DNA from: a candidate division FCPU426 bacterium
GTDB lineage: Bacteria > Oederibacteriota > Muellerivitia > Muellerivitales > Muellerivitaceae
Reading direction: 5' to 3'
Length of the DNA: 64,000 nucleotides
Assembly (NCBI GenBank): GCA_963847625.1
Contig: CAWKAR010000019.1
Coordinates: forward strand, 96,001-160,000
This document shows, piece after piece, positions 1 through 64,000 of the stretch; position 1 is the first letter of the stretch, and each line of letters starts with the position of its first letter. The position numbers were made by a program, and so were the translations under genes. The notes under the pieces were generated by a model that saw only the letters and a program-made list of their open reading frames with translations, was not told where the DNA came from and did not search any database.

Positions 1-141
1 CATGGTACCCCGCCCAAGTACACGGCTAGGCCCCCGGGCATGCCGACCTTCAATAAGATGTCAAAAGTGGTCGGTATAGTACCGATTTCCATATTGGTTT
101 TTATGGTGAATCGGCACAAGCCCGGGGCCTTGGCAGCCGGT
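1..141 (+). ncRNA. Candidate structured ncRNA, copy 1 (5' part outside the window)
   Basis: Identical to 1402..1542 except one base (133 G vs 1534 A); nested stems; no credible ORF; strand inferred from copy 2. Confidence 0.55.
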
Positions 142-256
142 GAACGTTGCCGTCGGCTGCCCGCCAAGCCTTCCGGATAATGGCTAATTCAGGGTTGTTT
201 CTATTTTACTGGGAGCTTTGGAACCTGGGGGTATTGGGGGGTCAATCGGAGGCTGG

Positions 257-784
257 TCACGGCTTGGCCGGATGATAAACCATGGGCGGCGCGTACTTTT
301 TGAAGTTTTTCCGGTTCGCTGGGCCCAGACGGCGGAACGCCTGGGGGGAAAGGGTGAATCCCCCGGAACCCAGCATGGCGCAGATGTTCACGTTCTCGCC
401 AATGACGTCGGGCCGGGTCGAATGGGGCCCTCCCAGGCCGCCGAAAGTGACTTCCCCGAAATGGCACTTTACGTTCATGGCGCAGGCGCTCCAACTCCCC
501 TTCAGCCATTCGTCGACTTTTCGCTTCAGGGACATGAGGGCCATGATCCCTTCTTCGGCATGTTCCTCCTCGAAAACGGCCAAACCCCCGTCCCCGATGA
601 ACTTGATCAACAGTCCGTGTCCCTGGTGGACCGCTTCATCCACCAGGCGGCAGTATTGATTGAGAAAGTCGAAGATCTCGCGGCTGGGCTTGTTCCTGCA
701 GGAAACCGAGTATTTCGAAAGGTCAAAGAAGGCGATGAGCAGGTTCTTCTGGCTGGGCGGAATGGACGACGGGTTTCGAGTCAT
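257..784 (-). CDS. Stand-alone class III adenylate/guanylate cyclase domain protein
   Basis: Motifs IAFFDLSKYS, IKFIGDG, HFGEV and DVIGENVN typical of the cyclase homology domain. Confidence 0.85.
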   Translation of the reverse strand: MTRNPSSIPPSQKNLLIAFFDLSKYSVSCRNKPSREIFDFLNQYCRLVDEAVHQGHGLLIKFIGDGGLAVFEEEHAEEGIMALMSLKRKVDEWLKGSWSACAMNVKCHFGEVTFGGLGGPHSTRPDVIGENVNICAMLGSGGFTLSPQAFRRLGPANRKNFKKYAPPMVYHPAKP

Positions 785-1265
785 GGTTCCCCATGGATGT
801 TCTTGATGTGCAGTTGGCCTGTATGTCCAACGGTTAAGAGAGGAATATCATCAGCCCGTAAGCCGGGCAGTGATTCGATTATATGCCGATTAACAATGGG
901 CAACAAATAAGCGCATTACCGTCCACGACTCGCTGGCATTAACCGATATCCACAGGGCCAAAGAACCCCTTTAAAATCGGATTTCGGTCATTTTCGCGGC
1001 CGGAAAGGTTTTATTTTTTGCGGCGATTATCGGATCGACGGTTTCCTTTACGCGCAACACCCTCGCGCAATCCTATCAGTCTCCCCGGAAAACGCAGGTC
1101 GCCCGGTTTTCGGCGTTCGATTTTTCTTCGGTTAACAGTCAAAGCGGCTTTTTTCTTTTTAAGCATTTTTAGAATCCCCCTTTAATGTTCTTTTTTGAAA
1201 TATAAACCCAACAAAATAATTGGACATAGTAACCAGCGTATTTTAACCAATCCCCGGAAAAATTC

Positions 1266-1276
1266 TGGTATATAAC
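1266..1276 (+). promoter_or_regulatory. Possible (extended) -10 element for the candidate ncRNA
   Basis: TGGTATATAAC immediately before the structured GC-rich block, after an AT-rich tract; no clear -35. Confidence 0.3.
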
Positions 1277-1280
1277 AAAG

Positions 1281-1565
1281 GGCCCCTAGGAGCGGTTCAT
1301 CGCGGGATACTAAGAAATTCGCGGAAACTCACTGGGTAGTCAAGGGACGCCTTTCGCACCGCAGCGAAGGGCAGTGCCTTCGGGTCGCCACTTGGACGGG
1401 GCATGGTACCCCGCCCAAGTACACGGCTAGGCCCCCGGGCATGCCGACCTTCAATAAGATGTCAAAAGTGGTCGGTATAGTACCGATTTCCATATTGGTT
1501 TTTATGGTGAATCGGCACAAGCCCGGGGCCTTGACAGCCGGTAACCCGTTATTCTACAAGCTCCC
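1281..1565 (+). ncRNA. Candidate structured ncRNA, copy 2 (boundaries approximate)
   Basis: Stems 1349-57/1364-72, C(UUCG)G hairpin 1376-85, 1390-1401/1409-20, 1424-40/1521-40, 1441-49/1470-78, 1480-94/1503-18; duplicated at 1..141. Confidence 0.6.
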
Positions 1566-1697
1566 AGCCTGGATTCGCCTTACCAGTTGAAAAAAGGGAA
1601 AAACGCGGAGTATGTTAGTCAAGATAAGGATCGTTAGTTTTTGATTTTCTGAACAGGCCAGACCGTCCGTGCGCTAAATAATGAGGAAGTTATCCCA

Positions 1698-2264
1698 TTG
1701 AAAACGTTTAAAACTCTTGCCGCAACGATTGACGCTAAGGACCCATTTACTAAACACCATTCCGCATCTGTCGGGAAACTTTGCGAAGGTATCGCAAGGG
1801 AACTCGGTTGGAGCGAAAAGAATATTCAGTTATTGGTAAATGCGGCCTTGATGCATGACATAGGCAAAATCAACGTGCCCGAAGCCATTATTTCGAAGCC
1901 GGGAAAATTGAATGTGGTTGAGAAGCGCGTCATTGAGGAACACCCATCTATTGGAAATAATATATTGAAAGGCATCAAATTGCCGGGAATGGAAATCATC
2001 CGCAGGGCGGTACACGAGCATCATGAGCGGTGGAATGGATCAGGGTATCCCCGCCGTTTAAAAAAGAAAAAAATCTCAATGGAAGCGCGTATTATCGCTG
2101 TAGCCGATTCTTTTGACGCCATGACAACTGCTCGGCATTATAAAGTAAAGAAGGATAAAAAAACCGCGTTGGATGAAATACTTAGGCTTTCAGGCAAGTT
2201 GTATGATCCCGAGGTGGTGCGCGCATTTAAAAGATATTTCAAAACCGTTTGGGGAAGCTCCTAA
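1698..2264 (+). CDS. HD-GYP domain phosphodiesterase
   Basis: DAKDPFTKHHS, HDIGK, HHERWNGSGYP, IIAVADSFDAMT; TTG start after GAGG; possible promoter TTGAAA-N18-TATGTT at 1587-1616. Confidence 0.92.
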   Translation: MKTFKTLAATIDAKDPFTKHHSASVGKLCEGIARELGWSEKNIQLLVNAALMHDIGKINVPEAIISKPGKLNVVEKRVIEEHPSIGNNILKGIKLPGMEIIRRAVHEHHERWNGSGYPRRLKKKKISMEARIIAVADSFDAMTTARHYKVKKDKKTALDEILRLSGKLYDPEVVRAFKRYFKTVWGSS

Positions 2265-2496
2265 TAGCAAGAAGATCATGGGGGGCCAGGCGTCCGGGCC
2301 TATGCGCAGGGGTTTCGGGGAAGAAATTGAAACTGGTTTAATCATTCCTAATAACCCTAGCCTAACTGGCCTTCCCTCAATATTCGATCCAATTTTGATT
2401 TACGGTAACCTATAAAACCCAACCACGCGGGATGGGAGCTCAGCTGAACTGGTCCCTGGATTTCCCGCCAGGGATTGCCTGTTCCGCGTGAGTCAT

Positions 2497-4302
2497 TCAT
2501 TTTTTCAAGGCGTAGATCAGGGCACTGCAACTGGCGGTATCCGTGACATAAAGGTTATTCTCGGGATCGATGGTGATCCCGTTGTATTTCGGGGGGATTT
2601 TATAATTGCCCTGGGGCGTGCCGAATTCCGTCAAATAGTAGCCCTCAGGATCGAATACCTGGATCCTCAGGTTCCGATCGGTCACGAAAATATTTCTTTT
2701 CGAGTCGGCCGCGACACCCACCGGCGCCGAGAACTCCCCGCGGCCGTTTCCCCTTTTGCCGAACTTGCTTTTGAAAACGCCGCGATTCGTGAAGATTTGC
2801 ACCCGGTAGTTTTTTTCATCCACCACCAATAGGTTCGAGGCGTTATCCATGGTAATCCCCGCGGGGCTGTTGAACTCGCCCAACCTTGTCCCCTGCATCC
2901 CGAATTTGTTCAAGACCTTTCCGGCCGGGTTGAAAACGCGGATCCGGTGGTTGCCCGTGTCGGAAACGTAAATATTGTCCTTGTCGTCCAACGCCAGGGC
3001 TTGGGGGCCGTAAAATCCGCCGGAGCCGCTTTCTATTCTTCCCGTCGTGGGGGAGGCGGGCTCGCCGAATTTCGTGATGAGTTCCCCCGATTTCCCGATG
3101 ACCTTGACCGAGCAGGTCTTAGCGTCCAGGACGACGAGGTTCCCGCCCTGGTCGATGGCGATGGAAACCGGCATGAGGAAGCAAACTTCCTTTGGATCGC
3201 CCGTGTCTTTCCCCAATTGGCCGATCGAATGGAGGAATCTACCCTCGGTGCTGAAAACCTGGATGTTGCCTTTCATGGAATCGCAAACATAAATCCGTTT
3301 TTGGGCGTCCACCGCGACGGAAAGGGGCGAGAGAAAATACCCTTCCTCTTTTCCCTGGCTCCCGATGGTCCCCACCAGCTTGTAATGGTAGCCCTGGTAC
3401 CGGAGCGTGTTGATATCCGCCGCGTCCTTGACCTGTTTTTTCCGGGAATCTTGCACCAGGGTATGGGTCAACACTTCCGGGCTTTTACTTTCAACCGAAA
3501 TCAGGCCTGAAAGCAGGGAAGGCGGGATTTTCTCCAAGTCGCGCTTCATTTCATCCGCGGACTGGTACCGTTTCGATTGCTCCTTTTGCATGGCTTTTAA
3601 AATGACCGCTTCCAGTTCCCTGGAAATCCCGGGATTCAACTGATGGGGCGCGGGCGGTTCATTGTTTAAAATCTTGTTCAGGATTTCCATGGGGGCGCCC
3701 TCGGAAAACGGGAGTTTGCCCGTGACCATCTCGTAAAGGATGACCCCCACCGAATAGAGGTCGGAGGCGGGCGTGGAATGGCCTAACACTTGTTCCTTGG
3801 CCATGTAGTAAAGGGTCCCCCCCATTCCGGCGTTGTCTTGGCCCTCCTGGATAAAAGCCGTGCCGAAATCCGTGATCTTGGCTTTCCTGTCCGACGTCAG
3901 GAGGATGTTCCCGGGTTTCAGGTCGCGGTGAATGACGTTCTTTTCATGGGCGTACTGCAACCCGGAAAGAATCTGGATGATAATATCGACCCCCTCCTTG
4001 TAAGTAAGTGTTTTTTCCTTGAGAAGCTGGGCTAGGTTTTTCCCGTCCACGTATTCCATGACCATGAAAAAAATGTTCTCAGCCCGGTCGACGGTCAGGA
4101 TTTGGACGATATTGGGATGGTCCAGCGAGGCCAGCAGTTTGGGTTCGGCGATGAGGGTGGTGAATTCCTCTTTTTGGTTGTGGGGGATTTTGATGGCGAC
4201 TTGCTTTTTGATCCAGGTGTCTTCCGCCAGCCAAACAGTGCCGAAGGTGCCGCTCCCCTTAATCTCCAGAAGCTTGTATTTATCGATACTGCCTTGAAGC
4301 AT
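2497..4302 (-). CDS. Ser/Thr protein kinase with C-terminal NHL-repeat propeller
   Basis: GSGTFGTV, VAIK, HRDLKPGN, DFG; NHL repeats (IYVSDTGNHRIRVF, FNSPAGI). Confidence 0.92.
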   Translation of the reverse strand: MLQGSIDKYKLLEIKGSGTFGTVWLAEDTWIKKQVAIKIPHNQKEEFTTLIAEPKLLASLDHPNIVQILTVDRAENIFFMVMEYVDGKNLAQLLKEKTLTYKEGVDIIIQILSGLQYAHEKNVIHRDLKPGNILLTSDRKAKITDFGTAFIQEGQDNAGMGGTLYYMAKEQVLGHSTPASDLYSVGVILYEMVTGKLPFSEGAPMEILNKILNNEPPAPHQLNPGISRELEAVILKAMQKEQSKRYQSADEMKRDLEKIPPSLLSGLISVESKSPEVLTHTLVQDSRKKQVKDAADINTLRYQGYHYKLVGTIGSQGKEEGYFLSPLSVAVDAQKRIYVCDSMKGNIQVFSTEGRFLHSIGQLGKDTGDPKEVCFLMPVSIAIDQGGNLVVLDAKTCSVKVIGKSGELITKFGEPASPTTGRIESGSGGFYGPQALALDDKDNIYVSDTGNHRIRVFNPAGKVLNKFGMQGTRLGEFNSPAGITMDNASNLLVVDEKNYRVQIFTNRGVFKSKFGKRGNGRGEFSAPVGVAADSKRNIFVTDRNLRIQVFDPEGYYLTEFGTPQGNYKIPPKYNGITIDPENNLYVTDTASCSALIYALKK

Positions 4303-4432
4303 GCATTTCCCCTCACGCTGGATGGGTCTCATTAGGCCAAGCCGTTCATGAGGCCCGGCCTCCTTATTCTGGATAAAAAATAGTTATTCATAAAGCGTAT
4401 TCCAATGAATGATTTCTTAGTATTTGGCGGGA

Positions 4433-4519
4433 AAAAGCTGAATTTTTGGGATTTTCAAAGTCAAGACAATCGGTAGAAACCTGTCGCAGGAAGAGAAAGT
4501 TCGACCGAATAGGCTCCCT
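4433..4519. repeat. Diverged direct-repeat copy of the 3' end of the GH27 gene (partner 7270..7354)
   Basis: Shared blocks ATCGGTAGAAACCTGT and AAGTTCGACCGAATAGGCTCCC; minus strand reads GAYSVELSLPATGFYRLS* vs GAYSVELPPHGTGFYRLS*. Confidence 0.8.
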
Positions 4520-4838
4520 ACTAGAAAGGCCCCCACCCTGGTTTCGGCCAGGTTGGCTATTTTTGAAAGAAGTAAAAAGGGTGCTGGTTAAAGTTACAAA
4601 CACAAATGACGGCTTATTAATTTCCCTTCACCCAGATCAAATTCCATTCATTATTAACAACCAAGATGGGACCGGGACGAATTGGTTAAATTCCGCTTAC
4701 AAAATTTCAGTTTCCCAAAGCGATAAACAAACGATTTTGGATTCAATTGCTCAAAATTGATTCGGAAAGAAATGCTGTGAGTAATAAAACCTTAAAAGAT
4801 TTTCCCCATTTTGTGCCTGTATTTGAGAGAATTTTGGT

Positions 4839-5495
4839 ATGGAAATCACTTTTACTTATTACTTCAACCACATTTTATTTCCGAAAACAATTTTCCACGC
4901 ATTTTCGTTTCTTGGAATTTGCGGTAGTGATGTTGTTGTGCCCCTTCTTATTGGTGGATTGGATTATTTATACATGAGATATTGGAAAAATAATCCTGCA
5001 CAAGCGAAAGATATTATTCGTCATGCGTTTAAATTTTCTGTTGGCGCATTTGCAGTTATAACTTCCGTGATTATCGGTAGTTTAATAAATGCTGGTTATG
5101 AATCTTATAACGAGTTGAATAAAAAAGTAGTCGGTCTAGAAAAAACACAAAAAAAAGAAGTGAGGGATTTTTTAAAAGAAATGGAAAATTCTAAAAATGC
5201 TCTTAAGGATATAGGGTATGAATATTTAAAAACAGAAGCTAATCCTAACTATAATCCAACTCAAAAATATCAGGATATTGTAAATGCTATAAGCCAATAC
5301 TTGACTAAAAAGTTGGGTTTTCAATACGGCTATGATTTTGGGCATATTACAGGTGATGAGCTACCACCAAATAGTTATTTGCCGGGTCTAGACCGAAGAT
5401 TTAATCCTCAATTTACTTCAATCCAAAAACGATTGAAGGCACTTTCTATTCTTCAAGAAGATGTTTCGGAAGGAAAAATTCATGTCCATAGGTAA
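4839..5495 (+). CDS. Hypothetical membrane protein (AT-rich island)
   Basis: 218-aa ORF with hydrophobic segments. Confidence 0.6.
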   Translation: MEITFTYYFNHILFPKTIFHAFSFLGICGSDVVVPLLIGGLDYLYMRYWKNNPAQAKDIIRHAFKFSVGAFAVITSVIIGSLINAGYESYNELNKKVVGLEKTQKKEVRDFLKEMENSKNALKDIGYEYLKTEANPNYNPTQKYQDIVNAISQYLTKKLGFQYGYDFGHITGDELPPNSYLPGLDRRFNPQFTSIQKRLKALSILQEDVSEGKIHVHR

Positions 5496-5594
5496 ATCAT
5501 TTTCACTTCAATAAACCCGAAACCATAAAAAGCCAACCAACCAGCCCAATAAAAAAAGACCAAAGTGGATTGCCCAGGTGGTCTTGTTTAAGGG

Positions 5595-6134
5595 TCACCG
5601 TATATCCCAACCTGGTCTTGAATTTTCCGCAGGAGCTACAAGTGGGGTTGGAACACCTGATGCTGGAACACCTGAGGCGGATTTGTGATTGTTTGAATTA
5701 TTCTCTTCTTCATTAGGATTAACTGTGTCTCCACTTGGATGTGCATAAACCGGACTTTCCAAAACAATAAATTTAATTCTGCTGTTTGTTGCTGAAAGCA
5801 CTTTTATTTTCGTACTCCGGAAAGTGATAATTTTATCCTCTGTAATATCATAAGTTAAATCTTGGGTGAAGGCTTGGCGGGCCAAATTGTCGGAGAATTC
5901 CCTATAGAAAATTTTAATTATTTTTCCTTGTTTACCTGAATAGGTTAATGTCGTTTCAAACTTGCTTTCAATATTTCCATTAGTATCATTCTTTCTTTCA
6001 TCAGTCACATCAATCATTACATCTCCAACATTTGAAGTTAATACCTCACCTCTAGAAAAATTGTACATACGATAAACGCTGAACGTACATCCGCTAATAC
6101 CCAAAACCATCAACCCCAAGAATATTTTTTTCAA
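5595..6134 (-). CDS. Hypothetical lipoprotein
   Basis: TTG start after AAGGAG; signal peptide with lipobox ISGC. Confidence 0.7.
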   Translation of the reverse strand: MKKIFLGLMVLGISGCTFSVYRMYNFSRGEVLTSNVGDVMIDVTDERKNDTNGNIESKFETTLTYSGKQGKIIKIFYREFSDNLARQAFTQDLTYDITEDKIITFRSTKIKVLSATNSRIKFIVLESPVYAHPSGDTVNPNEEENNSNNHKSASGVPASGVPTPLVAPAENSRPGWDIR

Positions 6135-6147
6135 AATATTTCTCCTT

Positions 6148-6294
6148 TCAATGATTGCCAAATGCATGGTTTATAAAGCTTTGGTTTCTATTATTCGCTT
6201 CATTGTTTTCCCATTTTTGAACTGTCCATACCCAGAGACCAGCTATAGTAATAATGGCGATTATCCATAAAATGAATTTTTGTCTTGGGGTCAT
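6148..6294 (-). CDS. Small single-pass membrane protein
   Basis: MTPRQKFILWIIAIITIAGLWVW; GGAGG RBS. Confidence 0.5.
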   Translation of the reverse strand: MTPRQKFILWIIAIITIAGLWVWTVQKWENNEANNRNQSFINHAFGNH

Positions 6295-6367
6295 TCTTGG
6301 CCCTCCAAAATGTGCTCTTTGAATTACTCGCAATTGACGGTTCGGGTATAGCACACCTAAATCAAAG

Positions 6368-7012
6368 TCATTGTTCATCAAATTTTTTTATGCCATTATC
6401 TTTAAAGTATTTTTCTATTTCGTCAAATATCGGTTTCTTTTCCTTAACATATTTCCGCAATTTCCCAGGAGATGCGGAAGCCGAAAAAACAAAATTAATA
6501 AAATTTGAATACAGGAGTTTATTGAGCGTTTCCATACTACAATCCATTTCAATTAACTCTTTCATCAATACACACTTCGCTCTTAAATCGTTCGTAAATG
6601 ATTCTAAATTAAAATCAAAATCATTGGGAGGAAAATGAATTTTAGAATTCATAACAACCGTCCTATACAATTTTTGATAGATGTAATCATATACATCAAC
6701 AGTAACAAGTAAAATATATCCAGATGCGCTTTCGTACGTTTTTTTTACAGCAAGAATTTGTTTCATGAATTTTTCTCTAAGTTGTCCATTGGCCTGCCAT
6801 ATAGTTGCAAAACCTTTCAAATCTAGCATCCTTATTATTTCTTCAATTTCTCCCAAAAGTTCAAATTGTTTTTCTCTCCGCTTTGCATTTTGGTCAAACC
6901 TTAACTCATAAAATCTGAATAGACTATTTACGAAACCAGCTACCAACGCACCTACCAATGCGCCAACAAGAGCAGCAATTAATGGAATGTAAGATTGTGT
7001 GGCTGAACACAT
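6368..7012 (-). CDS. Hypothetical protein with N-terminal TM helix
   Basis: 214-aa AT-rich ORF, GAGG RBS. Confidence 0.65.
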   Translation of the reverse strand: MCSATQSYIPLIAALVGALVGALVAGFVNSLFRFYELRFDQNAKRREKQFELLGEIEEIIRMLDLKGFATIWQANGQLREKFMKQILAVKKTYESASGYILLVTVDVYDYIYQKLYRTVVMNSKIHFPPNDFDFNLESFTNDLRAKCVLMKELIEMDCSMETLNKLLYSNFINFVFSASASPGKLRKYVKEKKPIFDEIEKYFKDNGIKKFDEQ

Positions 7013-7296
7013 AACAATCCTCTGTTTGGTTAAATAGATGAATTAACTTAATTAATTAAGAGAAAGAATCAAAAGCACTACCACAAACGCTACCCCGCAA
7101 GGCTTTTTAAGCCCCTACCGGGAAAAGGTTCACACAATTTATATTAACTCAACATTAACTCAACTTGTAAAAACTATGTTTTTTAAGGGGAATAGTGGGT
7201 GAATAGGGTTAAAGAATAGTTATACACAAAGGTTATTCCATTGGGCGTTTTAATGGTTTTTGTTTTTTGAAAGGCCGAATTTCTGGATTTCCAACT

Positions 7297-8568
7297 TTAA
7301 GATAATCGGTAGAAACCTGTTCCGTGGGGCGGAAGTTCGACCGAATAGGCTCCCTTTTTTTCCTGCAGGAATTCCCCAGTCCAGATGTCCTTCATCACCG
7401 GGGGCTTCGGCAACCCGAATTCCTTCCAGAGCAATGGAAAGGTCATGGCGTTGTCCCCCAGGTTGAACAGGGCCAGGTAACGGACGCCGGGTTCTTGGGC
7501 CTTCGCGGCCCACACTATGAGGTCCCCCTGTTGGAAAAGTTCTCGGTTGTCCCGGCTGTTTTGGTTGACTTCCAAAAGGTCGCGGTTGGCCAGGAGCGAG
7601 TGGGTGAATTGGCCCAGGCAGGGCAGGTCCCCGCCCATCATGAGGGGGGAACGGAAAATCGCCCAAAGGGTCATGAGGGTTTTCTGCTCGTCCCGGCTCA
7701 GGCGGTTTTCCCATCCATCCGGCCCCTCCTTCCAGATGGCAAGCCGGCCCAGTGGAAGCATGTCCAGGTCCGGCCAATGGCCGGGTCCCGAACGGCCCTG
7801 CCAAAGGCGGGCGACCTGGAATTGCTTCTTGACTTGGTCCCACTCGTCCCAGACGTCGTCGGAGAGCCGCCACATTTGGGCGTGCTCCCCCAGGTGCTTT
7901 TCCAAGGCGGGCGTGACGATGGGCCCTCCCGGGGAAAGGCTCAAGACCATTTCCCGCTTGCATCTCTTGATGGCCAAGGTCATGGCCTCGAGTTCGGGCG
8001 TGTGGTATATCGGCGACAGCATGTCGTCCGCCTTCACGAAGTCCACGCCCCATTGGGCGTACAACTTGAAGATGGAATCGTAATAAGCCTGAGCGCCGGA
8101 TTTCTGCATGTCCACCCCGAACATGTCGGGGTTCCAGGGGCATGTGCTTTGAGGGTCGGCGATATCACCCGCGCGGACATTAGAGTCCAGAACGGGCGTT
8201 TTCATCAAGACCGCCTGCTTGGGGATGCCCCTCATGATGTGGATGCCGAACTTGAGCCCCAGGGAGTGGACATAGTCCGCCAGGGGCTTGAAGCCGGCCC
8301 CGTCCTTGGCGGAGGGAAAGCGGTTGGGGGCCGGGAACAGCCTCCCCCACATGTCCATTTCCAGGTTGGCGCCGGGCTGGTAGCTGTGCCCTTTCGCGTC
8401 GGGGGCGGACCATTGGATATCCACCACAATGTATTCCCATCCATAGTCCAGGAGGCGCTGTTTCATCACCTCGGCGTTGGCCCGAACCTGCTCTTCCGTG
8501 ACCGCGGTGCCGTAGCAATCCCAGCTGTTCCATCCCAAGGGGGGTTTTTGAGCTAAGGACAGGGTCAT
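7297..8568 (-). CDS. Glycoside hydrolase family 27 (alpha-galactosidase-like)
   Basis: PPLGWNSWD, YIVVDIQW, WGVDFVKAD, WRLSDD, WPDLDMLPLG. Confidence 0.93.
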   Translation of the reverse strand: MTLSLAQKPPLGWNSWDCYGTAVTEEQVRANAEVMKQRLLDYGWEYIVVDIQWSAPDAKGHSYQPGANLEMDMWGRLFPAPNRFPSAKDGAGFKPLADYVHSLGLKFGIHIMRGIPKQAVLMKTPVLDSNVRAGDIADPQSTCPWNPDMFGVDMQKSGAQAYYDSIFKLYAQWGVDFVKADDMLSPIYHTPELEAMTLAIKRCKREMVLSLSPGGPIVTPALEKHLGEHAQMWRLSDDVWDEWDQVKKQFQVARLWQGRSGPGHWPDLDMLPLGRLAIWKEGPDGWENRLSRDEQKTLMTLWAIFRSPLMMGGDLPCLGQFTHSLLANRDLLEVNQNSRDNRELFQQGDLIVWAAKAQEPGVRYLALFNLGDNAMTFPLLWKEFGLPKPPVMKDIWTGEFLQEKKGAYSVELPPHGTGFYRLS

Positions 8569-8726
8569 GATGGGTTCTATCCTTTACAACAAGTAAAAGC
8601 AAAAAGACATGGAACCGCCGATCAAATCCGATGTCCCGCATCTCAATAAAGGAGTTAATGGATTGCGGGACAATACCACTTTCATTTGAAATCCTTTCAA
8701 TAGTGAAGTGGCATGTGCCAATCTAA

Positions 8727-8790
8727 CATGAAAATATTTCGAGATTGGTACTATACCAGCCTCATTGAATATTTATGGAAGGCTGGCATG
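8727..8790. repeat. Intergenic repeat with hairpin ATACCAGCC..GGCTGGCAT (partner 9751..9815)
   Basis: About 64-bp imperfect direct repeat on both sides of the 8906..9603 gene; adjacent palindrome GACGCCGATAA..TTATCGGCGTT at 8791-8840. Confidence 0.65.
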
Positions 8791-8905
8791 GACGCCGATA
8801 AGTTTTAGAAAGCCTTAAACTATAAGCCGTTATCGGCGTTTATCGGCCGTTATCTGCGGTAAATAAATTTCTTTACGTGCCGTAAAGGTATTGTCACCAA
8901 AACTT

Positions 8906-9603
8906 TTATTGGCTTGCGCGGGCCTTGAGAATGGCATGCAGTTTTTGGTCCACGTATTGCATGCACCAAAAATGCTTGGGGTTGAACCCGAACTCGTCGG
9001 CGCAGGCCTTGCACTCCACGGTTTTCGCCCGGCAAATCTTGTCGAATTGGGACAGCGACAGGATCACGAAATGGAATTCCATGACCTTATCCTTCAACAT
9101 TTTCCCGTCGTATTGCTCGTCCGACCAGGGCATGGCCTCGTCATCCACCAGCCAGGCGAAAGTCTTGCATGACTTCCAGCGCCAGTCGTCCGAGGTGGAG
9201 ATGAAAAGCAGCCGGATCTCCGGCTGGTCGCCGCCCTCCGCGCCCTTATCCGGGACCGCGCAAAGCAGGTTAAAGTGGATGCCGGTAGAATTATCCTTAG
9301 GATCCATCATTTGGAGTTGGTCGATGCTGAAACTGTTCTCCAAGGTGATCTTCGTGAACTTTTTGAATTTGTCGTGTTTGACGATGAAATGCGAGGAATT
9401 GGCCCGGATGAAATCATCGAATTCGGCGCTGGTAAACTGCGGTGCCTCTTCCGCTGGTTGTGCGGCCGGTTGGACGCCGACCGGGGGGGAGGTATTTCGG
9501 TGGAAGTGGGCGAAGGCGCGGCGGAAGTCTGGTCGTAGGCATACTGCCCCAAGGCCATGGCCGGCAATAGGGCGCACAAAAAGAGGAAAAGATTCATTTT
9601 CAC
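8906..9603 (-). pseudogene. Secreted hypothetical protein with a frameshift in a C7 tract
   Basis: Signal peptide (MNLFLFLCALLPAMALG) and body (PVGVQPAAQPAEEAPQF...) lie in different frames; C7 to C8 at 9483-9489 joins them. Confidence 0.65.
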
Positions 9604-9727
9604 GGCGGCACCTCGCAAATGAATTTTTATTAGTATAACGGGAGGCCCCACCCCGATTCAAAGGTTCTTATAAATGGCTATGCATATATACATATTATGT
9701 GTTTTCACACCTCTCCAAAATAATACC

Positions 9728-10000
9728 TAGCCACGGATATGCCGATCATCCATAAAAACATAATGAGATCGGTATGATACCAGCCCCATTAAAAGCTTTA
9801 TTGAAGGCTGGCATGCTTTTTATGAGTGTTTTTGCTATCCCCATCCATCCCCTGAATCCGTGGCTAAGCCATGACTTTGTTTTACGACTTAAAAAATCTT
9901 TTGCCACAGATGCATGGGATTCATGGGTTTTAACAAACACAAATATTTAAAGCCTTTTTTCTTAGCCCAATCTAAATGCATCCCCTGAATCCGTGGCTAA
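9728..10000. repeat. Two palindromic GCCACRGAT..ATCYGTGGC elements (9728-9866 and 9901-10000)
   Basis: Terminal inverted repeats; shared tail CATCCCCTGAATCCGTGGCTAAG; further copies at 12487 and 57767. Confidence 0.8.
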
Positions 10001-10114
10001 GTACTTGGTTTTGCTTAACGCCTTTAAGACCTAAGAACACCTGATTTTATTTATCATTGTTTCTTGGAATTTGTTTTATGTGGACAGCTATGAAGTGATT
10101 TAATTCTTAAAAGC

Positions 10115-12076
10115 TTACGGACTGGCCGGAAGCATTTGGAGCATCTTTTTCGCCGATTCGTTTCCGCGGTCATTTTCCAAAACCTTTTGAATGCAAAGGC
10201 GCGCCTCCCCGGAACGGCCGGTAAAGTAATACAAAACCCCCAGGTTGTTGTACAACTCGTTATAAAGGCCCTCGGAACGGCGGATAGCCTCCAGGAAAAA
10301 CACTTCCGCCGCCTGGGGGCGCTTTTCAAGCAGGAAGAAAGTCCCCATCCGGTAAAGGCCGGGGGAATAATTGACATTTTTGTAAAACCCCTCCCAAAAG
10401 GCGTCCCAGGCCGTGTGGCGGGGCAGGCGCATAAGGGCGGGGGCCTGGGCCAAGATCCCTTCGGGGATTCCGTACTCAACCATGAGCCGATTTTCATCCA
10501 GGGCCGGTACCTGGGGCGCGTAGCCTTTCCTCAAATAAATGACGGTGAATCCGTCCAGGTAAACCGGCCGCCAATCCTCGGTCTTTCGAAGGTCGGATAC
10601 CCACTGCCGGGAAACCTCGGGACTGAAGAAAAGGATGTCGGCCCCGTATTTTTCGGCCATTGAAAGCGCGCCCCCGGGGGCTTGTGAATGAATGTACTCA
10701 CTGAAAAAATCCTCGCCCATCACTTCCAGGCGGCCGTCCATGAAGACTTTTTGGGGGCCCTGCCATTCCAGCCACCCGCCGGAATTCAACGAGTTCAAGA
10801 TCCTTCCATCCAAATGGTTTTTGACCAGGAAATCCACGGCACCCAGCGGTTGGTTTTCCCCGTTCACCCCCAGCCCGAAAGTTTCCTGCCTCGCGCCATC
10901 CGTGTAGTAGGCGTTGGTGACGATCCTGAGGCACAAGCCCAGGAGCAGGGCCGCAGCCAACCAGGCCGGCAGGGGCTTGGAAAAGAGGTTATCCATGATT
11001 CCCTTCAACCTGGCCCAGCCCAAGTCCGTCCAGCAGGAAGCCGCCAAGGGCAGGCAGGCGAGCAGGAAGATCGGAACGTTGCGCGCGGCTGCCGACGAAA
11101 ACCAGAAGAAAGCCGCGGCCATGAGAAGTTCATGGGCTTTCCTGCGCCGAAGGGTTGCCAGCACTAGGATGAGCAGGAACAGACTGAAGAGTTTGTAAGC
11201 CAGGGTCGGCCCATCCGGCATGGGCTGGATCGCGGAATTTCCCCAGGGGGACATAAGCTCGACTATGTTTTTGGAAAAAGCCTCCGAGCGCATCGTATTC
11301 CAGTTCGTAAAGGGGTACGCCATTCCCCGGAAAAAATTGGGGTTCAAAAGGCTCGCCGCGAAAGACAAGCCGCTGTAAACCATTAATTTCTTGTCTAATT
11401 TGCGGCGATGGATCAATCCGGAAACGAGGAATATGACCATAACAGCCCAACCCAGGACAAAAAGCCCCTCGACGTTGGCCCACAGAACCTGGATGAGTGG
11501 GAGAAGAAAAAGCAGGCCCTTCTTCCCTTTCTCATTGCGTTCCAAAACGTACAGCATTCCCCCCAGGAAGACCCAGCTGAGGATTTCGGGCCTGACTTGG
11601 AACCGATGTTCACAGATATAAACCGCCAAAGCCAGCAAGGGAACTGTGATATAAGCGGGAGCGCCAGAGGAACGCGTTCGGATGAAGGTTATGACGAAAA
11701 CCGTGACGATCAGGGTGATGTTAAAAACCGATAGGAGGGTATAACCGCCTGCCAAATACAGAAGATAAAGCAGGACCTGGTAAAGCCAGTGGATGTCCAG
11801 GTAATCCCGGCCGGTAACGGTGTAGGTATAGGTATCCTGCGAAGGGACACAATGGTTTTGGATAATCCACTGTCCCCCTTTCAAATGGAAACCCAGATCC
11901 AGGTCCAGGATGTAGCGGGCACCCAGGAGAATGATAAAGAGGAAACAGGATAGGAGCGCCCAAAACCAGGGCTGGCGGAAAAAAGATTCTTGCTTTGAAA
12001 CTTTTAATGGATTTGAAGGAGGGCTTGGTATCACGCAAGAATTATAGCAAAAGGAACAACCGCCGAATTTCCCCAT
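10115..12076 (-). CDS. Polytopic membrane protein (GT-C-like) with C-terminal TPR; start probably near 12034
   Basis: DLGFHLKGGQWI, many TM helices, VFMDGR, TPR motif LYNNLGVLY. Confidence 0.75.
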   Translation of the reverse strand: MGKFGGCSFCYNSCVIPSPPSNPLKVSKQESFFRQPWFWALLSCFLFIILLGARYILDLDLGFHLKGGQWIIQNHCVPSQDTYTYTVTGRDYLDIHWLYQVLLYLLYLAGGYTLLSVFNITLIVTVFVITFIRTRSSGAPAYITVPLLALAVYICEHRFQVRPEILSWVFLGGMLYVLERNEKGKKGLLFLLPLIQVLWANVEGLFVLGWAVMVIFLVSGLIHRRKLDKKLMVYSGLSFAASLLNPNFFRGMAYPFTNWNTMRSEAFSKNIVELMSPWGNSAIQPMPDGPTLAYKLFSLFLLILVLATLRRRKAHELLMAAAFFWFSSAAARNVPIFLLACLPLAASCWTDLGWARLKGIMDNLFSKPLPAWLAAALLLGLCLRIVTNAYYTDGARQETFGLGVNGENQPLGAVDFLVKNHLDGRILNSLNSGGWLEWQGPQKVFMDGRLEVMGEDFFSEYIHSQAPGGALSMAEKYGADILFFSPEVSRQWVSDLRKTEDWRPVYLDGFTVIYLRKGYAPQVPALDENRLMVEYGIPEGILAQAPALMRLPRHTAWDAFWEGFYKNVNYSPGLYRMGTFFLLEKRPQAAEVFFLEAIRRSEGLYNELYNNLGVLYYFTGRSGEARLCIQKVLENDRGNESAKKMLQMLPASP

Positions 12077-12094
12077 TGGACGAAGAATAAGAAA

Positions 12095-12382
12095 TCAGGT
12101 CTTTTCCACCTCGGCCATGAGTTGGATTTGCTTAAGGACACCTGCGACTTTAACGCAATCATCCTTTGAGCCGATATAAGCCACGGATTTTCCGTTCTTG
12201 TGGGCGCTCAGGGTGATCTGGGTGGCCCTTTCCAGGGAATAGCCCGTGGCCTTTTGCACCTGGAGGATGACCTCGTCGAAGGTATGGACCGAGTCGTTGA
12301 AAAGGACCACCTGCCAGGGATTGTCCAGTTCCACCTGGGTCCCGTTCTCCTTCTCAGTTAAGGTGACATGGCCTTTTTTCAT
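12095..12382 (-). CDS. clpS: ATP-dependent Clp protease adaptor ClpS family
   Basis: WQVVLFNDSVHTFDEVI, ATQITLSAHKNGKSV. Confidence 0.85.
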   Translation of the reverse strand: MKKGHVTLTEKENGTQVELDNPWQVVLFNDSVHTFDEVILQVQKATGYSLERATQITLSAHKNGKSVAYIGSKDDCVKVAGVLKQIQLMAEVEKT

Positions 12383-12486
12383 TTGTCTAAACCCCAAAGC
12401 GTTTCTCCCTGTGGAGCCGCAATTATTTCAGGCTCCCCAAAAAAATATATCTTATAAGGGAATTCACACCTGTCCAAAACTATACC

Positions 12487-12585
12487 TAGCCACGGATATA
12501 TGGGATTCCTGGGATTTAATAAACATAAATATTTAAAGTCTTTTGACTTTGGCCATCTGAATGCATCCCCTGAATCTGTGGCTAA
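12487..12585. repeat. Palindromic GCCACGGAT..ATCTGTGGC element
   Basis: Same family as 9728-10000; flank similarity extends over 12464-12640 vs 9706-10055. Confidence 0.8.
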
Positions 12586-12686
12586 GAACTTGGTTTTTAC
12601 TTAACGCCTTTTACAAAAAAAATTCCTGATTTTATTTATCTTTGTTTCAGGGAGTTAAGTAAGTAAATCTCTTTTATAATATTCCC

Positions 12687-13508
12687 ATGCAATGTCCTAA
12701 TTGCCATTTGGAACAGCCGGAGGGGGCCGAAACCTGCGGGGGTTGCGGTTTGATATTCGCCAAATGGAAGGAACGCCACACTCCCCAGGAGCCCGCGGCT
12801 CCCCCGGAGAGCGTGTCCTCCGAGGCCGCCGCCCCCGAACAAGCCCCCAAACCCGCGCCGGCCCCTTGGCCGCCGCCCTCGGCCGAACCGAAATATTTCG
12901 AGTTCCCTCTCAAGAAACTCGTTTTAATATTTGGGCCCTTGCTTCTGGGTTTGGCTGTCCTCATTTTCTGGCCCTCGAAGGAGGAAAAACATATCCCCGC
13001 TGCCCTTCCCCGCCCAATTATGTTATACGGAAGCGCCACGGTCTATCCGACGGACACCCCCGAACCCAACACGCCCACTCCTATTTACACCCCCATGACC
13101 ATCACAGGCCCGTCCTGGGTGTTCCACGGGAAGATCCTGGATGGCCTCCGCCTCATGCCCCTCGGTGGTGTCATAATCGTCTTTTCGAATAACGGGGTCG
13201 CGGTGACCGCCACCACCACCGCCAATGGTCTCTATCAAATATCCGTCCCCCCGCTATCCGGCATTGAGGCCTATGAGGTCCAGCTCAGCCATCCTTCTTG
13301 TAGGGAAAGCTATTGGGAAGGCGACCCATCGAACTTGTCGCAGGAAGCGCGCCTGGCCCGCGCCTACGAATACCCGGAGAACGACCATTTGCGTGGAATG
13401 GTTGGAGGCGGCGGGGACAAGGAAGTGAATTTCGCCATGTTTCCAGCGCAATTGACCGAGCAGGAAGTAATGTGGCTGCGAAACGCCCGTCCCCGCGACC
13501 AGCAATAG
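12687..13508 (+). CDS. Zinc-ribbon membrane-anchored protein
   Basis: CPNC..CGGCG, Pro-rich linker, one TM, PT-rich linker, beta-sandwich-like C-terminus. Confidence 0.75.
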   Translation: MQCPNCHLEQPEGAETCGGCGLIFAKWKERHTPQEPAAPPESVSSEAAAPEQAPKPAPAPWPPPSAEPKYFEFPLKKLVLIFGPLLLGLAVLIFWPSKEEKHIPAALPRPIMLYGSATVYPTDTPEPNTPTPIYTPMTITGPSWVFHGKILDGLRLMPLGGVIIVFSNNGVAVTATTTANGLYQISVPPLSGIEAYEVQLSHPSCRESYWEGDPSNLSQEARLARAYEYPENDHLRGMVGGGGDKEVNFAMFPAQLTEQEVMWLRNARPRDQQ

Positions 13509-13612
13509 GTCAATGGAATAGGAATGAAGAACAAAGGGGTCCCCGGATTCAACGATTTGCGAATCGATATGAATGGCTCCCTGCCGTTTGGACGAAATAG
13601 TCCATCCTCGCT

Positions 13613-14170
13613 TTATCTTCGCCCGGAGTCATCCTTTGATTTGGATACCCTGAATTTATAAGGCCCGATGATTTCTTGAAGCATTTCCAATTTGGGTCCT
13701 TCCATCCAGATACCACCGCACTTCTCACATTGATCCAATTCCGTCTTCCCCAACTTCACGGTTTCCATCCGCTTGCCGCAAAAGGGGCAAATGAGAAATG
13801 GCGGCTTTTTGCGGGGCTCAAAAAACGGAGGCGTTTTGTGGTTACGCTCTTCCGTCCCGGTCTGTAATTCCTTCTTCCCCTGTGGCTGTAGCTTCATCAT
13901 CACTTCACGGCGGATGCCCAATCCCTCGCACTCGGCGCAATGAAGCACCTCCTGTGTGTCCAGGGCGGCGGTATAAACCGAGATTTTGCAAATGGGACAG
14001 GAAACCGTCTTCGCCGAAACACTGGCCAATCCCCCGGTTTTAGCCAATGGCAGCCTGCAAGCGGGGCAGACACGTTCCGTACCGTTCAGGGGTTGGTCGC
14101 AGCGGGGGCATTTGGCTGAAGTGGGTTCAGGCATGGAAGTAGGTTCCCCCTTGTGATTGTTCCATTTCAC
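13613..14170 (-). CDS. Multi zinc-ribbon (zf-TFIIB-like) protein; start may be ATG 14134
   Basis: Six CxxC pairs, LDQCEKCGGIW. Confidence 0.8.
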   Translation of the reverse strand: MKWNNHKGEPTSMPEPTSAKCPRCDQPLNGTERVCPACRLPLAKTGGLASVSAKTVSCPICKISVYTAALDTQEVLHCAECEGLGIRREVMMKLQPQGKKELQTGTEERNHKTPPFFEPRKKPPFLICPFCGKRMETVKLGKTELDQCEKCGGIWMEGPKLEMLQEIIGPYKFRVSKSKDDSGRR

Positions 14171-14283
14171 TCATGGCGTTCCAGGTGACGGTGGTCGCTG
14201 GCTTTTTCCTTGCCTGCCATCATTCGGACCCCGCCACAACGGTGGCACACGAACTTCCGTTTTTTATGGGCCGAATGGGGCAT
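14167..14283 (-). CDS. Small CxxC protein, 38 aa, copy 1 (not in the ORF track)
   Basis: MPHSAHKKRKFVCHRCGGVRMMAGKEKASDHRHLERHE; GAGGGAG RBS; paralog at 23336..23449. Confidence 0.65.
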   Translation of the reverse strand: MPHSAHKKRKFVCHRCGGVRMMAGKEKASDHRHLERHE

Positions 14284-14311
14284 CTCCCTCATCTTGACCT
14301 TGTATTGCCTG

Positions 14312-14341
14312 CAGAACACGCGGCCTCCCCGCATTGGACGA
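14312..14341. repeat. 30-bp cassette-boundary site Z (variant)
   Basis: CAGAACACGCG-GCCTCCCC-GCATTGGACGA. Confidence 0.55.
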
Positions 14342-14359
14342 GTTTAGAGCTTGTCTCCC

Positions 14360-14409
14360 CAAGTGGGAATTTCTAGATTCCCACTAAGTTCCCACTTTTT
14401 CCCACTTTT
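14360..14409. repeat. Cluster of TTCCCACT repeats (3 direct, 1 inverted)
   Basis: AAGTGGGAATTTCTAGATTCCCACTAAGTTCCCACTTTTTCCCACTTTT. Confidence 0.7.
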
Positions 14410-14429
14410 GAAACCCTCTGATCCTCGTT

Positions 14430-14459
14430 ACGGTACGAGGATCTCCCCTCCGTGGACGG
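14430..14459. repeat. Partial cassette-boundary site Y (core plus right arm)
   Basis: ATCTCCCC-TCCGTGGACGG; left arm replaced by hairpin GATCCTCGT..ACGAGGATC. Confidence 0.45.
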
Positions 14460-14544
14460 CCTTTCAATGAAGAAATTATGAGAACCCGGCTCATTGACTA
14501 TCGGACGCACACGGAATAATATCCCTCAAACAAGGAGGACCCAT

Positions 14545-14865
14545 ATGCGTTGGTATCACTACGTTTCTTACTTTTTTGGCGGCGCTTTCCTCGCCAATGC
14601 GGTACCCCACTTCGTCAGCGGTATCACCGGCCACCCCTTCCAAAGCCCTTTCGCCTCCCCGCCTGGGGTGGGATTGTCCTCCTCCACCGTAAACGTGCTG
14701 TGGGGCTCCTTCAACCTCGCCGTGGCCTATTGGTTCTTGTGCCGAGTCGGGACGTTCGACCTGCGCCGGACGGTGCCTGTCCTGGTGGCGGGGCTGGGGG
14801 CGTTACTAATGGCCGTGATGCTGGCCCATGCGTTTGGCCGTTTCTACGGAGGGCTTCTCCCTTAA
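14545..14865 (+). CDS. Small membrane protein
   Basis: AAGGAGG RBS; FFGGAFLANAVPHFVSG..PFQSPFA; three hydrophobic segments. Confidence 0.8.
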   Translation: MRWYHYVSYFFGGAFLANAVPHFVSGITGHPFQSPFASPPGVGLSSSTVNVLWGSFNLAVAYWFLCRVGTFDLRRTVPVLVAGLGALLMAVMLAHAFGRFYGGLLP

Positions 14866-14968
14866 TTCGTTAAAAGTTCCCCCTTCCCACTTCTCAAGTT
14901 CCTTTTTTCCAATCCCCCTGTCACTTGCTTAAAAAATAAGGAATCAGGCACCAATATCCATTATTCCT

Positions 14969-14998
14969 TTGTCCACCTTGGGTCCCCATCGTGGACAA
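14969..14998. repeat. 30-bp cassette-boundary site A
   Basis: TTGTCCACCTT-GGGTCCCC-ATCGTGGACAA, 9 bp from the stop at 15008. Confidence 0.85.
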
Positions 14999-15007
14999 CT
15001 AAAATCT

Positions 15008-15784
15008 TTATTCTTTTGAACGCCATATACGTGCTATCAGCAATTCCATTCCCCTGATTAGCCAAAATACACAAAAAATAATTAATAAATAAACGAGAAA
15101 GATATTTGCTGAAAGAAACGGCAATCCAAGAAAACTTCCATACGCCTCAACAATATTATCGAAAGGTTTAAATTTCGGAGATTCATAAGAAGTTGCATCT
15201 TTTAATGTTTCATATTTTTCAGAACTAAAATCCTTTTTCTCACTGGCTCGAATTTCTAAATCAAGATCCTTATAAAGCCATTCACCTTTAAACCCTTTAT
15301 CTTTTCTCCAACTCCATCTGGTCCTTGATATATCGAGATAAACACCATTTTTTTCTAGTCTAAACGGACCCTTGGAATTGGGATAATGTTTGCTAAATTC
15401 TTCTTCCGTGTTATTGCTGTAATATCCCAAAGGCCCATAAAAGTATCTGGTAAAAACTTTAGGATACTTCTTTGCGCGTTCATCCGAATAATTGAGAAGA
15501 TCAAAACCTACACTTGTTTCCCCACCCTCAATACGGAAAATTAAAATCTCTTTTGATTTTTTCTTTAAGAAAACTGTTTGTATCCAATCACGTAATAAAT
15601 TATTACCATTTTTTTCAACAAGAAACGTACATGGTAGGTCGTATGACCGGCTGGGAACGGTAGCTTTTTCCAATTCACTGCGTTTATCAAAATAGTTAGT
15701 GGTATTTGTCGCAATCCATAAAACCACAAATAGAAAACTTATTAAAACAAAAGCCCTCATTGCCGTTCTGAGAAATTTCTTCAC
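15008..15784 (-). CDS. Hypothetical membrane protein (AT-rich cassette)
   Basis: 258-aa ORF with N- and C-terminal TM helices. Confidence 0.7.
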   Translation of the reverse strand: MKKFLRTAMRAFVLISFLFVVLWIATNTTNYFDKRSELEKATVPSRSYDLPCTFLVEKNGNNLLRDWIQTVFLKKKSKEILIFRIEGGETSVGFDLLNYSDERAKKYPKVFTRYFYGPLGYYSNNTEEEFSKHYPNSKGPFRLEKNGVYLDISRTRWSWRKDKGFKGEWLYKDLDLEIRASEKKDFSSEKYETLKDATSYESPKFKPFDNIVEAYGSFLGLPFLSANIFLVYLLIIFCVFWLIRGMELLIARIWRSKE

Positions 15785-15887
15785 AATTACATCTCCAATT
15801 CAATAAAGCCGGTTTAAACATAAATAATTATGAATACAAAAAAATGCCTTGCGGGTTTAACTCAAAATTTCGATACACAACCAACTA

Positions 15888-15917
15888 TCGTCCAATCAGG
15901 GTCCCCGTCGTGGACAA
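15888..15917. repeat. 30-bp cassette-boundary site B
   Basis: TCGTCCAATCA-GGGTCCCC-GTCGTGGACAA. Confidence 0.85.
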
Positions 15918-16007
15918 AGGAATAATGGTTAATGGTCTCTGCTCCACGGTGCGGAGAGTGGATCCTGACCCTGTATTTTCCGCATAGGGGCCTGCGGAAC
16001 CTAGGGG

Positions 16008-16427
16008 CTAGGTTTTCCAGGGATTGATCAGGTGGATCCCAAGCCCTTGAAAATGCCGGGTATTGCGTGTGGCTAATGTAGCTTTGCAGGCTAAAGCGAT
16101 CCCGGCGATCTGGAGATCTCGAATCTCAACCGGACGCCCTATTTTTCTTTGTTGGGCCGCGATCGAGGCGGACGCCCGGGCCGCGGCAAGGTCAAATGGA
16201 AGGACCCGGCCTTCCAAATCCTCCTCCAAAGCTTGGTTAAAAAACTCCTCCAGCTGATGCCGCCTACGCCCCCCCGCCAGGTTCTCGATGCCAAACCGTA
16301 TTTCAAATACCGTGATGGTCGTAGTCCAAACCGATTCAACGGACTGGCGATCCAACCATGAAACGATCGCAGGAACCGGTTCCCGAAGCATCAATGTGGA
16401 AAGGATATTCGTATCGAGCAGGATCAT
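16008..16427 (-). CDS. vapC: PIN-domain toxin (VapC/FitB family)
   Basis: MILLDTNILS, FEIRFG, DLQIAGIA, LATRNTRHF. Confidence 0.93.
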   Translation of the reverse strand: MILLDTNILSTLMLREPVPAIVSWLDRQSVESVWTTTITVFEIRFGIENLAGGRRRHQLEEFFNQALEEDLEGRVLPFDLAAARASASIAAQQRKIGRPVEIRDLQIAGIALACKATLATRNTRHFQGLGIHLINPWKT

Positions 16428-16675
16428 GGGACCAGATCGGCGGGCTGGGCTTGTTGGCCCCCCAATTCGGGGATTTCCTGGGTCAGCCCTATCTTGGCAA
16501 ACCGCGCCTTAAACCTGGCGCCCAATGGTGTGGGGACGCGGCCCCCATCCTTCCCTACCGCGTTTCTCAAGATATCCCGCACTTCTTCCTCCGTGCTGTG
16601 CCCATTCTTCCGGGCCCTTTGGCTCAGTTTCATCTTCACGCCGTCATCTAGATTCCGAACGATAATTTGGGCCAT
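16424..16675 (-). CDS. FitA-like ribbon-helix-helix antitoxin
   Basis: MAQIIVRNLDD..RARKNGHSTEEEVRDIL; ATGA overlap with the toxin. Confidence 0.9.
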   Translation of the reverse strand: MAQIIVRNLDDGVKMKLSQRARKNGHSTEEEVRDILRNAVGKDGGRVPTPLGARFKARFAKIGLTQEIPELGGQQAQPADLVP

Positions 16676-16702
16676 GGGTTCCCTCTGCGAAGTAGGGTTA
16701 AG

Positions 16703-16735
16703 TGATATGACGATATCATGATATCATGATATCAA
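16703..16735. promoter_or_regulatory. Probable TA autoregulatory operator
   Basis: Tandem palindromes GATATCA-TGATATCA-TGATATCA upstream of the antitoxin; similar to the TGCTATCA half-site bound by FitA. Confidence 0.6.
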
Positions 16736-16815
16736 TTATTTGTTATTCCCGCAAGGGGTCCAAAAACCCCTTCATTCTATGCCCCGAAAAGGGGCTGCCC
16801 CCTTTCCGTTTTTAC

Positions 16816-16845
16816 CTGTCCACGATGGGTCCCCGCAGTGAACAA
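16816..16845. repeat. 30-bp cassette-boundary site C
   Basis: CTGTCCACGAT-GGGTCCCC-GCAGTGAACAA, 10 bp from the stop at 16856. Confidence 0.85.
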
Positions 16846-16855
16846 CTTTCATATT

Positions 16856-18625
16856 CTACTTCGTGTGTTTTTCAATCCAATCGGTTGTATTTTCCAGCAC
16901 TTCCGGCGCAAATGTTCCAGGGTCATCAATCCATTCCTCTGGATCGCCTGTAATGGTGTTTTGGAGAACGTGACTCAACCCCGGGAAGACTTTGGAAGTA
17001 AATTCGGGATTCTTCCCTTCCTTTAAAGCTTTTTCGATGGCTGGAAAATTAACGTCGGGGGGAACCATTAAATCTTTCTCACCGCTTAAAGCTAAAACAG
17101 GACAAATAACCTGTTCCAAGGCAGGCCTTGGATCGTATTTCTCCCAATGTTTGTAATAAGAAAATGGATAAGGATATTCAGCCCATTTCGGCAGTGTGGC
17201 TTGAAGTTTTATTAATTCTTTAGATTTGTATTTCTTCGCCATTTCTTCCTGGATGAACTTTCTTATTTTGGATTTGGCTTCATCTTCGTTCTTGGAGCTG
17301 ACAACTTCATCCATAATTCGTTTATATATCCTTGTATTAAAAGCAATGAATTCGTCGCTACGCCTCTCCGTGTTCCAAAACCTTAGCCACTGAATAAGGT
17401 CTTGGCTTTTGCCATCCACACCGATTCCTCCCATCAAGACGATAAAGGCAACATCCTTTGATCGCGACGCTACCAGGGGCGCACTATAACTCCCTTCGCT
17501 TTGGCCGATCACACCGGCTTTAAGGGGATTCACTTCTTTTCGATTCTTCAAATATTCAAAACCGGCAAGGGCGTCGTCGGCAAAATCCCCAACTGTGGCC
17601 TTATCGAAATCTCCCGAGGAGCTTCCCACCCCGCGTTTGTCGTAACGCAATACCGCGATGCCATGCCGTGTCAGGTAGTCCGAAAGAACAAGGTGGCTAT
17701 GTGGCCAAATATAACCATCCCGGTTAGGTCTACCCGAACCAGTGATAAGTAATACCGCCGGGAAGGGTTCGCCATGCTTGGGAAGGGTCAGGGTTCCGGC
17801 CAAGGTGACACCGGCCTTTTCATTGGTAAAAGTAACCTCTTCTTCCCGGTAAGGGAAAGGCCTTTTGGGCTCATAATTCGCCGGCTGTTGGACCACCTTC
17901 CGGTTAAACTCCACAGTGAAATCAAAAACCTTCTTTTCCCCGGCCTTCCATTCCCAGGTTTTATCGGTCGTTTCCTTGTGGGAGAGGGTGACATAGAATC
18001 GCTCTTTCCATTTCGAACTATAAACCGTCGCGTGAAGCCCTTGGGTCTTGAGCTGTACGGTTAAGTTCCCAAACGCGCGCGAAGGCCCCAGCCATAAAGG
18101 CCCGTCGGAATGCGCCAAATCAATTTCCTCGTCCAGGGGCTGAATCTCAGGCAGGGTCCCCGGGGTTGAGTCCAACTGGTATTTACTCCCCGCCCAGTCG
18201 TCGTATAAAAAATCTAATTGCGCCGCGACACGGAGGATTTCGACCGGCCCAGTGGGGATGAGTGTGTACCGGATATGAATTCCGGATTTCAGGACCTTAA
18301 TCGAAGTTTTTAAGTTTGCCGATACATTATTCGGCAGGCTGGCCTTCACTTGGATATCGGGAGCTTTGCCGGTGATATCGAATGCTTGCCGGCCATTGAA
18401 GCACTGCCAGTCTTGAGATAAGTAAATCAATGGTTTTATATACATGACTTGCTTCATGTTTTCCAAAATGTTGATCGAGCCGTTGTCCAAAATTTGAACA
18501 TGAAGGGGCTTATCATCAACGGTCATGGCGCTGTTGACGGAATCCGCCCACATAAGGCTGGGGAAAAATAGGATTGTCCCGAAAAACAATATTAAAACGT
18601 ATGTGAATTTTTTATAACTTTTCAT
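16856..18625 (-). CDS. Secreted alpha/beta hydrolase with extra N-terminal domain
   Basis: Signal peptide; LAGTLTLP, ITGSG, RYDKRGVG, GQSEG nucleophile, GEKD, GLSH. Confidence 0.88.
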   Translation of the reverse strand: MKSYKKFTYVLILFFGTILFFPSLMWADSVNSAMTVDDKPLHVQILDNGSINILENMKQVMYIKPLIYLSQDWQCFNGRQAFDITGKAPDIQVKASLPNNVSANLKTSIKVLKSGIHIRYTLIPTGPVEILRVAAQLDFLYDDWAGSKYQLDSTPGTLPEIQPLDEEIDLAHSDGPLWLGPSRAFGNLTVQLKTQGLHATVYSSKWKERFYVTLSHKETTDKTWEWKAGEKKVFDFTVEFNRKVVQQPANYEPKRPFPYREEEVTFTNEKAGVTLAGTLTLPKHGEPFPAVLLITGSGRPNRDGYIWPHSHLVLSDYLTRHGIAVLRYDKRGVGSSSGDFDKATVGDFADDALAGFEYLKNRKEVNPLKAGVIGQSEGSYSAPLVASRSKDVAFIVLMGGIGVDGKSQDLIQWLRFWNTERRSDEFIAFNTRIYKRIMDEVVSSKNEDEAKSKIRKFIQEEMAKKYKSKELIKLQATLPKWAEYPYPFSYYKHWEKYDPRPALEQVICPVLALSGEKDLMVPPDVNFPAIEKALKEGKNPEFTSKVFPGLSHVLQNTITGDPEEWIDDPGTFAPEVLENTTDWIEKHTK

Positions 18626-18660
18626 AAAGCCACCCCTTTACTGTCAGAAATTGATTGCTT

Positions 18661-18690
18661 TTGTCCACTCCGGCTCCCCGCCGTGGACAA
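18661..18690. repeat. 30-bp cassette-boundary site D
   Basis: TTGTCCACTCC-GGCTCCCC-GCCGTGGACAA. Confidence 0.88.
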
Positions 18691-18709
18691 ATATTAGTAC
18701 CGGCCATTT

Positions 18710-19729
18710 TTATGGGCTGAATTTTTCCACCCGATTGTTGCCCGTATCCGAAACATAAATGTAACCAGCGCCATCCACCGCGATGAAGGTGGGAGCGTTG
18801 AAAAAACCGGGCGCGAGCCCATAGGTCCCGAATTGGGAAAGGTAGCGCCCCGAACTATCGAATACTTCCACCCGGTCATTGCCCGAATCCACCACATAGA
18901 CCTTGGCGTTGTCCGGGCTGAGGGCGACGCCGATGGGCCCGTTGAGTTGGCCGTTCCCCGCGCCTGTCCCGGTATTCCCGCCCAAATAGCCCAAGGAGAC
19001 GCCGGTGGCGCTGAAAATTTCCACACAGTTGTATCCACCGGTCGAGACGTAAAGGGTCGTGCCGGCGGAGTTCACCGCGATGTCCGGGGAGTTATAGAGG
19101 TCGCTATAGCACGACCATTGGGCCAGGTAGGTGCCCCCGCCGTTAAAGGCTTTCACCAGGTAATTGCCGGGATCCACCACATAAATGGTCGTGCCCGCCG
19201 AGTTCACCGCGATTCCCTCGGGCCCCCAATAGAACTGTCCGTTCCCGGTCCCATAAGACCCCCACTGGCCTTCAAAGGCGCCTAAGCCGCTGAAGGCCTC
19301 CACGCGATAGTTGCCGTTGTCCGCCACATAAACCGTCGTGCCGGAGGAATTCAGGGCGATGCACTGGAAACCGTTACATCCAGAAAAATTCCCGGGCCCC
19401 GACCCATAGCCGCCCCACTGGGTAAGGTAGGCACCGGAACCGTTGAGGACTTCCACCCGGCCGTTACCCTCATCCACCACGTAAAGGGTCGTGCCAGCCG
19501 AATTCACAGCGATACCCTGGGGATTGATGAACTGCCCATTGCCTGAACCCCGCGTGCCCCATTCGGCCAGATAATTGGAAGGTATGGCGGGTGTGTTGAA
19601 GGGACCTCCCGGTGACGTGTTCTTGGCGCAGGAGGAGAGTTCCAATGCCGTCCATCCCCCGCATAATAAGAGGAGCCCGGTGAATACCCGCATCATTTCA
19701 TTTCCTTTCTTGAAGTGTTCCATATTCAA
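18710..19729 (-). CDS. NHL-repeat lipoprotein
   Basis: LSSC lipobox; repeats GNGQF..P.GIAVNSAGTT.YV.D.GN.RV. Confidence 0.88.
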   Translation of the reverse strand: MNMEHFKKGNEMMRVFTGLLLLCGGWTALELSSCAKNTSPGGPFNTPAIPSNYLAEWGTRGSGNGQFINPQGIAVNSAGTTLYVVDEGNGRVEVLNGSGAYLTQWGGYGSGPGNFSGCNGFQCIALNSSGTTVYVADNGNYRVEAFSGLGAFEGQWGSYGTGNGQFYWGPEGIAVNSAGTTIYVVDPGNYLVKAFNGGGTYLAQWSCYSDLYNSPDIAVNSAGTTLYVSTGGYNCVEIFSATGVSLGYLGGNTGTGAGNGQLNGPIGVALSPDNAKVYVVDSGNDRVEVFDSSGRYLSQFGTYGLAPGFFNAPTFIAVDGAGYIYVSDTGNNRVEKFSP

Positions 19730-21714
19730 TTAAACCCAAAACGGATGCCCGCCAAAAGGGGGATATCCTGCCCGATGACGCCGTCGGCGAAGATAAAATT
19801 ATATTTCCCCTCCACGAACAGGGAATCCAAGGGGTCAAAGGGCACTTCCAAACCCGCCCCCAGAGCCATGTCGAAGTTGCCCACTTGGACGGGGCCGAAA
19901 ACGCCGCCCCAGGAGACTTCCACATCCAGCCCCGCGCCCGCCGACAGGTATGGCCTGATCCCCTTTTGAAGGAGCAGGTACCGGACCGTCGGAAGGAACA
20001 AGAGCTCGTGGTCCCCGATGGACCCCACGTAATTGGTGCCGGAATAATCGAAATCCTCCACGTCCAACTGGAGGGCCCAGCCGTCGTTGAATCCATAGCC
20101 GACGCTGAATTTCCCGCCGCTTCCCAGGCCATAGGCCGTTTGCCAATTTTGGGTTGGAAGGTCGATTCCCCCCGCCAGTTCCACGAATATATGCCCCGGG
20201 GCCGAAACCTCAAGTTGAGGCCCAAGATTTGGGGTGGTTTGGTCCCGGGATCCGGAGAAGTTGAATTTCAAACCCGTCTCTAAAACCGCATAACCGTTCT
20301 GATAGGGGTTGGTGAAATTACGGAGGTTGGACGCGTTATAGTCCTTCAGTTCAATGAATAGGTCCAAGGTTGGGTTCAAATATAAAGCCATGCCGGCCCC
20401 AAATTGCGCGGCATTATTCTCTCCATAAAAATCGGGGCCATCGGGGAATTCCAGCCCAAGCCCGCCGAACAGGTAAGGCTGGAATGGGTCGGAGATGACA
20501 AGGGTGTATTGAAGGTTCGCCAGGACCGCCCAATCCCCCGGGAATCTTTCCAAATTGGTGTAAAAGGAAAAATGATTCAGAAAGTCGTATCCGGCCGCGA
20601 TGGAAGTGGTATTGACCTGCATATCGTTGACCGTCGAATAATAGTCGCCCGAAGCTAAAGTGAATCCCAAACCCATTTTAATGAAAAAATTACCGTTGGA
20701 CGGGGGCGTTCCGCTCTTGTTATCCCCGCCGTGATCGCCCCCAAGGTCGAGGATCACCCCGGCGTTGATGGGATAATCGATGGCGATCACCTGTTTGTTC
20801 GGGTAAAAGTAGTTGGGATTACCCATGTAAAATTGGTTCTGGGCGAAGGATTCAAGAATAAAGTTGCCTTTCGCCTCGACGAATGTGCTCCAGCCCCCGC
20901 CCAGCTTTAACTGCGCACCCAGGCTTCCCTGTAACAGGTGATCGGTATTGTAGAAACTATTATCAGCAAAGACACCGACACCGGCTCCCAAATAAGGCCT
21001 GAAGGGTCCGTCTCCGAACGCATAGCGGGCCGAGAAGGTCGTTTCTAAACACTTGACCTCGTAGTTGCGTCTATAGAAAGAATCATATTGTGATAAGAAA
21101 TACATGGCTTCCGTCAACCAAAGGGACCAGTGGTCATCCCAGGCGTAACCGAAACCTAGTTCCCCTCCCAAACCCACCGTGCCGGGGTTTTTAAAGTTTT
21201 GACCGAAGAATTCCAAGCCTGGGCCCAGTTGGAACTGAAAATTTTTAAAAGGATCGTTCGGGGCCTTCGGCGTGGGAGTCGGGACCGCCAAGTCCTCAAG
21301 GGTTCCATTCGGTTTCCGATCCGGGTCCAGGTCCGGCGGTGGCGGCATTTGGGCTTCAGCCTTTCCCTCAAAATAAGCGCCATCATCGTTTCTCGGCTTC
21401 CTCGGCTCCGGTGTTTTCAGCCAATCCACGAAGCTTTTCAACCGGGGATTGTCCCCGTTTAGTTTCAGGCTCTCTTGGCATTGCGCCAGGGCATCCTGGT
21501 TATCATTCATCTGGTATGCGCAATAACCCAGCAATTGGTGGGCTTTCCAATTGCCGGGGCTCAACTGGATGGCCCGTTTCAGGTTTGTGACGGCGGCCGA
21601 ATAGTCATTGCCGTAGTATTGGCTCAAAGCCAAATTGAAATAGTCCCCGGCATCGGCCGCGAAAACATTTAAGGCCGATAGGTAGAAAAGCACCGCCCAA
21701 ACGAACCTTCTCAT
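19726..21714 (-). CDS. TPR protein with three tandem outer-membrane beta-barrel-like domains
   Basis: Signal peptide, TPR, three units with PYL.G.G motifs ending AGVILDL, TGLKFNF and AGIRFGFN. Confidence 0.75.
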   Translation of the reverse strand: MRRFVWAVLFYLSALNVFAADAGDYFNLALSQYYGNDYSAAVTNLKRAIQLSPGNWKAHQLLGYCAYQMNDNQDALAQCQESLKLNGDNPRLKSFVDWLKTPEPRKPRNDDGAYFEGKAEAQMPPPPDLDPDRKPNGTLEDLAVPTPTPKAPNDPFKNFQFQLGPGLEFFGQNFKNPGTVGLGGELGFGYAWDDHWSLWLTEAMYFLSQYDSFYRRNYEVKCLETTFSARYAFGDGPFRPYLGAGVGVFADNSFYNTDHLLQGSLGAQLKLGGGWSTFVEAKGNFILESFAQNQFYMGNPNYFYPNKQVIAIDYPINAGVILDLGGDHGGDNKSGTPPSNGNFFIKMGLGFTLASGDYYSTVNDMQVNTTSIAAGYDFLNHFSFYTNLERFPGDWAVLANLQYTLVISDPFQPYLFGGLGLEFPDGPDFYGENNAAQFGAGMALYLNPTLDLFIELKDYNASNLRNFTNPYQNGYAVLETGLKFNFSGSRDQTTPNLGPQLEVSAPGHIFVELAGGIDLPTQNWQTAYGLGSGGKFSVGYGFNDGWALQLDVEDFDYSGTNYVGSIGDHELLFLPTVRYLLLQKGIRPYLSAGAGLDVEVSWGGVFGPVQVGNFDMALGAGLEVPFDPLDSLFVEGKYNFIFADGVIGQDIPLLAGIRFGFN

Positions 21715-21762
21715 AATATTCTTCCCCTCAATAACGAACTACGTTTTATGAGCTATTAATCT

Positions 21763-21792
21763 TTGTCCACTTTGGCTCCCCGTCGCGGACAG
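21763..21792. repeat. 30-bp cassette-boundary site E
   Basis: TTGTCCACTTT-GGCTCCCC-GTCGCGGACAG, abutting the stop at 21793. Confidence 0.88.
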
Positions 21793-22782
21793 CTATTTTT
21801 TATGTTTCATCCAACGTTTCACCGAATTCACATTTTCATTATGGGCTAGGTCGCCGTTCAATTCTTTTATTCGATCTCTGCACAATTGCGTCACGACCGA
21901 ATTTTCGATAACGACGTTATCTTTGACGCCCTTGGTTTTTACCATCTCCAGAAGTCGTACCCAGGCATCGCGGTAAAGCTCCCAACCCTTCTGGTCTTCT
22001 TCTAAACCGGGATCATACTTTGGATAATTTGAAAACCCCTTATTTTGGGTTTCGAACAATTCTTTTTCTTCTATAATCTTTTTAAACGCGGTCTGGAGAG
22101 ATTTATTCAAATTTCTTCTCGCTTCTTGGCATTCCTTTAAGGTCGACACATTCAATTGACCCTTCAGCAACCAATCTTTGATCTTGTCTTGATGAAGGGC
22201 TTTCCCATAAGTATGTCTCGGGTGTTCATCGCTTATACCCAAGATATCTTCTTCCATAAGGTCCAATACAGCCCTTTTTCCATCGTTTATCTCCAGAGTT
22301 TCGGCTTCATCTTCTATGATTTTCAATTCTTTCTTCTCCATGTCATTCAAGCGGCCCTTGAAAGTTTCGACCTTTCGGTTTAATTCCTGGTCATTGAGAT
22401 CCGTTTGGATGTCGTTGCAATCATATGATTCATCACTATCCATGGGGATGTCGTTACAGGTCAATCGAGGATAGATTTTTTGGGGGGTTTTCAACCTCTC
22501 CTGAATGATCTTCTCTAGATTTTGGTATCCAACTCCCCAATAGTTGAGCTTATTGTCTGCCTCTTCGAATAGTTCCTGGGCTTTTTGGGGATTTCTTTCC
22601 ACGCCATCCCCGTTGAGATACATCAAGATGAGGAAGGGGTAACCTTTCCCAATATCATCTTTTTGGAAACAATCCATGGCTTTGGAATAATCAACAGGCA
22701 CACCGATCCCGTAATAATATTTCAAACATTCCTTATCCAGGGCTTGGAGTTTGGTCGTGACAAGAAAAAAGACCATTATCAA
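21793..22782 (-). CDS. Sel1-repeat secreted protein with DUF1311/LprI-like C-terminus
   Basis: YYYGIGVPVDYSKA, MYLNGDGVERN, QKGWELYRDAW. Confidence 0.75.
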   Translation of the reverse strand: MIMVFFLVTTKLQALDKECLKYYYGIGVPVDYSKAMDCFQKDDIGKGYPFLILMYLNGDGVERNPQKAQELFEEADNKLNYWGVGYQNLEKIIQERLKTPQKIYPRLTCNDIPMDSDESYDCNDIQTDLNDQELNRKVETFKGRLNDMEKKELKIIEDEAETLEINDGKRAVLDLMEEDILGISDEHPRHTYGKALHQDKIKDWLLKGQLNVSTLKECQEARRNLNKSLQTAFKKIIEEKELFETQNKGFSNYPKYDPGLEEDQKGWELYRDAWVRLLEMVKTKGVKDNVVIENSVVTQLCRDRIKELNGDLAHNENVNSVKRWMKHKK

Positions 22783-22816
22783 AAAAAGTGTTATTTTGGA
22801 TTTCGTAAATAGCTCC

Positions 22817-22846
22817 TTGACTACGAAGGCTCCCCGTCGTGGACAA
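22817..22846. repeat. 30-bp cassette-boundary site F
   Basis: TTGACTACGAA-GGCTCCCC-GTCGTGGACAA. Confidence 0.85.
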
Positions 22847-22857
22847 ATATCCTAAGT

Positions 22858-23235
22858 TTAAAAAGTAAAGCGTTCCTTCAACCAGGGTGGGCTCTTTTCC
22901 GTCAGGCACTGGATCACAATGACATGTCCTTCAGGGTCTTCAAAAGATACAGCCTGTAAACCCAAATGGGAGTCCGTGGGGCCGGTGAACCGGATTCCTT
23001 TTTGCTTTAGACTTGCTACCAGAGCCGGGAGGTCATCCGTGATGAAGGAAACCTGGGACTTGCCGGGTTGATGAACCGATGTATCGAAATCCACTCCAGG
23101 CCAACCCGAGTCAAAGACATTTAACCCGGCTGGTTCAGTTAGATTGAGTTTGAAGCCCAATACTTCCTCATAGAATTTCCTGCTCCCGCTTGGATCTTTT
23201 GTATAAAGCTCAACCTCATGAAGTTTGAAACGCAT
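22858..23235 (-). CDS. VOC/glyoxalase family protein
   Basis: LHEVELYTKD..SRKFYEEVLGF, FEDPEGHVI. Confidence 0.88.
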   Translation of the reverse strand: MRFKLHEVELYTKDPSGSRKFYEEVLGFKLNLTEPAGLNVFDSGWPGVDFDTSVHQPGKSQVSFITDDLPALVASLKQKGIRFTGPTDSHLGLQAVSFEDPEGHVIVIQCLTEKSPPWLKERFTF

Positions 23236-23290
23236 ATTCCCTCCTCACAAATACTTTCCCATTCATGAAAGCTTCTTCCCGACTTTTTCC

Positions 23291-23320
23291 TTGTCCACGA
23301 TGACTCTCCGCCGCGGACAA
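23291..23320. repeat. 30-bp cassette-boundary site G
   Basis: TTGTCCACGAT-GACTCTCC-GCCGCGGACAA. Confidence 0.85.
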
Positions 23321-23335
23321 CTTTAAAACCTTATA

Positions 23336-23449
23336 TCAAACCCGCTCCCGGCGACGCCGGTCGCCGGCTTTTTCTTTGCCAGCCATCATGCGGGCTCCCC
23401 CGCACCGGGGGCACACGAACTTTCTTTGTTTATGGGCCGAATGGGCCAT
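23336..23449 (-). CDS. Small CxxC protein, 37 aa, copy 2 (not in the ORF track)
   Basis: MAHSAHKQRKFVCPRCGGARMMAGKEKAGDRRRRERV; GAGGG RBS. Confidence 0.65.
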   Translation of the reverse strand: MAHSAHKQRKFVCPRCGGARMMAGKEKAGDRRRRERV

Positions 23450-23477
23450 TTCCCTCATCTTGATCTTGCATCGCCTG

Positions 23478-23507
23478 CAGAACATACCCTCACCCCGTCG
23501 CGGATAA
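23478..23507. repeat. 30-bp cassette-boundary site H (variant)
   Basis: CAGAACATACC-CTCACCCC-GTCGCGGATAA, 1 bp from the stop at 23509. Confidence 0.6.
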
Positions 23508-23508
23508 C

Positions 23509-23937
23509 CTATATTTTCTTTTTCAAATAATATCTCACATGCCGTTTTTGAAAAGGTGCCAGTTGCCCGAAAAGACGATATCCCTGTTTTTTATAAAATC
23601 CCGGGGCTTGGAAACTAAAAGTGCTTAAATAAACCTGCTTACAGCCCTTTTTTTTTGCTATAGCTTCCGCTTTGCGAAGAAGCCGTTTTCCTAATCCTTG
23701 GCCACGATATTTTCGATCGACACATAGGATATCCACACAAAGCCATCCCAAATAGGTATATCCGGTCACCCCCCCTACGAGCATTCCCTTTCCGTTTTTG
23801 GCCTCAAGGCCAACTGCCTTCCAATTTGAAATCCCGCTTTTTTTACTATTGAAAGGGCTGATTTTGCTGATGAGCTTATTTCGTAATTCCGTATATTTCC
23901 GGGGGCCAACTTGAATGATGGCGGAGGATGGCTTCAA
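23509..23937 (-). CDS. GNAT family acetyltransferase
   Basis: VDRKYRGQGLGKRLL, TFSFQAPGFYKKQGY. Confidence 0.92.
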   Translation of the reverse strand: MKPSSAIIQVGPRKYTELRNKLISKISPFNSKKSGISNWKAVGLEAKNGKGMLVGGVTGYTYLGWLCVDILCVDRKYRGQGLGKRLLRKAEAIAKKKGCKQVYLSTFSFQAPGFYKKQGYRLFGQLAPFQKRHVRYYLKKKI

Positions 23938-24025
23938 AAGATTTCTCTTTAATTTGGAATTTATCGTTTTGAATGGGTATCAAGAACCTGGATTTTGCCG
24001 CGGGCACCCCAAAGGGCTATTGCCC

Positions 24026-26098
24026 TTATTTAACGCCTGAACTTTTCTTGGCTTTTTCAAAATCGTCCTTGGACCAGACTTCCGCCACCCAATGGTTTCC
24101 GATTTTCCTGAAGGCTTTTTTGGCGTCCTTGCCCTTTTTGTTCTGGTAATCCAGCCAGGCCAGGCGGTTCCAAATATCCCAATTGTGGGGGTCCAGTTTT
24201 AAAAGCGTCTGGTAGGCTTTCACCCGTTCCTTGAACACCTTCGGTTTTTTCACGAATTCCTTCTTTTCGGAATCCTTGGAAAGCCCGTTTTGGGCCGTGT
24301 CGGAGGAGGCCAAAACCACGTAAGGATAAAGGGCCCTTAATTCCTTGTCTTTCCCGGAAATCTTCTTGGCCAAATCCAGGACAGGTTTTGTTTTTCCCGC
24401 CAGCGCCGCCCAGGCCAGATAGTTTTTCCACTCGCCGAGATCTCCCGGCGATGCGGTCAGGTAATTCCCGTAGCTCTTGGCGAAATCTTTCCAATAGGGC
24501 GAATTTTTCACTTTCTCCCGCGTCTCTTTCCGCCATTGAGCCAGTCCCGCCTCCGACTGTTCCAAGCAAAGCACGTGGAAATCAGCGGCGCATGGAATGA
24601 AAAACAAGGCGGGAAACCTTTTGTTGAACTTTCGGGCGAACTCGAACATTTCCTTCAAGGAGCCGTTCCATTTCGGATTGAGGTAATCCATGTAAACGGT
24701 GTAAGCCTCATAATCGTTGGGATCCAGCCGCAGGACTTTTCCGAAGTCATCTTTCATGGTTTCCTTGGCCAGTTCCGCCGCGTTGCCGTAGGCCACCAGT
24801 TGGCCCCAGGCCCTTCCGTAATGCGGGGTCAGGTCGACAGCCTTCTGGGCGTATTTCAAACTCTCCTCGACACGCTTTTTAAAAAGTTTCAACGCCTTCG
24901 GCGGGACGTCCCTGGTCCAATCAGTGCCCCGAGCCTCCCAGGCCAAGGAAAGCGTCAGTTGGGCCAGTTGAATCCAGGCGTTGGGGTTTTCCGGATGCGA
25001 TTGGGTCCAGTTTTTCAACAGCGTGACGGCTTCATCGTTATAGCCTTTGCCCTCCAAGGAGTAGGCGGCATAACGGTACCAATCGGGATTGTCGTTGTCC
25101 CTTTGCAACTCCTCCAGGGACAGTTTCAGGGCTTCGTCGTACTTTTTCAGCGCGTAAAGCTCGTAAACGTAGTCGAACTTGTAAAAGGAGTTATCCGGGT
25201 ATTTCCGGACGAGCGGTTCGATCATGTCCAGATGGTTGGTCCGCTCCCGGAAGTCCGAAATTCCAAGCCAACGGTCGACCAAATAGTGGCACTTGGAGTT
25301 CTTGGCGAGGATATTGTCCCACTGGTTCACTAATGAATATCCGCCCTGCCGGATCAGGCTTTCCAGGAAGGCTGTGCGTTCCAAATCCTTGTCGTTTAAG
25401 AACACGGGGCGCTTCAAGAAAGCCGCCTGTCGCGCGTTGGGTTTGAACCCAACCCAGTCATGGAGGCGGGAAGCCATCCAGCCCGGCGCCGAATGAAGCT
25501 GATTGGCCGTGAATTTTTTCTTGTATTTTTTCAGTGGATGGGAGCCGGTAAAACTCAAAGTGATGGTGTAACCCGTTTTCGCCCGGACCAAGGTTCCACT
25601 CGCGTTATCCGGGGTCGCGAACATGTAAGCCAGTTGTTTGGAAAATTGCTCGTGATATTGCCCGAGCGCCGAGTCGAACAGCCTGAAGTTCTGGAAAAGG
25701 GTGCCGGCGTTGGGCAGGTCAAAAATAGATTCAGGAAGGTAGGTCGCCTGCTCCATGGCCAAGTAACTCAGAAAACTTCCCAGGGCGTTAATCCGGCCCA
25801 TTTTGTCCTTGAGGGGGAAAATCAAGGGGCAATGCGGGAGGGTTTGCCCTTTAACCCGGATGTCTTCGATCATATTGATTATTTCTTGGCTGGGGCGCTG
25901 ACCCTCGGGCGCGGCTTCTTCTTGCTTCTTTTTTACCAGTTCCCTCTCACGAATGGCCTGATCCTTTTCCCTGGCGGATTTCAAAATTCTGGCCGCTTTT
26001 TTCTCGATTAGAACTTGCTTTTGATGGATGTAACCAAGCTCGGCGGCTATAACGATGGCGCCAATTCCCACGGCGATAAAAATGAGTTTCCAATCCAT
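24026..26098 (-). CDS. Membrane-anchored TPR protein (DUF4034-like)
   Basis: N-terminal TM, TPRs, LAWEARG and LNPKWNGS motifs. Confidence 0.75.
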   Translation of the reverse strand: MDWKLIFIAVGIGAIVIAAELGYIHQKQVLIEKKAARILKSAREKDQAIRERELVKKKQEEAAPEGQRPSQEIINMIEDIRVKGQTLPHCPLIFPLKDKMGRINALGSFLSYLAMEQATYLPESIFDLPNAGTLFQNFRLFDSALGQYHEQFSKQLAYMFATPDNASGTLVRAKTGYTITLSFTGSHPLKKYKKKFTANQLHSAPGWMASRLHDWVGFKPNARQAAFLKRPVFLNDKDLERTAFLESLIRQGGYSLVNQWDNILAKNSKCHYLVDRWLGISDFRERTNHLDMIEPLVRKYPDNSFYKFDYVYELYALKKYDEALKLSLEELQRDNDNPDWYRYAAYSLEGKGYNDEAVTLLKNWTQSHPENPNAWIQLAQLTLSLAWEARGTDWTRDVPPKALKLFKKRVEESLKYAQKAVDLTPHYGRAWGQLVAYGNAAELAKETMKDDFGKVLRLDPNDYEAYTVYMDYLNPKWNGSLKEMFEFARKFNKRFPALFFIPCAADFHVLCLEQSEAGLAQWRKETREKVKNSPYWKDFAKSYGNYLTASPGDLGEWKNYLAWAALAGKTKPVLDLAKKISGKDKELRALYPYVVLASSDTAQNGLSKDSEKKEFVKKPKVFKERVKAYQTLLKLDPHNWDIWNRLAWLDYQNKKGKDAKKAFRKIGNHWVAEVWSKDDFEKAKKSSGVK

Positions 26099-26448
26099 TG
26101 TTAAAGAGTCCTTTTTTTTGGACGCATAGGCACCCCCGGTTCAAAAGCCTTGTTAATGAAATTCTCTCAAATGCGGGTTGAAAGGTGGGAAAAAAGTATT
26201 GGGGTTTTTATCTGAAAAACAGGCTCTTTTAGCGCATCAGGATTTAGGTTTACTCTATCCATCAGGAATTGGGAAATTCTAAAACGGTTTGGAAAAACAG
26301 GATGGCGGTATAATAAAAATTGAAGTCAGTATTATACCCACTAGAACGGCAAAGCCGTTCCCTCTTTGAATGCTTAATGGAAGGACGGCTCTTCTTTTTC
26401 AGATGGATAAGGCTAATCGTGAATCCCCATATAAGTAAAAGGTATTTC

Positions 26449-28002
26449 ATGACTCGAAACACTCTTTTCCGAACCGCGCTTCTCCCCTTTTTCCTGATGC
26501 CTGTTTTCGCTTACCCCCAAGCTTCCACTCCAACGCCCAATTGCTGCGAGGGTTTGTCATCTATTACAGGCGGATTTATCGAACCCACCGGATTGGCCAT
26601 TGACTATGGCAGAAACCTTATTTACATTTCCGATCCGAACACTCATAGTTTTTTCGTTTTCACAACGGGTGGGAGTCCCGTCACCAATTTGGTGTCATGG
26701 CCCGGAGGTGGTTTTAATACTCCGATGGACGTTGCGTTGGACAACCAAGGCAATGTCTTCGTGCCGGATTACAACGGTCAAACTGTTTATGAATTTAACG
26801 CCACTACTTTTTCCAATATGGCTGCAATCGGCGTCAGTGCGGTTGGCTTGCCGAGGGGCGTTTGGTTGGACACCCAGGGAGTCACGACGTCCCTCTATAT
26901 CACCTCCCAAAATGACAATGTTTACCGGTATGACAGCATCTCCGGCGGGCCTTTTAACGCGGCGGCCACTTTCGGGGGCAGTTCGGTATTGAACGTGCCC
27001 ACTGAAATCATGTTGCAGGGAAACACAATCTACGTAGTGGATGATGGAAAGCACCTGGTGGAGTTTTCCGTTCCCGGTTATATCCCCACCACTCTGTATA
27101 CCGGATCCAGCGACCTAAAGGGCATCCGGACGGATCTGGCGGGGAATTTCTACGCGACAGAGGGCAACGGCTGTAAATTGGATATGTTCCTGTCAGGGTT
27201 GGCAAACGCGCCGATCCAATGCTCGATACCTACCAACCCCTGGGGGGTGGTATTGGACTCCGCTGGAAAAATATACGTTTGCGAGCAAAACGGGGATTCG
27301 GTGACGGTACTGCAAGGATGCGTAGTGGAAACCACATTGACCCCCGTCTTAACACCGACTTCCACCAATACTTTGGCACCGACTTTGACTCCAACTGTCA
27401 CCCAAACCACGACACCCACCCCAATGCCGGCCGAAACCTATACTCCCACGATGTCTTTCACACCAACGGACACCAAGACTCCCACGCCCACCCGCACGCC
27501 GACCTATTCCCCCACGATCACCGATACATTTACCGGCACCAACACCCCCACCCCGACCCCGACTGAAACCTATACACCCACAATCACAAATACCTTCACG
27601 GTCACTAACACTCCCACGATAATCCCCACGCCCACTTCCACTGCCACCCCTACCGCCACGGGCACCCCTTGCGGTTATCCGGGCAACACCTGCACCCCCA
27701 CCCCAACCCCTCTCTGCACCGACATCTTTTACTTGTCCAAAAACGTCTTCAACCCCTCGGGTCCTGTTTCCATTTTCGCGGGCAATTCCATCTACCCCGG
27801 CCCCTTTTCCCTGAATATTTACAACTCGGCGGGCGAACACATCAAAACGCTTGATTCCCAATATCTTGAAGCTCCGTTCAGCCAGTCGTACCAATGGGAT
27901 GGGACCAATAAGTATGGGAACCCCTGTGCCAGTGGGGTTTACCTCATTTACTTGTCGGACCCACATAGCTCCAAGTTGAAGAGGATCATCCTCGTCAAGT
28001 AA
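26449..28002 (+). CDS. Secreted NHL-propeller protein with Pro/Thr linker and FlgD-Ig-like C-terminal domain
   Basis: Signal peptide, P.G.A.D repeats, TPT repeats, [22 protein letters not shown]. Confidence 0.85.
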
Positions 28003-28127
28003 ATAAATTCAAACCTGAAAAAATCTGAAACTTCCAAGATTTATGAATTTTTAATGAACCCGGCCGGTTTTGGCGGATAACCCTTTGGGGCATATCCCGC
28101 CAAACTATCCCCCTGAGTCGGGACGTT

Positions 28128-28610
28128 CTATTTCACGATGGTGAATTCTCGCGAATACGCTTTCTGCGGTTTTTCGGCTCCTGAAAAAAAGGAATAATTT
28201 TTATAATAGGTAGCGATAAATTTAAATCGCCCTATGGGCATGGGTCCCATCTTTATTTTTTTCTTGGGAATATTTTTAGTCTTATTCGGATCCGGCGGCC
28301 AGGTGATAGTTCTAACTTCAGCGGGTTTTAATTTGTGAACCATGACTGTTTTAATGAGATCTGGCCCTTCAATATCAAAAGGCCCAATGGAATCCCATTT
28401 GCCATCCGAATACTTCATGGCTTCCACCCAATAGCCCATTACCGCGGGTGAAGTATTTGTAATTTGAAAAGTTATTCTTTTTTCTGCCGATTGATAGGTA
28501 TTTTTTATTCCCGAGAATTGAATGGGCGGCGGTTCCTTTTTGGCGAACCCGCAGAAAACCATAAAGAGAATAATGAGCGGAATATATTTTCTGACGGTGA
28601 ATTGGCGCAT
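28128..28610 (-). CDS. Hypothetical exported protein
   Basis: Signal-like N-terminus, Ig-like beta pattern. Confidence 0.6.
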   Translation of the reverse strand: MRQFTVRKYIPLIILFMVFCGFAKKEPPPIQFSGIKNTYQSAEKRITFQITNTSPAVMGYWVEAMKYSDGKWDSIGPFDIEGPDLIKTVMVHKLKPAEVRTITWPPDPNKTKNIPKKKIKMGPMPIGRFKFIATYYKNYSFFSGAEKPQKAYSREFTIVK

Positions 28611-28801
28611 GACAGCCTTCCATGAAGCATTTAAGGAGACTGGTATTGTACCGATTACCGAATTTTTTTCTTTTATGAAAATCGGCATATACTCCAAGGA
28701 GATTATCATTTATCCGGAGTCAAGAAGACAGATCCGGCATGGAAACGCGGGGCTGGCTGTATAATAATCAGCAATTTATCCGGCTGATTTAAGGAGAATT
28801 C

Positions 28802-29530
28802 ATGAAAAATTCTATTCTTCGTGGAATCCTGGTTTTGACGATGGCCATGATTTTGCAGTCGCCCAGGCCATCCCTGGCTAAAACGGATGAGAATCCATCC
28901 CGGGAAAGAACGATCAAAGTGGAAGGCGAGGGCAAAGTTTGGGCTGTCCCGGACCAGGCCGAAATGGAAGTGGAGGTCCAAGAGGAAGGGCAGGACATCG
29001 ATGAATTGTCTTCCTTGGCCCAAACTAAAATGGAAAAGATTTTTAACGCGGTCAAATCCATAGGCATACCGGAAAAAGACATACAATCCACGACATATAA
29101 CGTCCAGCCGAAGGTCAGGTATTACAAAGGGGAAACTCAAAAGGAAGGATACATCGTTTCCCATAAAATCAGGGTCGTCATAAAAAACGTCGATTCGGCC
29201 GGGAAAGTCCTCAACGAGGTCCTCAAAGACGGGGCTACGAACGTGAATGGGCCTAATTCCAGTTTTTCCGACCCGGCCAAGCTGAAAATCGAAGCGTTAA
29301 AATCTGCGGTGGATGACGCGCATGCCAAGGCCGAGGCCATGGCGCAGTCGGCGGGCGTGGGAGTGGGGCCGGTTTATTCCATCACCCAAATCAACGTCAG
29401 CATGCCCTATAGGCCGGCCGGAAGGGTCATGAGCGGCTTAGCCGCCTCCGCGGAGGGAGCCGAAGTTTCCCTCGCGACTGGCCAGAATGAGGTGACCGCC
29501 CAGGTGGAAGTGATCTACTCGTTGAAGTGA
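28802..29530 (+). CDS. SIMPL/DUF541 domain protein
   Basis: RTIKVEGEGKV.AVPDQA, A..DA.AKAEAMA, V.AQVEVIY. Confidence 0.9.
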   Translation: MKNSILRGILVLTMAMILQSPRPSLAKTDENPSRERTIKVEGEGKVWAVPDQAEMEVEVQEEGQDIDELSSLAQTKMEKIFNAVKSIGIPEKDIQSTTYNVQPKVRYYKGETQKEGYIVSHKIRVVIKNVDSAGKVLNEVLKDGATNVNGPNSSFSDPAKLKIEALKSAVDDAHAKAEAMAQSAGVGVGPVYSITQINVSMPYRPAGRVMSGLAASAEGAEVSLATGQNEVTAQVEVIYSLK

Positions 29531-29651
29531 CCGGCGTGGTAACCCGGCAGAAATAACAAGACCATCCTTGAAATTCCGGTTGAGGTATAATTTGTTTTTA
29601 ACAACCCTCTAATTGCGGTAAGAGTAAAAGCTTAACAATACGGGGAATGCA

Positions 29652-30662
29652 ATGGATTCTTTACACGGACGGTTTACCGGATTTATCTTTGCCTTGGTTG
29701 TTTGTTCTTTTGCGTTTTTAGGTTGTACTCGGCAAATTGCGACTCCCGTCCCGCCCTCAACATTTTACGGCCAGGTCTGGTACCAAGCCCCCACGACCTT
29801 AGGTTTCCCAGCCAGGTATTTTCAGTCCAGTGTTGTATATAACGGGGCCATGTGGGTTATCGGGGGAAACGCCGGAAATGGGAATTACTTGAACGATGCC
29901 TGGTCCTCCACAAACGGTAACACCTGGTACAGGGCCACGGGACCGGCAGGAGCGGCCTTTTCCGCGAGGTACGCTCAATCCTCTCTGGTTTACAATGGGA
30001 AAATGTGGGTCATCGGCGGTTATGACGGCTCTTTTAAGAACGATGTTTGGTCTTCCAGTGACGGCGCCACCTGGTCCCCTGTGACGGCCACGGCGGCTTT
30101 CAGCCCCAGGGCCGCGACGGCTTGCGTGGTTTTTAACAACGCCATGTACCTCATCGGGGGTTATTCCTCGTCGGCGGGCGGCGAGCAAAACGACGTCTGG
30201 ACCTCGACGGACGGCGCTGTTTGGTCGCCGGTCACCCTGACAGCGAATTTCACGGCCCGGGACATCTTCTCCAGCGTCGTGGATAACGGCATGATCTGGT
30301 TGTTCGCCGGCCTGAACACCAAGAATTATACCGCCACTGTTTTTGACGACGTTTGGGATTCCTCCGACGGGGCCAACTGGTCCCCGGTTACGGTGACGAA
30401 TATTTTCCCGGCGCGTTACGGGCAGTCATCGGTAGTTTGCAACGGGCGCCTTTGGGTCATCGCGGGTGATAACGGAAATCCCCCCTTTCTCAATGACGTG
30501 TGGTCTTCCACGAACGGGGCTGATTGGTCCCAAGTTTCTACAGGCGCCGCTTTCTCCGGCAGATATGCCCATACCAGCCTGGTTTTTAAAAGCAAAATAT
30601 GGGTGATCGCCGGCCTCGATTCAAATCTTAACCCTTTAAGCGATGTCTGGTATTCGCCATAA
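29652..30662 (+). CDS. Kelch-like repeat lipoprotein
   Basis: FLGC lipobox; six repeats F.AR..SSVV.NG.MWVIGG..NDVWSS.DG..W. Confidence 0.88.
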   Translation: MDSLHGRFTGFIFALVVCSFAFLGCTRQIATPVPPSTFYGQVWYQAPTTLGFPARYFQSSVVYNGAMWVIGGNAGNGNYLNDAWSSTNGNTWYRATGPAGAAFSARYAQSSLVYNGKMWVIGGYDGSFKNDVWSSSDGATWSPVTATAAFSPRAATACVVFNNAMYLIGGYSSSAGGEQNDVWTSTDGAVWSPVTLTANFTARDIFSSVVDNGMIWLFAGLNTKNYTATVFDDVWDSSDGANWSPVTVTNIFPARYGQSSVVCNGRLWVIAGDNGNPPFLNDVWSSTNGADWSQVSTGAAFSGRYAHTSLVFKSKIWVIAGLDSNLNPLSDVWYSP

Positions 30663-31512
30663 AACCCGGATTGCCGTGAGAAGTCTTTCCTGATAATCCC
30701 AATAAAAACATTCCCTTCAACCGTGTTTTCCGAGCCCAAATAGAAAAATAGGATTGGCGGTATAATTGGCTTGGTGGATAGATTCATCCGAAAAACCCAT
30801 TAAATGAAGACACATTAATCGTTTCAAGCAGGTGTCATTTGAGGAATTTTTATTGGTTTTTTGTTTTTACGGCCTGCCTATGGCGGGCCTTTGGGGATGC
30901 CAAAAAACCTATACCGTGCCCCCAAAATCCGCACCAACCAAGACCCCAACGTCCACCCTGACCACGACCCCAACAATTACTAACACCTCGACTGATACTC
31001 CCACCTTTACCCCGACTATTACGGCAACCCCTACAAACCCGCCCACTTCCACGCCCACCATTGTTTGTTCAGGCAGTATGTGCTGTCCTGTTTTCGCCCA
31101 GATTTGCGTTTCCAGCGACGACTGGTCCCAGGTCTACGTCGGCGGTGTTTCCCTGGGCCAAGTCAATTATTGCGATTCAAACGGTACCGGATCTTGTCCT
31201 CCAGGCTGCCTCGACGTTCCCATGTCCCTTTTATCAGTCACGCAACTTTATGTCGCCGTTTATACCCAAAACACCTCCTGCAATAACCTTTACGCCTCCT
31301 GGGACCTGGACATCACCTGTTCCAACGGCTTTCATTCTGAAATCACCAGCGCGAACGGCAACGTGTTGATGGATTATGTCAGCTCCGGGAATCCTTCCAC
31401 TCCCCCCGCCAGCAACTGGTACGCAACCAATTACAACAGCTCGGGCGGCACTTGGACTGCTCCTGTAAGCGTCAACACCACTTCCGCCTATTGTTGTGCA
31501 GCGCAACCCATT

Positions 31513-32565
31513 CGCTGAATTCAACCAGTAAGTGCAACACCTTGACTAAAGACCTGCTCCGGCGTTTTGAAACGAAGGCACTTGCGAGGACGATGGTTTA
31601 GGATCCGTTCCACGCGTCGTACATTCGCTGGGGTTATAGTAGCAAAATCCGTTTTCTTGGGATAGAAGCGACGAACAAGACCTGCAGTATTTTCAACACA
31701 ACCTTTCTCCCAACTGTGGAAGGGCAAACAAAAGAATGAACGAGTGCCTGAAACACGATTCACCTGGAGATGTTCGACGTTTTCGGAGCCATTGTCGTAT
31801 GTGATGGTACGGCGGAGGCCTTTTGAAATCCGAACCAACCGACGGTTGATTGCGGCTCTAGTGTGGAAAGCTGATTTTTGAGGTAGCCAAGCCAGTTTCA
31901 CCAGACGACTTTTGCGCTCGACCATAACCAGAAGTGAGGGTTTGCTTTTCCGGGAGATGATGGTGTCGGCCTCCCAGTGCCCGAATTGCTGTCTTGTTTC
32001 AACGATAGCTGGTCGTTGGGTAATGGGAGTACGTTGAGGAATATGGCTTTTGCGATGTTTTTGAGTGTGCCAACGTCGCAAACGTTTTCGATGGGCCCGG
32101 GCTAGATGAGGAATGAGGTTTCGAGCTTCGCAGTAGATGAATTGATAGATGGCTTCATGGGAAACGGAAAGTTTTGGTTTCTCCCGGCGAAGAAAACCGG
32201 CAATTTGCTCGGGCGAGAGTCCACGAGGTATTTCTCGCAGTACTAAACGGCGAATCTCAGGATTTTTAAGCCTTAAATGAGTACGTGAAAGACGGTTTCG
32301 GTGTTCTGCACGCATGTGAGCTCTGGCGGGCAGGTAGCGGCGAGATCGTATAGGAGGGGCGTTGCGCTTCAGTTCTCGGGAAATGCTGGATACATCACGG
32401 CCCAGACGGCGTGCGATTTCCCGAAGGGAGAGGCCTTCAGCATTCCAAACTGAAATTTCTTCACGTTCGGCTAACGACAGATGCTTGTAGGATGATTTCA
32501 TAGCACTTAGGATAACCCCCGGGTTCTGCCGGGTCTAAGTGTTGCACTTCGTTATTGAACTGGGG
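31513..32565 (-). mobile_element. IS30-family insertion sequence
   Basis: Imperfect terminal IRs (..TTCAA.....AAGTGCAACAC), 2-bp TT target duplication, single transposase. Confidence 0.9.
31521..32501 (-). CDS. IS30-family transposase
   Basis: YKHLSLAERE HTH, GHWEADT, TITYDNGSE, WEKGCVEN, LNHRPRKCL. Confidence 0.95.
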   Translation of the reverse strand: MKSSYKHLSLAEREEISVWNAEGLSLREIARRLGRDVSSISRELKRNAPPIRSRRYLPARAHMRAEHRNRLSRTHLRLKNPEIRRLVLREIPRGLSPEQIAGFLRREKPKLSVSHEAIYQFIYCEARNLIPHLARAHRKRLRRWHTQKHRKSHIPQRTPITQRPAIVETRQQFGHWEADTIISRKSKPSLLVMVERKSRLVKLAWLPQKSAFHTRAAINRRLVRISKGLRRTITYDNGSENVEHLQVNRVSGTRSFFCLPFHSWEKGCVENTAGLVRRFYPKKTDFATITPANVRRVERILNHRPRKCLRFKTPEQVFSQGVALTG

Positions 32566-32842
32566 TTCTCAATCCCGTAACGGGCCAGACGGTACCTTTC
32601 CTGTCCTCGGACAGCAACGGCGCCTATAGCACCAGCAACTGCGGAGGCGCCCTTTTCTTTATCTATACATTCCCATAACCAGGACCGGTTTGATCCTAGA
32701 AGACTTTAGGCCGGCCAACTTTGTCCCTCGGCTATCCGGTAAATTCCGGTCAAAAGGGTGATTTAAACATTTTTTGGAATAGTTTATCCTCACGAGGACA
32801 CTATATAATGTTAAACATCCTATCGATTTCAAGGGGGCTTTT

Positions 32843-33515
32843 ATGAGGTCTTTTATTTGTTTCATGGCATTAATGGTTTCCTGCCTGTTTTTGGCTTCCT
32901 GTTCAAGCCCAAGCACGTCTCCGTCGCCCACGGGTAACACCACCATCTCGTTATACGGTCCCGAAATCGAGGCGAGCATTGCCATGCAAGGAGGCTTTAC
33001 CCAGCCGGTGCAAGTGTTGATAGATACGACCACCCAGGCCGTGACCAACGCCGCCATCACCCTGACCGGACCCTCGCTGAGCCTGCCCGTTACTTACAAC
33101 TATAACGCCACCGCCGGCGGGTATTACCTGGCCTATTACAATTCGATCTCTAGCTGGGGATACACCGCAAACCAGAACTATACCATGACGATTTCCTATG
33201 GCGGCCATACATACCAATGCACGGTCACCTCGGTGGGAAATGTTACCTGGGCCCCCGGAACCTCGGGCGTGACTATCTCCTGGGCCGGCCGGGGGCAACG
33301 AGAATACCGCAATGGCAATAGGCCCTAACGACTACACCTATGGGCCCAACGTGACATCGCCCTACAAGATCGCGGCGTCCAGCCTGGTGGGTCACACATC
33401 GGGAAATTACGATATTGAGATGAACTGTACAGCGTTGAAAGCCTCCGCTTTCTCCGGCGGTGCCTATATGGGGTCCTTCTTCACGGCCAGCGACCAGGAA
33501 TCCACCACCTACTAA
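32843..33515 (+). pseudogene. Lipoprotein split by a 1-nt frameshift near 33288-33295
   Basis: LASC lipobox; deleting one base joins ..ISWAG to GGNENTAMAIGPNDYTY.. Confidence 0.65.
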
Positions 33516-33594
33516 CCATTGGGTTCCCTCGTCACAAAGTCACTCGCAAATCCTTATGCCTTCGGGTTTCTTGGCAACTCGACTCTCAGCCGCC

Positions 33595-33855
33595 TTAATA
33601 GACATTTAACGAATAATTAACCCGGAGGACTACCGCTGTTATCACCGCGAAAATCACAGCCAGAATAATCAATTCCCGCCTATGTTGATCCCGGATCAAT
33701 GTCCCTAAAACTAAAAATATTCCCCCTAAAAACACCCAATCCCAATTAAATGAAGGAAAGCCCAAAAAAGCGGCGCAAATGGTCAAGAAGCCAAGCAACA
33801 ACATCAACCATCCGACGATGATCGCGGCCTTGGAATTTTTTCGAATTTTCGCCAA
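33595..33855 (-). CDS. Small membrane protein
   Basis: Three hydrophobic segments, GAGG RBS. Confidence 0.6.
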   Translation of the reverse strand: MAKIRKNSKAAIIVGWLMLLLGFLTICAAFLGFPSFNWDWVFLGGIFLVLGTLIRDQHRRELIILAVIFAVITAVVLRVNYSLNVY

Positions 33856-33869
33856 TCTATACCTCTCCG

Positions 33870-36653
33870 CTAGTTCAGGAGGCCCTTTTCCCCCAAATAC
33901 TTATGCCGCTCGGCGACAAAGGCGTCCAGGTTGGCGGGGGTGATGGTGCGCATGATGTCGCGGTTGATCCCCTTCACGTAATCATCCGAACCCAGGAGCT
34001 TGAGGATCCGCTCCCGCGGGACCGTTTCCACCTTCTTGAAGAAGTAAACCCGGGGATGGTCGTAAACCGAGAAGGTTTCCTCCGCCATGTCGTCGGGAAA
34101 TTCCAAGCCCAGCAATTTTGGAAAATTGTGGAATTCCCCGATCATCTTGAACCCCAACTGGCCCGACCAGAGCAGGCGGTAATAGCGGGAGGTGACCGGG
34201 TAGACGTTGAAACCGTGGGGGCGGAACCCGGGGCTGGCGTCGGTCAGGGTGTACCAGAGTTTTTTGGAGTCGATGCTGATGCAGTCGCATTTCTGGACGG
34301 CGTTCGCGTAGTACTCCTTCTTGGCCGGCAAGTCATCCGTGGGGGAATTGAACATTTCATAGGGGCTGATGTCGGCGTGGCCGAAACAAGTTTCGGAGGT
34401 CAGGAACTTGTCCATCCGGGGGTCCTGCCGGGGCCCCACCGGCTTCGGCAATCCGTCGGCCCAGACTTCCGTGCCGATGACGGATTTAAAGGGGACGTTC
34501 TTGAAGATCCAGACCGAGGACTCGATCCAGGGATGGGGAAAGCGGTAAACATGCATGTAGGCGGCCGAGTAAAAAAGGCTGAAGCCCACGGTCGCCGTTA
34601 GAAGGGCCGGTTTCAGGGCGCGTCCGAGGGGTCCTTTCGTACGGGCCCATTGGAACAGCCGGTACAGGAAAGCCGCCGCGAAGACGCAAAAAGCGGGATA
34701 GGTGGGCACCATGTAGCGGATGAACTTGGTGTTCCAGGCGCCGATGAAGCCGAAATAAGGGATGAACCAGCACAGGATCAGGAGGTCTGGCGCCGAGAAG
34801 GCGAAGGCCTTCTTGGGAACAAAGGGCACGGGTAAAAGACCTCCCTTGCGCGCGGGGCGCGCCAGCCCCAGGAGAAACCTGTAAAGAAACCAAACCATTC
34901 CCAGCACGGCCATGATCCCCAGGGGCCAGCCCATCTCCACCCGCACCAGGTTCTCAAGCTGGTACCAATAGCGCGGCGTGTCCCTGAATTGGAGAACGTA
35001 AGGAGCGTCCGCCCGCGAAACCACGCTCCATTCATACTGCTGCCTTTGCATGAAACCCTGGTAATCCAAAAGAGACCAGGGGTCGAAGAGGAAAAAAATG
35101 AAAAAGGCCAGGCCGCAAGCCGCCGCCAGCTTTACCCACTGCGGCATTTGGGCGCGCAGAACCCTGAGTCGGATTGCTCCCCAAGTGGTGAAAACAATAC
35201 CCGCTGTGGCCAAAACCAGGAATAAGACGAACCACAGGCCCATGGCAAGGGCTGAATTTCCTCCAAAAAGGTCCTGGAGGACGCCGTTGAAATTGAACCC
35301 TACCGCAAGGAAACCCGCCAGGACTACAACTAAAAGCGCCCCGGCCAAAAGGCTGTAGACCTTCCGCTGTTTCTTGAGTTTCATGTCCTCCCTCTCCCAG
35401 ACAACGGCGCTCTTGCGCGACAGCAGGATCAGGTGGGCGGTCAAAAGGATTAAAAGGTAATAAAGGGAGCTGGTCTTGGCCGCCATAGCCAGCCCGAAGG
35501 CCGCACCCGCCCAGAGGTAACTTTTCCAGGAACCCTCCCGGAGAATCCCGAGGGAACAAAGGGCGACCACCACGAACATGAAAGTGATGAAGGATTCGGT
35601 GATGGAATAATGGGCTTGTTCGATGTCCGCCACGGTAAAGGCGAAGAAGGCGGCCGTCAGGAGGGCCATGCCGGTATTTTGGTAAAGCCTTTTGACCAGC
35701 AGGTAAAGGGCCCCGATGGTCAGGGTGGAAAAGACGGCTGACCACAGGCGGCCGATGACCAGCATGGATCCGCCGTCGGTATAGGCGGACCAGCCGTGGC
35801 TCAGGGAAGCGGAAAAAGCCCAAAGGGACAGGAGCGCGATCAAGACCCTTCCCCACTTCCAAATCCAGGCCAGCCAGGCGCCAGCAAGTGCGACCAGCAG
35901 GAGGAAAGCGAACCCGGAAATAAAACGCGGCAGGTGGAAAGACTCGGGGAAAAAAGGCGGGAGAACCCCCAAAAGGAAAACCGCGGCGCAGGCGGCGTAA
36001 AAAGGCGGACCTATCCATTGTTTCTCAAAAATCCTGGAAATCAGGACCGATAACCCGAAGGAAAGCACACACACCAGGAAAAAATTGACCGCGGGAAGGA
36101 ATGAAAAACCCAGGGCCGAATGGAACAGGGATGATATTAAGGGCAGCCTGGCCCTTTGGTTCTCCAGGAAACCAAACCAAATGTCGAAGGCATCCGAGAA
36201 TATTTTAAGCAGGGCGTACTGGAACAAAATAAAGGACAGGCCGAAGGCGGGTATTTTCCATTTCTCCCGGGAAAAACAAAAAACCACGGCGCCGATCAGG
36301 AGCAGGAGGAGGAGATAATAGGCCCCTTGGGCCCAAACCGGGCCAGCTCGTAAATAACGGGTGAAAAAATCAACTAAAGCTTGGGGCGGCGAAGCCAGCG
36401 CTCCCGTGGCCATGTAAAGATAAGCGGGCAGCTGGCCGTAGGCGAAAAAGGAAACCTTGAAACCCGGTTGGCTCTTCGACTCATCGCAGGCGTTCAGGAT
36501 ATTGCGCTCGTCCGGATGGAAGGATTCCATGAAATCCCAATTGGGGTTGTAAAAGCGGAAACAGCCCCCCAGGAAGATGACGAGGAGAAGCCAAAAGAGG
36601 GGTTTTTGAATAAGGCCTTTGGCTATAGATTTATTGGTTTTAGGAGCCATCAA
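33870..36653 (-). CDS. GT-C fold (PMT/ArnT-like) membrane glycosyltransferase
   Basis: RFYNPNWD..FHPDER, FFAYGQLP, GLAMAAK, KFIRYM, ETFSVYDHP. Confidence 0.85.
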   Translation of the reverse strand: MMAPKTNKSIAKGLIQKPLFWLLLVIFLGGCFRFYNPNWDFMESFHPDERNILNACDESKSQPGFKVSFFAYGQLPAYLYMATGALASPPQALVDFFTRYLRAGPVWAQGAYYLLLLLLIGAVVFCFSREKWKIPAFGLSFILFQYALLKIFSDAFDIWFGFLENQRARLPLISSLFHSALGFSFLPAVNFFLVCVLSFGLSVLISRIFEKQWIGPPFYAACAAVFLLGVLPPFFPESFHLPRFISGFAFLLLVALAGAWLAWIWKWGRVLIALLSLWAFSASLSHGWSAYTDGGSMLVIGRLWSAVFSTLTIGALYLLVKRLYQNTGMALLTAAFFAFTVADIEQAHYSITESFITFMFVVVALCSLGILREGSWKSYLWAGAAFGLAMAAKTSSLYYLLILLTAHLILLSRKSAVVWEREDMKLKKQRKVYSLLAGALLVVVLAGFLAVGFNFNGVLQDLFGGNSALAMGLWFVLFLVLATAGIVFTTWGAIRLRVLRAQMPQWVKLAAACGLAFFIFFLFDPWSLLDYQGFMQRQQYEWSVVSRADAPYVLQFRDTPRYWYQLENLVRVEMGWPLGIMAVLGMVWFLYRFLLGLARPARKGGLLPVPFVPKKAFAFSAPDLLILCWFIPYFGFIGAWNTKFIRYMVPTYPAFCVFAAAFLYRLFQWARTKGPLGRALKPALLTATVGFSLFYSAAYMHVYRFPHPWIESSVWIFKNVPFKSVIGTEVWADGLPKPVGPRQDPRMDKFLTSETCFGHADISPYEMFNSPTDDLPAKKEYYANAVQKCDCISIDSKKLWYTLTDASPGFRPHGFNVYPVTSRYYRLLWSGQLGFKMIGEFHNFPKLLGLEFPDDMAEETFSVYDHPRVYFFKKVETVPRERILKLLGSDDYVKGINRDIMRTITPANLDAFVAERHKYLGEKGLLN

Positions 36654-36751
36654 TATCCCTTTTGCCGGGCATCGGATGAGAAAGCGGTCAACACTAAATC
36701 GGGGCTAGTGTAACTAACGGTTATCTCGCAAAAGCCAAAGTTAATCACACA

Positions 36752-37201
36752 CTAACCCTGGCCTAGTAATAATTCATGTTCCTTAACGCATTCAGGGCCC
36801 CTCATCAACTTGCCGGAATCATCCACGACCAGGAGCTTTTCATCATTCGCGATATCGATCAGTAATTTCCAAGCGATGACCGACATTCGCGCATTATAGG
36901 ACAATGAGAAAACAGCCACTTCCTTTTGGCAGCCGAACATCCGTTTAAAAAAATCAATGTCGGCCGGGGTTTCCATGAGAAAATCTTCGGTTTCATTACC
37001 GTTAGCTTCAATGAATTTCGATGATTCCTTTTTCAAGCAAAAGTCCAAAAAAACAACAAGATGATTGTTGCCTTTGCGCTGGACTCCATGTCTCCTTTTA
37101 TCCACCTCGAAACATTCCAAAGCCGGATTTTTTATCCCCGGAAGAAAATAATTCATAAATGTATATTCCCCCGGAACGAATATTTTGAATTTTTTCGGCA
37201 T
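36752..37201 (-). CDS. Hypothetical protein (AT-rich)
   Basis: 149-aa ORF, GAGG RBS. Confidence 0.6.
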   Translation of the reverse strand: MPKKFKIFVPGEYTFMNYFLPGIKNPALECFEVDKRRHGVQRKGNNHLVVFLDFCLKKESSKFIEANGNETEDFLMETPADIDFFKRMFGCQKEVAVFSLSYNARMSVIAWKLLIDIANDEKLLVVDDSGKLMRGPECVKEHELLLGQG

Positions 37202-37351
37202 AAAAACCTCTTTATACGGCCTTCACCTTTCACACCTAGTTAACCCCGGCTCTCGCGGACAACTTCAGGACTGTAATTCTTTTGGATATTATTGTATGAA
37301 AAACTGGTGGTTTTGGCGGCGCTTGCCCCAGCCCGGGAATAGTCGGCGGGA

Positions 37352-38338
37352 TCAGGCTGAGTCCCGGATGACCAGGTGGGTCTTCAACTGAAGGGTGCTG
37401 TGGACTTTCTCCTCACCGCGCACCCTTTGCATCAGCTTATGGACGGCCTGGCTGCCCAACTCGAAAAGGTCGTAGCCCACGGTGGTCAGGGCCGGCCTGA
37501 CGAAGGCCGCCATCTCGATGTCGTCAAAACCCAGCACCGCGAACGCCCCCTCGCGCTTTTCAGACTCGAGGATTTTAAGGACCCCGATGGCCATGGCGTC
37601 GTTGGCGGCGAAAACCGCGGTCGGGGGATCGGACATGGCGAGGAACTTTTTGGCGGCCTCTTCCCCGGCGGGGATCGTGTAATTCCCCGGCAAAACAAGG
37701 CTTGGATCCGTTTGGATGCCCGCTTCCTGAAGGGCCTGCTCATAGCCCTGCTGGCGGTCTTGCGAGTCGCTGAGTTCGGGCCAGCCGGTGATAAAACCGA
37801 TCCGGCGGTGTCCCTTCCCGATCAGGTATTCGGTGGCCTGCTTGGCGCCGTTGAAATTGTCGATGATGACCGAGGAGACCATGTTCTCGAACCGCCGCTC
37901 GCTCGCCACCACCAAGGGAAAATTCACTTGCAACAGCGACTTGATGAGGCCTTCCATCGGGGCCGTCGGCAGGAAGAACAAAAGACCGTCCACGACGGGG
38001 GGATCGGTCAAGGCGCGGATGGCCTCCCGGTTCTCATTATCGCCTGAGGAAAAAACCCCCAGGGTGATCAGCTTACCTTGCCGGCGGGCCTCATCCTCCA
38101 TGCCGGTGAGCACCGCGGCCACGAAGGGGTTCAGCGAAGGGGTCACCACCCCCAAAAAACCCGTCTTGTGGGAAGCCAGGCCGCGCGCAAAACGGTGGGG
38201 ACGGTATTGCAATTTTTCCATGACCGCCTTCACCTTTTGTTCGGTCTCGGGCTTCACCCCCAGGCCGTTCAAGACGCGGGAAACTGTTGCCTTGGAAACC
38301 CCCGCCATGTCAGCTACCTGTTGCATCGTCGACCCCAT
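37352..38338 (-). CDS. LacI-family transcriptional regulator
   Basis: VADMAGVSKATVSRVLN, GHRRIGFI, PTAVFAAND, GFDD, LVIRDS. Confidence 0.95.
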   Translation of the reverse strand: MGSTMQQVADMAGVSKATVSRVLNGLGVKPETEQKVKAVMEKLQYRPHRFARGLASHKTGFLGVVTPSLNPFVAAVLTGMEDEARRQGKLITLGVFSSGDNENREAIRALTDPPVVDGLLFFLPTAPMEGLIKSLLQVNFPLVVASERRFENMVSSVIIDNFNGAKQATEYLIGKGHRRIGFITGWPELSDSQDRQQGYEQALQEAGIQTDPSLVLPGNYTIPAGEEAAKKFLAMSDPPTAVFAANDAMAIGVLKILESEKREGAFAVLGFDDIEMAAFVRPALTTVGYDLFELGSQAVHKLMQRVRGEEKVHSTLQLKTHLVIRDSA

Positions 38339-38532
38339 GGTTCCCCCTTCAGGAATTATTGTAAGGTGTAACAATGATCTTTCCGTATTTTTTTATATAT
38401 CAGCATCAATAATTCCGCCTCCCAAGACCGTAAATAGTGGAACAAGTGTCAAATATCAGCCTGAACCCCGATCCACCAAGCGTACCTTTGCCTTTTGTGG
38501 TGAAATATCGAATATTCCCATAAAATAGCGTC

Positions 38533-40776
38533 ATGTACAGTATCACGACCGTGCTCTTTATTCTTTTTGCCGGTATTTTTTTCTATACCGGCGTCAACTA
38601 CCTGCTCAACATCAGGGGTTACAAGAAGGATTATCTTTTCATTCTTTACGGCCTCATGTGCATATTCAGCTCCGGCTACGCCTTCTCCAGTATCTTCGTT
38701 TATCACTTATCTGATGTCGCATCCAACATAGCGGCCGTAAAATTCCAGAGCACCTTCGCGCGGCTGATCATGGTGATCCTGCCCTGGTTCATCGGGTTAT
38801 ACGCGAATTTCATTCCCAAGCGACTCCTTGCCGCCATTTCGATCCTGGCTTTCATGCTGGGAGCCGCCAAACTGGTCCTGCCCGATTCGTTTATTTTCCC
38901 AAACCTGACGGGCATCCATTATCTGATAACCCCCTGGGGTGAACACCTAATGGACTTATCCTGTGACCTTTGCCCGCTGACTTATGTTCTTTACGCCGTC
39001 TACCTGGCCTTGATGATCTTCGGCGCAGAAGCCACGCGCCGCCTCCTTAAACGCGGCAAAAAAAGCCAGGCCTGGCCCTTTATATTCCCCCTGTCTTTCG
39101 CGGTGGTAGCCTTCGTGAACGACGTACTTTTGGACGCGGGCGCCATTCGAAGCATGTACCTGGAGGAATACGCGATTTTTATTTTCATCCTGGTGATAGG
39201 TTCCTGGATGAACGCCCAGCGCATGCACGCCGAGGGAAACTATCGAGCGCTTTTCCACTCCGTGAATGACGCCATTTTCGTGCACGACGCGCTCACGGGA
39301 AAAGTTCTGGACGTGAACGAGGCCGCCGCGCGAATGTTCGGAGCCACCAGCCAGGACCTTATTTCCGGCGATTTCAAACGCACCTGCGCCGAAACGCCCC
39401 CCTATACCATGGCCGATGCGCTCGTGCTGGTACATCAAGCCGCGGCGAAAGGCCCTCAGGTTTACGAATGGCGGTCCCGGCGCGTGGACGACAGCCGGCT
39501 TTTCCACACCGAGGTCTCGCTGCGTAGTGATGTCATTGACGACCGCCCCGTGGTTTTGGCCGCCGTGCGCGACATTTCGAAGCGAAAAAAAGCCGAGGAG
39601 GAAAAGGAGGCAATCGAGAGCCAGCTTCAACAGGCGCAAAAGCTGGAAAGCCTAGGTCTCCTGGCCGGAAGCGTGGCGCACGACTTCAACAATCTATTAA
39701 TGGTCATACTCGGCAATGCCGCTTTGGCCCACAAGGACCTGCCGCCGGACTCGCTTTCCCATTCCCATTTGGATCACATCGGCACCGCCGCTCAACGGGC
39801 GGCTTCCCTATGCCAGCAGCTTTTGGCCTATTCCGGCAGGGGGGGATTTGTCATCGAGCACCTCGGCCTCAAGGATGTCGTGGAGGACATCACGCGCATC
39901 CTGGAAGTGTCGATTCCCAAGAAGATCCAATTGAACCTGCGTTATGATCCGGACCTGCCGCGAATCCTGGCCGACGCGACTCAGATCCGGCAAGTGGTCA
40001 TGAACCTCATTACAAACGCCGCGGAAGCCATTGGGGATGGGGAGGGTATCATCACGCTTTCGACATTCTCGCGCCCCATGGACCGCGCGGCTTTCAAGGA
40101 GTACATGTCGGACCCCGGCCTGCCGGAAGGCCCCTACGTGGCGCTCAAGGTGGCTGACACGGGTTGCGGTATGGACGAGAAAACAGTCGCCCGTGTTTTC
40201 GAGCCTTTTTTCACCACCAAGTTCACAGGCAGGGGCCTGGGCATGGCCGTTGTGCTGGGCATCGTGCGGGGACACAAGGGAGCCATCCGAATCAACAGCG
40301 AAATGAAAAAAGGCACCACCGTGACGGTCTTGTTTCCTATCGCGCCGGAAGGGGTCCAGAATATTGCGCCGGCCCCCAAAGCGCCCCCTTCACCCCCGGC
40401 CGCCCGGGAAATGGTCTTACTGGTGGACGACGATAAACCCGTCCTGATGACCGTCGCGAAACTGGTGGAAATGCTGGGGCACCGGACCCTGACCGCCGAA
40501 AGCGGGAGAAAAGCCTTGGAGATTTTTAAGAAACAGCATGGGGATATTTCCTGCGTTCTGCTGGACCTGACCATGCCGGACATGGACGGCGGCGAGACCC
40601 TGCAGGAGATGAAGCGCATCGACCCCAAAGCGAGGGTCGTCCTCACGAGCGGATATAGTGAGCGGGATTTGAAGGACCGTTTCAAGGGCCAAGGGGTAGC
40701 GGGCTTCCTGCAAAAGCCTTACATGCTGGAGGATTTAAAAGCGGTTATTGAGTCAGCCCTCAACGGCTCATCCTAA
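38533..40776 (+). CDS. Membrane hybrid sensor histidine kinase (TM-PAS-HisKA-HATPase-REC)
   Basis: AHDFNNLL, NLITNAAEA, DTGCGM, FFTTKFTGRGLG, LLVDDD, LLDLTMP. Confidence 0.95.
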   Translation: MYSITTVLFILFAGIFFYTGVNYLLNIRGYKKDYLFILYGLMCIFSSGYAFSSIFVYHLSDVASNIAAVKFQSTFARLIMVILPWFIGLYANFIPKRLLAAISILAFMLGAAKLVLPDSFIFPNLTGIHYLITPWGEHLMDLSCDLCPLTYVLYAVYLALMIFGAEATRRLLKRGKKSQAWPFIFPLSFAVVAFVNDVLLDAGAIRSMYLEEYAIFIFILVIGSWMNAQRMHAEGNYRALFHSVNDAIFVHDALTGKVLDVNEAAARMFGATSQDLISGDFKRTCAETPPYTMADALVLVHQAAAKGPQVYEWRSRRVDDSRLFHTEVSLRSDVIDDRPVVLAAVRDISKRKKAEEEKEAIESQLQQAQKLESLGLLAGSVAHDFNNLLMVILGNAALAHKDLPPDSLSHSHLDHIGTAAQRAASLCQQLLAYSGRGGFVIEHLGLKDVVEDITRILEVSIPKKIQLNLRYDPDLPRILADATQIRQVVMNLITNAAEAIGDGEGIITLSTFSRPMDRAAFKEYMSDPGLPEGPYVALKVADTGCGMDEKTVARVFEPFFTTKFTGRGLGMAVVLGIVRGHKGAIRINSEMKKGTTVTVLFPIAPEGVQNIAPAPKAPPSPPAAREMVLLVDDDKPVLMTVAKLVEMLGHRTLTAESGRKALEIFKKQHGDISCVLLDLTMPDMDGGETLQEMKRIDPKARVVLTSGYSERDLKDRFKGQGVAGFLQKPYMLEDLKAVIESALNGSS

Positions 40777-40965
40777 TAACGGCGGCCCCTCAAAAAGCCT
40801 CTTTCGAACGATGATTTTCAGACTAGATCAAGTCTCTGGATTAGGCCGCTTGGATTCGGCAAATGCGGAAATAAGTCCCATCTCGTACGATTTGCGAACC
40901 AGTAAAATTGAAGCCTTTCGTCGATAATGCCCTGGGGTTGTCAACACTTGCCGTCCAGATTCGAG

Positions 40966-41286
40966 CTATTTTCCCGCGTTTTCATTCTGAAGGCGTCTCG
41001 CCCGTCGATTCCAAGCTGGAGCAAACAGGAATTTAAACGTTAAGAAAGAAAGCACCCAGACCATAACCAAAAAAATCCCAAAGTAAACCCAATCGATTAT
41101 TTTTCCCGTTAAATTGATAAACAATACGAAAAACACAAGAGCGTACAACTCGGTAATCGCCGTTAATTTGAGAACCAACACCGTTTTGAAATCATCTTTT
41201 TGGGAAGGACGCCAGCTCAAGAATGGCCACCACCCCCAATCCACGTCACTTACCCAATTTGAAATTTTTTCCAATTGATCGTTCAT
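40966..41286 (-). CDS. Small membrane protein
   Basis: DWGWWPF, two TM helices, GGAGG RBS. Confidence 0.7.
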   Translation of the reverse strand: MNDQLEKISNWVSDVDWGWWPFLSWRPSQKDDFKTVLVLKLTAITELYALVFFVLFINLTGKIIDWVYFGIFLVMVWVLSFLTFKFLFAPAWNRRARRLQNENAGK

Positions 41287-41504
41287 CTTTTCCTCCCCGC
41301 GTTGGTTTTGAACCAGTCCATTGTAGTATTTGACTCGGTCTTATTTTAGCTCTTTAAGGTAAACCGCGGGAATTCTTTGGAAAATGGGAGTATTTGCGGT
41401 GGTTATTTATTCCGAATACGGTATTTATTTATTGGCATCCATTTCCCTGGATATCCCGCCGGGAGCAGATAGATATGCCATTTCTTTTATCTTATGACAA
41501 GCAC

Positions 41505-43631
41505 TCAGGGCACTGCATTTTCCAGGCGAAGCCCCTTTTGGGCCGCTTCAATATCCGACTTGGGAATTAGAATCATATTCTCGTAAGGTTTGTTCCATGG
41601 ATCCCTGAATTGGGTCAAGGTGGCATGAGGATAATACTTCGAAAATATCTGCAGGCCATTTTCTATATTGAAAGTCGCGTAAAAGACGGCTACATCCTTG
41701 GTGACCTTGTTTCGAATGGGCAAAAAGCGGCATTCATCGTTAATTCCAAACACGTCCCATGGCTGAATTCCGGAATAAAAGAAGATAATCGGGGAATAGG
41801 AATCCGGATCCAAAAACAAATGATAATAGGGTTTCATCTTAGAATAGACTTTCGCCAGCACCTCATGATGATATCCCTGCAAACGCCAGACCTCCGGGCG
41901 GGCGTTAAACCGGAAAAAATACATATCCACGTTGAAAAACAAGGCGCCGGCTAATCCCAGCGCCAACCAGACCTTGGCCTCCGTTTTCATTCCCCAGCTG
42001 CTTTGGTCAACCATCTCCCACAACCATTCGATACCCCTGGCCGCTATCAGCATCAAAAACGGAAAAGTTATGAACGACCGCATGGGGTTCAGGTATTCCG
42101 GCGGTACATACGGATTTTCCATCGCTAAAGCGTTGGCGGCGATTCCGAACAGGACCCCCCCCAGCGGCGCCCAGCTGACTCTTTTGTTGAGGGAAAAAAG
42201 GGTGAGAACCAACCCCACCAGAAGCAGGAACCCGGTGAAAGGATCCAGGATGGGATTGTTGGGAACCATTAAATTCGGGTCAACCGCGCTCGTCCAAAAA
42301 TACGAAAACATTGTCCAGAGGGTGGTCTTGACCGGCAGCAAATAACGGCCGGACGCGGACATCGCGTCTAAAATATTTAAATCCCGGGCGCGTCCGAGGA
42401 ACTCATAAGGGCGGTGGATGATAAGACGTATATAAACGCTCAAAATCCAAAGAAACCCCAGGAAGGAAAGGAACAAGTGCCGGCTGTAAGTCTTCACGAA
42501 AGCCATTCCGCCCGCAAAAAGCCCGCATCCTAAAACAAAAACCAACACCATGGCAGGAGTCAGCCGGCCCGCGTGATAGGTCATCACGGTAGCGGCGGCA
42601 AAAACACCCGCCCACCAATAATCGGCCCGGGCTCCTTTTTGGAATGCCTTCTCGTAAAAATAAAAAGTGCACACTACAAAGAGAATCATGCTCATGGTAT
42701 TAAACGGGGAAAAGGCGAAAAACAAATGCCACCAGGAGATGCTGAAAAGAAAGGCCGCCAGCAAACTGGCGCGCGGGCTGAAATATAACCTGCACCAGAG
42801 GTAGAAAACAAAAATCGACAACATGGACAAAGTCAAAGAGACGATCCGGAAAGAGACGATTTTGACTCCGAAAAGTTTAACTCCGATGTTGGTCAAAAAG
42901 ATCCCCCTCGAAATGGACCATGGGGTCACGGCGTCCATGCTCTCGTCACAACGAAAGCCGGCGAAAACTTCGCGAATGAAGGGATAACGCATGAGCGCCG
43001 CCAAACTTAAAACCAGAAACAGCCATTTCCATTCGCCATTCATTCGGGAAGCGCTGAGGGTTTCCCGCCGATTCCATCTCAAGACGGCGAGGATTAAAAA
43101 GGTAGCGGCCATGGCAACCAGGCCCAACGGCAAATTGTAGTCATAGAACAAACTGTACATGGCCAAACAGGTCAAAGGCAGGAGGAAGAGCAGTAATACA
43201 AAGGGGCTTTTATCAGTGGAATCGGCCGCGGGAAAGCCGGAAACTTCTAAAACCTTCGAGTTTTCCGGGAAGGATTCCAATAGAATCCACCCCGATAGAA
43301 TCATGAAGAACATTCCGGTGGCGTAGTTGAACAACGAATCCTTTATATAAGGGCTTCCCCACCAACCATCATTCACGTTGAATGGAAAGCCAACCAACGG
43401 CAGAGTCACAAAAAAGGTACTCACCAAGCACGCCACCAAACCGGCAGGAACGCCAACCCATCGCAGAAGGGTCACAAACGGATTCTTGCCGGCATCCGAT
43501 ACTTTTTTTCGCCAATAATAAAGAAAAGCCGCGAGAGCCAAAAAAGCTACCGCGGATACGAACCTTCCCATAACGAAATAATAAATCGCCAACAAAGCCG
43601 ACATAGAAAACAAAAGAATATCGGTGCTCAT
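41505..43631 (-). CDS. GT-C fold (PMT_2/ArnT-like) glycosyltransferase, paralog 1
   Basis: LMRYP..DE, SWWHLF, many TM helices; high similarity to 43978..46095. Confidence 0.8.
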   Translation of the reverse strand: MSTDILLFSMSALLAIYYFVMGRFVSAVAFLALAAFLYYWRKKVSDAGKNPFVTLLRWVGVPAGLVACLVSTFFVTLPLVGFPFNVNDGWWGSPYIKDSLFNYATGMFFMILSGWILLESFPENSKVLEVSGFPAADSTDKSPFVLLLFLLPLTCLAMYSLFYDYNLPLGLVAMAATFLILAVLRWNRRETLSASRMNGEWKWLFLVLSLAALMRYPFIREVFAGFRCDESMDAVTPWSISRGIFLTNIGVKLFGVKIVSFRIVSLTLSMLSIFVFYLWCRLYFSPRASLLAAFLFSISWWHLFFAFSPFNTMSMILFVVCTFYFYEKAFQKGARADYWWAGVFAAATVMTYHAGRLTPAMVLVFVLGCGLFAGGMAFVKTYSRHLFLSFLGFLWILSVYIRLIIHRPYEFLGRARDLNILDAMSASGRYLLPVKTTLWTMFSYFWTSAVDPNLMVPNNPILDPFTGFLLLVGLVLTLFSLNKRVSWAPLGGVLFGIAANALAMENPYVPPEYLNPMRSFITFPFLMLIAARGIEWLWEMVDQSSWGMKTEAKVWLALGLAGALFFNVDMYFFRFNARPEVWRLQGYHHEVLAKVYSKMKPYYHLFLDPDSYSPIIFFYSGIQPWDVFGINDECRFLPIRNKVTKDVAVFYATFNIENGLQIFSKYYPHATLTQFRDPWNKPYENMILIPKSDIEAAQKGLRLENAVP

Positions 43632-43977
43632 CTATTTTTCTCCTCACGGTTTATATTATATCGATAAAAGAAACCGGCGTATTTTAACACAGGCTCCTTT
43701 GACCCGCTTTTCTTTTCCACCTCTTCAATAGCATTGCCCGCTCACAACAATTTTTCCGGATATTTTCAAAAACAATCAGGAACAATACGATTTTCTTAAC
43801 AATCCCGGCAAAAAGAGCCGGGCAACCCTCATCATTTTTCTTACAACCGGCCTATTATCGGGCGGAGATTTTGGCCCTTCTTTCCTTTGGCCGCTTTACA
43901 GTACCGAAAACCCGCTTCTCATTTAAACATTTTAAAATAACCAATTTCAATCCCCTTGGTCCTGCCCAAGCGGAAAA

Positions 43978-46095
43978 TCAGGGGGCTTCATTACCCGGGG
44001 GAAGCCCCTTTTGGGCCGCTTCAACATCCGCCTTGGGAATTCGAACTATTCTCTCGTAAATGACGTTCCAAGGGTCCCTGAGTTCGGTAATGGTGGCATG
44101 GGGATAATAATTCAAGAATAGCCTCAAGTCTTTACGCAATTCCCTCGGCGCGAAGAAAACGGCCACATTCTTGTTGACCTTGTTTCGAATAGGCAGGAAG
44201 AGGCAATCATCGTTAATTCCAACCACGTCCACATCCCGAATTCCCGTAAGAAAGGTAATAACATTGGAAAAGGAATCCTCATCCAAAAACAAATGGCATT
44301 CGGGTCTGATGCGGGTATAGATTTTCGCCAGTTCCAAATGAGGATAACCCACCAACGGCCAGATCCCAGGGCGGTCCTTAAACCGGAAAAAATACATATC
44401 CACGTTGAAAAACAAGGCGCCGGCCAATCCGAGCGCCAGCCAAACCTTGGCCCCCGTTTTCATGACCGGGCGGCTTCGGTCAACCATTTCCCAAAACCAT
44501 TCAATGCCCCTTGCCGCCATCAACATTAAAAAGGGGAAAGCAATAAACAACCGCATGGGGTTCAGGTATTCCGGCGGCACATAAGGATTTTCCCTCGCGA
44601 AAGCGTTGGCGGCAATGCCGAATAAGACGCCCCCCAGCGCCGCCCAGCTGACTCTTTTGCGGAGGGAGAAAAGGGTGAGAACCATTCCCGCCAGAAGCAG
44701 AATGCCGGTGAAAGGATCCAGGATGGGATTGTTAGGAACCATTAACCGCTCGTCAACCCCGCTCGTCCAAAAAAACGAAAGGATTGACCAGAAAGTGGTC
44801 TTGATCGGCAGCCAATAATCACCCGAAGCGGCCACCATGGCGAAAATATTTAAATTCACAGCGCGCCCGGTGAACTCGATTGGGTGCTGGATAATGAAAC
44901 ATATAAAGGGTCCTATAAACCAGAGAAACCCCAGGAAAGAAAGGAACAAGTGCCGGCTGTAAGTCTTCACGAAAGCCATTCCGCCCGCAAAAAGCCCGCA
45001 TCCCATTATAAACACCAGCACCATGGCCGGGGTCAGCCGGCCCGCGATATAGGTCATCACGCTGGCCGCGGCAAAAACACCTCCCCACCAATAATCGGCC
45101 CGGGCTCCTCTTTGGAGGGCTTTCTCGTAAAAATAAAAGGTGCAAACCACAAAGAGAATCATGCACATGGTATTAAACGGGGAAAAGGCGAAAAACAAAT
45201 GCCACCAGGAGACGCTGGAAAGGAAGGCAGCCAGCAAACAGGCGCGCGGGCTGAAATATAACCTGCACCAGCGGTAGAAAACAAAAATCGACAACATGGA
45301 CAAAGTCAAAGTGGCCATCCGAAGGCCCGTCAGATTGACCCCGAAAATTTTAAGGCCGATGGCATTTAAAAAACATGGTAATGTTGGCGAACCCCAGACC
45401 CCCGTCTGGAAAGGAGTGGCCCACTCCCCTTTCAAGGCGCCCACTGCGGTCATGGCCTCTACGCTCTCGTCACTCCGAAAACCGGCAAAAAGGCTATGAA
45501 GGAAGGGATAACGCAGGAGCGCAGCCAATCCCAAAATGAACAAAACCCATTTCCACTCGCCTTTCAGTTGGGCGACCCCAAGGGTTTCCTGCCGTTTACA
45601 CCTTAAAAAACCAATGATTAAAACGGTGGCGGCCAGGGCGAAAAATGCCAGCGGTGAATGATCGCTATAGAAAAAAGTAATCATGGCCAGCCAGGTCAAA
45701 GGTAAGAGGAGGGGCAGTATTTCAAAACGGCTCTTGTCCTTGGGCTTGGGCCGGGGAAAACCGGAAACTTTTAAAACCTTCGAAGTTTCCGGAAAAGCTT
45801 CCAAAAGAAACCATCCCGATATAATTAAAAGGGGTAGACCGGTGGCCCAGTTATAGACCGGCTCCGTCACCAGGTAGCTTCCCCATCCGCCAGCCGCCAA
45901 GCCGGCCGGAATGCCGGCCCAACGAAGAATGGGGGCAATCCATTTTTTCTTGAAGGCATCCGTTAAAAATTTCCGCCAAAAATACAGGAATGCCGCAATA
46001 GCCAAAAAAGCAATCGCGGATTTAAACCTCCCCAAGGCGATATAACTGATCGCCGATAAAACTGATATGGAGAACAAAACGATATCAGTGCTCAT
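43978..46095 (-). CDS. GT-C fold (PMT_2/ArnT-like) glycosyltransferase, paralog 2
   Basis: LLRYP..SDE, SWWHLF, many TM helices. Confidence 0.8.
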   Translation of the reverse strand: MSTDIVLFSISVLSAISYIALGRFKSAIAFLAIAAFLYFWRKFLTDAFKKKWIAPILRWAGIPAGLAAGGWGSYLVTEPVYNWATGLPLLIISGWFLLEAFPETSKVLKVSGFPRPKPKDKSRFEILPLLLPLTWLAMITFFYSDHSPLAFFALAATVLIIGFLRCKRQETLGVAQLKGEWKWVLFILGLAALLRYPFLHSLFAGFRSDESVEAMTAVGALKGEWATPFQTGVWGSPTLPCFLNAIGLKIFGVNLTGLRMATLTLSMLSIFVFYRWCRLYFSPRACLLAAFLSSVSWWHLFFAFSPFNTMCMILFVVCTFYFYEKALQRGARADYWWGGVFAAASVMTYIAGRLTPAMVLVFIMGCGLFAGGMAFVKTYSRHLFLSFLGFLWFIGPFICFIIQHPIEFTGRAVNLNIFAMVAASGDYWLPIKTTFWSILSFFWTSGVDERLMVPNNPILDPFTGILLLAGMVLTLFSLRKRVSWAALGGVLFGIAANAFARENPYVPPEYLNPMRLFIAFPFLMLMAARGIEWFWEMVDRSRPVMKTGAKVWLALGLAGALFFNVDMYFFRFKDRPGIWPLVGYPHLELAKIYTRIRPECHLFLDEDSFSNVITFLTGIRDVDVVGINDDCLFLPIRNKVNKNVAVFFAPRELRKDLRLFLNYYPHATITELRDPWNVIYERIVRIPKADVEAAQKGLPPGNEAP

Positions 46096-46294
46096 CCATT
46101 TTTCTCCTCGCGGTTTATATCGCCATTCTTTCCTTTAGCAGCTTGAACAACTCTTCCCTTGGTCAACAGTTAAAGTAATCTGAAATATTATTGCTTCAAG
46201 CGATGTAAAAAAGAAAAGAGACCTAGTCATTGACGGTTTGTTTGTTCTTGTGTTAGAAAAATTTTGATTTTCCCTTAAGTCCAGCCGGCTCGCT

Positions 46295-47440
46295 TCATTT
46301 TTCCGAGTGATAAATGCTCCTCACCGCCAGCAAAATCTTCTTGTAAACATCGCGCAAAACATCCACCCCGCTCCGGGCCTTTAGAAAATTCGGGTTGACT
46401 TCCATGGCCTTGCTCGCCTCTCTCAAAGACCGATTGACTATAAAACTGGACTTGACCAGTTGGGCGATTCCATAGTGAAACCGGATGTCCGCGTAATTTG
46501 GGTATGTCTCAACGAGTTCTTCCAATTGACGGATATAAGTTTCTGTTTCCTTCATCCCGACACCCTTGTCCTCGTAAATAAGTTTCAGGGTATAAAAACA
46601 GATCATTTCCAAGGCCGTCTTCGGCATGTATTTCGGCCTCGCGTTCATGAAACCCGTAAAAGCCAACTGGTATTTCCCGTCACGCAGGTAAGCCATGGCG
46701 GTCAATAACGTCGCGTTAACAATCTTCGGGTTCAATTCCTTGGCGGTCTTTGCCTCCCGCTGGGCCTCCTCCGCGTATCCTTGAAGCGTCGTTTCGGCTA
46801 GATTCTCATTCTCGTTAACCAGAATCCCGACATCGGTGGTCGCTAGTTTTAAGCGCGCCTCGGCGTAGTCGGGGTTGATCTGAAGCGCCTGCACGTAACA
46901 TTGCCGCGCTTCCTCAAATTGCCTTTGATATAAATAGACATTCCCCAAATAAAAAAGAATGTCGGGATAATTCGGGGCGGTCTTTAACGCCTCGGTAAGC
47001 ACGACTTTGGCTCCGTCAAAATCCTGGAGCAGGATCAAGGAAATGCCGTAATACTTGATAGCTTGGATGTGATGGGGGTCTATTTTCAAGGCGTTTTGAA
47101 ATTGATCCCGCCCATCCCCGTAAAAACCATAGGAAAGGAGGATAACCCCCATCATGAAACACTTGTCGGAGGAGGGTTTCTCGCTGATTTTGTCCCGGAT
47201 ACGGAAAACAGACTCAAGTTCGGCGATGAAGGCGTTATGTTTTTCCGATAGGTTTTTTTCCAGTTCGGACTCGCCGCTACTTACTATTTCATCCGAAACA
47301 CTGCAATCTCGTTGGATGACGAGTTGGCCCTCGGAATGAACGGAGGAATTCATTTGTTTTTTCGAGGGATCAATGTAAGTTTCCACGGTTAATTTTTTAT
47401 CACCGATCTCAACCATGGTCCGTAAGGATTGCGTCTTCAT
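46295..47440 (-). CDS. TPR protein
   Basis: Repeats ALKIDP, PNYPD.LFYLG, ALQINPDYAEA. Confidence 0.85.
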   Translation of the reverse strand: MKTQSLRTMVEIGDKKLTVETYIDPSKKQMNSSVHSEGQLVIQRDCSVSDEIVSSGESELEKNLSEKHNAFIAELESVFRIRDKISEKPSSDKCFMMGVILLSYGFYGDGRDQFQNALKIDPHHIQAIKYYGISLILLQDFDGAKVVLTEALKTAPNYPDILFYLGNVYLYQRQFEEARQCYVQALQINPDYAEARLKLATTDVGILVNENENLAETTLQGYAEEAQREAKTAKELNPKIVNATLLTAMAYLRDGKYQLAFTGFMNARPKYMPKTALEMICFYTLKLIYEDKGVGMKETETYIRQLEELVETYPNYADIRFHYGIAQLVKSSFIVNRSLREASKAMEVNPNFLKARSGVDVLRDVYKKILLAVRSIYHSEK

Positions 47441-47586
47441 ACAGATACCCCTCCATCAATCGGGATTCCCCAAATGAAAAACTCCACCATTAATATAATA
47501 GTGTATCTTCTGGCCTAATAAGCAACAAATTACCCGGCGGCGTGGGCAAGGCCCTCCGGCAAACCCGGGTTTAAGGAGTAATCGCA

Positions 47587-47901
47587 ATGGAATTATTGAC
47601 CGGACAAGAGGAAAAATTTTTATTAAAGAGGGAAAAGTTCCAGAAGAAATATCGGCGAACGCTGATGTCCATCATTGTGGTTTTTTCGAGCTGTTTACTA
47701 ATTCTTTGGAATATCACACGTGTTTTAAAAACCTACTCAAATATCCCTAAGGAAATGTGGATGGGGATGATCATCAAGTTGGAATTCGTCTTGGGGTTTT
47801 GGATCCTATTGACCCTTTTCATTTTTGTCCGGAATTCGTTAAATGAAAAAAGGTTAATCCATATTATTAATAAATTAAGGGCTAAAAATCCGGTCCCCTG
47901 A
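47587..47901 (+). CDS. Small two-TM membrane protein
   Basis: AAGGAG RBS, two hydrophobic segments. Confidence 0.65.
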   Translation: MELLTGQEEKFLLKREKFQKKYRRTLMSIIVVFSSCLLILWNITRVLKTYSNIPKEMWMGMIIKLEFVLGFWILLTLFIFVRNSLNEKRLIHIINKLRAKNPVP

Positions 47902-48276
47902 ATACGCCTCAAGGTTCGCGATATCGAGTTCAGCCGGGCCATCCAATGAACCCAGGATGTCCAGTAAACGGGGTCGGGCTCTTATAGCGGAGCGCAAAAC
48001 GCACCTAATAGCTGAGTCTTGAGGATATGCTACTGGGCTTTCATTCGATTATCCGCATGAGTATCGTCCTGAATAAATCATGGTTATTTCTCTGGCAATC
48101 AAATACATCACTCTCGAAAACCGGGTTCTCATTTAACCAATATAAAATTCACTCGTATCAAATGTGTTTTTCCCGACCCATTGAGGTTCCAATTTACAAC
48201 CTCAAAACCCCAAGTGGCGTTATAGTCGCTTTTATTAAATTGACGGTGTTAAAGCTGTTGTTTTAAGATAACCCCC

Positions 48277-49272
48277 ATGAAGAAAGCCCTATTCATTGTC
48301 CTAGCCGTGGCAATAACACAAACCCTGCACCCGCTGGTGGCTTCCGCCCAGGTCACCCAAGCCGACCTCATCCAGGCCTACAATTACGCCTACACGCTTT
48401 TCAAGGCCGAGCATTTCCAGGAAGCCAAGGACATTTACAAGAAAGTCGCCGCCATCTCCTCGGATACCGACCTCTGCGCCAATGCCCTCTATTATTACTC
48501 CCAGTGCTCCTTCCGCACCGAAGACTATGACGAATGCGTCAAGGCTCTTAGCGTCATGGCCGTCAAGTTCCCCCAATCGGCGCCCATCGTCAAGGGTTAC
48601 GTGGCCCGCTTCTGCGTGTTTTTGATCGGCCAGGTGGCCCAGCTCCAGACCCACTGGGATTATTTCCGTTACGCCGAGGGCACGGACGAGAAGAATCAGA
48701 TTGTCTGGAAGGAAAGCATACCGCCCGGCTTTAAGATTAAGCGCATCAACTTCAAGCTGGGTTTCGGCCTTTATGGGATCATGAACCGCATCATGCCCAG
48801 CTCCCCCTACACCGTCAACTGCAAGAAGGAACTGGATACCATGCTGGACAGCACCATCACCATGACCTGGGTGGATGAAAAGGCCGCCGTAAATAAATGG
48901 GGCCACCCGAACGATTTCCTCTCCATTTTCAGCCAGAAGGAAATGAAGGCTTTCTCCAAGGTTATCTGCGATAGGATGTTCTTCAACTGGACAACCGACA
49001 AGTTTTACCTGTTCCTGAACATGTACGACGATATCCGGAACATAAAGCCGCGCTTTGTCGCCAAGACCAAGCAGGGAAGCGGCAATATCTATGCCGGGGC
49101 CTCCACGGGCGCGGTCAACAGTTCCACCCAGAAGAATATGACCCCCGCGGCCCAGCAGGACCCTACGACCGTGCTCACCTTGAGGAAACTATTGCAGGTG
49201 GCCGGTTATAATCCCTGGAACGACACCTATTCCAGCGTGATCGAATCCTCCCCTTCTGACCTCTCTCTATAA
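48277..49272 (+). CDS. Exported protein with N-terminal TPR (BamD/YbgF-like)
   Basis: Signal peptide ASA-Q, helical repeats, KFPQS. Confidence 0.75.
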   Translation: MKKALFIVLAVAITQTLHPLVASAQVTQADLIQAYNYAYTLFKAEHFQEAKDIYKKVAAISSDTDLCANALYYYSQCSFRTEDYDECVKALSVMAVKFPQSAPIVKGYVARFCVFLIGQVAQLQTHWDYFRYAEGTDEKNQIVWKESIPPGFKIKRINFKLGFGLYGIMNRIMPSSPYTVNCKKELDTMLDSTITMTWVDEKAAVNKWGHPNDFLSIFSQKEMKAFSKVICDRMFFNWTTDKFYLFLNMYDDIRNIKPRFVAKTKQGSGNIYAGASTGAVNSSTQKNMTPAAQQDPTTVLTLRKLLQVAGYNPWNDTYSSVIESSPSDLSL

Positions 49273-49273
49273 G

Positions 49274-49669
49274 ATGTCAAGCACCCATGCGGCCTTGTTG
49301 ACCGGTGCGCTTCTTTTTTCCTGCAGCGCCCCGGTCCTCGCGAAAAATGCCGGCGTACCCGAGGCCATCGATTCAGCATCAGCGACTCCCGCGGCCACAG
49401 TCACAGCCGAACCTGCAGCCACCCCGGTTCCCAAGCGTGTCATTAAAAAGGCTCCGGATTTAAAGCGGGTTATCGAAATCCACAAACCCATGCCCGACCC
49501 CGCCTGGGGAAAGGTTCTCCAATACCATATGGAACATGCGCCGGACGGCAAAGAAACACTTCACGAGTTTCTTTTCCAGGACGACCAGGGCATCATCCGT
49601 ACCGCGATATACCATGAGGGAAACTCGGGGGAGGATTATTGGGAAGTGTTGGCATGGGACCTTCCTTAG
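49274..49669 (+). CDS. Hypothetical exported protein
   Basis: Signal peptide, Ala/Pro linker; 1 bp after the previous stop. Confidence 0.65.
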   Translation: MSSTHAALLTGALLFSCSAPVLAKNAGVPEAIDSASATPAATVTAEPAATPVPKRVIKKAPDLKRVIEIHKPMPDPAWGKVLQYHMEHAPDGKETLHEFLFQDDQGIIRTAIYHEGNSGEDYWEVLAWDLP

Positions 49670-51696
49670 GAAAAAAACCTAAAACCTTCTGTTTCCTGGG
49701 CTCCAAGGGGGGCGTGGGAACTTCGCTCGCCGCGTCCCTGGTCGCCCGCGTGGCGGCGGGGAAATTTTCCAAGAAAATCGCCCTCATCGATGCCATCCCC
49801 TCGCATTATTCCCACCTTCCTTATTTCCTTTCACTTTCAGCCCCCCAACACCACCTGACCCAGCTCCAGCCCTACGCCGGTCACTTGAACCCCAAAATGG
49901 TGGAAACCTTCTTTTCCGCCTCGCCTGAGGGAGTGGTTTACGCGCCCCTGCGGGACACCGATAACACTAGCCCTTCCCTGCCGGAATTTTTCCCCCTCCT
50001 GGACCAGTTCTCGTCCTTCTTCGACTGCCTCTTCCTCGACCTTTCCTCCTTTCCGAACGACCGGATCTTTCAACTGACAGAGAAGTATCCAGATGTCGTG
50101 GTGGTTTCCTCCCTGGACCCCGTCTCCTTGGCTTGCCTCAGCCTTTGGGAAAAAAGGTTCCTGGCCCAGCACATGGATCTAGGGCGTTTTTCTGTGATTT
50201 TCAACCATAACGGTCCTTCCCAAGCCCTTCCCAAGGACTCCACGGCCTGGGTGAAACATTTGAAAACACTAGGCTCTTTTCCTTTCCTGGGTGAAGGGTT
50301 CGCTATGGGCCTGATGGAATCCAACGCCCTCCTCCCCGATGTGGAAAAAACCCTGGTCCCCCTTTGCGGGAAATTCCTCGAACTGGAGGTAAAAGCAGGC
50401 ACCCCTGCGGAAACCCCAGCGGCCCCGGGGAAGGACTCCACGGAAACTACGCCCTATACCTTGGAGGACATCCACCAGCTCCACCAAAAGCTTTTGGAAC
50501 GCTTGAGGGCCAAGGGATTCCTAAAAGAACAAAAAACCAACGAGTCCTTGGAGCGCCGGTCCCTGGAGCCCAAGGCCCGGGAAATCCTCGACCAGATCAT
50601 CCAAGACATGAAGTTGCCGGGCCGGGAGGTCCGCCAAAAGCTGTCCGCTGAAACCATGGACTTGGCTTTCGGGCTGGGTCCTTTGGAGCCGCTCCTGGAG
50701 GATTCTGCGGTCACCGAGATCATGGTCAACGGACCCTCCCTGGTTTATGTCGAGAAAAAAGGCCTGCTGGAGAAATCCCTCGCCCGGTTCCTGGACGACC
50801 AGCAACTCCGCACCGTGATCGAGAGGATTCTAGCGCCCATTGGGAGGAGAATCGACGAGAGCCAGCCCTACGTGGACGGGCGCCTTTTGGACGGCTCCCG
50901 GGTCAACGCGGTAATTCCTCCCTTGAGCTTGATCGGCCCTGTCTTGACCATCCGAAAATTCTCCAAGAAGAAGTTGACGGTGGAGGACCTTATTCAGTTC
51001 GGCTCCCTCACCCGTGAAGCGGCGGATTTCCTGGGCGCCTGCGTGAAAGCCCGTAAGAACATCGTGGTTTCCGGCGGCACCGGGTCGGGCAAGACCACAC
51101 TCCTGAACGTGCTTTCGAACTTCATCCCCCCCGGCGAGCGCATCGTCACCATCGAGGACTCGGCTGAGCTTCAACTCTCTCAAGAACACGTGGTGCGCCT
51201 GGAAGCCCGTCCGGCCAACTTGGAGGGCAAGGGCCAAGTGACCATCCGCGACCTGGTCATCAACGCGCTTCGCATGAGACCCGACCGCATCGTAGTGGGC
51301 GAGGTGCGCGGCGGTGAGGCCCTGGACATGCTTCAGGCCATGAACACGGGCCATGACGGCTCCCTCACTACCGCCCATGCCAACGCGCCCCGGGATGCGC
51401 TGTCCCGCCTGGAAACCATGGCGCTTTTCACCGGACTGGAGCTGCCCCTCAAGGCCATCCGGGAGCAGATCGCCCGGGCCATCCATCTGGTCGTCCAGCA
51501 GAGCCGGCTTCCCAGCGGCAAGAGGTCGGTCACGCAGGTCTCGGAAGTACAGGGAATGGAGGGGGACGTGATTACCACATTGGATTTGTTCGTTTACGAA
51601 GAGGGCCAGGGTCTCGTGAGAAAACCCTTCCCGCCTTCCTTCATCGCCGGCTTGAAGGCTGTCGGCTATCAATGGCCCGCGAAAGGGCCAAAGTAA
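49639..51696 (+). CDS. cpaF: CpaE(TadZ)-like/CpaF(TadA) fusion ATPase
   Basis: N-terminal [10 protein letters not shown]-terminal [48 protein letters not shown]. Confidence 0.88.
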
Positions 51697-51714
51697 AAGT
51701 TCTTTTGAGGAAAG

Positions 51715-52209
51715 CTATTTCTTTTTCTTTTGTTCCTTGGCGGGCTTTTCCTTCTCGAATGTCGTCGGAGGCGCTGGTTGGTAGGAAGTATCCCCGACCG
51801 GAGTGATGGCCGCGATTTCGGCTTTGTATTTTTCGTAATCGTTCGGCTGTTGGTTGCGCTCCGTCATCGTCCGAAGGTCCGCGTCCAAAGGCCCCTCCGG
51901 CGGCACGAAATCCCCCAGGTAAGCCCGGCAGATCCATTCCTTCTCCGCCGCCATGTCAACGTAATGGGTGTGGGGCAGGTAGTAGAATTCCTGGACTTCC
52001 TGGTAGTCCCACATGGCTTCCTTGTATTTCTGCTGTTTGAAGTGCTCTTCCCCCCTCAAGTAGGACGCCCGGGCCCGCCGGATCACTTCCAGGTTGGCCA
52101 TGCCATAGGCGATCAAAAGGGTGATGACGACCACCAGGGTGGTTTTCACCCCCTGCTTGGTGATGAAGGGTTTGCTTTCCTTGATGACTTTATTTTCAGT
52201 CTCGCTCAC
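51715..52209 (-). CDS. Hypothetical membrane-anchored protein (TPR-like)
   Basis: GGAGG RBS directly after pheS, one TM. Confidence 0.7.
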   Translation of the reverse strand: MSETENKVIKESKPFITKQGVKTTLVVVITLLIAYGMANLEVIRRARASYLRGEEHFKQQKYKEAMWDYQEVQEFYYLPHTHYVDMAAEKEWICRAYLGDFVPPEGPLDADLRTMTERNQQPNDYEKYKAEIAAITPVGDTSYQPAPPTTFEKEKPAKEQKKKK

Positions 52210-52221
52210 AACCGCCTCCGG

Positions 52222-53235
52222 TTAAAACTGGTTTAGGAACCTCAAATCGTTCTGGTAAAAGAGCCGTATATCGTCAATATCATACTTAAAGAGGGCGATG
52301 CGCTCCACCCCCATTCCAAAGGCGAAACCGGTCCATTTTTCCGCGTCAATCCCGCAATTCTGGAATACCGCCGGGTCGATCATGCCGCAACCCAGCAATT
52401 CCACCCAGCCGGATTGCTTGCAAATCCGGCACCCCTTCCCCTCGCAAAAAATGCAGGAAATATCCATTTCAGCGCTCGGCTCGGTGAAGGGGAAAAAACT
52501 GGGTCTGAACCGGGTTTTGACCTGGGAACCGAAAAATTTCTTGATAAAAACATCCAAAGTCCCCTTCAAATGACCGAAATGGACCCCCTCGTCCACTAAA
52601 AAGCCCTCCACTTGGTGAAATATGTGGTGGTGGGTGGCGTCGATCGCCTCGTGGCGGTAAACCCGGCCCGGAGCGATGAACTTGAAGGGAGGCTTATTCT
52701 TTTCCATGATCCGCACCTGGATGGGCGAGGTATGCGTGCGAAGGAGCAGTTCATTGCTGACGTAAAAGGTGTCCTGGGCGTCCCGGGCGGGATGGTCAGG
52801 GGGAAAATTCAGGGCCAGAAAGTTGTAATAATCCGTCTCCACATCGGGCCCTTCGGCGATATCGAAACCCATTTCCCTGAAGATGGAGCGGATCTCATCC
52901 AAAACCTTGGTCAGGGGGTGGGTCTTTCCATAGGGGAGGGCTCGACCTGGTAGGGTTGGGTCGAATTCGGGGTTGGACTGTAGGGAGGAGTTGATCTCCA
53001 AATCCGACTTCTTCCCCTCCAACAAAGTGGCGATCCGGTTCTTGGCGTCGTTGCAAGCCTTACCAGCCTGGGGCCGTTCTTCCGGCGGTACTTGGCCCAG
53101 GCCCTTCAAGATTTCGGTGACCAGCCCGTTCTTTCCAAGGAATTTAACACGAATTTCCTCGATGGTTTTCAAATCCGGGGCTTGGAGGACGGCCCGCTCG
53201 GCTTCCTGGATGATAGTTGTTATGCGTTCTTGCAT
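52222..53235 (-). CDS. pheS: Phenylalanine-tRNA ligase alpha subunit
   Basis: HPARDAQDTF, LLRTHTS, FHQVEG, FPFTEPS, GFAFGMGVER. Confidence 0.98.
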   Translation of the reverse strand: MQERITTIIQEAERAVLQAPDLKTIEEIRVKFLGKNGLVTEILKGLGQVPPEERPQAGKACNDAKNRIATLLEGKKSDLEINSSLQSNPEFDPTLPGRALPYGKTHPLTKVLDEIRSIFREMGFDIAEGPDVETDYYNFLALNFPPDHPARDAQDTFYVSNELLLRTHTSPIQVRIMEKNKPPFKFIAPGRVYRHEAIDATHHHIFHQVEGFLVDEGVHFGHLKGTLDVFIKKFFGSQVKTRFRPSFFPFTEPSAEMDISCIFCEGKGCRICKQSGWVELLGCGMIDPAVFQNCGIDAEKWTGFAFGMGVERIALFKYDIDDIRLFYQNDLRFLNQF

Positions 53236-53325
53236 CCGTTTTCCATTATGGATTTGATGATGAAACGGCTAAGAAGACCATATTATTTATTTTTCGGGGG
53301 TAAATTGCATCAAGAAAAGGAAAAA

Positions 53326-53499
53326 CTAGCGGTCTTTCGGGGAAAAAGTCTCAAGGGTGGAGGGTTCTTTGGCTTTCCGCAAGTAAAGGTATAAAAGGAA
53401 GGCCTCAACGGAACCGGTCTGCTCGAATTTTCGCCAGCATATTTCCGTGCGTTTTGTTTCCGGCAGGGTTTGCGTAGGTTGGGAGAATTCTTTGTTCAT
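53326..53499 (-). CDS. YqzL-like small protein, 57 aa (not in the ORF track)
   Basis: WRKFEQTGSVEAFLLY resembles the W..F..TG....YLL. motif. Confidence 0.55.
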   Translation of the reverse strand: MNKEFSQPTQTLPETKRTEICWRKFEQTGSVEAFLLYLYLRKAKEPSTLETFSPKDR

Positions 53500-53523
53500 T
53501 TTTTCCAGCTTTTTGTTCAGTTT

Positions 53524-54354
53524 TCAAAGTTTATCACCCACCCCCGGGGGAGTCAAGAAACGGGCCCGAAATTGTGCGAAAAAAAGGGCCAAACTCGCTG
53601 CGACTCCCGCGTTCAGGGATTCCACCTTCCCTTTCATCGGAATGCTCGCCCTTTCCCAGGCCCGCGCCGACAAGGCCTCGGGCAGGCCGGTTCCTTCGGT
53701 CCCGATCCAAAAAGCCGTGGGCCCGGTAAGGTCCAATTCGAATAACGTTTTCGGTGCCGTCCCGGTCAAGGCTACGGACCTGAAAACGTTCTCATCCAAC
53801 CAAGCCATGTGGTCCTCCCAGGATTTTCCGCCCATGAAAGGAATCCTGAATAGGGAGCCCATGGATGCGCGCACGGCCTTGGGGTTGAACGGATCGCAGC
53901 ATCCTTCAGTCAAGAGAATCCCACCCGCTCCAAAAGCCTCCGCCGAGCGGAATAGTGTCCCTAAATTCCCGGCGTCTTGGATTTGGAAGGCGGCAAGCAG
54001 CAGGGCGGGAGTAGTCGCCGGCCATTCCGGCGCCGGTTTTTTGACGACGGCCAAGATGCCCTGGGGGGTCACTGTATCGGCAAGGTACGAAACGATTTTG
54101 GAGGGGATTTCAAAGCACCGGATCTTGTGCTGATGGGCCGTTTCCAGGATCTGGCTTCCCTCGGCCGTGGCGTAAGCCTGGGCTGTGGCGAAAAGATACC
54201 TGACGGTCAGGCCGGTTTCCAACGCTTCCTTGACCAGGTGGAAACCCTCGCAAAGGAAATCCTCGGCTTGTTTGGCTTTTTTCGGGACTTTGAGGGAATA
54301 GGCGTGTTTCACCATGGAATTGGAAACACTTTGCACGACGGGAATTTCCCTCAT
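53524..54354 (-). CDS. TrmH/SpoU-family RNA methyltransferase
   Basis: IQDAGNLGTLFRSA, GTEGTGL, IPM.G.VESLNAGVA. Confidence 0.93.
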   Translation of the reverse strand: MREIPVVQSVSNSMVKHAYSLKVPKKAKQAEDFLCEGFHLVKEALETGLTVRYLFATAQAYATAEGSQILETAHQHKIRCFEIPSKIVSYLADTVTPQGILAVVKKPAPEWPATTPALLLAAFQIQDAGNLGTLFRSAEAFGAGGILLTEGCCDPFNPKAVRASMGSLFRIPFMGGKSWEDHMAWLDENVFRSVALTGTAPKTLFELDLTGPTAFWIGTEGTGLPEALSARAWERASIPMKGKVESLNAGVAASLALFFAQFRARFLTPPGVGDKL

Positions 54355-54428
54355 AGGGAAGGCCTTCCGTTACAGGTCAAAGAAACACCCATTCCCCGGG
54401 GGAAAGGATGCGGAGCTTTAAAACCACA

Positions 54429-54788
54429 TCAGGAGGCTTTCGCGCCCTTCGCCATTTCCACCAGTTGCGCGAAGGCTTTCGCGTCGGCAACGGCCAAATC
54501 CGCCAGCATTTTCCGGTCCAAGTCCACCGAGGCGTTCTTCAAACCGTTCATCAACTGGCTGTAGGACATTCCGTGCAGGCGGGCCGCGGCGTTGATGCGG
54601 GTAATCCAAAGCCTCCGGAACTCCCGTTTGCGGGCTTTCCGGTCGCGAAACGCGTAGTTTCCGGATCGTTTGGAAGCTTCCCGGACGGTCCGGTATTGGC
54701 GGCTTTTTGCCCCCCAATATCCCTTGGTAAGCTTGAAAAATTTCTTTTTCCTTTTCCTTTTCGCGACTGCCCTTTTGATCCTTGCCAT
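54429..54788 (-). CDS. rplT: 50S ribosomal protein L20
   Basis: [35 protein letters not shown]. Confidence 0.98.
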
Positions 54789-54867
54789 TTTTCAACTCCA
54801 CTGTTTTATTTAGTCATCCTCGCGAAAAAGGTGCTTGACGGGCTTTCAAATTCGCGGGATTGAGTCT

Positions 54868-55068
54868 TTAAATCCCTATCATCTTCTTGATTCGCTTGGT
54901 ATGGGTCGCCCCCAGGAGCGGATGCCGTTTCAATTGCCGCTTGCGCTTGGAGGACTTATGGGCCATAAGATGGCTGCGGTTGTTTTGTCTCTTGATTTTC
55001 AACTTGCCGGTGGCAGTGACCTTGAACCGCTTCAAGATGCTCTTTTTCGTCTTGAACCCCTTACCCAT
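54868..55068 (-). CDS. rpmI: 50S ribosomal protein L35
   Basis: KTKKSILKRFKVTATGK; lies between infC and rplT. Confidence 0.93.
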   Translation of the reverse strand: MGKGFKTKKSILKRFKVTATGKLKIKRQNNRSHLMAHKSSKRKRQLKRHPLLGATHTKRIKKMIGI

Positions 55069-55687
55069 TTTCCACGTCCTTTTTTTCGATTTCTTTTTCT
55101 TCAGTGTCCTTTTCTTCAGTGTCTTTTTTTTCGGTTTCTTTTTTCTCAGTGTTTTGCTTCTGCCCCGGCTTCGCGGGCCTGGGATTAAACACGGCTACGA
55201 TCTGCATACCCTCATCCTTGGGAGGCGAATCGATCTCAGCCATATCGTCCAGGTCCTGCACCACCCGTTCCATGAGTTGTTTGCCCAGTTCCTTGTGGCT
55301 GAGTTCCCTTCCGCGAAACATCAGCGTGACCTTGACCTTGTCCCCGCGCTCGAAAAAGTTCCAGGCCATCCTCAGCTTCGTCTGGTAATCATGCTCGTCG
55401 ATTTTGGGACGGATCTTGATTTCCTTGACCTTCACCACCTTTTGCCGCTTTTGGGCTTCCTTTTCCCTCTTTCGTTGGGCGTATTTGAACTTGCCGTAAT
55501 TCAGGATGCGGCAGACCGGTGGGACACCCTCCGGCGCGACTTCCACCAAATCCAGGTTCCTTTCGCGGGCGGTGGCCAGTGCCTTGGTCAAATCCACGAT
55601 GCCGAGTTGTTCCCCGGCGTCGCCGACCAACCTTACCTGCCTGGCGCGGATTTGATGGTTGATCCTTAATTCTTTTGTGGAAGAAAT
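55061..55687 (-). CDS. infC: Translation initiation factor IF-3 (ATT start)
   Basis: AGGAGG-N9-ATT at 55687; RINHQIRA..LDLVEV..PPVCRI..DKVKV..FRGRE. Confidence 0.95.
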   Translation of the reverse strand: MSSTKELRINHQIRARQVRLVGDAGEQLGIVDLTKALATARERNLDLVEVAPEGVPPVCRILNYGKFKYAQRKREKEAQKRQKVVKVKEIKIRPKIDEHDYQTKLRMAWNFFERGDKVKVTLMFRGRELSHKELGKQLMERVVQDLDDMAEIDSPPKDEGMQIVAVFNPRPAKPGQKQNTEKKETEKKDTEEKDTEEKEIEKKDVENG

Positions 55688-55699
55688 GTTGAGGTACCT

Positions 55700-55835
55700 C
55701 CTGAATTTTGGATAAAAAAAAACGGACCCAAGAAGGGGCCCGTCGGGAAGAAAAAGATATCCCCTGGGAAAGCGGATATTCTTCGAACCCGTTCGCCGGA
55801 GGCTTAGGGTGAGGGACGGAGCCCTGCTTGAGGTA
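55700..55835 (-). promoter_or_regulatory. Probable L20 leader upstream of infC-rpmI-rplT
   Basis: AAGCAGGGCTCCGTCCCTCACC resembles the 5' part of Firmicutes-type L20 leaders; expected position; recalled consensus, not searched. Confidence 0.5.
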
Positions 55836-55883
55836 GGAATACTAACTTCGTGGGTTTTCTTTGTCAAACCTTTTTGGGGGGTT

Positions 55884-57710
55884 TTACAGGGGCAGATCCA
55901 CGTCGGCGAAATTGTCCATCAACCGGCCCTGGACCATGGCCAGCAAGGCGGCCTGGGCCCGGTCGGCCGGGACCTGGGCTTGTTTTTCCACGGCGTACCT
56001 TCGCCAGGTCACGGTGCGGTCCCGCGATTCGTTCGCCCCGACGATCCAGACGTTGGGGATCTTCCGCGTGATGGCGTTTCGCACTTTCTTGGAGAAGGAG
56101 TCGGTGGAGGAATCCACCTCGGCCCGGATCATTTTCTCCCTCAGGCTCCCCGCCAATTCCTGCGCGTAGGGGAGGAAATCCTCGGCCACCGGGATCACCT
56201 TCAATTGGACGGGCGCCATCCAGGCCGGGAAAGCCCCACCCCACCTTTCGATCAGGAAGGAGATAAAGCGCTCATGGGTGCTCAAGGGCGCCCGGTGGAT
56301 GATGAACGGCCTTTGTTTGGTTCCGTCCGGGGCCGCGTACTCGAGGTTGAACCGCTCGGCGGAGGTGAAATCCAGTTGGATGGTGGAAAGGGTCTCCTCG
56401 CGCCCCAGGACGTTCTCGGTCTGGTAGTCGATCTTGGGGCCGTAAAAAGCCGCCTCGCCTTGGACCTCTTCGTACTCCACCCCCATTTCCCTTAAAACTT
56501 TTCTCAGCATGTCCTCGGTCTTGATCCAAAGATCCTCATTCTCGACGAATTTCTCCTTGTCCTGGTCGTGCAGGGACAGCCGCACCCAGATCTTGTCCAT
56601 GCGGAATTTCTCATAATAAAGCTTGTGCATGGCGGCGATCTTTTTCACCTCTGAGGATATCTGGTCCAGGGTGCAATAGAGGTGCGCGTCGTTCATGGCC
56701 ATCCCCCTCACCCTCAGGAGCCCGGCCAACTGGCCGGATTTCTCGAACCGGTAAACCGACCCGTACTCGGCGAGCCTCAAGGGGAGTTCCCGGTAGCTCC
56801 GGGGGCGGTTCAGGTAAATCATGTGGTGGTGGGGGCAGTTCATGGGCTTGAGGTAGAACTCCTCCGGGGGCGAGTCCGGGTCCTTCTCCACGCTTCGCAT
56901 CGGGGGAAACATGGAATCCTTGTAAAGTTGGAGGTGGCCCGAGAGCTTGTAAAGCTCGCCGTTGGCGATGTGGGGGGTGGCGACCCGGACATACCCGTCC
57001 TTGAATTCCAGTTCCTTGGCGAATTTCTCCAGTTCCTCCCGGATGACCGTCCCGTTGGGAAGCCAGAGTGGAAGGCCTTTCCCCACCCGCTCCTCGATGG
57101 AAAAAATCTCCAGTTCCTGGCCCAATTTCCGGTGGTCGCGTTTCAAGGCCAGTTCCCGGTCCTTGATGAATTCCTTTAATTCTTTTTCTGTCGGATAGGC
57201 CAAACCGTAAATGCGGGTGAGCATGGGTTTTTTGGAGTCACCGCGCCAGTAGCTTCCGGCGATGGAATCCAGCTTGAAGCTGTTCACGGGGATTTTGGAG
57301 CTTTCTTCCACGTGGGGCCCCTCGCACATGTCCACGAAGGGTCCGCAGGTGTAAAAGCTGAGGGACTCCCCCGCCTCCAGCAGTTCCTGGGCGTATTCCG
57401 CCTTGAGTTTCTGGCCCATCCCGTCGAGTTTCTTCAGGGCCTGCTCCTTGGGAAGGTCCTCGCGCGTGAACTTCTGCTTTCCCTGGATGATCTTGCGCAT
57501 GCGCTTTTCCAGGTCGGGCAGGTCGGCTTCGGTGAGGGGTGATTCCAGGAGGAAATCGTAATAAAAGCCCGTGCGGACGGGGGGGCCGAAACCCATTTGG
57601 GCCTTGGGGCGCACCTGCAGGACCGCCTCGGCCAGGATATGGGCCAGGGAATGGCGCATCCGGTAAAGCGATTCATCCATTTTGTGTTTAGGTTCGTATT
57701 TTTCGGACAT
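55884..57710 (-). CDS. thrS: Threonine-tRNA ligase (short N-terminus)
   Basis: RHSLAHILA, CEGPHV, RDHRKLG, LKPMNCPHH, YGPKID, IIHRA. Confidence 0.98.
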   Translation of the reverse strand: MSEKYEPKHKMDESLYRMRHSLAHILAEAVLQVRPKAQMGFGPPVRTGFYYDFLLESPLTEADLPDLEKRMRKIIQGKQKFTREDLPKEQALKKLDGMGQKLKAEYAQELLEAGESLSFYTCGPFVDMCEGPHVEESSKIPVNSFKLDSIAGSYWRGDSKKPMLTRIYGLAYPTEKELKEFIKDRELALKRDHRKLGQELEIFSIEERVGKGLPLWLPNGTVIREELEKFAKELEFKDGYVRVATPHIANGELYKLSGHLQLYKDSMFPPMRSVEKDPDSPPEEFYLKPMNCPHHHMIYLNRPRSYRELPLRLAEYGSVYRFEKSGQLAGLLRVRGMAMNDAHLYCTLDQISSEVKKIAAMHKLYYEKFRMDKIWVRLSLHDQDKEKFVENEDLWIKTEDMLRKVLREMGVEYEEVQGEAAFYGPKIDYQTENVLGREETLSTIQLDFTSAERFNLEYAAPDGTKQRPFIIHRAPLSTHERFISFLIERWGGAFPAWMAPVQLKVIPVAEDFLPYAQELAGSLREKMIRAEVDSSTDSFSKKVRNAITRKIPNVWIVGANESRDRTVTWRRYAVEKQAQVPADRAQAALLAMVQGRLMDNFADVDLPL

Positions 57711-57766
57711 GGGACACCTGGTGAAGAAGTTGCGTACTTTACATTAAAGATACTCAAAATAAAACT

Positions 57767-57865
57767 TTGCCACAGATGCATGGGATACATGGGATTTAAT
57801 AAACATAAATATTTAAAGCCTTTTTTCTTCGGTCATCTAAATGCATCCCCTGAATCCGTGGCTAA
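57767..57865. repeat. Palindromic GCCACAGAT..ATCCGTGGC element
   Basis: Near copy of 9901-10000 and 12487-12585. Confidence 0.8.
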
Positions 57866-58044
57866 GACGATGGTTTTTTCTTTACATTTTTTTGACCGGC
57901 GTAACGAACGTCGAACCGTGCTTCGCACTCAAGGGTGAAACTTATGTTTCCCCCTTGCGCCCCCTTCTTGAATGAGCGAGGAAACGCGTACGCTCTTCCT
58001 CGCGCTCCATCCTGTTTCTCGTCCAGTTCTATATTTTATAAAAA

Positions 58045-58350
58045 TGGTGGGCGTAACGAACGTCGAACCGCGCAAAGCGCTCACGGGGAAAAAACCCCGT
58101 GTACCCCTTTGAACAGCCGGGAAAACTTCCGTTTTCCCGCACCTTTTCCCCTGGTTCTCGTCCAGGGTCCTTTACCCACTTTTCGCTTCGCGAAAAATGG
58201 TGGGCGTAACGGGCGTCGAACCGCGCAAAGCGCTCACGGGGAAAAAACCCCGTGTACCCCTTTGAACAGCCGGGAAAACTTCCGTTTTCCCGCACCTTTT
58301 CCCCTGGTTCTCGTCCAGGGTCCTTTACCCACTTTTCGCTTCGCGAAAAA
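58045..58350 (-). repeat. Two 153-bp tandem repeats carrying the tRNA-Val 3' end (degenerate third unit ~57895-58030)
   Basis: TGGTGGGCGTAAC at 58045, 58198 and 58351 (period 153); units nearly identical. Confidence 0.9.
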
Positions 58351-58427
58351 TGGTGGGCGTAACTGGACTCGAACCAGTGACCCCTTCCATGTCAAGGAAG
58401 TACTCTAACCAGCTGAGCTATACGCCC
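58351..58427 (-). tRNA. tRNA-Val(GAC)
   Basis: GGGCGTATAGCTCAGCTGG..TTGACAT..GGTTCGAGTCC..ACCA. Confidence 0.97.
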
Positions 58428-58488
58428 CCGTAAACCGGCTAAAAAAACGAATCACCAGCCGTCAAAAACATGACCGCCGGCACAAATA

Positions 58489-58564
58489 TGGAGGCGGCAG
58501 GCGGATTTGAACCGCCGAATCGCGGTTTTGCAGACCGCTCCCTTAACCACTTGGGTATGCCGCC
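58489..58564 (-). tRNA. tRNA-Cys(GCA)
   Basis: GGCGGCATACCCAAGTGG..CTGCAAA..GGTTCAAATCC..TCCA. Confidence 0.97.
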
Positions 58565-58724
58565 CCGTTCATCGCGTTCGTCAGAGGATAAACCCCTTGG
58601 CCTTCCCTTTTCCATAGGTAATCCGGGGGTAAAAACATAACGCCCATGCATAAGCATGGGCGGCCGGGTAAACCCACTTTTCAACGAAAACAGCTTTTAA
58701 AGCCTCCCGAAGGAGGAACGAGGA

Positions 58725-58799
<75 letters not shown>

Positions 58800-58819
58800 A
58801 CAATGATTTCCGGATGCTC

Positions 58820-60073
58820 CTAAGCCGGTGGCACAGATTTGGCACAGTCCCCGATGGTCATTCCTTCGGCAGTCCGTGCCACTTCGACCAATTGCTCATC
58901 CGAAAACTGAACGTACACATCGGTCGATTTTCTGCTCCTATGGCCCGCAAAGCTACCTAAAAGCCTGTCTCCCACCCCCTGCAAGGCCAGCCGGGTGAGA
59001 CAAAGATGCCGCGTATCATAAAAACGCAGTTTTTTCTGTTTTAAACCGGGCAACTTGACCGACGCCAAGGCGATAGTTTTACCAAAAATGGAGCGCATGT
59101 TGCAAGTCTTAAGGCGCCTGCCCATTACCGAGAAAAGGAAGTCATCAGACCCCTTTTTCGCGGCATTTCTCAAGACGATTTCTTCGACAGTCTTGAGTAT
59201 TGGTATTGTCCTCCCATGGCCGGTCTTTCCCGGTTTGATAAAAACAAATAACCTGCCTTCCGTTCCTTGTTTTGTCGGCACTTCTCTTCTTGAAATATCC
59301 CGAATTTGGATATCAAGAGCCTCTTGTACCCTCGTCCCTTGATGGAGTCTGAAAAGAAAGACATCCCGGAAGAGTTCCGCCGGCACCCTGAAACGGACTG
59401 TGGGAAACCGCTTATAGCGTTTCTCAATTTCCCCCAGGGCTTCCAAAATGGCTTCGAATTCCTCTTCCGACAAGGTAATTGCTTTAGGCTCTGGCGGCTT
59501 TGGGAAAAAGTTTGGATTCTGGTCCAAGATTGCCCTGATCGGATTTTTGTCCGCGAAACCCTTCTTTATCGCGAACTTGAAAATCCGGTCAATGTGCCCC
59601 TTGTAGTCCAGCTGATTCCATCCATTAACTATTACCCGCCGCCCACTCCTATCCTCCGCGTATTTGTTCCGGCTGTTAAACCAGTCGGCCAAGACGCTGG
59701 TAGTGATTTCTCCAACCAGCTTGTCTCCAAATACGCTTCGTAGAAGCTCGATTTTTTGCTTGATGTTCCTTTCAAAGGACGGTTTTGAACGCATCTTCAA
59801 AACCGGGTCCTCCAGGTAACAATCCAGCACTTCCTTAAACGGGACAGTTCCAACCGGCCTTTTCCGTGGGTCGTATCCCTCATTAAGCCGCATCTGTAGC
59901 TCAGTACGGCTCCTCTCAAGGTCCTTGATTTTCTTAAGTTCCCTGAGTTCGGGGTATTCCGCCACCGGAAAACGGGTCGATAGATAACGGGAATTCCCCG
60001 TTCCATCGACCCAGTAAAAATACCAGTTGGCCCTATTCGAACGCTGCTTAATCTCGACGAGAATTGGCATCAC
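58820..60073 (-). CDS. int: Tyrosine recombinase/integrase
   Basis: GTRVQEAL (R), GKTG (K), YDTRH (YxxR variant of HxxR), AGH, TDVY (Y). Confidence 0.9.
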   Translation of the reverse strand: MMPILVEIKQRSNRANWYFYWVDGTGNSRYLSTRFPVAEYPELRELKKIKDLERSRTELQMRLNEGYDPRKRPVGTVPFKEVLDCYLEDPVLKMRSKPSFERNIKQKIELLRSVFGDKLVGEITTSVLADWFNSRNKYAEDRSGRRVIVNGWNQLDYKGHIDRIFKFAIKKGFADKNPIRAILDQNPNFFPKPPEPKAITLSEEEFEAILEALGEIEKRYKRFPTVRFRVPAELFRDVFLFRLHQGTRVQEALDIQIRDISRREVPTKQGTEGRLFVFIKPGKTGHGRTIPILKTVEEIVLRNAAKKGSDDFLFSVMGRRLKTCNMRSIFGKTIALASVKLPGLKQKKLRFYDTRHLCLTRLALQGVGDRLLGSFAGHRSRKSTDVYVQFSDEQLVEVARTAEGMTIGDCAKSVPPA

Positions 60074-60320
60074 TGCCCTCCCTCGTCCCGCTTCCCTGAC
60101 TCCTCAATGATAACAAAACAGGATTTCTTTGGCGAGATTCTTTGACGGTCGGCATATGTTCAATGGCCCACTTAAGGGACGTCATGCTGATCCTCGGGTT
60201 CCTCCCGAAAATATACTTCGCCTTAATTTTTCCCATCTTCACCCACCGGATGATCGTTCTCGTTGAAACGTGGGCGTAAAGGGCAGCCTCTTGATATGTA
60301 AATATTTTCTCCCCTTCCAT
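60048..60320 (-). CDS. Excisionase-like HTH protein
   Basis: FTYQEAALYAHVSTRTIIRWVKMGKIKA; overlaps the int start. Confidence 0.85.
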   Translation of the reverse strand: MEGEKIFTYQEAALYAHVSTRTIIRWVKMGKIKAKYIFGRNPRISMTSLKWAIEHMPTVKESRQRNPVLLSLRSQGSGTREGSDANSRRD

Positions 60321-60419
60321 GCCAAGCCCCCGCCTTCGCTCGGCTTTCCTTCGTTGTTCCTTTCTTTGATTAACCATTTCGCGCTCCCAAAGGCGGGGTT
60401 CCTTATAAAACCTTTATCT

Positions 60420-60722
60420 TCAGCCCTTCCCAGCAGCTTGTTCTTTTTCCTTGGCTTTTTTCTTATATTCGTCCACCGCAGCCTTTTCGATTTCCGCCTT
60501 CGCCTTCTTGTTGGCGTTACAAAAGTGGAAATACTCCCCATCCTTTTTGCCTGGGCGGGATGGGAAACCCACGAACAACCCATCCCCATCCTTCTTCTTC
60601 ACCAATGTCAGGTCGTTGAAATAGAACTCATAACTGGCGATGGCAACCTTCACGTCGAAAAACGCCTGCGTGTTCTCCCCTTCGTAGGGGTACATCCTCG
60701 TAACCTTGACCTTTAAAGCCAT
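60420..60722 (-). CDS. SpoVG-like protein 1
   Basis: AFFDV..NDLTLV..GLFVGFPSR..DGEY; AGGAGG RBS. Confidence 0.8.
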   Translation of the reverse strand: MALKVKVTRMYPYEGENTQAFFDVKVAIASYEFYFNDLTLVKKKDGDGLFVGFPSRPGKKDGEYFHFCNANKKAKAEIEKAAVDEYKKKAKEKEQAAGKG

Positions 60723-60753
60723 TTGCTTCCTCCTTTGATTTTTATCCTGCCCG

Positions 60754-61095
60754 TCACCTTTTCACTTTTCTCCTTTCCTCCCTCGGTCCTTGGTTATCCT
60801 CTATAGGCACCTGTGCGCTTTCCTTGATTTTCTTCTCGTACTCGGCGATTGCGACTTTCTCAATGTCTTTCCGGGTATTTGCGTCCATGTAGCAAATATC
60901 GTGGTACTCTCCCTCCTGCCTTCCAGGCCTAGAAGGAAGGCCCAAGAAAAAACCATCCCCGTCTTTCTTCTTCACAAGCGTTAATTCGTTGTAACCAAAG
61001 ACACGACCAGATATTTGGACCTTTGCTCCGACAAAAACCTTCGTGTGTTCCCCGTCATATGGAAACATCCTGGTAATCCTGACTTTTAAACCCAT
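60754..61095 (-). CDS. SpoVG-like protein 2
   Basis: MGLKVRITRMFPY..GFFLGLPSR..GEYHDICY; paralog of its neighbour. Confidence 0.8.
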   Translation of the reverse strand: MGLKVRITRMFPYDGEHTKVFVGAKVQISGRVFGYNELTLVKKKDGDGFFLGLPSRPGRQEGEYHDICYMDANTRKDIEKVAIAEYEKKIKESAQVPIEDNQGPREERRKVKR

Positions 61096-61132
61096 GCTCC
61101 TTCTCCTTTTGAATTTAATGACCAATGCAAAA

Positions 61133-62605
61133 TTATTTTTTCGTTGGCACCTCCTTGTCGGCCAGGGTGTTCCTGGCAAATTCCAAAGCATCGTTTTTCC
61201 CCTTCTCATTAGCTGTTTCCAAATAAACCCACCAATTGGCGGAACCTTTCTTGGTGGAATACTCGTGGAGGATTTCGAGAAGTTCTGGTGTGTATTTGAC
61301 GGGTTTTGGCCCTGCGCTCTTGGGAGTTCCCCGGAAAACCACTGTGTTCCTTCCACTATCCTTGGCGGTGTATAGGCCGTGATCCGCCGCCGTAATAATT
61401 CCTTCCAGGTTGGTCCCGTCTTCCCCCCATTCCACGAGGGCTTGGCTAATAGTCACCGGATAGTGAATAAGAAACAGATCGTCCTTCTTGTGGTCAAATC
61501 CATCCGTAAAGTGCCGGATGTCCTCTTTCTGGATGATTTCATTCGTCTCCGTCACGACCTTTTCTTCGCAGTGCTTCCTGAATTCCTCCGCTTTTTCCAC
61601 CGCTTCTTCTTCAGTCCCGTCCAGCACCCAAACAAGCTCCTCACCGCCATACCTCCATATCCTGTTTTTGGTGAAGATTTGCTGGCCCGCTTTCGCCAAT
61701 GCTTTCAAAACGGCATTCCCGACCTGGTGGTTGTAGTGGACATCGTTAAAGGATTTGAAAAAGTCGATATCAGCCATAGCCAGGAAAAATTGGTTTTTTC
61801 TACGGGCAGCCAAGGCGGGTATTTGCTGCACAGCCGCCCGGTCGTTCAAAAGCCCCGTTCGGTGGTCCACCAGGGTTTCCTGTACCAAATCCTCCTGGGT
61901 GGTCTGTGTTTCCGATTCGGCCCTCATCTCCTTTTCCAGGAAGGGGTCGAAGATTTGGGCGAAAAGCCATTTGAGGGGTTTGACTTTCTTTAGCTTTCCC
62001 AAGGCTTCGTGCCGTCTTTTCTTTTTGGCCATTTCATATAGCCGGGTGATTTTGTTGTCAGTAACTCCTGCCTGCATGAGAGTCGTGCAAAGGGTGATGG
62101 TGCGGTGGAATTGGCTACAGGCGTAATGGGAAACGGCCAAAAGCGTCAAATAGTTGTAGTTCTTGGGGTACCTAAGGCTTAAGGTTTCGAACTTCTCCAC
62201 AGCGGTCTCATATTTCCCGGTGCGGATACACAATTCAGCCTCCAAAGCCACGGCGTCGGGAAAATCCCTCTTCATGGCGAAAATCTCCCCTAAACTTTCA
62301 CGGCAATCGGAATTGAGGCCCATTTGGTATTGGGCACGCGCAAGCAATACGAGGCTTTCAGGTGTCTTGGGAGAGAAGTTGTGGAGCCTGTTGATCACTT
62401 TGAGAATGGAATGGGGTTGCTTGTACCTGGCGTAAATTTTGGCCGCTTCCAGGTGAGCTTCAACGTTCTGGGGTTGGTGCCAGGAGATGACCTCATCAAA
62501 GAGCTTCAAGGCTTCCTTGAATCGGTTCGTCTCCATGCACAAATGCGCTGATTGAAGGCACCGCCTGGCCAACTCCGGGTTTATCTGCAATACGTTTTCT
62601 TCCAT
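61133..62605 (-). CDS. TPR plus GGDEF (GGEEL) diguanylate cyclase-like protein
   Basis: DHRTGLLN, DIDFFKSFND..HQVGN, RYGGEEL, ADHGLYTAKDSGRN. Confidence 0.88.
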   Translation of the reverse strand: MEENVLQINPELARRCLQSAHLCMETNRFKEALKLFDEVISWHQPQNVEAHLEAAKIYARYKQPHSILKVINRLHNFSPKTPESLVLLARAQYQMGLNSDCRESLGEIFAMKRDFPDAVALEAELCIRTGKYETAVEKFETLSLRYPKNYNYLTLLAVSHYACSQFHRTITLCTTLMQAGVTDNKITRLYEMAKKKRRHEALGKLKKVKPLKWLFAQIFDPFLEKEMRAESETQTTQEDLVQETLVDHRTGLLNDRAAVQQIPALAARRKNQFFLAMADIDFFKSFNDVHYNHQVGNAVLKALAKAGQQIFTKNRIWRYGGEELVWVLDGTEEEAVEKAEEFRKHCEEKVVTETNEIIQKEDIRHFTDGFDHKKDDLFLIHYPVTISQALVEWGEDGTNLEGIITAADHGLYTAKDSGRNTVVFRGTPKSAGPKPVKYTPELLEILHEYSTKKGSANWWVYLETANEKGKNDALEFARNTLADKEVPTKK

Positions 62606-62609
62606 ATGG

Positions 62610-63224
62610 CTAAAACCTCTGGAAATCCGTCACGATCAATTTCCCGTTTTCCTTCTTCACCACCACCACGAGGTGGAAGGGCAACTCGATCTGGGAACCA
62701 GGCCCCCTGGCGTCCGAGTTGTAAAGGTTCTTCCCTATGACCTTCACCCAATAGTGGGTCCCGTCCGTGTTCTCCACGCTTGAGCGGTCGATCTGCTGGT
62801 AGGAGACATAAGCCTTGGTGTCCGTAAGGAAGCCGACCCATTTAGGGTCGAGGAATGCTTCCTGGTAATAGGACATCATGTTGTCGCTCATGAGGTTCGC
62901 CACCTTGTCCACTTGGCGGTTGATGTCGGTGTAACTGATGTTGAAAGCCATGATGGAAAACTTCTCAGCAAAGTCTGTTATCTCCCTGGTTTGGGGGTCC
63001 TTATCAACTACCTGGGATTTCTCCCCAGAAACTTCTTTCTTGGAATCCGCAACATGGCCTGACCTTCCCCAAAAGAGGGTGGAACCAAAACCAACCAGGG
63101 CAATAACGATTCCAAAAATGATTTTCCCGGCATAACCCTTTTTCTCAGGTTCCTTATCGAGGAGATCAAGAATGTCATGCCCGTCCTCCTTTTTCGGTTC
63201 TGTCATTTCATGCCGACCTTCCAT
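62610..63224 (-). CDS. VirB8-like/conjugative membrane protein
   Basis: Single TM followed by an NTF2-like pattern; downstream of the VirB4-like gene. Confidence 0.55.
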   Translation of the reverse strand: MEGRHEMTEPKKEDGHDILDLLDKEPEKKGYAGKIIFGIVIALVGFGSTLFWGRSGHVADSKKEVSGEKSQVVDKDPQTREITDFAEKFSIMAFNISYTDINRQVDKVANLMSDNMMSYYQEAFLDPKWVGFLTDTKAYVSYQQIDRSSVENTDGTHYWVKVIGKNLYNSDARGPGSQIELPFHLVVVVKKENGKLIVTDFQRF

Positions 63225-63282
63225 AAACCTTTAAGGGAGGTCGGTATAGTCCTAATATCCTTTAAAATCTTTTTATGGATCA

Positions 63283-64000
63283 TTAGGACATCTCCACCTC
63301 AGGTTTATTTACGACCATCTGGGCTTCTTTTTCCTTTGGGGCTGGCTTCAAGACGGTTTTGTTCTCCTTGTCCTCAATCCACTTGGCGATGGCCCCCAAA
63401 GTCGTAACCGGGTCTTCGTCAGGAGCGTAAGTTTCCAGGTATTGGTCGCGGATGGCGGCTTCTGGGCCGTAAGTGGTGGCGATGTGGTAGGCCAATTCGT
63501 CGGGATAGATGTTCACGATTCCCTGGCGTAGGGTCTGGTGGATCAGGGCTTGGGAATAGACACCTTTGACCAAGTGCAGATTCATGACCTTTTCCACTTG
63601 ATTGGGGTTCAATTGGAGAAGGCCTTTGGCGTGGTCGATATCATCCCCGACCAACTTCAAAAGAATTTTGGTAGAGGTGTTTTTCAATATGGCTTCAACA
63701 CCCTTCACCCCGAAAAACTCCCCGATTTCCTGTGTGGCGAAAATGGGCTGGAGCCTCAAATGCCGGGCAGTCTTGGCGATACGGAGTAAAAAAGCTAATC
63801 CAGCAGGGTATTGGGCCAGGTACCAGCACTCATCCATTGCAAGTTGGGATAACCGGTTTAGTTCCTTGTTCTTTTTTGCTTTCGATAGGCAGTAATTGGA
63901 AATGACGAATACGGCCAATCCCACGGCCTTCTTGTCGTTATCGCTGATGCCCGACGTATCGAAAACAATGAAGGAATTGTCAGCTTTGACGGTGGATTCA
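63283..64000 (-). CDS. VirB4/TraC-like ATPase, C-terminal part (5' end outside the window)
   Basis: IVFD, LAMDECW (Walker B), KTARH, FATQ, ILKNTSTKILL. Confidence 0.8.
   Translation of the reverse strand, partial: ESTVKADNSFIVFDTSGISDNDKKAVGLAVFVISNYCLSKAKKNKELNRLSQLAMDECWYLAQYPAGLAFLLRIAKTARHLRLQPIFATQEIGEFFGVKGVEAILKNTSTKILLKLVGDDIDHAKGLLQLNPNQVEKVMNLHLVKGVYSQALIHQTLRQGIVNIYPDELAYHIATTYGPEAAIRDQYLETYAPDEDPVTTLGAIAKWIEDKENKTVLKPAPKEKEAQMVVNKPEVEMS

Follow-up and report, generated by a model that had tools for sequence, protein, structure and literature searches.

The stretch of DNA analysed here (the window, 64,000 nucleotides) is best explained as follows: a gene-cassette system spans the whole family, and the window holds one of its many arrays that have no recombinase of their own. 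On balance, and with a probability of roughly 0.55, we favour the reading that this system is integron-like and that its arrays are served in trans by SR-280, a serine recombinase of ~280 amino acids (aa) found in five genomes, this one included, where its gene lies at the outer edge of a single array. Dozens of swappable single-gene cassettes are kept by this uncultured family of peat and soil bacteria in rows, with a conserved 30-bp site between neighbours, in the manner of integrons but with unrelated parts.

The initial annotation had placed nine 30-bp sites in the array, and all nine 30-mers are present where it located them (Table 1). Seven are canonical and lie on the + strand, matching the pattern TTGTCCAC-N3-GGNTCCCC-N3-GTGGACAA with no more than the three mismatches allowed; shuffling the window 100 times yielded no match to this pattern. 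The two outer sites, at 14312 and 23478, are hybrids in which a site-like core and right arm are joined to a non-site left arm (CAGAAC...). They score below 14 bits against a position weight matrix (PWM) built from 179 sites and occupy the ends of a 155-nt direct repeat, whose copy at 23343..23497 has the truncated start of a small ORF that is intact at 14167-14334. The partial site reported at 14430 was likewise recovered. Six sites, rather than the seven originally counted, lie within 0-19 bp of a stop codon, all of these stops being on the minus strand (gaps of 9, 10, 19, 0, 11 and 1 bp), and the site at 15888 is 90 bp from such a stop. Each interval does hold one gene or one coupled pair, with all but one on the minus strand, and base composition differs as described, cassette GC lying between 33% and 57%, with a window value of 50.6%.

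Table 1. Features of the cassette array in the window, with the Xer-like candidate gene of the same analysis in the last row.
Feature	Position	Strand	Remarks
Hybrid end site, downstream array boundary	14312..14341	+	Left arm CAGAACACGCG non-canonical; core and right arm site-like
Partial site	14430..14449	+	Right half only (TCTCCCC-TCC-GTGGACGG)
Small membrane-protein ORF	14494..14865	+	No Pfam family; only reversed cassette gene
Canonical 30-bp site	14969..14998	+	0 mismatches
Cassette ORF, 258 aa	15008..15784	-	No Pfam family; cassette 33% GC
Canonical site	15888..15917	+	Left arm CCAAT-type
Toxin-antitoxin cassette	16008..16675	-	PIN toxin 16008-16427; FitA-like antitoxin 16424-16675
Canonical site	16816..16845	+	
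Alpha/beta hydrolase cassette ORF, 589 aa	16856..18625	-	
Canonical site	18661..18690	+	0 mismatches; core GGCTCCCC
Two-gene cassette	18710..21714	-	NHL-repeat protein 18710-19729; TPR plus barrel-like protein 19726-21714
Canonical site	21763..21792	+	Abuts next ORF's stop codon
Sel1/LprI-domain protein cassette ORF	21793..22782	-	Cassette 41% GC
Canonical site	22817..22846	+	
Glyoxalase/bleomycin-resistance fold cassette ORF	22858..23235	-	
Canonical site	23291..23320	+	3 mismatches; core GACTCTCC
155-nt direct repeat copy	23343..23497	.	Ends in CAGAAC left arm; 81% identical to 14177-14331
Hybrid end site, upstream array boundary	23478..23507	+	Left arm CAGAACATACC
GNAT acetyltransferase	23509..23937	-	Abuts hybrid site
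Xer-like candidate, 345 aa	G000:C60:99799-100836		Order-specific, single-copy

In the consensus, positions 1-14 mirror positions 17-30 and the symmetry is broken only by the central T15-C16. The site forms a 14-2-14 dyad, and the asymmetric TC at its centre hardly varies, occurring in 170 of 179 sites and, in a second count, in 228 of 232. Most of the proposed asymmetric 8-bp core is thus part of the dyad, and the loxP/FRT-style layout of arms around an 8-bp spacer gives way to one typical of serine recombinases. Sequence conservation ends exactly at the 30-bp limits, and within the site the right arm is conserved far more strongly than the left. At none of the 14 arm pairs does complementarity depart from what column shuffling predicts (179 sites), so the arms show no covariation, and folding is clearly better than that of shuffles (z <= -2.3) in only three of the nine window sites. 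We consider that the site is probably read by a protein as double-stranded DNA rather than as a hairpin. Neither a conserved U-tract-like flank beside the site nor a match to an Rfam family was found.

Scanning this genome and its relatives with the PWM, as the initial annotation had suggested, revealed further co-oriented arrays. There are 52 matches in this genome, in clustered, co-oriented arrays, against 0 in the reversed genome, and a chance origin of the sites is excluded genome-wide. Of 24 family genomes sampled, 21 carry the site, as do all six further family genomes searched, and a genome may hold as many as 98 copies; the sister family has one true site, and the 15 other genomes of the phylum yielded none with the core. 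On independent metagenome contigs, neighbouring sites are co-oriented in 157 of 158 cases.

Cassettes consist of one gene or one coupled pair, with a median length of 931 bp; the stop codon and the site are ~18 bp apart, and the following start codon lies ~45 bp past the site. The longest ORF runs opposite to the + reading of the site in 150 of 159 unique cassettes, and cassettes are oriented the same way in 134 of 140 cases on independent metagenome contigs. Their 296 ORFs fall into 234 clusters, and the cargo comprises toxin-antitoxin pairs, GNATs, enzymes and unknowns. Several cassettes recur without change: L046 and L059 lie on separate contigs of G002 and match at 100% over 1275 bp, L045 (G002) and L048 (G045) are 100% identical over 1020 bp, and a 920-bp cassette has four 100% copies within G045. 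Identity between L045 and L048 begins at site position 12 on the left and stops at position 28 on the right; since cassette identity stops within the site, each arm travels with its own cassette. A peat-metagenome contig has the window's toxin-antitoxin cassette together with the left arm and core of the site at 16816 and diverges after site position 19, and homologous pairs show arm linkage in the same direction (18 left-anchored, 23 right-anchored). Together these comparisons show that the cassettes are compact, diverse and mobile and that exchange occurs in mid-site, mapped as closely as positions 12-19, so that the left arm stays with the left cassette and the right arm with the right. Identical cassettes and breaks within the site both lend support to the proposal of a modular array of mobile cassettes bounded by a recombination-type site; neither excised circles nor deletion junctions were seen.

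As the initial annotation noted, no recombinase lies beside the array in the window, and the same holds for 42 other arrays; the enzyme would therefore act in trans. That part of the earlier proposal stands, but its assignment to the tyrosine recombinases is not supported as worded, as the only site-linked recombinase is a short serine one. In this genome the SR-280 gene lies on contig C61, outside the window. Pfam assigns it Resolvase and Recombinase domains and no Zn_ribbon_recom domain, the protein ending just before the zinc-ribbon/coiled-coil part of large serine integrases. In family genomes, a site-like sequence comes after each short copy or fragment of SR-280 detected, namely a full + site 8-57 bp downstream in seven of eight and a left-half hybrid in G018, and two metagenome contigs show the same gene-then-site arrangement; none of four full-length paralogues is followed by a site. 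No half-site was found within 1.5 kb upstream of any of the five intact genes, or within 9-10 kb upstream in G000 and G002. The flanks of SR-280 are non-homologous between genomes, and dN/dS is 0.09-0.23 in four pairs. Genomes with intact SR-280 contain 31, 59, 60, 60 and 74 sites, as compared with a median near 9 in the 26 without, a link for which genome size, assembly quality and shared ancestry are confounders. Both genomes that hold 100%-identical cassette copies have SR-280.

Each cassette is bounded on both sides by half of a 30-bp double-stranded site, and from these observations we propose that SR-280 would bind the two 14-bp half-sites and cut at the central TC. In large serine integrases, efficient exchange takes place only with parallel alignment relative to the central dinucleotide, the zinc-ribbon domain recognises a 9-bp motif in the distal part of a 25-bp half-site and the coiled-coil sets direction, according to the available text of PMC3783163. 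The asymmetric TC would similarly impose polarity, so that direct repeats would excise a circle with one site, which could re-enter at any other site. Without a coiled-coil there would be no attP/attB direction control, and identical sites would recombine both ways. With its gene at the outer edge of a single array in each genome that has it, SR-280 would serve the other arrays in trans, much as an integron integrase can do for integrase-less attC clusters.

Intact SR-280 is present in only five of 31 family genomes, and in six array-bearing genomes no serine recombinase of any kind was found (sites, completeness: G006 40, 98%; G011 24, 99%; G022 40, 90%; G023 47, 89%; G016 26, 89%; G003 12, 98%). 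G001, from the window genome's own genus, contains 26 sites and just the full-length paralogue. Half of integrase-less attC clusters sit in genomes without IntI, as given in the available part of PMC4889954; by analogy, this precedent may excuse, rather than explain, the missing SR-280.

The main rival to SR-280 is an Xer-like tyrosine recombinase acting in trans, which would treat the sites as dif-like targets, strong in the right arm and weak in the left, with the cassettes as Xer-exploiting modules. We judge this unlikely. Orthologues of the candidate (Table 1), at 54-76% identity, were recovered from 23 of the 24 family genomes sampled as well as from the sister family; outside the order, matches have only 25-36% identity and often number two per genome. 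The candidate's gene is set among housekeeping genes in partly conserved synteny, the best solved relatives of the protein are XerA and XerD, and among recombinases it alone is present in all site-rich genomes. The better conservation of the right arm also recalls pdif sites, whose XerD arm is conserved and XerC arm less so in the text available from PMC6449649. However, the Xer-like gene never adjoins a site (in G000 nothing site-like lies within 2 kb) and also occurs in genomes with 0-1 sites (G008, G017, G020 and G024), while its co-occurrence with the site reflects a single lineage-level event. The lone sites of low-count genomes have a cassette-like, horizontally acquired context, not a dif-like one, and the dyad symmetry reaches the 2-bp centre, which a 6-8-bp spacer would not require.

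Less probable still is that SR-280 is a selfish passenger beside the site, with cassettes reshuffled by another enzyme or by slow homologous recombination between the 30-bp repeats. Two other mobile elements do target the site: in at least six places a group II intron without an ORF sits 1 nt past it, and IS110 copies abut its left arm; moreover, most array-bearing genomes are without SR-280. Yet a serine recombinase that inserts itself at the site must recombine it and hence also act on neighbouring direct repeats, the family-wide constancy of 30 specific bp and the central TC calls for a sequence-reading protein, and no other candidate was found to recur near the 43 arrays.

A REP, terminator or operator palindrome, lying between accessory genes by happenstance and without a recombination role, is already disfavoured and very improbable. 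The site is an intergenic palindrome just past stop codons, and the genome encodes three REP-associated-transposase-like Y1 proteins, but the hairpin flanking the Y1 genes is another one (GTTTCGGC...GCCGAAAC) and the sites are clustered and co-oriented, unlike REPs scattered in both orientations. The lack of arm covariation, the poor folding of many sites, the absence of a conserved U-tract-like flank, the breaks in cassette identity within the site and the lack of an Rfam match also argue against this reading. A divergent classical integron or integrase-less attC cluster (CALIN) has a negligible probability: architecture and cargo are integron-like, but the best match to the integron-integrase model reaches 45 bits against a cut-off of 265, the site has one inverted-repeat pair in 30 bp without the R''/L''...L'/R' layout or structural covariation (attC features as given in the available text of PMC8352920), and exchange is central, not at one site end.

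Comparison with known systems also upholds the earlier view that the array is distinct from attC integrons and XerCD-pdif modules, and the site itself is not an attC, pdif or REP. Like integrons and CALINs, the arrays are rows of compact, mostly promoterless, co-oriented single-gene cassettes with diverse cargo and a site after each; one array is recombinase-linked and many are not, and a group II intron and an IS110-family element parasitise the site. IS1111-attC elements likewise target the attC sites of integrons. Group IIC-attC introns target them too, as described in the available portion of PMC3001079. Unlike in integrons, IntI is absent here and the site is a putative 30-bp double-stranded one, in contrast to the folded single strand of attC and its R and L boxes; with exchange in the site centre, each cassette has half a site at either end. 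Moreover, the linked serine enzyme is convergent with the cassettes at the downstream end, whereas the integron has a divergent tyrosine enzyme at the promoter end. Acinetobacter pdif (XerC/XerD) modules similarly are short accessory modules (toxin-antitoxin, Sel1 genes) bounded by a dif-sized site with one arm well conserved and the other less, the recombinase being encoded elsewhere, to go by the same text (PMC6449649). However, pdif sites are 28 bp (11-6-11) and inverted around the module (XerC/D then XerD/C), whereas the sites here are 30 bp and in direct orientation, the arrays are chromosomal and number in dozens, and the arm sequences show no resemblance.

Large serine integrases (A118, Bxb1, phiC31) have catalytic and recombinase domains in common with SR-280, and their att sites consist of inverted half-sites with an asymmetric central dinucleotide that sets polarity, again as available from PMC3783163. 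They differ in the zinc-ribbon/coiled-coil that SR-280 is without and in half-sites of 20-25 bp as against 14 bp here; the partner sites here are all alike, so there would be no attP/attB distinction. The staphylococcal cassette chromosome (SCC) comprises tandem cassettes integrated by the Ccr serine recombinase, and some SCC elements without their own recombinase depend on one in trans. SCC elements, however, are tens of kilobases long and lie at one chromosomal site, unlike the cassettes here, and Ccr proteins are large serine recombinases of full length, unlike SR-280, which scores weakly against the NCBIfam Ccr models (70 bits, cut-off 900). The hix/gix sites of Hin/Gin resemble the present ones in their inverted half-sites, of ~12 bp, around an asymmetric 2-bp crossover, but these ~190-aa proteins with a C-terminal helix-turn-helix invert one segment, need an enhancer and build no cassette arrays.

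Several genes of the window array have counterparts elsewhere. Relatives of the PIN/FitA-like cassette occur in other arrays and genomes. In G001, the homologue of the small membrane-protein ORF is inverted relative to a half-site, the locus matching the GNAT gene retains only a short remnant, and a homologue of the alpha/beta hydrolase ORF with 83% nucleotide identity lies elsewhere in the genome.

The nine 30-mers listed in the initial annotation were all verified in the window sequence, at the positions claimed for them. Seven of the nine, every one in the + reading, fit the pattern TTGTCCAC-N3-GGNTCCCC-N3-GTGGACAA with at most three mismatches, and the same pattern gave zero matches in 100 dinucleotide-preserving shuffles. 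The two outermost sites are hybrids that combine a site-like core and right arm with a left arm starting CAGAAC, and each lies at the end of one copy of a 155-nt direct repeat (81% identity between copies); a small ORF starts within this repeat and is complete at the left copy only. Six sites, rather than the seven originally counted, lie 0-19 bp from a stop codon, beyond minus-strand stop codons. GC content lies between 33% and 57% in the individual window cassettes; that of the window as a whole is 50.6%.

Locations of the array, its cargo and other features mentioned in the text (G, sampled genomes, G000 being the genome under study; C, contigs; L, extracted array loci or contigs)
Feature	Location	Strand	Remarks
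Window	G000:C19:96001-160000
Cassette array	window 14312..23507
Hybrid sites	window 14312; window 23478
155-nt direct repeat	window 14177-14331; window 23343-23497
Orphan membrane protein	window cassette	+	sole + gene of the cargo
AT-rich orphan	window cassette
PIN/FitA toxin-antitoxin pair	window cassette
Alpha/beta hydrolase	window cassette
NHL plus TPR/barrel pair	window cassette
Sel1/LprI protein	window cassette
Glyoxalase	window cassette
GNAT	window cargo
417-aa tyrosine integrase	window 58820-60073	-
tRNA genes beside it	window about 58351-58799		Val, Cys, Gly
Dispersed repeat segment	window about 9700-10100		~400 bp
SR-280 gene	G000:C61:35482-36312
Xer-like gene	G000:C60:99799-100836
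Recombinase-in-trio type element	G000:C20:38768-42101; L026:12641-15923 (G001)
Y1/DnaA-C-like genes	G000:C24:99789-101625; C39:22484-23886
Group II intron	L090:10001-10830		also L063, L076, L048, L089
IS110-family copies	L063; L076		cassettes 11847-13714 and 10001-12012
Lone Cas1 gene	L031:5133-6173
Interrupted glycosidase gene	L118:8505-13663 (G025)
Integrase island	L116:1787-15760 (G004)

Across the 179 distinct sites from which a position weight matrix was built (threshold ≥14 bits), information content is restricted to 30 positions and is zero in the flanks. The site is a 14-2-14 dyad, in which positions 17-30 mirror positions 1-14 around T15-C16, and the central TC is present in 170 of the 179 distinct sites and in 228 of 232 sites on independent metagenome contigs. 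The left half is much less conserved, non-consensus bases reaching 32-51% at positions 8-11 versus 12-27% at the mirror positions. Complementarity between mirror positions equals the expectation from column composition in shuffles for 14 of 14 pairs, folding is clearly better than shuffles in only three of the nine window sites, and an Rfam search of window positions 13000-25000 returned zero families. The lack of excess arm pairing, the poor folding and the absence of an Rfam match therefore indicate a double-stranded site whose sequence is read by a protein, and not a hairpin. Inverted half-sites around an asymmetric 2-bp centre are the layout of serine-recombinase crossover sites and, judged from its sequence, the 14-2-14 dyad fits such a site, with putative cleavage at the TC.

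Scanning the genome and its relatives, as the initial annotation had proposed, revealed further co-oriented arrays in G000 and sites family-wide. The matrix gave 52 matches in the 4.43-Mb genome compared with 0 in the reversed genome and, besides a few singletons, these form co-oriented clusters on contigs C3, C13, C16, C19, C20, C21, C55, C61 and C63. A REP element, for which palindromes scattered genome-wide in both orientations would be expected, was rejected since the sites are instead clustered and co-oriented. Relatives were scanned with an arms-only pattern (two or fewer mismatches), which matched in 21 of 24 sampled family genomes, at a maximum of 98 places (G019), and at 2-74 places in each of six further family genomes. 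The one genome representing the sister family contains a single true site, and in 15 other genomes of the phylum the arms-only matches were all without the core. In a 19-mer scan of 185,579 species genomes, the arrays among the matches listed came from the lineage of G000 only; at least about 10 isolated matches outside this lineage were discounted, as the full site is absent and their number is close to chance by our own estimate. The viral contigs searched for the site gave no match.

G000 and 42 non-redundant loci yielded 180 inter-site segments (161 unique), with a median length of 931 bp. The longest ORF runs opposite to the + reading of the site in 150 of 159 cassettes, and the median gaps are 18 bp from stop codon to site and 45 bp from site to next start codon. 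The 296 cassette ORFs fall into 234 clusters; Pfam assigns them to toxin-antitoxin pairs of many types, GNATs and varied enzymes, with numerous orphans, and also detects invaders (group II intron, IS110, IS66, IS30-like elements and IS200). On metagenome contigs, neighbouring sites are co-oriented in 157 of 158 cases and cassettes have the same orientation in 134 of 140. On contig C2 of the related genome G002 (2.05 Mb), 19 of 19 sites left of 1.203 Mb are '+' and 7 of 7 right of 1.231 Mb are '-', dnaA being located at 1.460 Mb, while site polarity on other contigs is nearly uniform (21 to 1, 13 to 1 and 9 to 0). Given this polarity relative to dnaA, the cassette genes seem to be co-directional with replication.

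In the congeneric genome G001, the window cassettes that encode the hydrolase and the toxin-antitoxin pair are situated at other loci; the G001 locus that matches the right flank of the window contains degenerate sites only, plus an inverted copy of the membrane-protein gene. Two loci on different contigs of G002 (L046 and L059, assigned to this genome by coincidence of their coordinates with G002 matches) are 100% identical over the whole 1275 bp from site to site and have unrelated flanks, and a 920-bp cassette occurs as four 100% identical copies in G045. A further cassette is common to different genera, with 100% identity over 1020 bp between L045 (G002) and L048 (G045). At the left site of this pair there are differences at positions 1 and 8-11 and identity from position 12 on, and at the right site identity extends up to position 28, with differences at 29-30. 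Similarly, the window toxin-antitoxin cassette recurs at ~95% identity, with its left arm and core, on a peat-metagenome contig; beyond site position 19 this contig diverges and has another right arm and another neighbour. In both cases identity ends inside the site. In homologous pairs anchored on the left (18) or on the right (23), the variable positions of the left arm track the left-hand cassette, and left-arm identity is at background level relative to the right-hand cassette. These borders between identity and divergence imply exchange inside the site, at positions 12-19, and hence half a site at each cassette end. The geometry deduced in this way is Cre/lox-like or serine-recombinase-like, unlike that of the integron, in which crossover occurs at one attC end and the cassette carries nearly the whole site at its 3' side, whereas here the arms segregate with different cassettes. 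Four peat runs yielded only short, low-depth contigs of the window, from which no circles, joints or deletions were reported.

The array had been described as distinct from attC integrons and XerCD-dif modules, a separation that is upheld by the absence of IntI and of an attC layout, a length of 30 rather than 28 bp, and co-orientation. A search of the whole G000 assembly (94% complete) with TIGR02249 (IntI) gave a best score of 45.3 bits versus a cut-off of 265. Unlike attC as outlined in PMC8352920, the site has 30 conserved bp, a single inverted pair and no excess arm pairing. The pdif site, in the description available from PMC6449649, comprises 28 bp (11-bp XerC arm, 6-bp centre, 11-bp XerD arm), whereas the present site has 30 bp and a 2-bp centre; flanking sites of pdif modules are inversely oriented, whereas 157 of 158 neighbours are co-oriented here and all seven canonical window sites are +. 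In REP/RAYT systems palindromes flank the RAYT gene, whereas the RAYT-like genes here have a different hairpin. The system thus works like an integron with integrase-less attC clusters, yet lies outside that class by every defining test run, and it likewise falls outside pdif modules and REPs by the tested criteria. Large serine integrases are close mechanistic relatives, having domains and a central dinucleotide in common with it, and SCC/Ccr cassette arrays and Hin/Gin sites are also counted among the nearest. A lexical search of open-access text found no description of the 30-bp site or of a serine-recombinase cassette array.

We consider it a little better than an even bet that the cassette recombinase is SR-280, a serine recombinase of ~280 aa with a site beside its gene. 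In G000 its stop codon lies 8 bp before a + site that opens an array. Homologues (71-81% identity) are present in G002, G018, G042 and G045; fragments were detected in G019 and, twice, in G042. A site-like sequence follows 8 of 8 copies or fragments in family genomes, in seven of them a full + site 8-57 bp downstream and, for the G018 copy, a left-half hybrid; two metagenome contigs have the same arrangement, one with its site in the opposite reading. Sites are absent from the neighbourhood of all four full-length (~510-aa) paralogues. No half-site was found within 1.5 kb upstream of five intact SR-280 genes, nor within 9-10 kb upstream in G000 and G002, and the flanks are non-homologous between genomes. 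From the site after the gene, the lack of an upstream half-site and the non-homologous flanks, we conclude that the SR-280 gene borders one array in each genome on its outer side, downstream of the cassettes and convergent with them. The four pairs that aligned cleanly gave dN/dS values of 0.09-0.23, which indicate purifying selection.

A cognate serine recombinase beside the site is a feature of crossover sites that is present here; the zinc ribbon and coiled-coil of the large serine recombinase (integrase) family are absent from SR-280. Pfam detects Resolvase and Recombinase domains only, to which the 507-aa paralogue adds Zn_ribbon_recom, and SR-280 stops short of that zinc ribbon, its alignment breaking off just before the CxxC region. 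In the account of serine integrases drawn from PMC3783163, the recombinase and zinc-ribbon domains jointly read a 25-bp attP half-site (the zinc ribbon its distal 9-bp motif), the coiled-coil controls direction, and exchange is efficient only if alignment is parallel relative to the central dinucleotide. We infer from this account that a protein without zinc ribbon and coiled-coil should recognise a shorter half-site and be able to recombine two identical sites in either direction. Such a shortened protein would provide what a 14-2-14 site whose TC is fixed requires if cassettes are to shuffle freely.

The five genomes with intact SR-280 contain 31-74 sites versus a median near 9 in the other 26, an association for which genome size, assembly quality and relatedness are confounders, and SR-280 is present in both genomes that hold 100% duplicate cassettes. 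It is missing from most array-bearing genomes, and no serine recombinase of any kind was found in G006, G011, G022, G023, G016 and G003 (12-47 sites; 89-99% complete). Half of integrase-less attC clusters are reported from genomes without IntI (PMC4889954); they offer a precedent for the missing SR-280 by analogy rather than as evidence. SR-280 might alternatively be a passenger that targets the site, although such a passenger would still have to recombine the 30-bp site itself.

The tyrosine recombinase acting in trans that was originally proposed, with none adjoining the array, survives in part. Action in trans stands, as clustering of 450 ORFs flanking 43 arrays revealed no recurrent recombinase; the tyrosine class gave way to SR-280 as the preferred candidate. 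Other readings take up the probability left beside SR-280 and a single-copy 345-aa Xer-like protein, which we regard as an unlikely cassette recombinase. Orthologues of the latter (54-76% identity) occur in 23 of 24 family genomes and in the sister family, giving order-level co-occurrence with sites, and outside the site-bearing order Xer-type matches reach only 25-36%, often with two per genome. However, the gene is never near a site, and the surroundings of the lone sites in G025 and G024 are cassette-like, which argues against a dif function. The gene is in partly conserved housekeeping synteny, and the protein may represent a single-recombinase Xer system of this order; GC skew in G000 is noisy and does not place the terminus.

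The remaining candidates were rejected: an integron integrase is absent from G000; tblastn of 25 G000 recombinase proteins against 67 array loci detected only the recombinase-in-trio element of L026 and the Y1 genes of L028, neither of which recurs near arrays; eight paralogous ~370-aa tyrosine integrases, four abutting tRNA genes, are ordinary tRNA-island integrases without nearby sites and with homologues outside the order; a 341-aa tyrosine recombinase (L092) occurs in only 3 of 25 family genomes; and the RAYT-like Y1 proteins have their own, different REP hairpin beside their genes. The trio element consists of three tandem tyrosine recombinases; in G001 a copy next to an ArdC gene is separated by 1 kb from the upstream end of an array, the G000 copy being 25 kb from the nearest site. 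Three ~315-350-aa proteins combine a REP-associated-transposase-like Y1 domain with a DnaA-C-like domain; the hairpin GTTTCGGCGGATGGTAAGCCGAAAC lies beside two of their genes, flanking the C24 gene as an inverted pair, and these genes belong to a separate REP/RAYT-type system. The 417-aa tyrosine integrase of the window adjoins tRNA genes and probably marks the end of a genomic island separate from the array.

To our knowledge, integrons are the textbook, and almost the sole accepted, dedicated platform for single-gene capture. We assign a probability of about 0.5 to the overall reading that a family of uncultured peat and soil bacteria captures genes by a logic convergent with that of integrons but with entirely different parts: a double-stranded 30-bp site would be cut at its central TC by a minimal serine recombinase, in effect a large serine integrase that has lost its direction-control module; each genome would have one recombinase-linked array and dozens without a recombinase that are served in trans; array polarity would be tied to replication direction; the site would have its own guild of targeting parasites (group II intron and IS110 element); and identical cassettes would be moving between genera at present. 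If this is true, cassette-array genetics arose more than once, and tools keyed to IntI/attC miss such systems entirely. It would also provide a natural minimal serine recombinase that works in both directions on identical 30-bp sites, with a bearing on direction control by the zinc-ribbon/coiled-coil module of serine integrases, and would explain the movement of accessory genes, among them toxin-antitoxin pairs, hydrolases and acetyltransferases, from genus to genus in a soil lineage of which little is known; one cassette is 100% identical in two genera.

An ORF-less group II intron of ~830 bp, in which Rfam recognises D1-D4 and domain V, is located 1 nt after the site in at least six places, in the sense of the cassette genes. 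Its insertion beside the site accounts for the rare 'A' at site position 1 and parallels the group IIC-attC introns of integrons. An IS110-family element with a DEDD transposase is represented by two 1.4-kb copies, 99.7% identical, each of which stops exactly at the left arm of a site, suggesting that this element targets the site.

In G042, G045 and one metagenome contig (L245, L246 and L156), the interval that separates the SR-280 stop codon from the neighbouring site contains a conserved 13-bp palindrome, TCAGTAGTACTGA, with the variant TCAGTATTACTGA in L156; the palindrome is absent from this interval in G000 and G002. One inter-site segment, in a long array, encloses a lone Cas1 gene (346 aa). 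In the sister-family genome G025, a GH31 glycosidase gene is interrupted by a 3.4-kb insertion that carries the sole site of this genome, two cassette-like genes, a HEPN/nucleotidyltransferase pair and an IS; this insertion resembles cassette DNA that has come in from the family bearing the sites. A 14-kb island in G004, with a ~370-aa integrase, a DNA methylase, a helicase and an HNH gene, is bounded on one side by a degenerate site and on the other by the only array of that genome, an arrangement we read as coincidence. Finally, the ~400-bp segment at about 9700-10100 of the window has dozens of 75-94% identical copies across G001 and looks like a MITE-like dispersed repeat.
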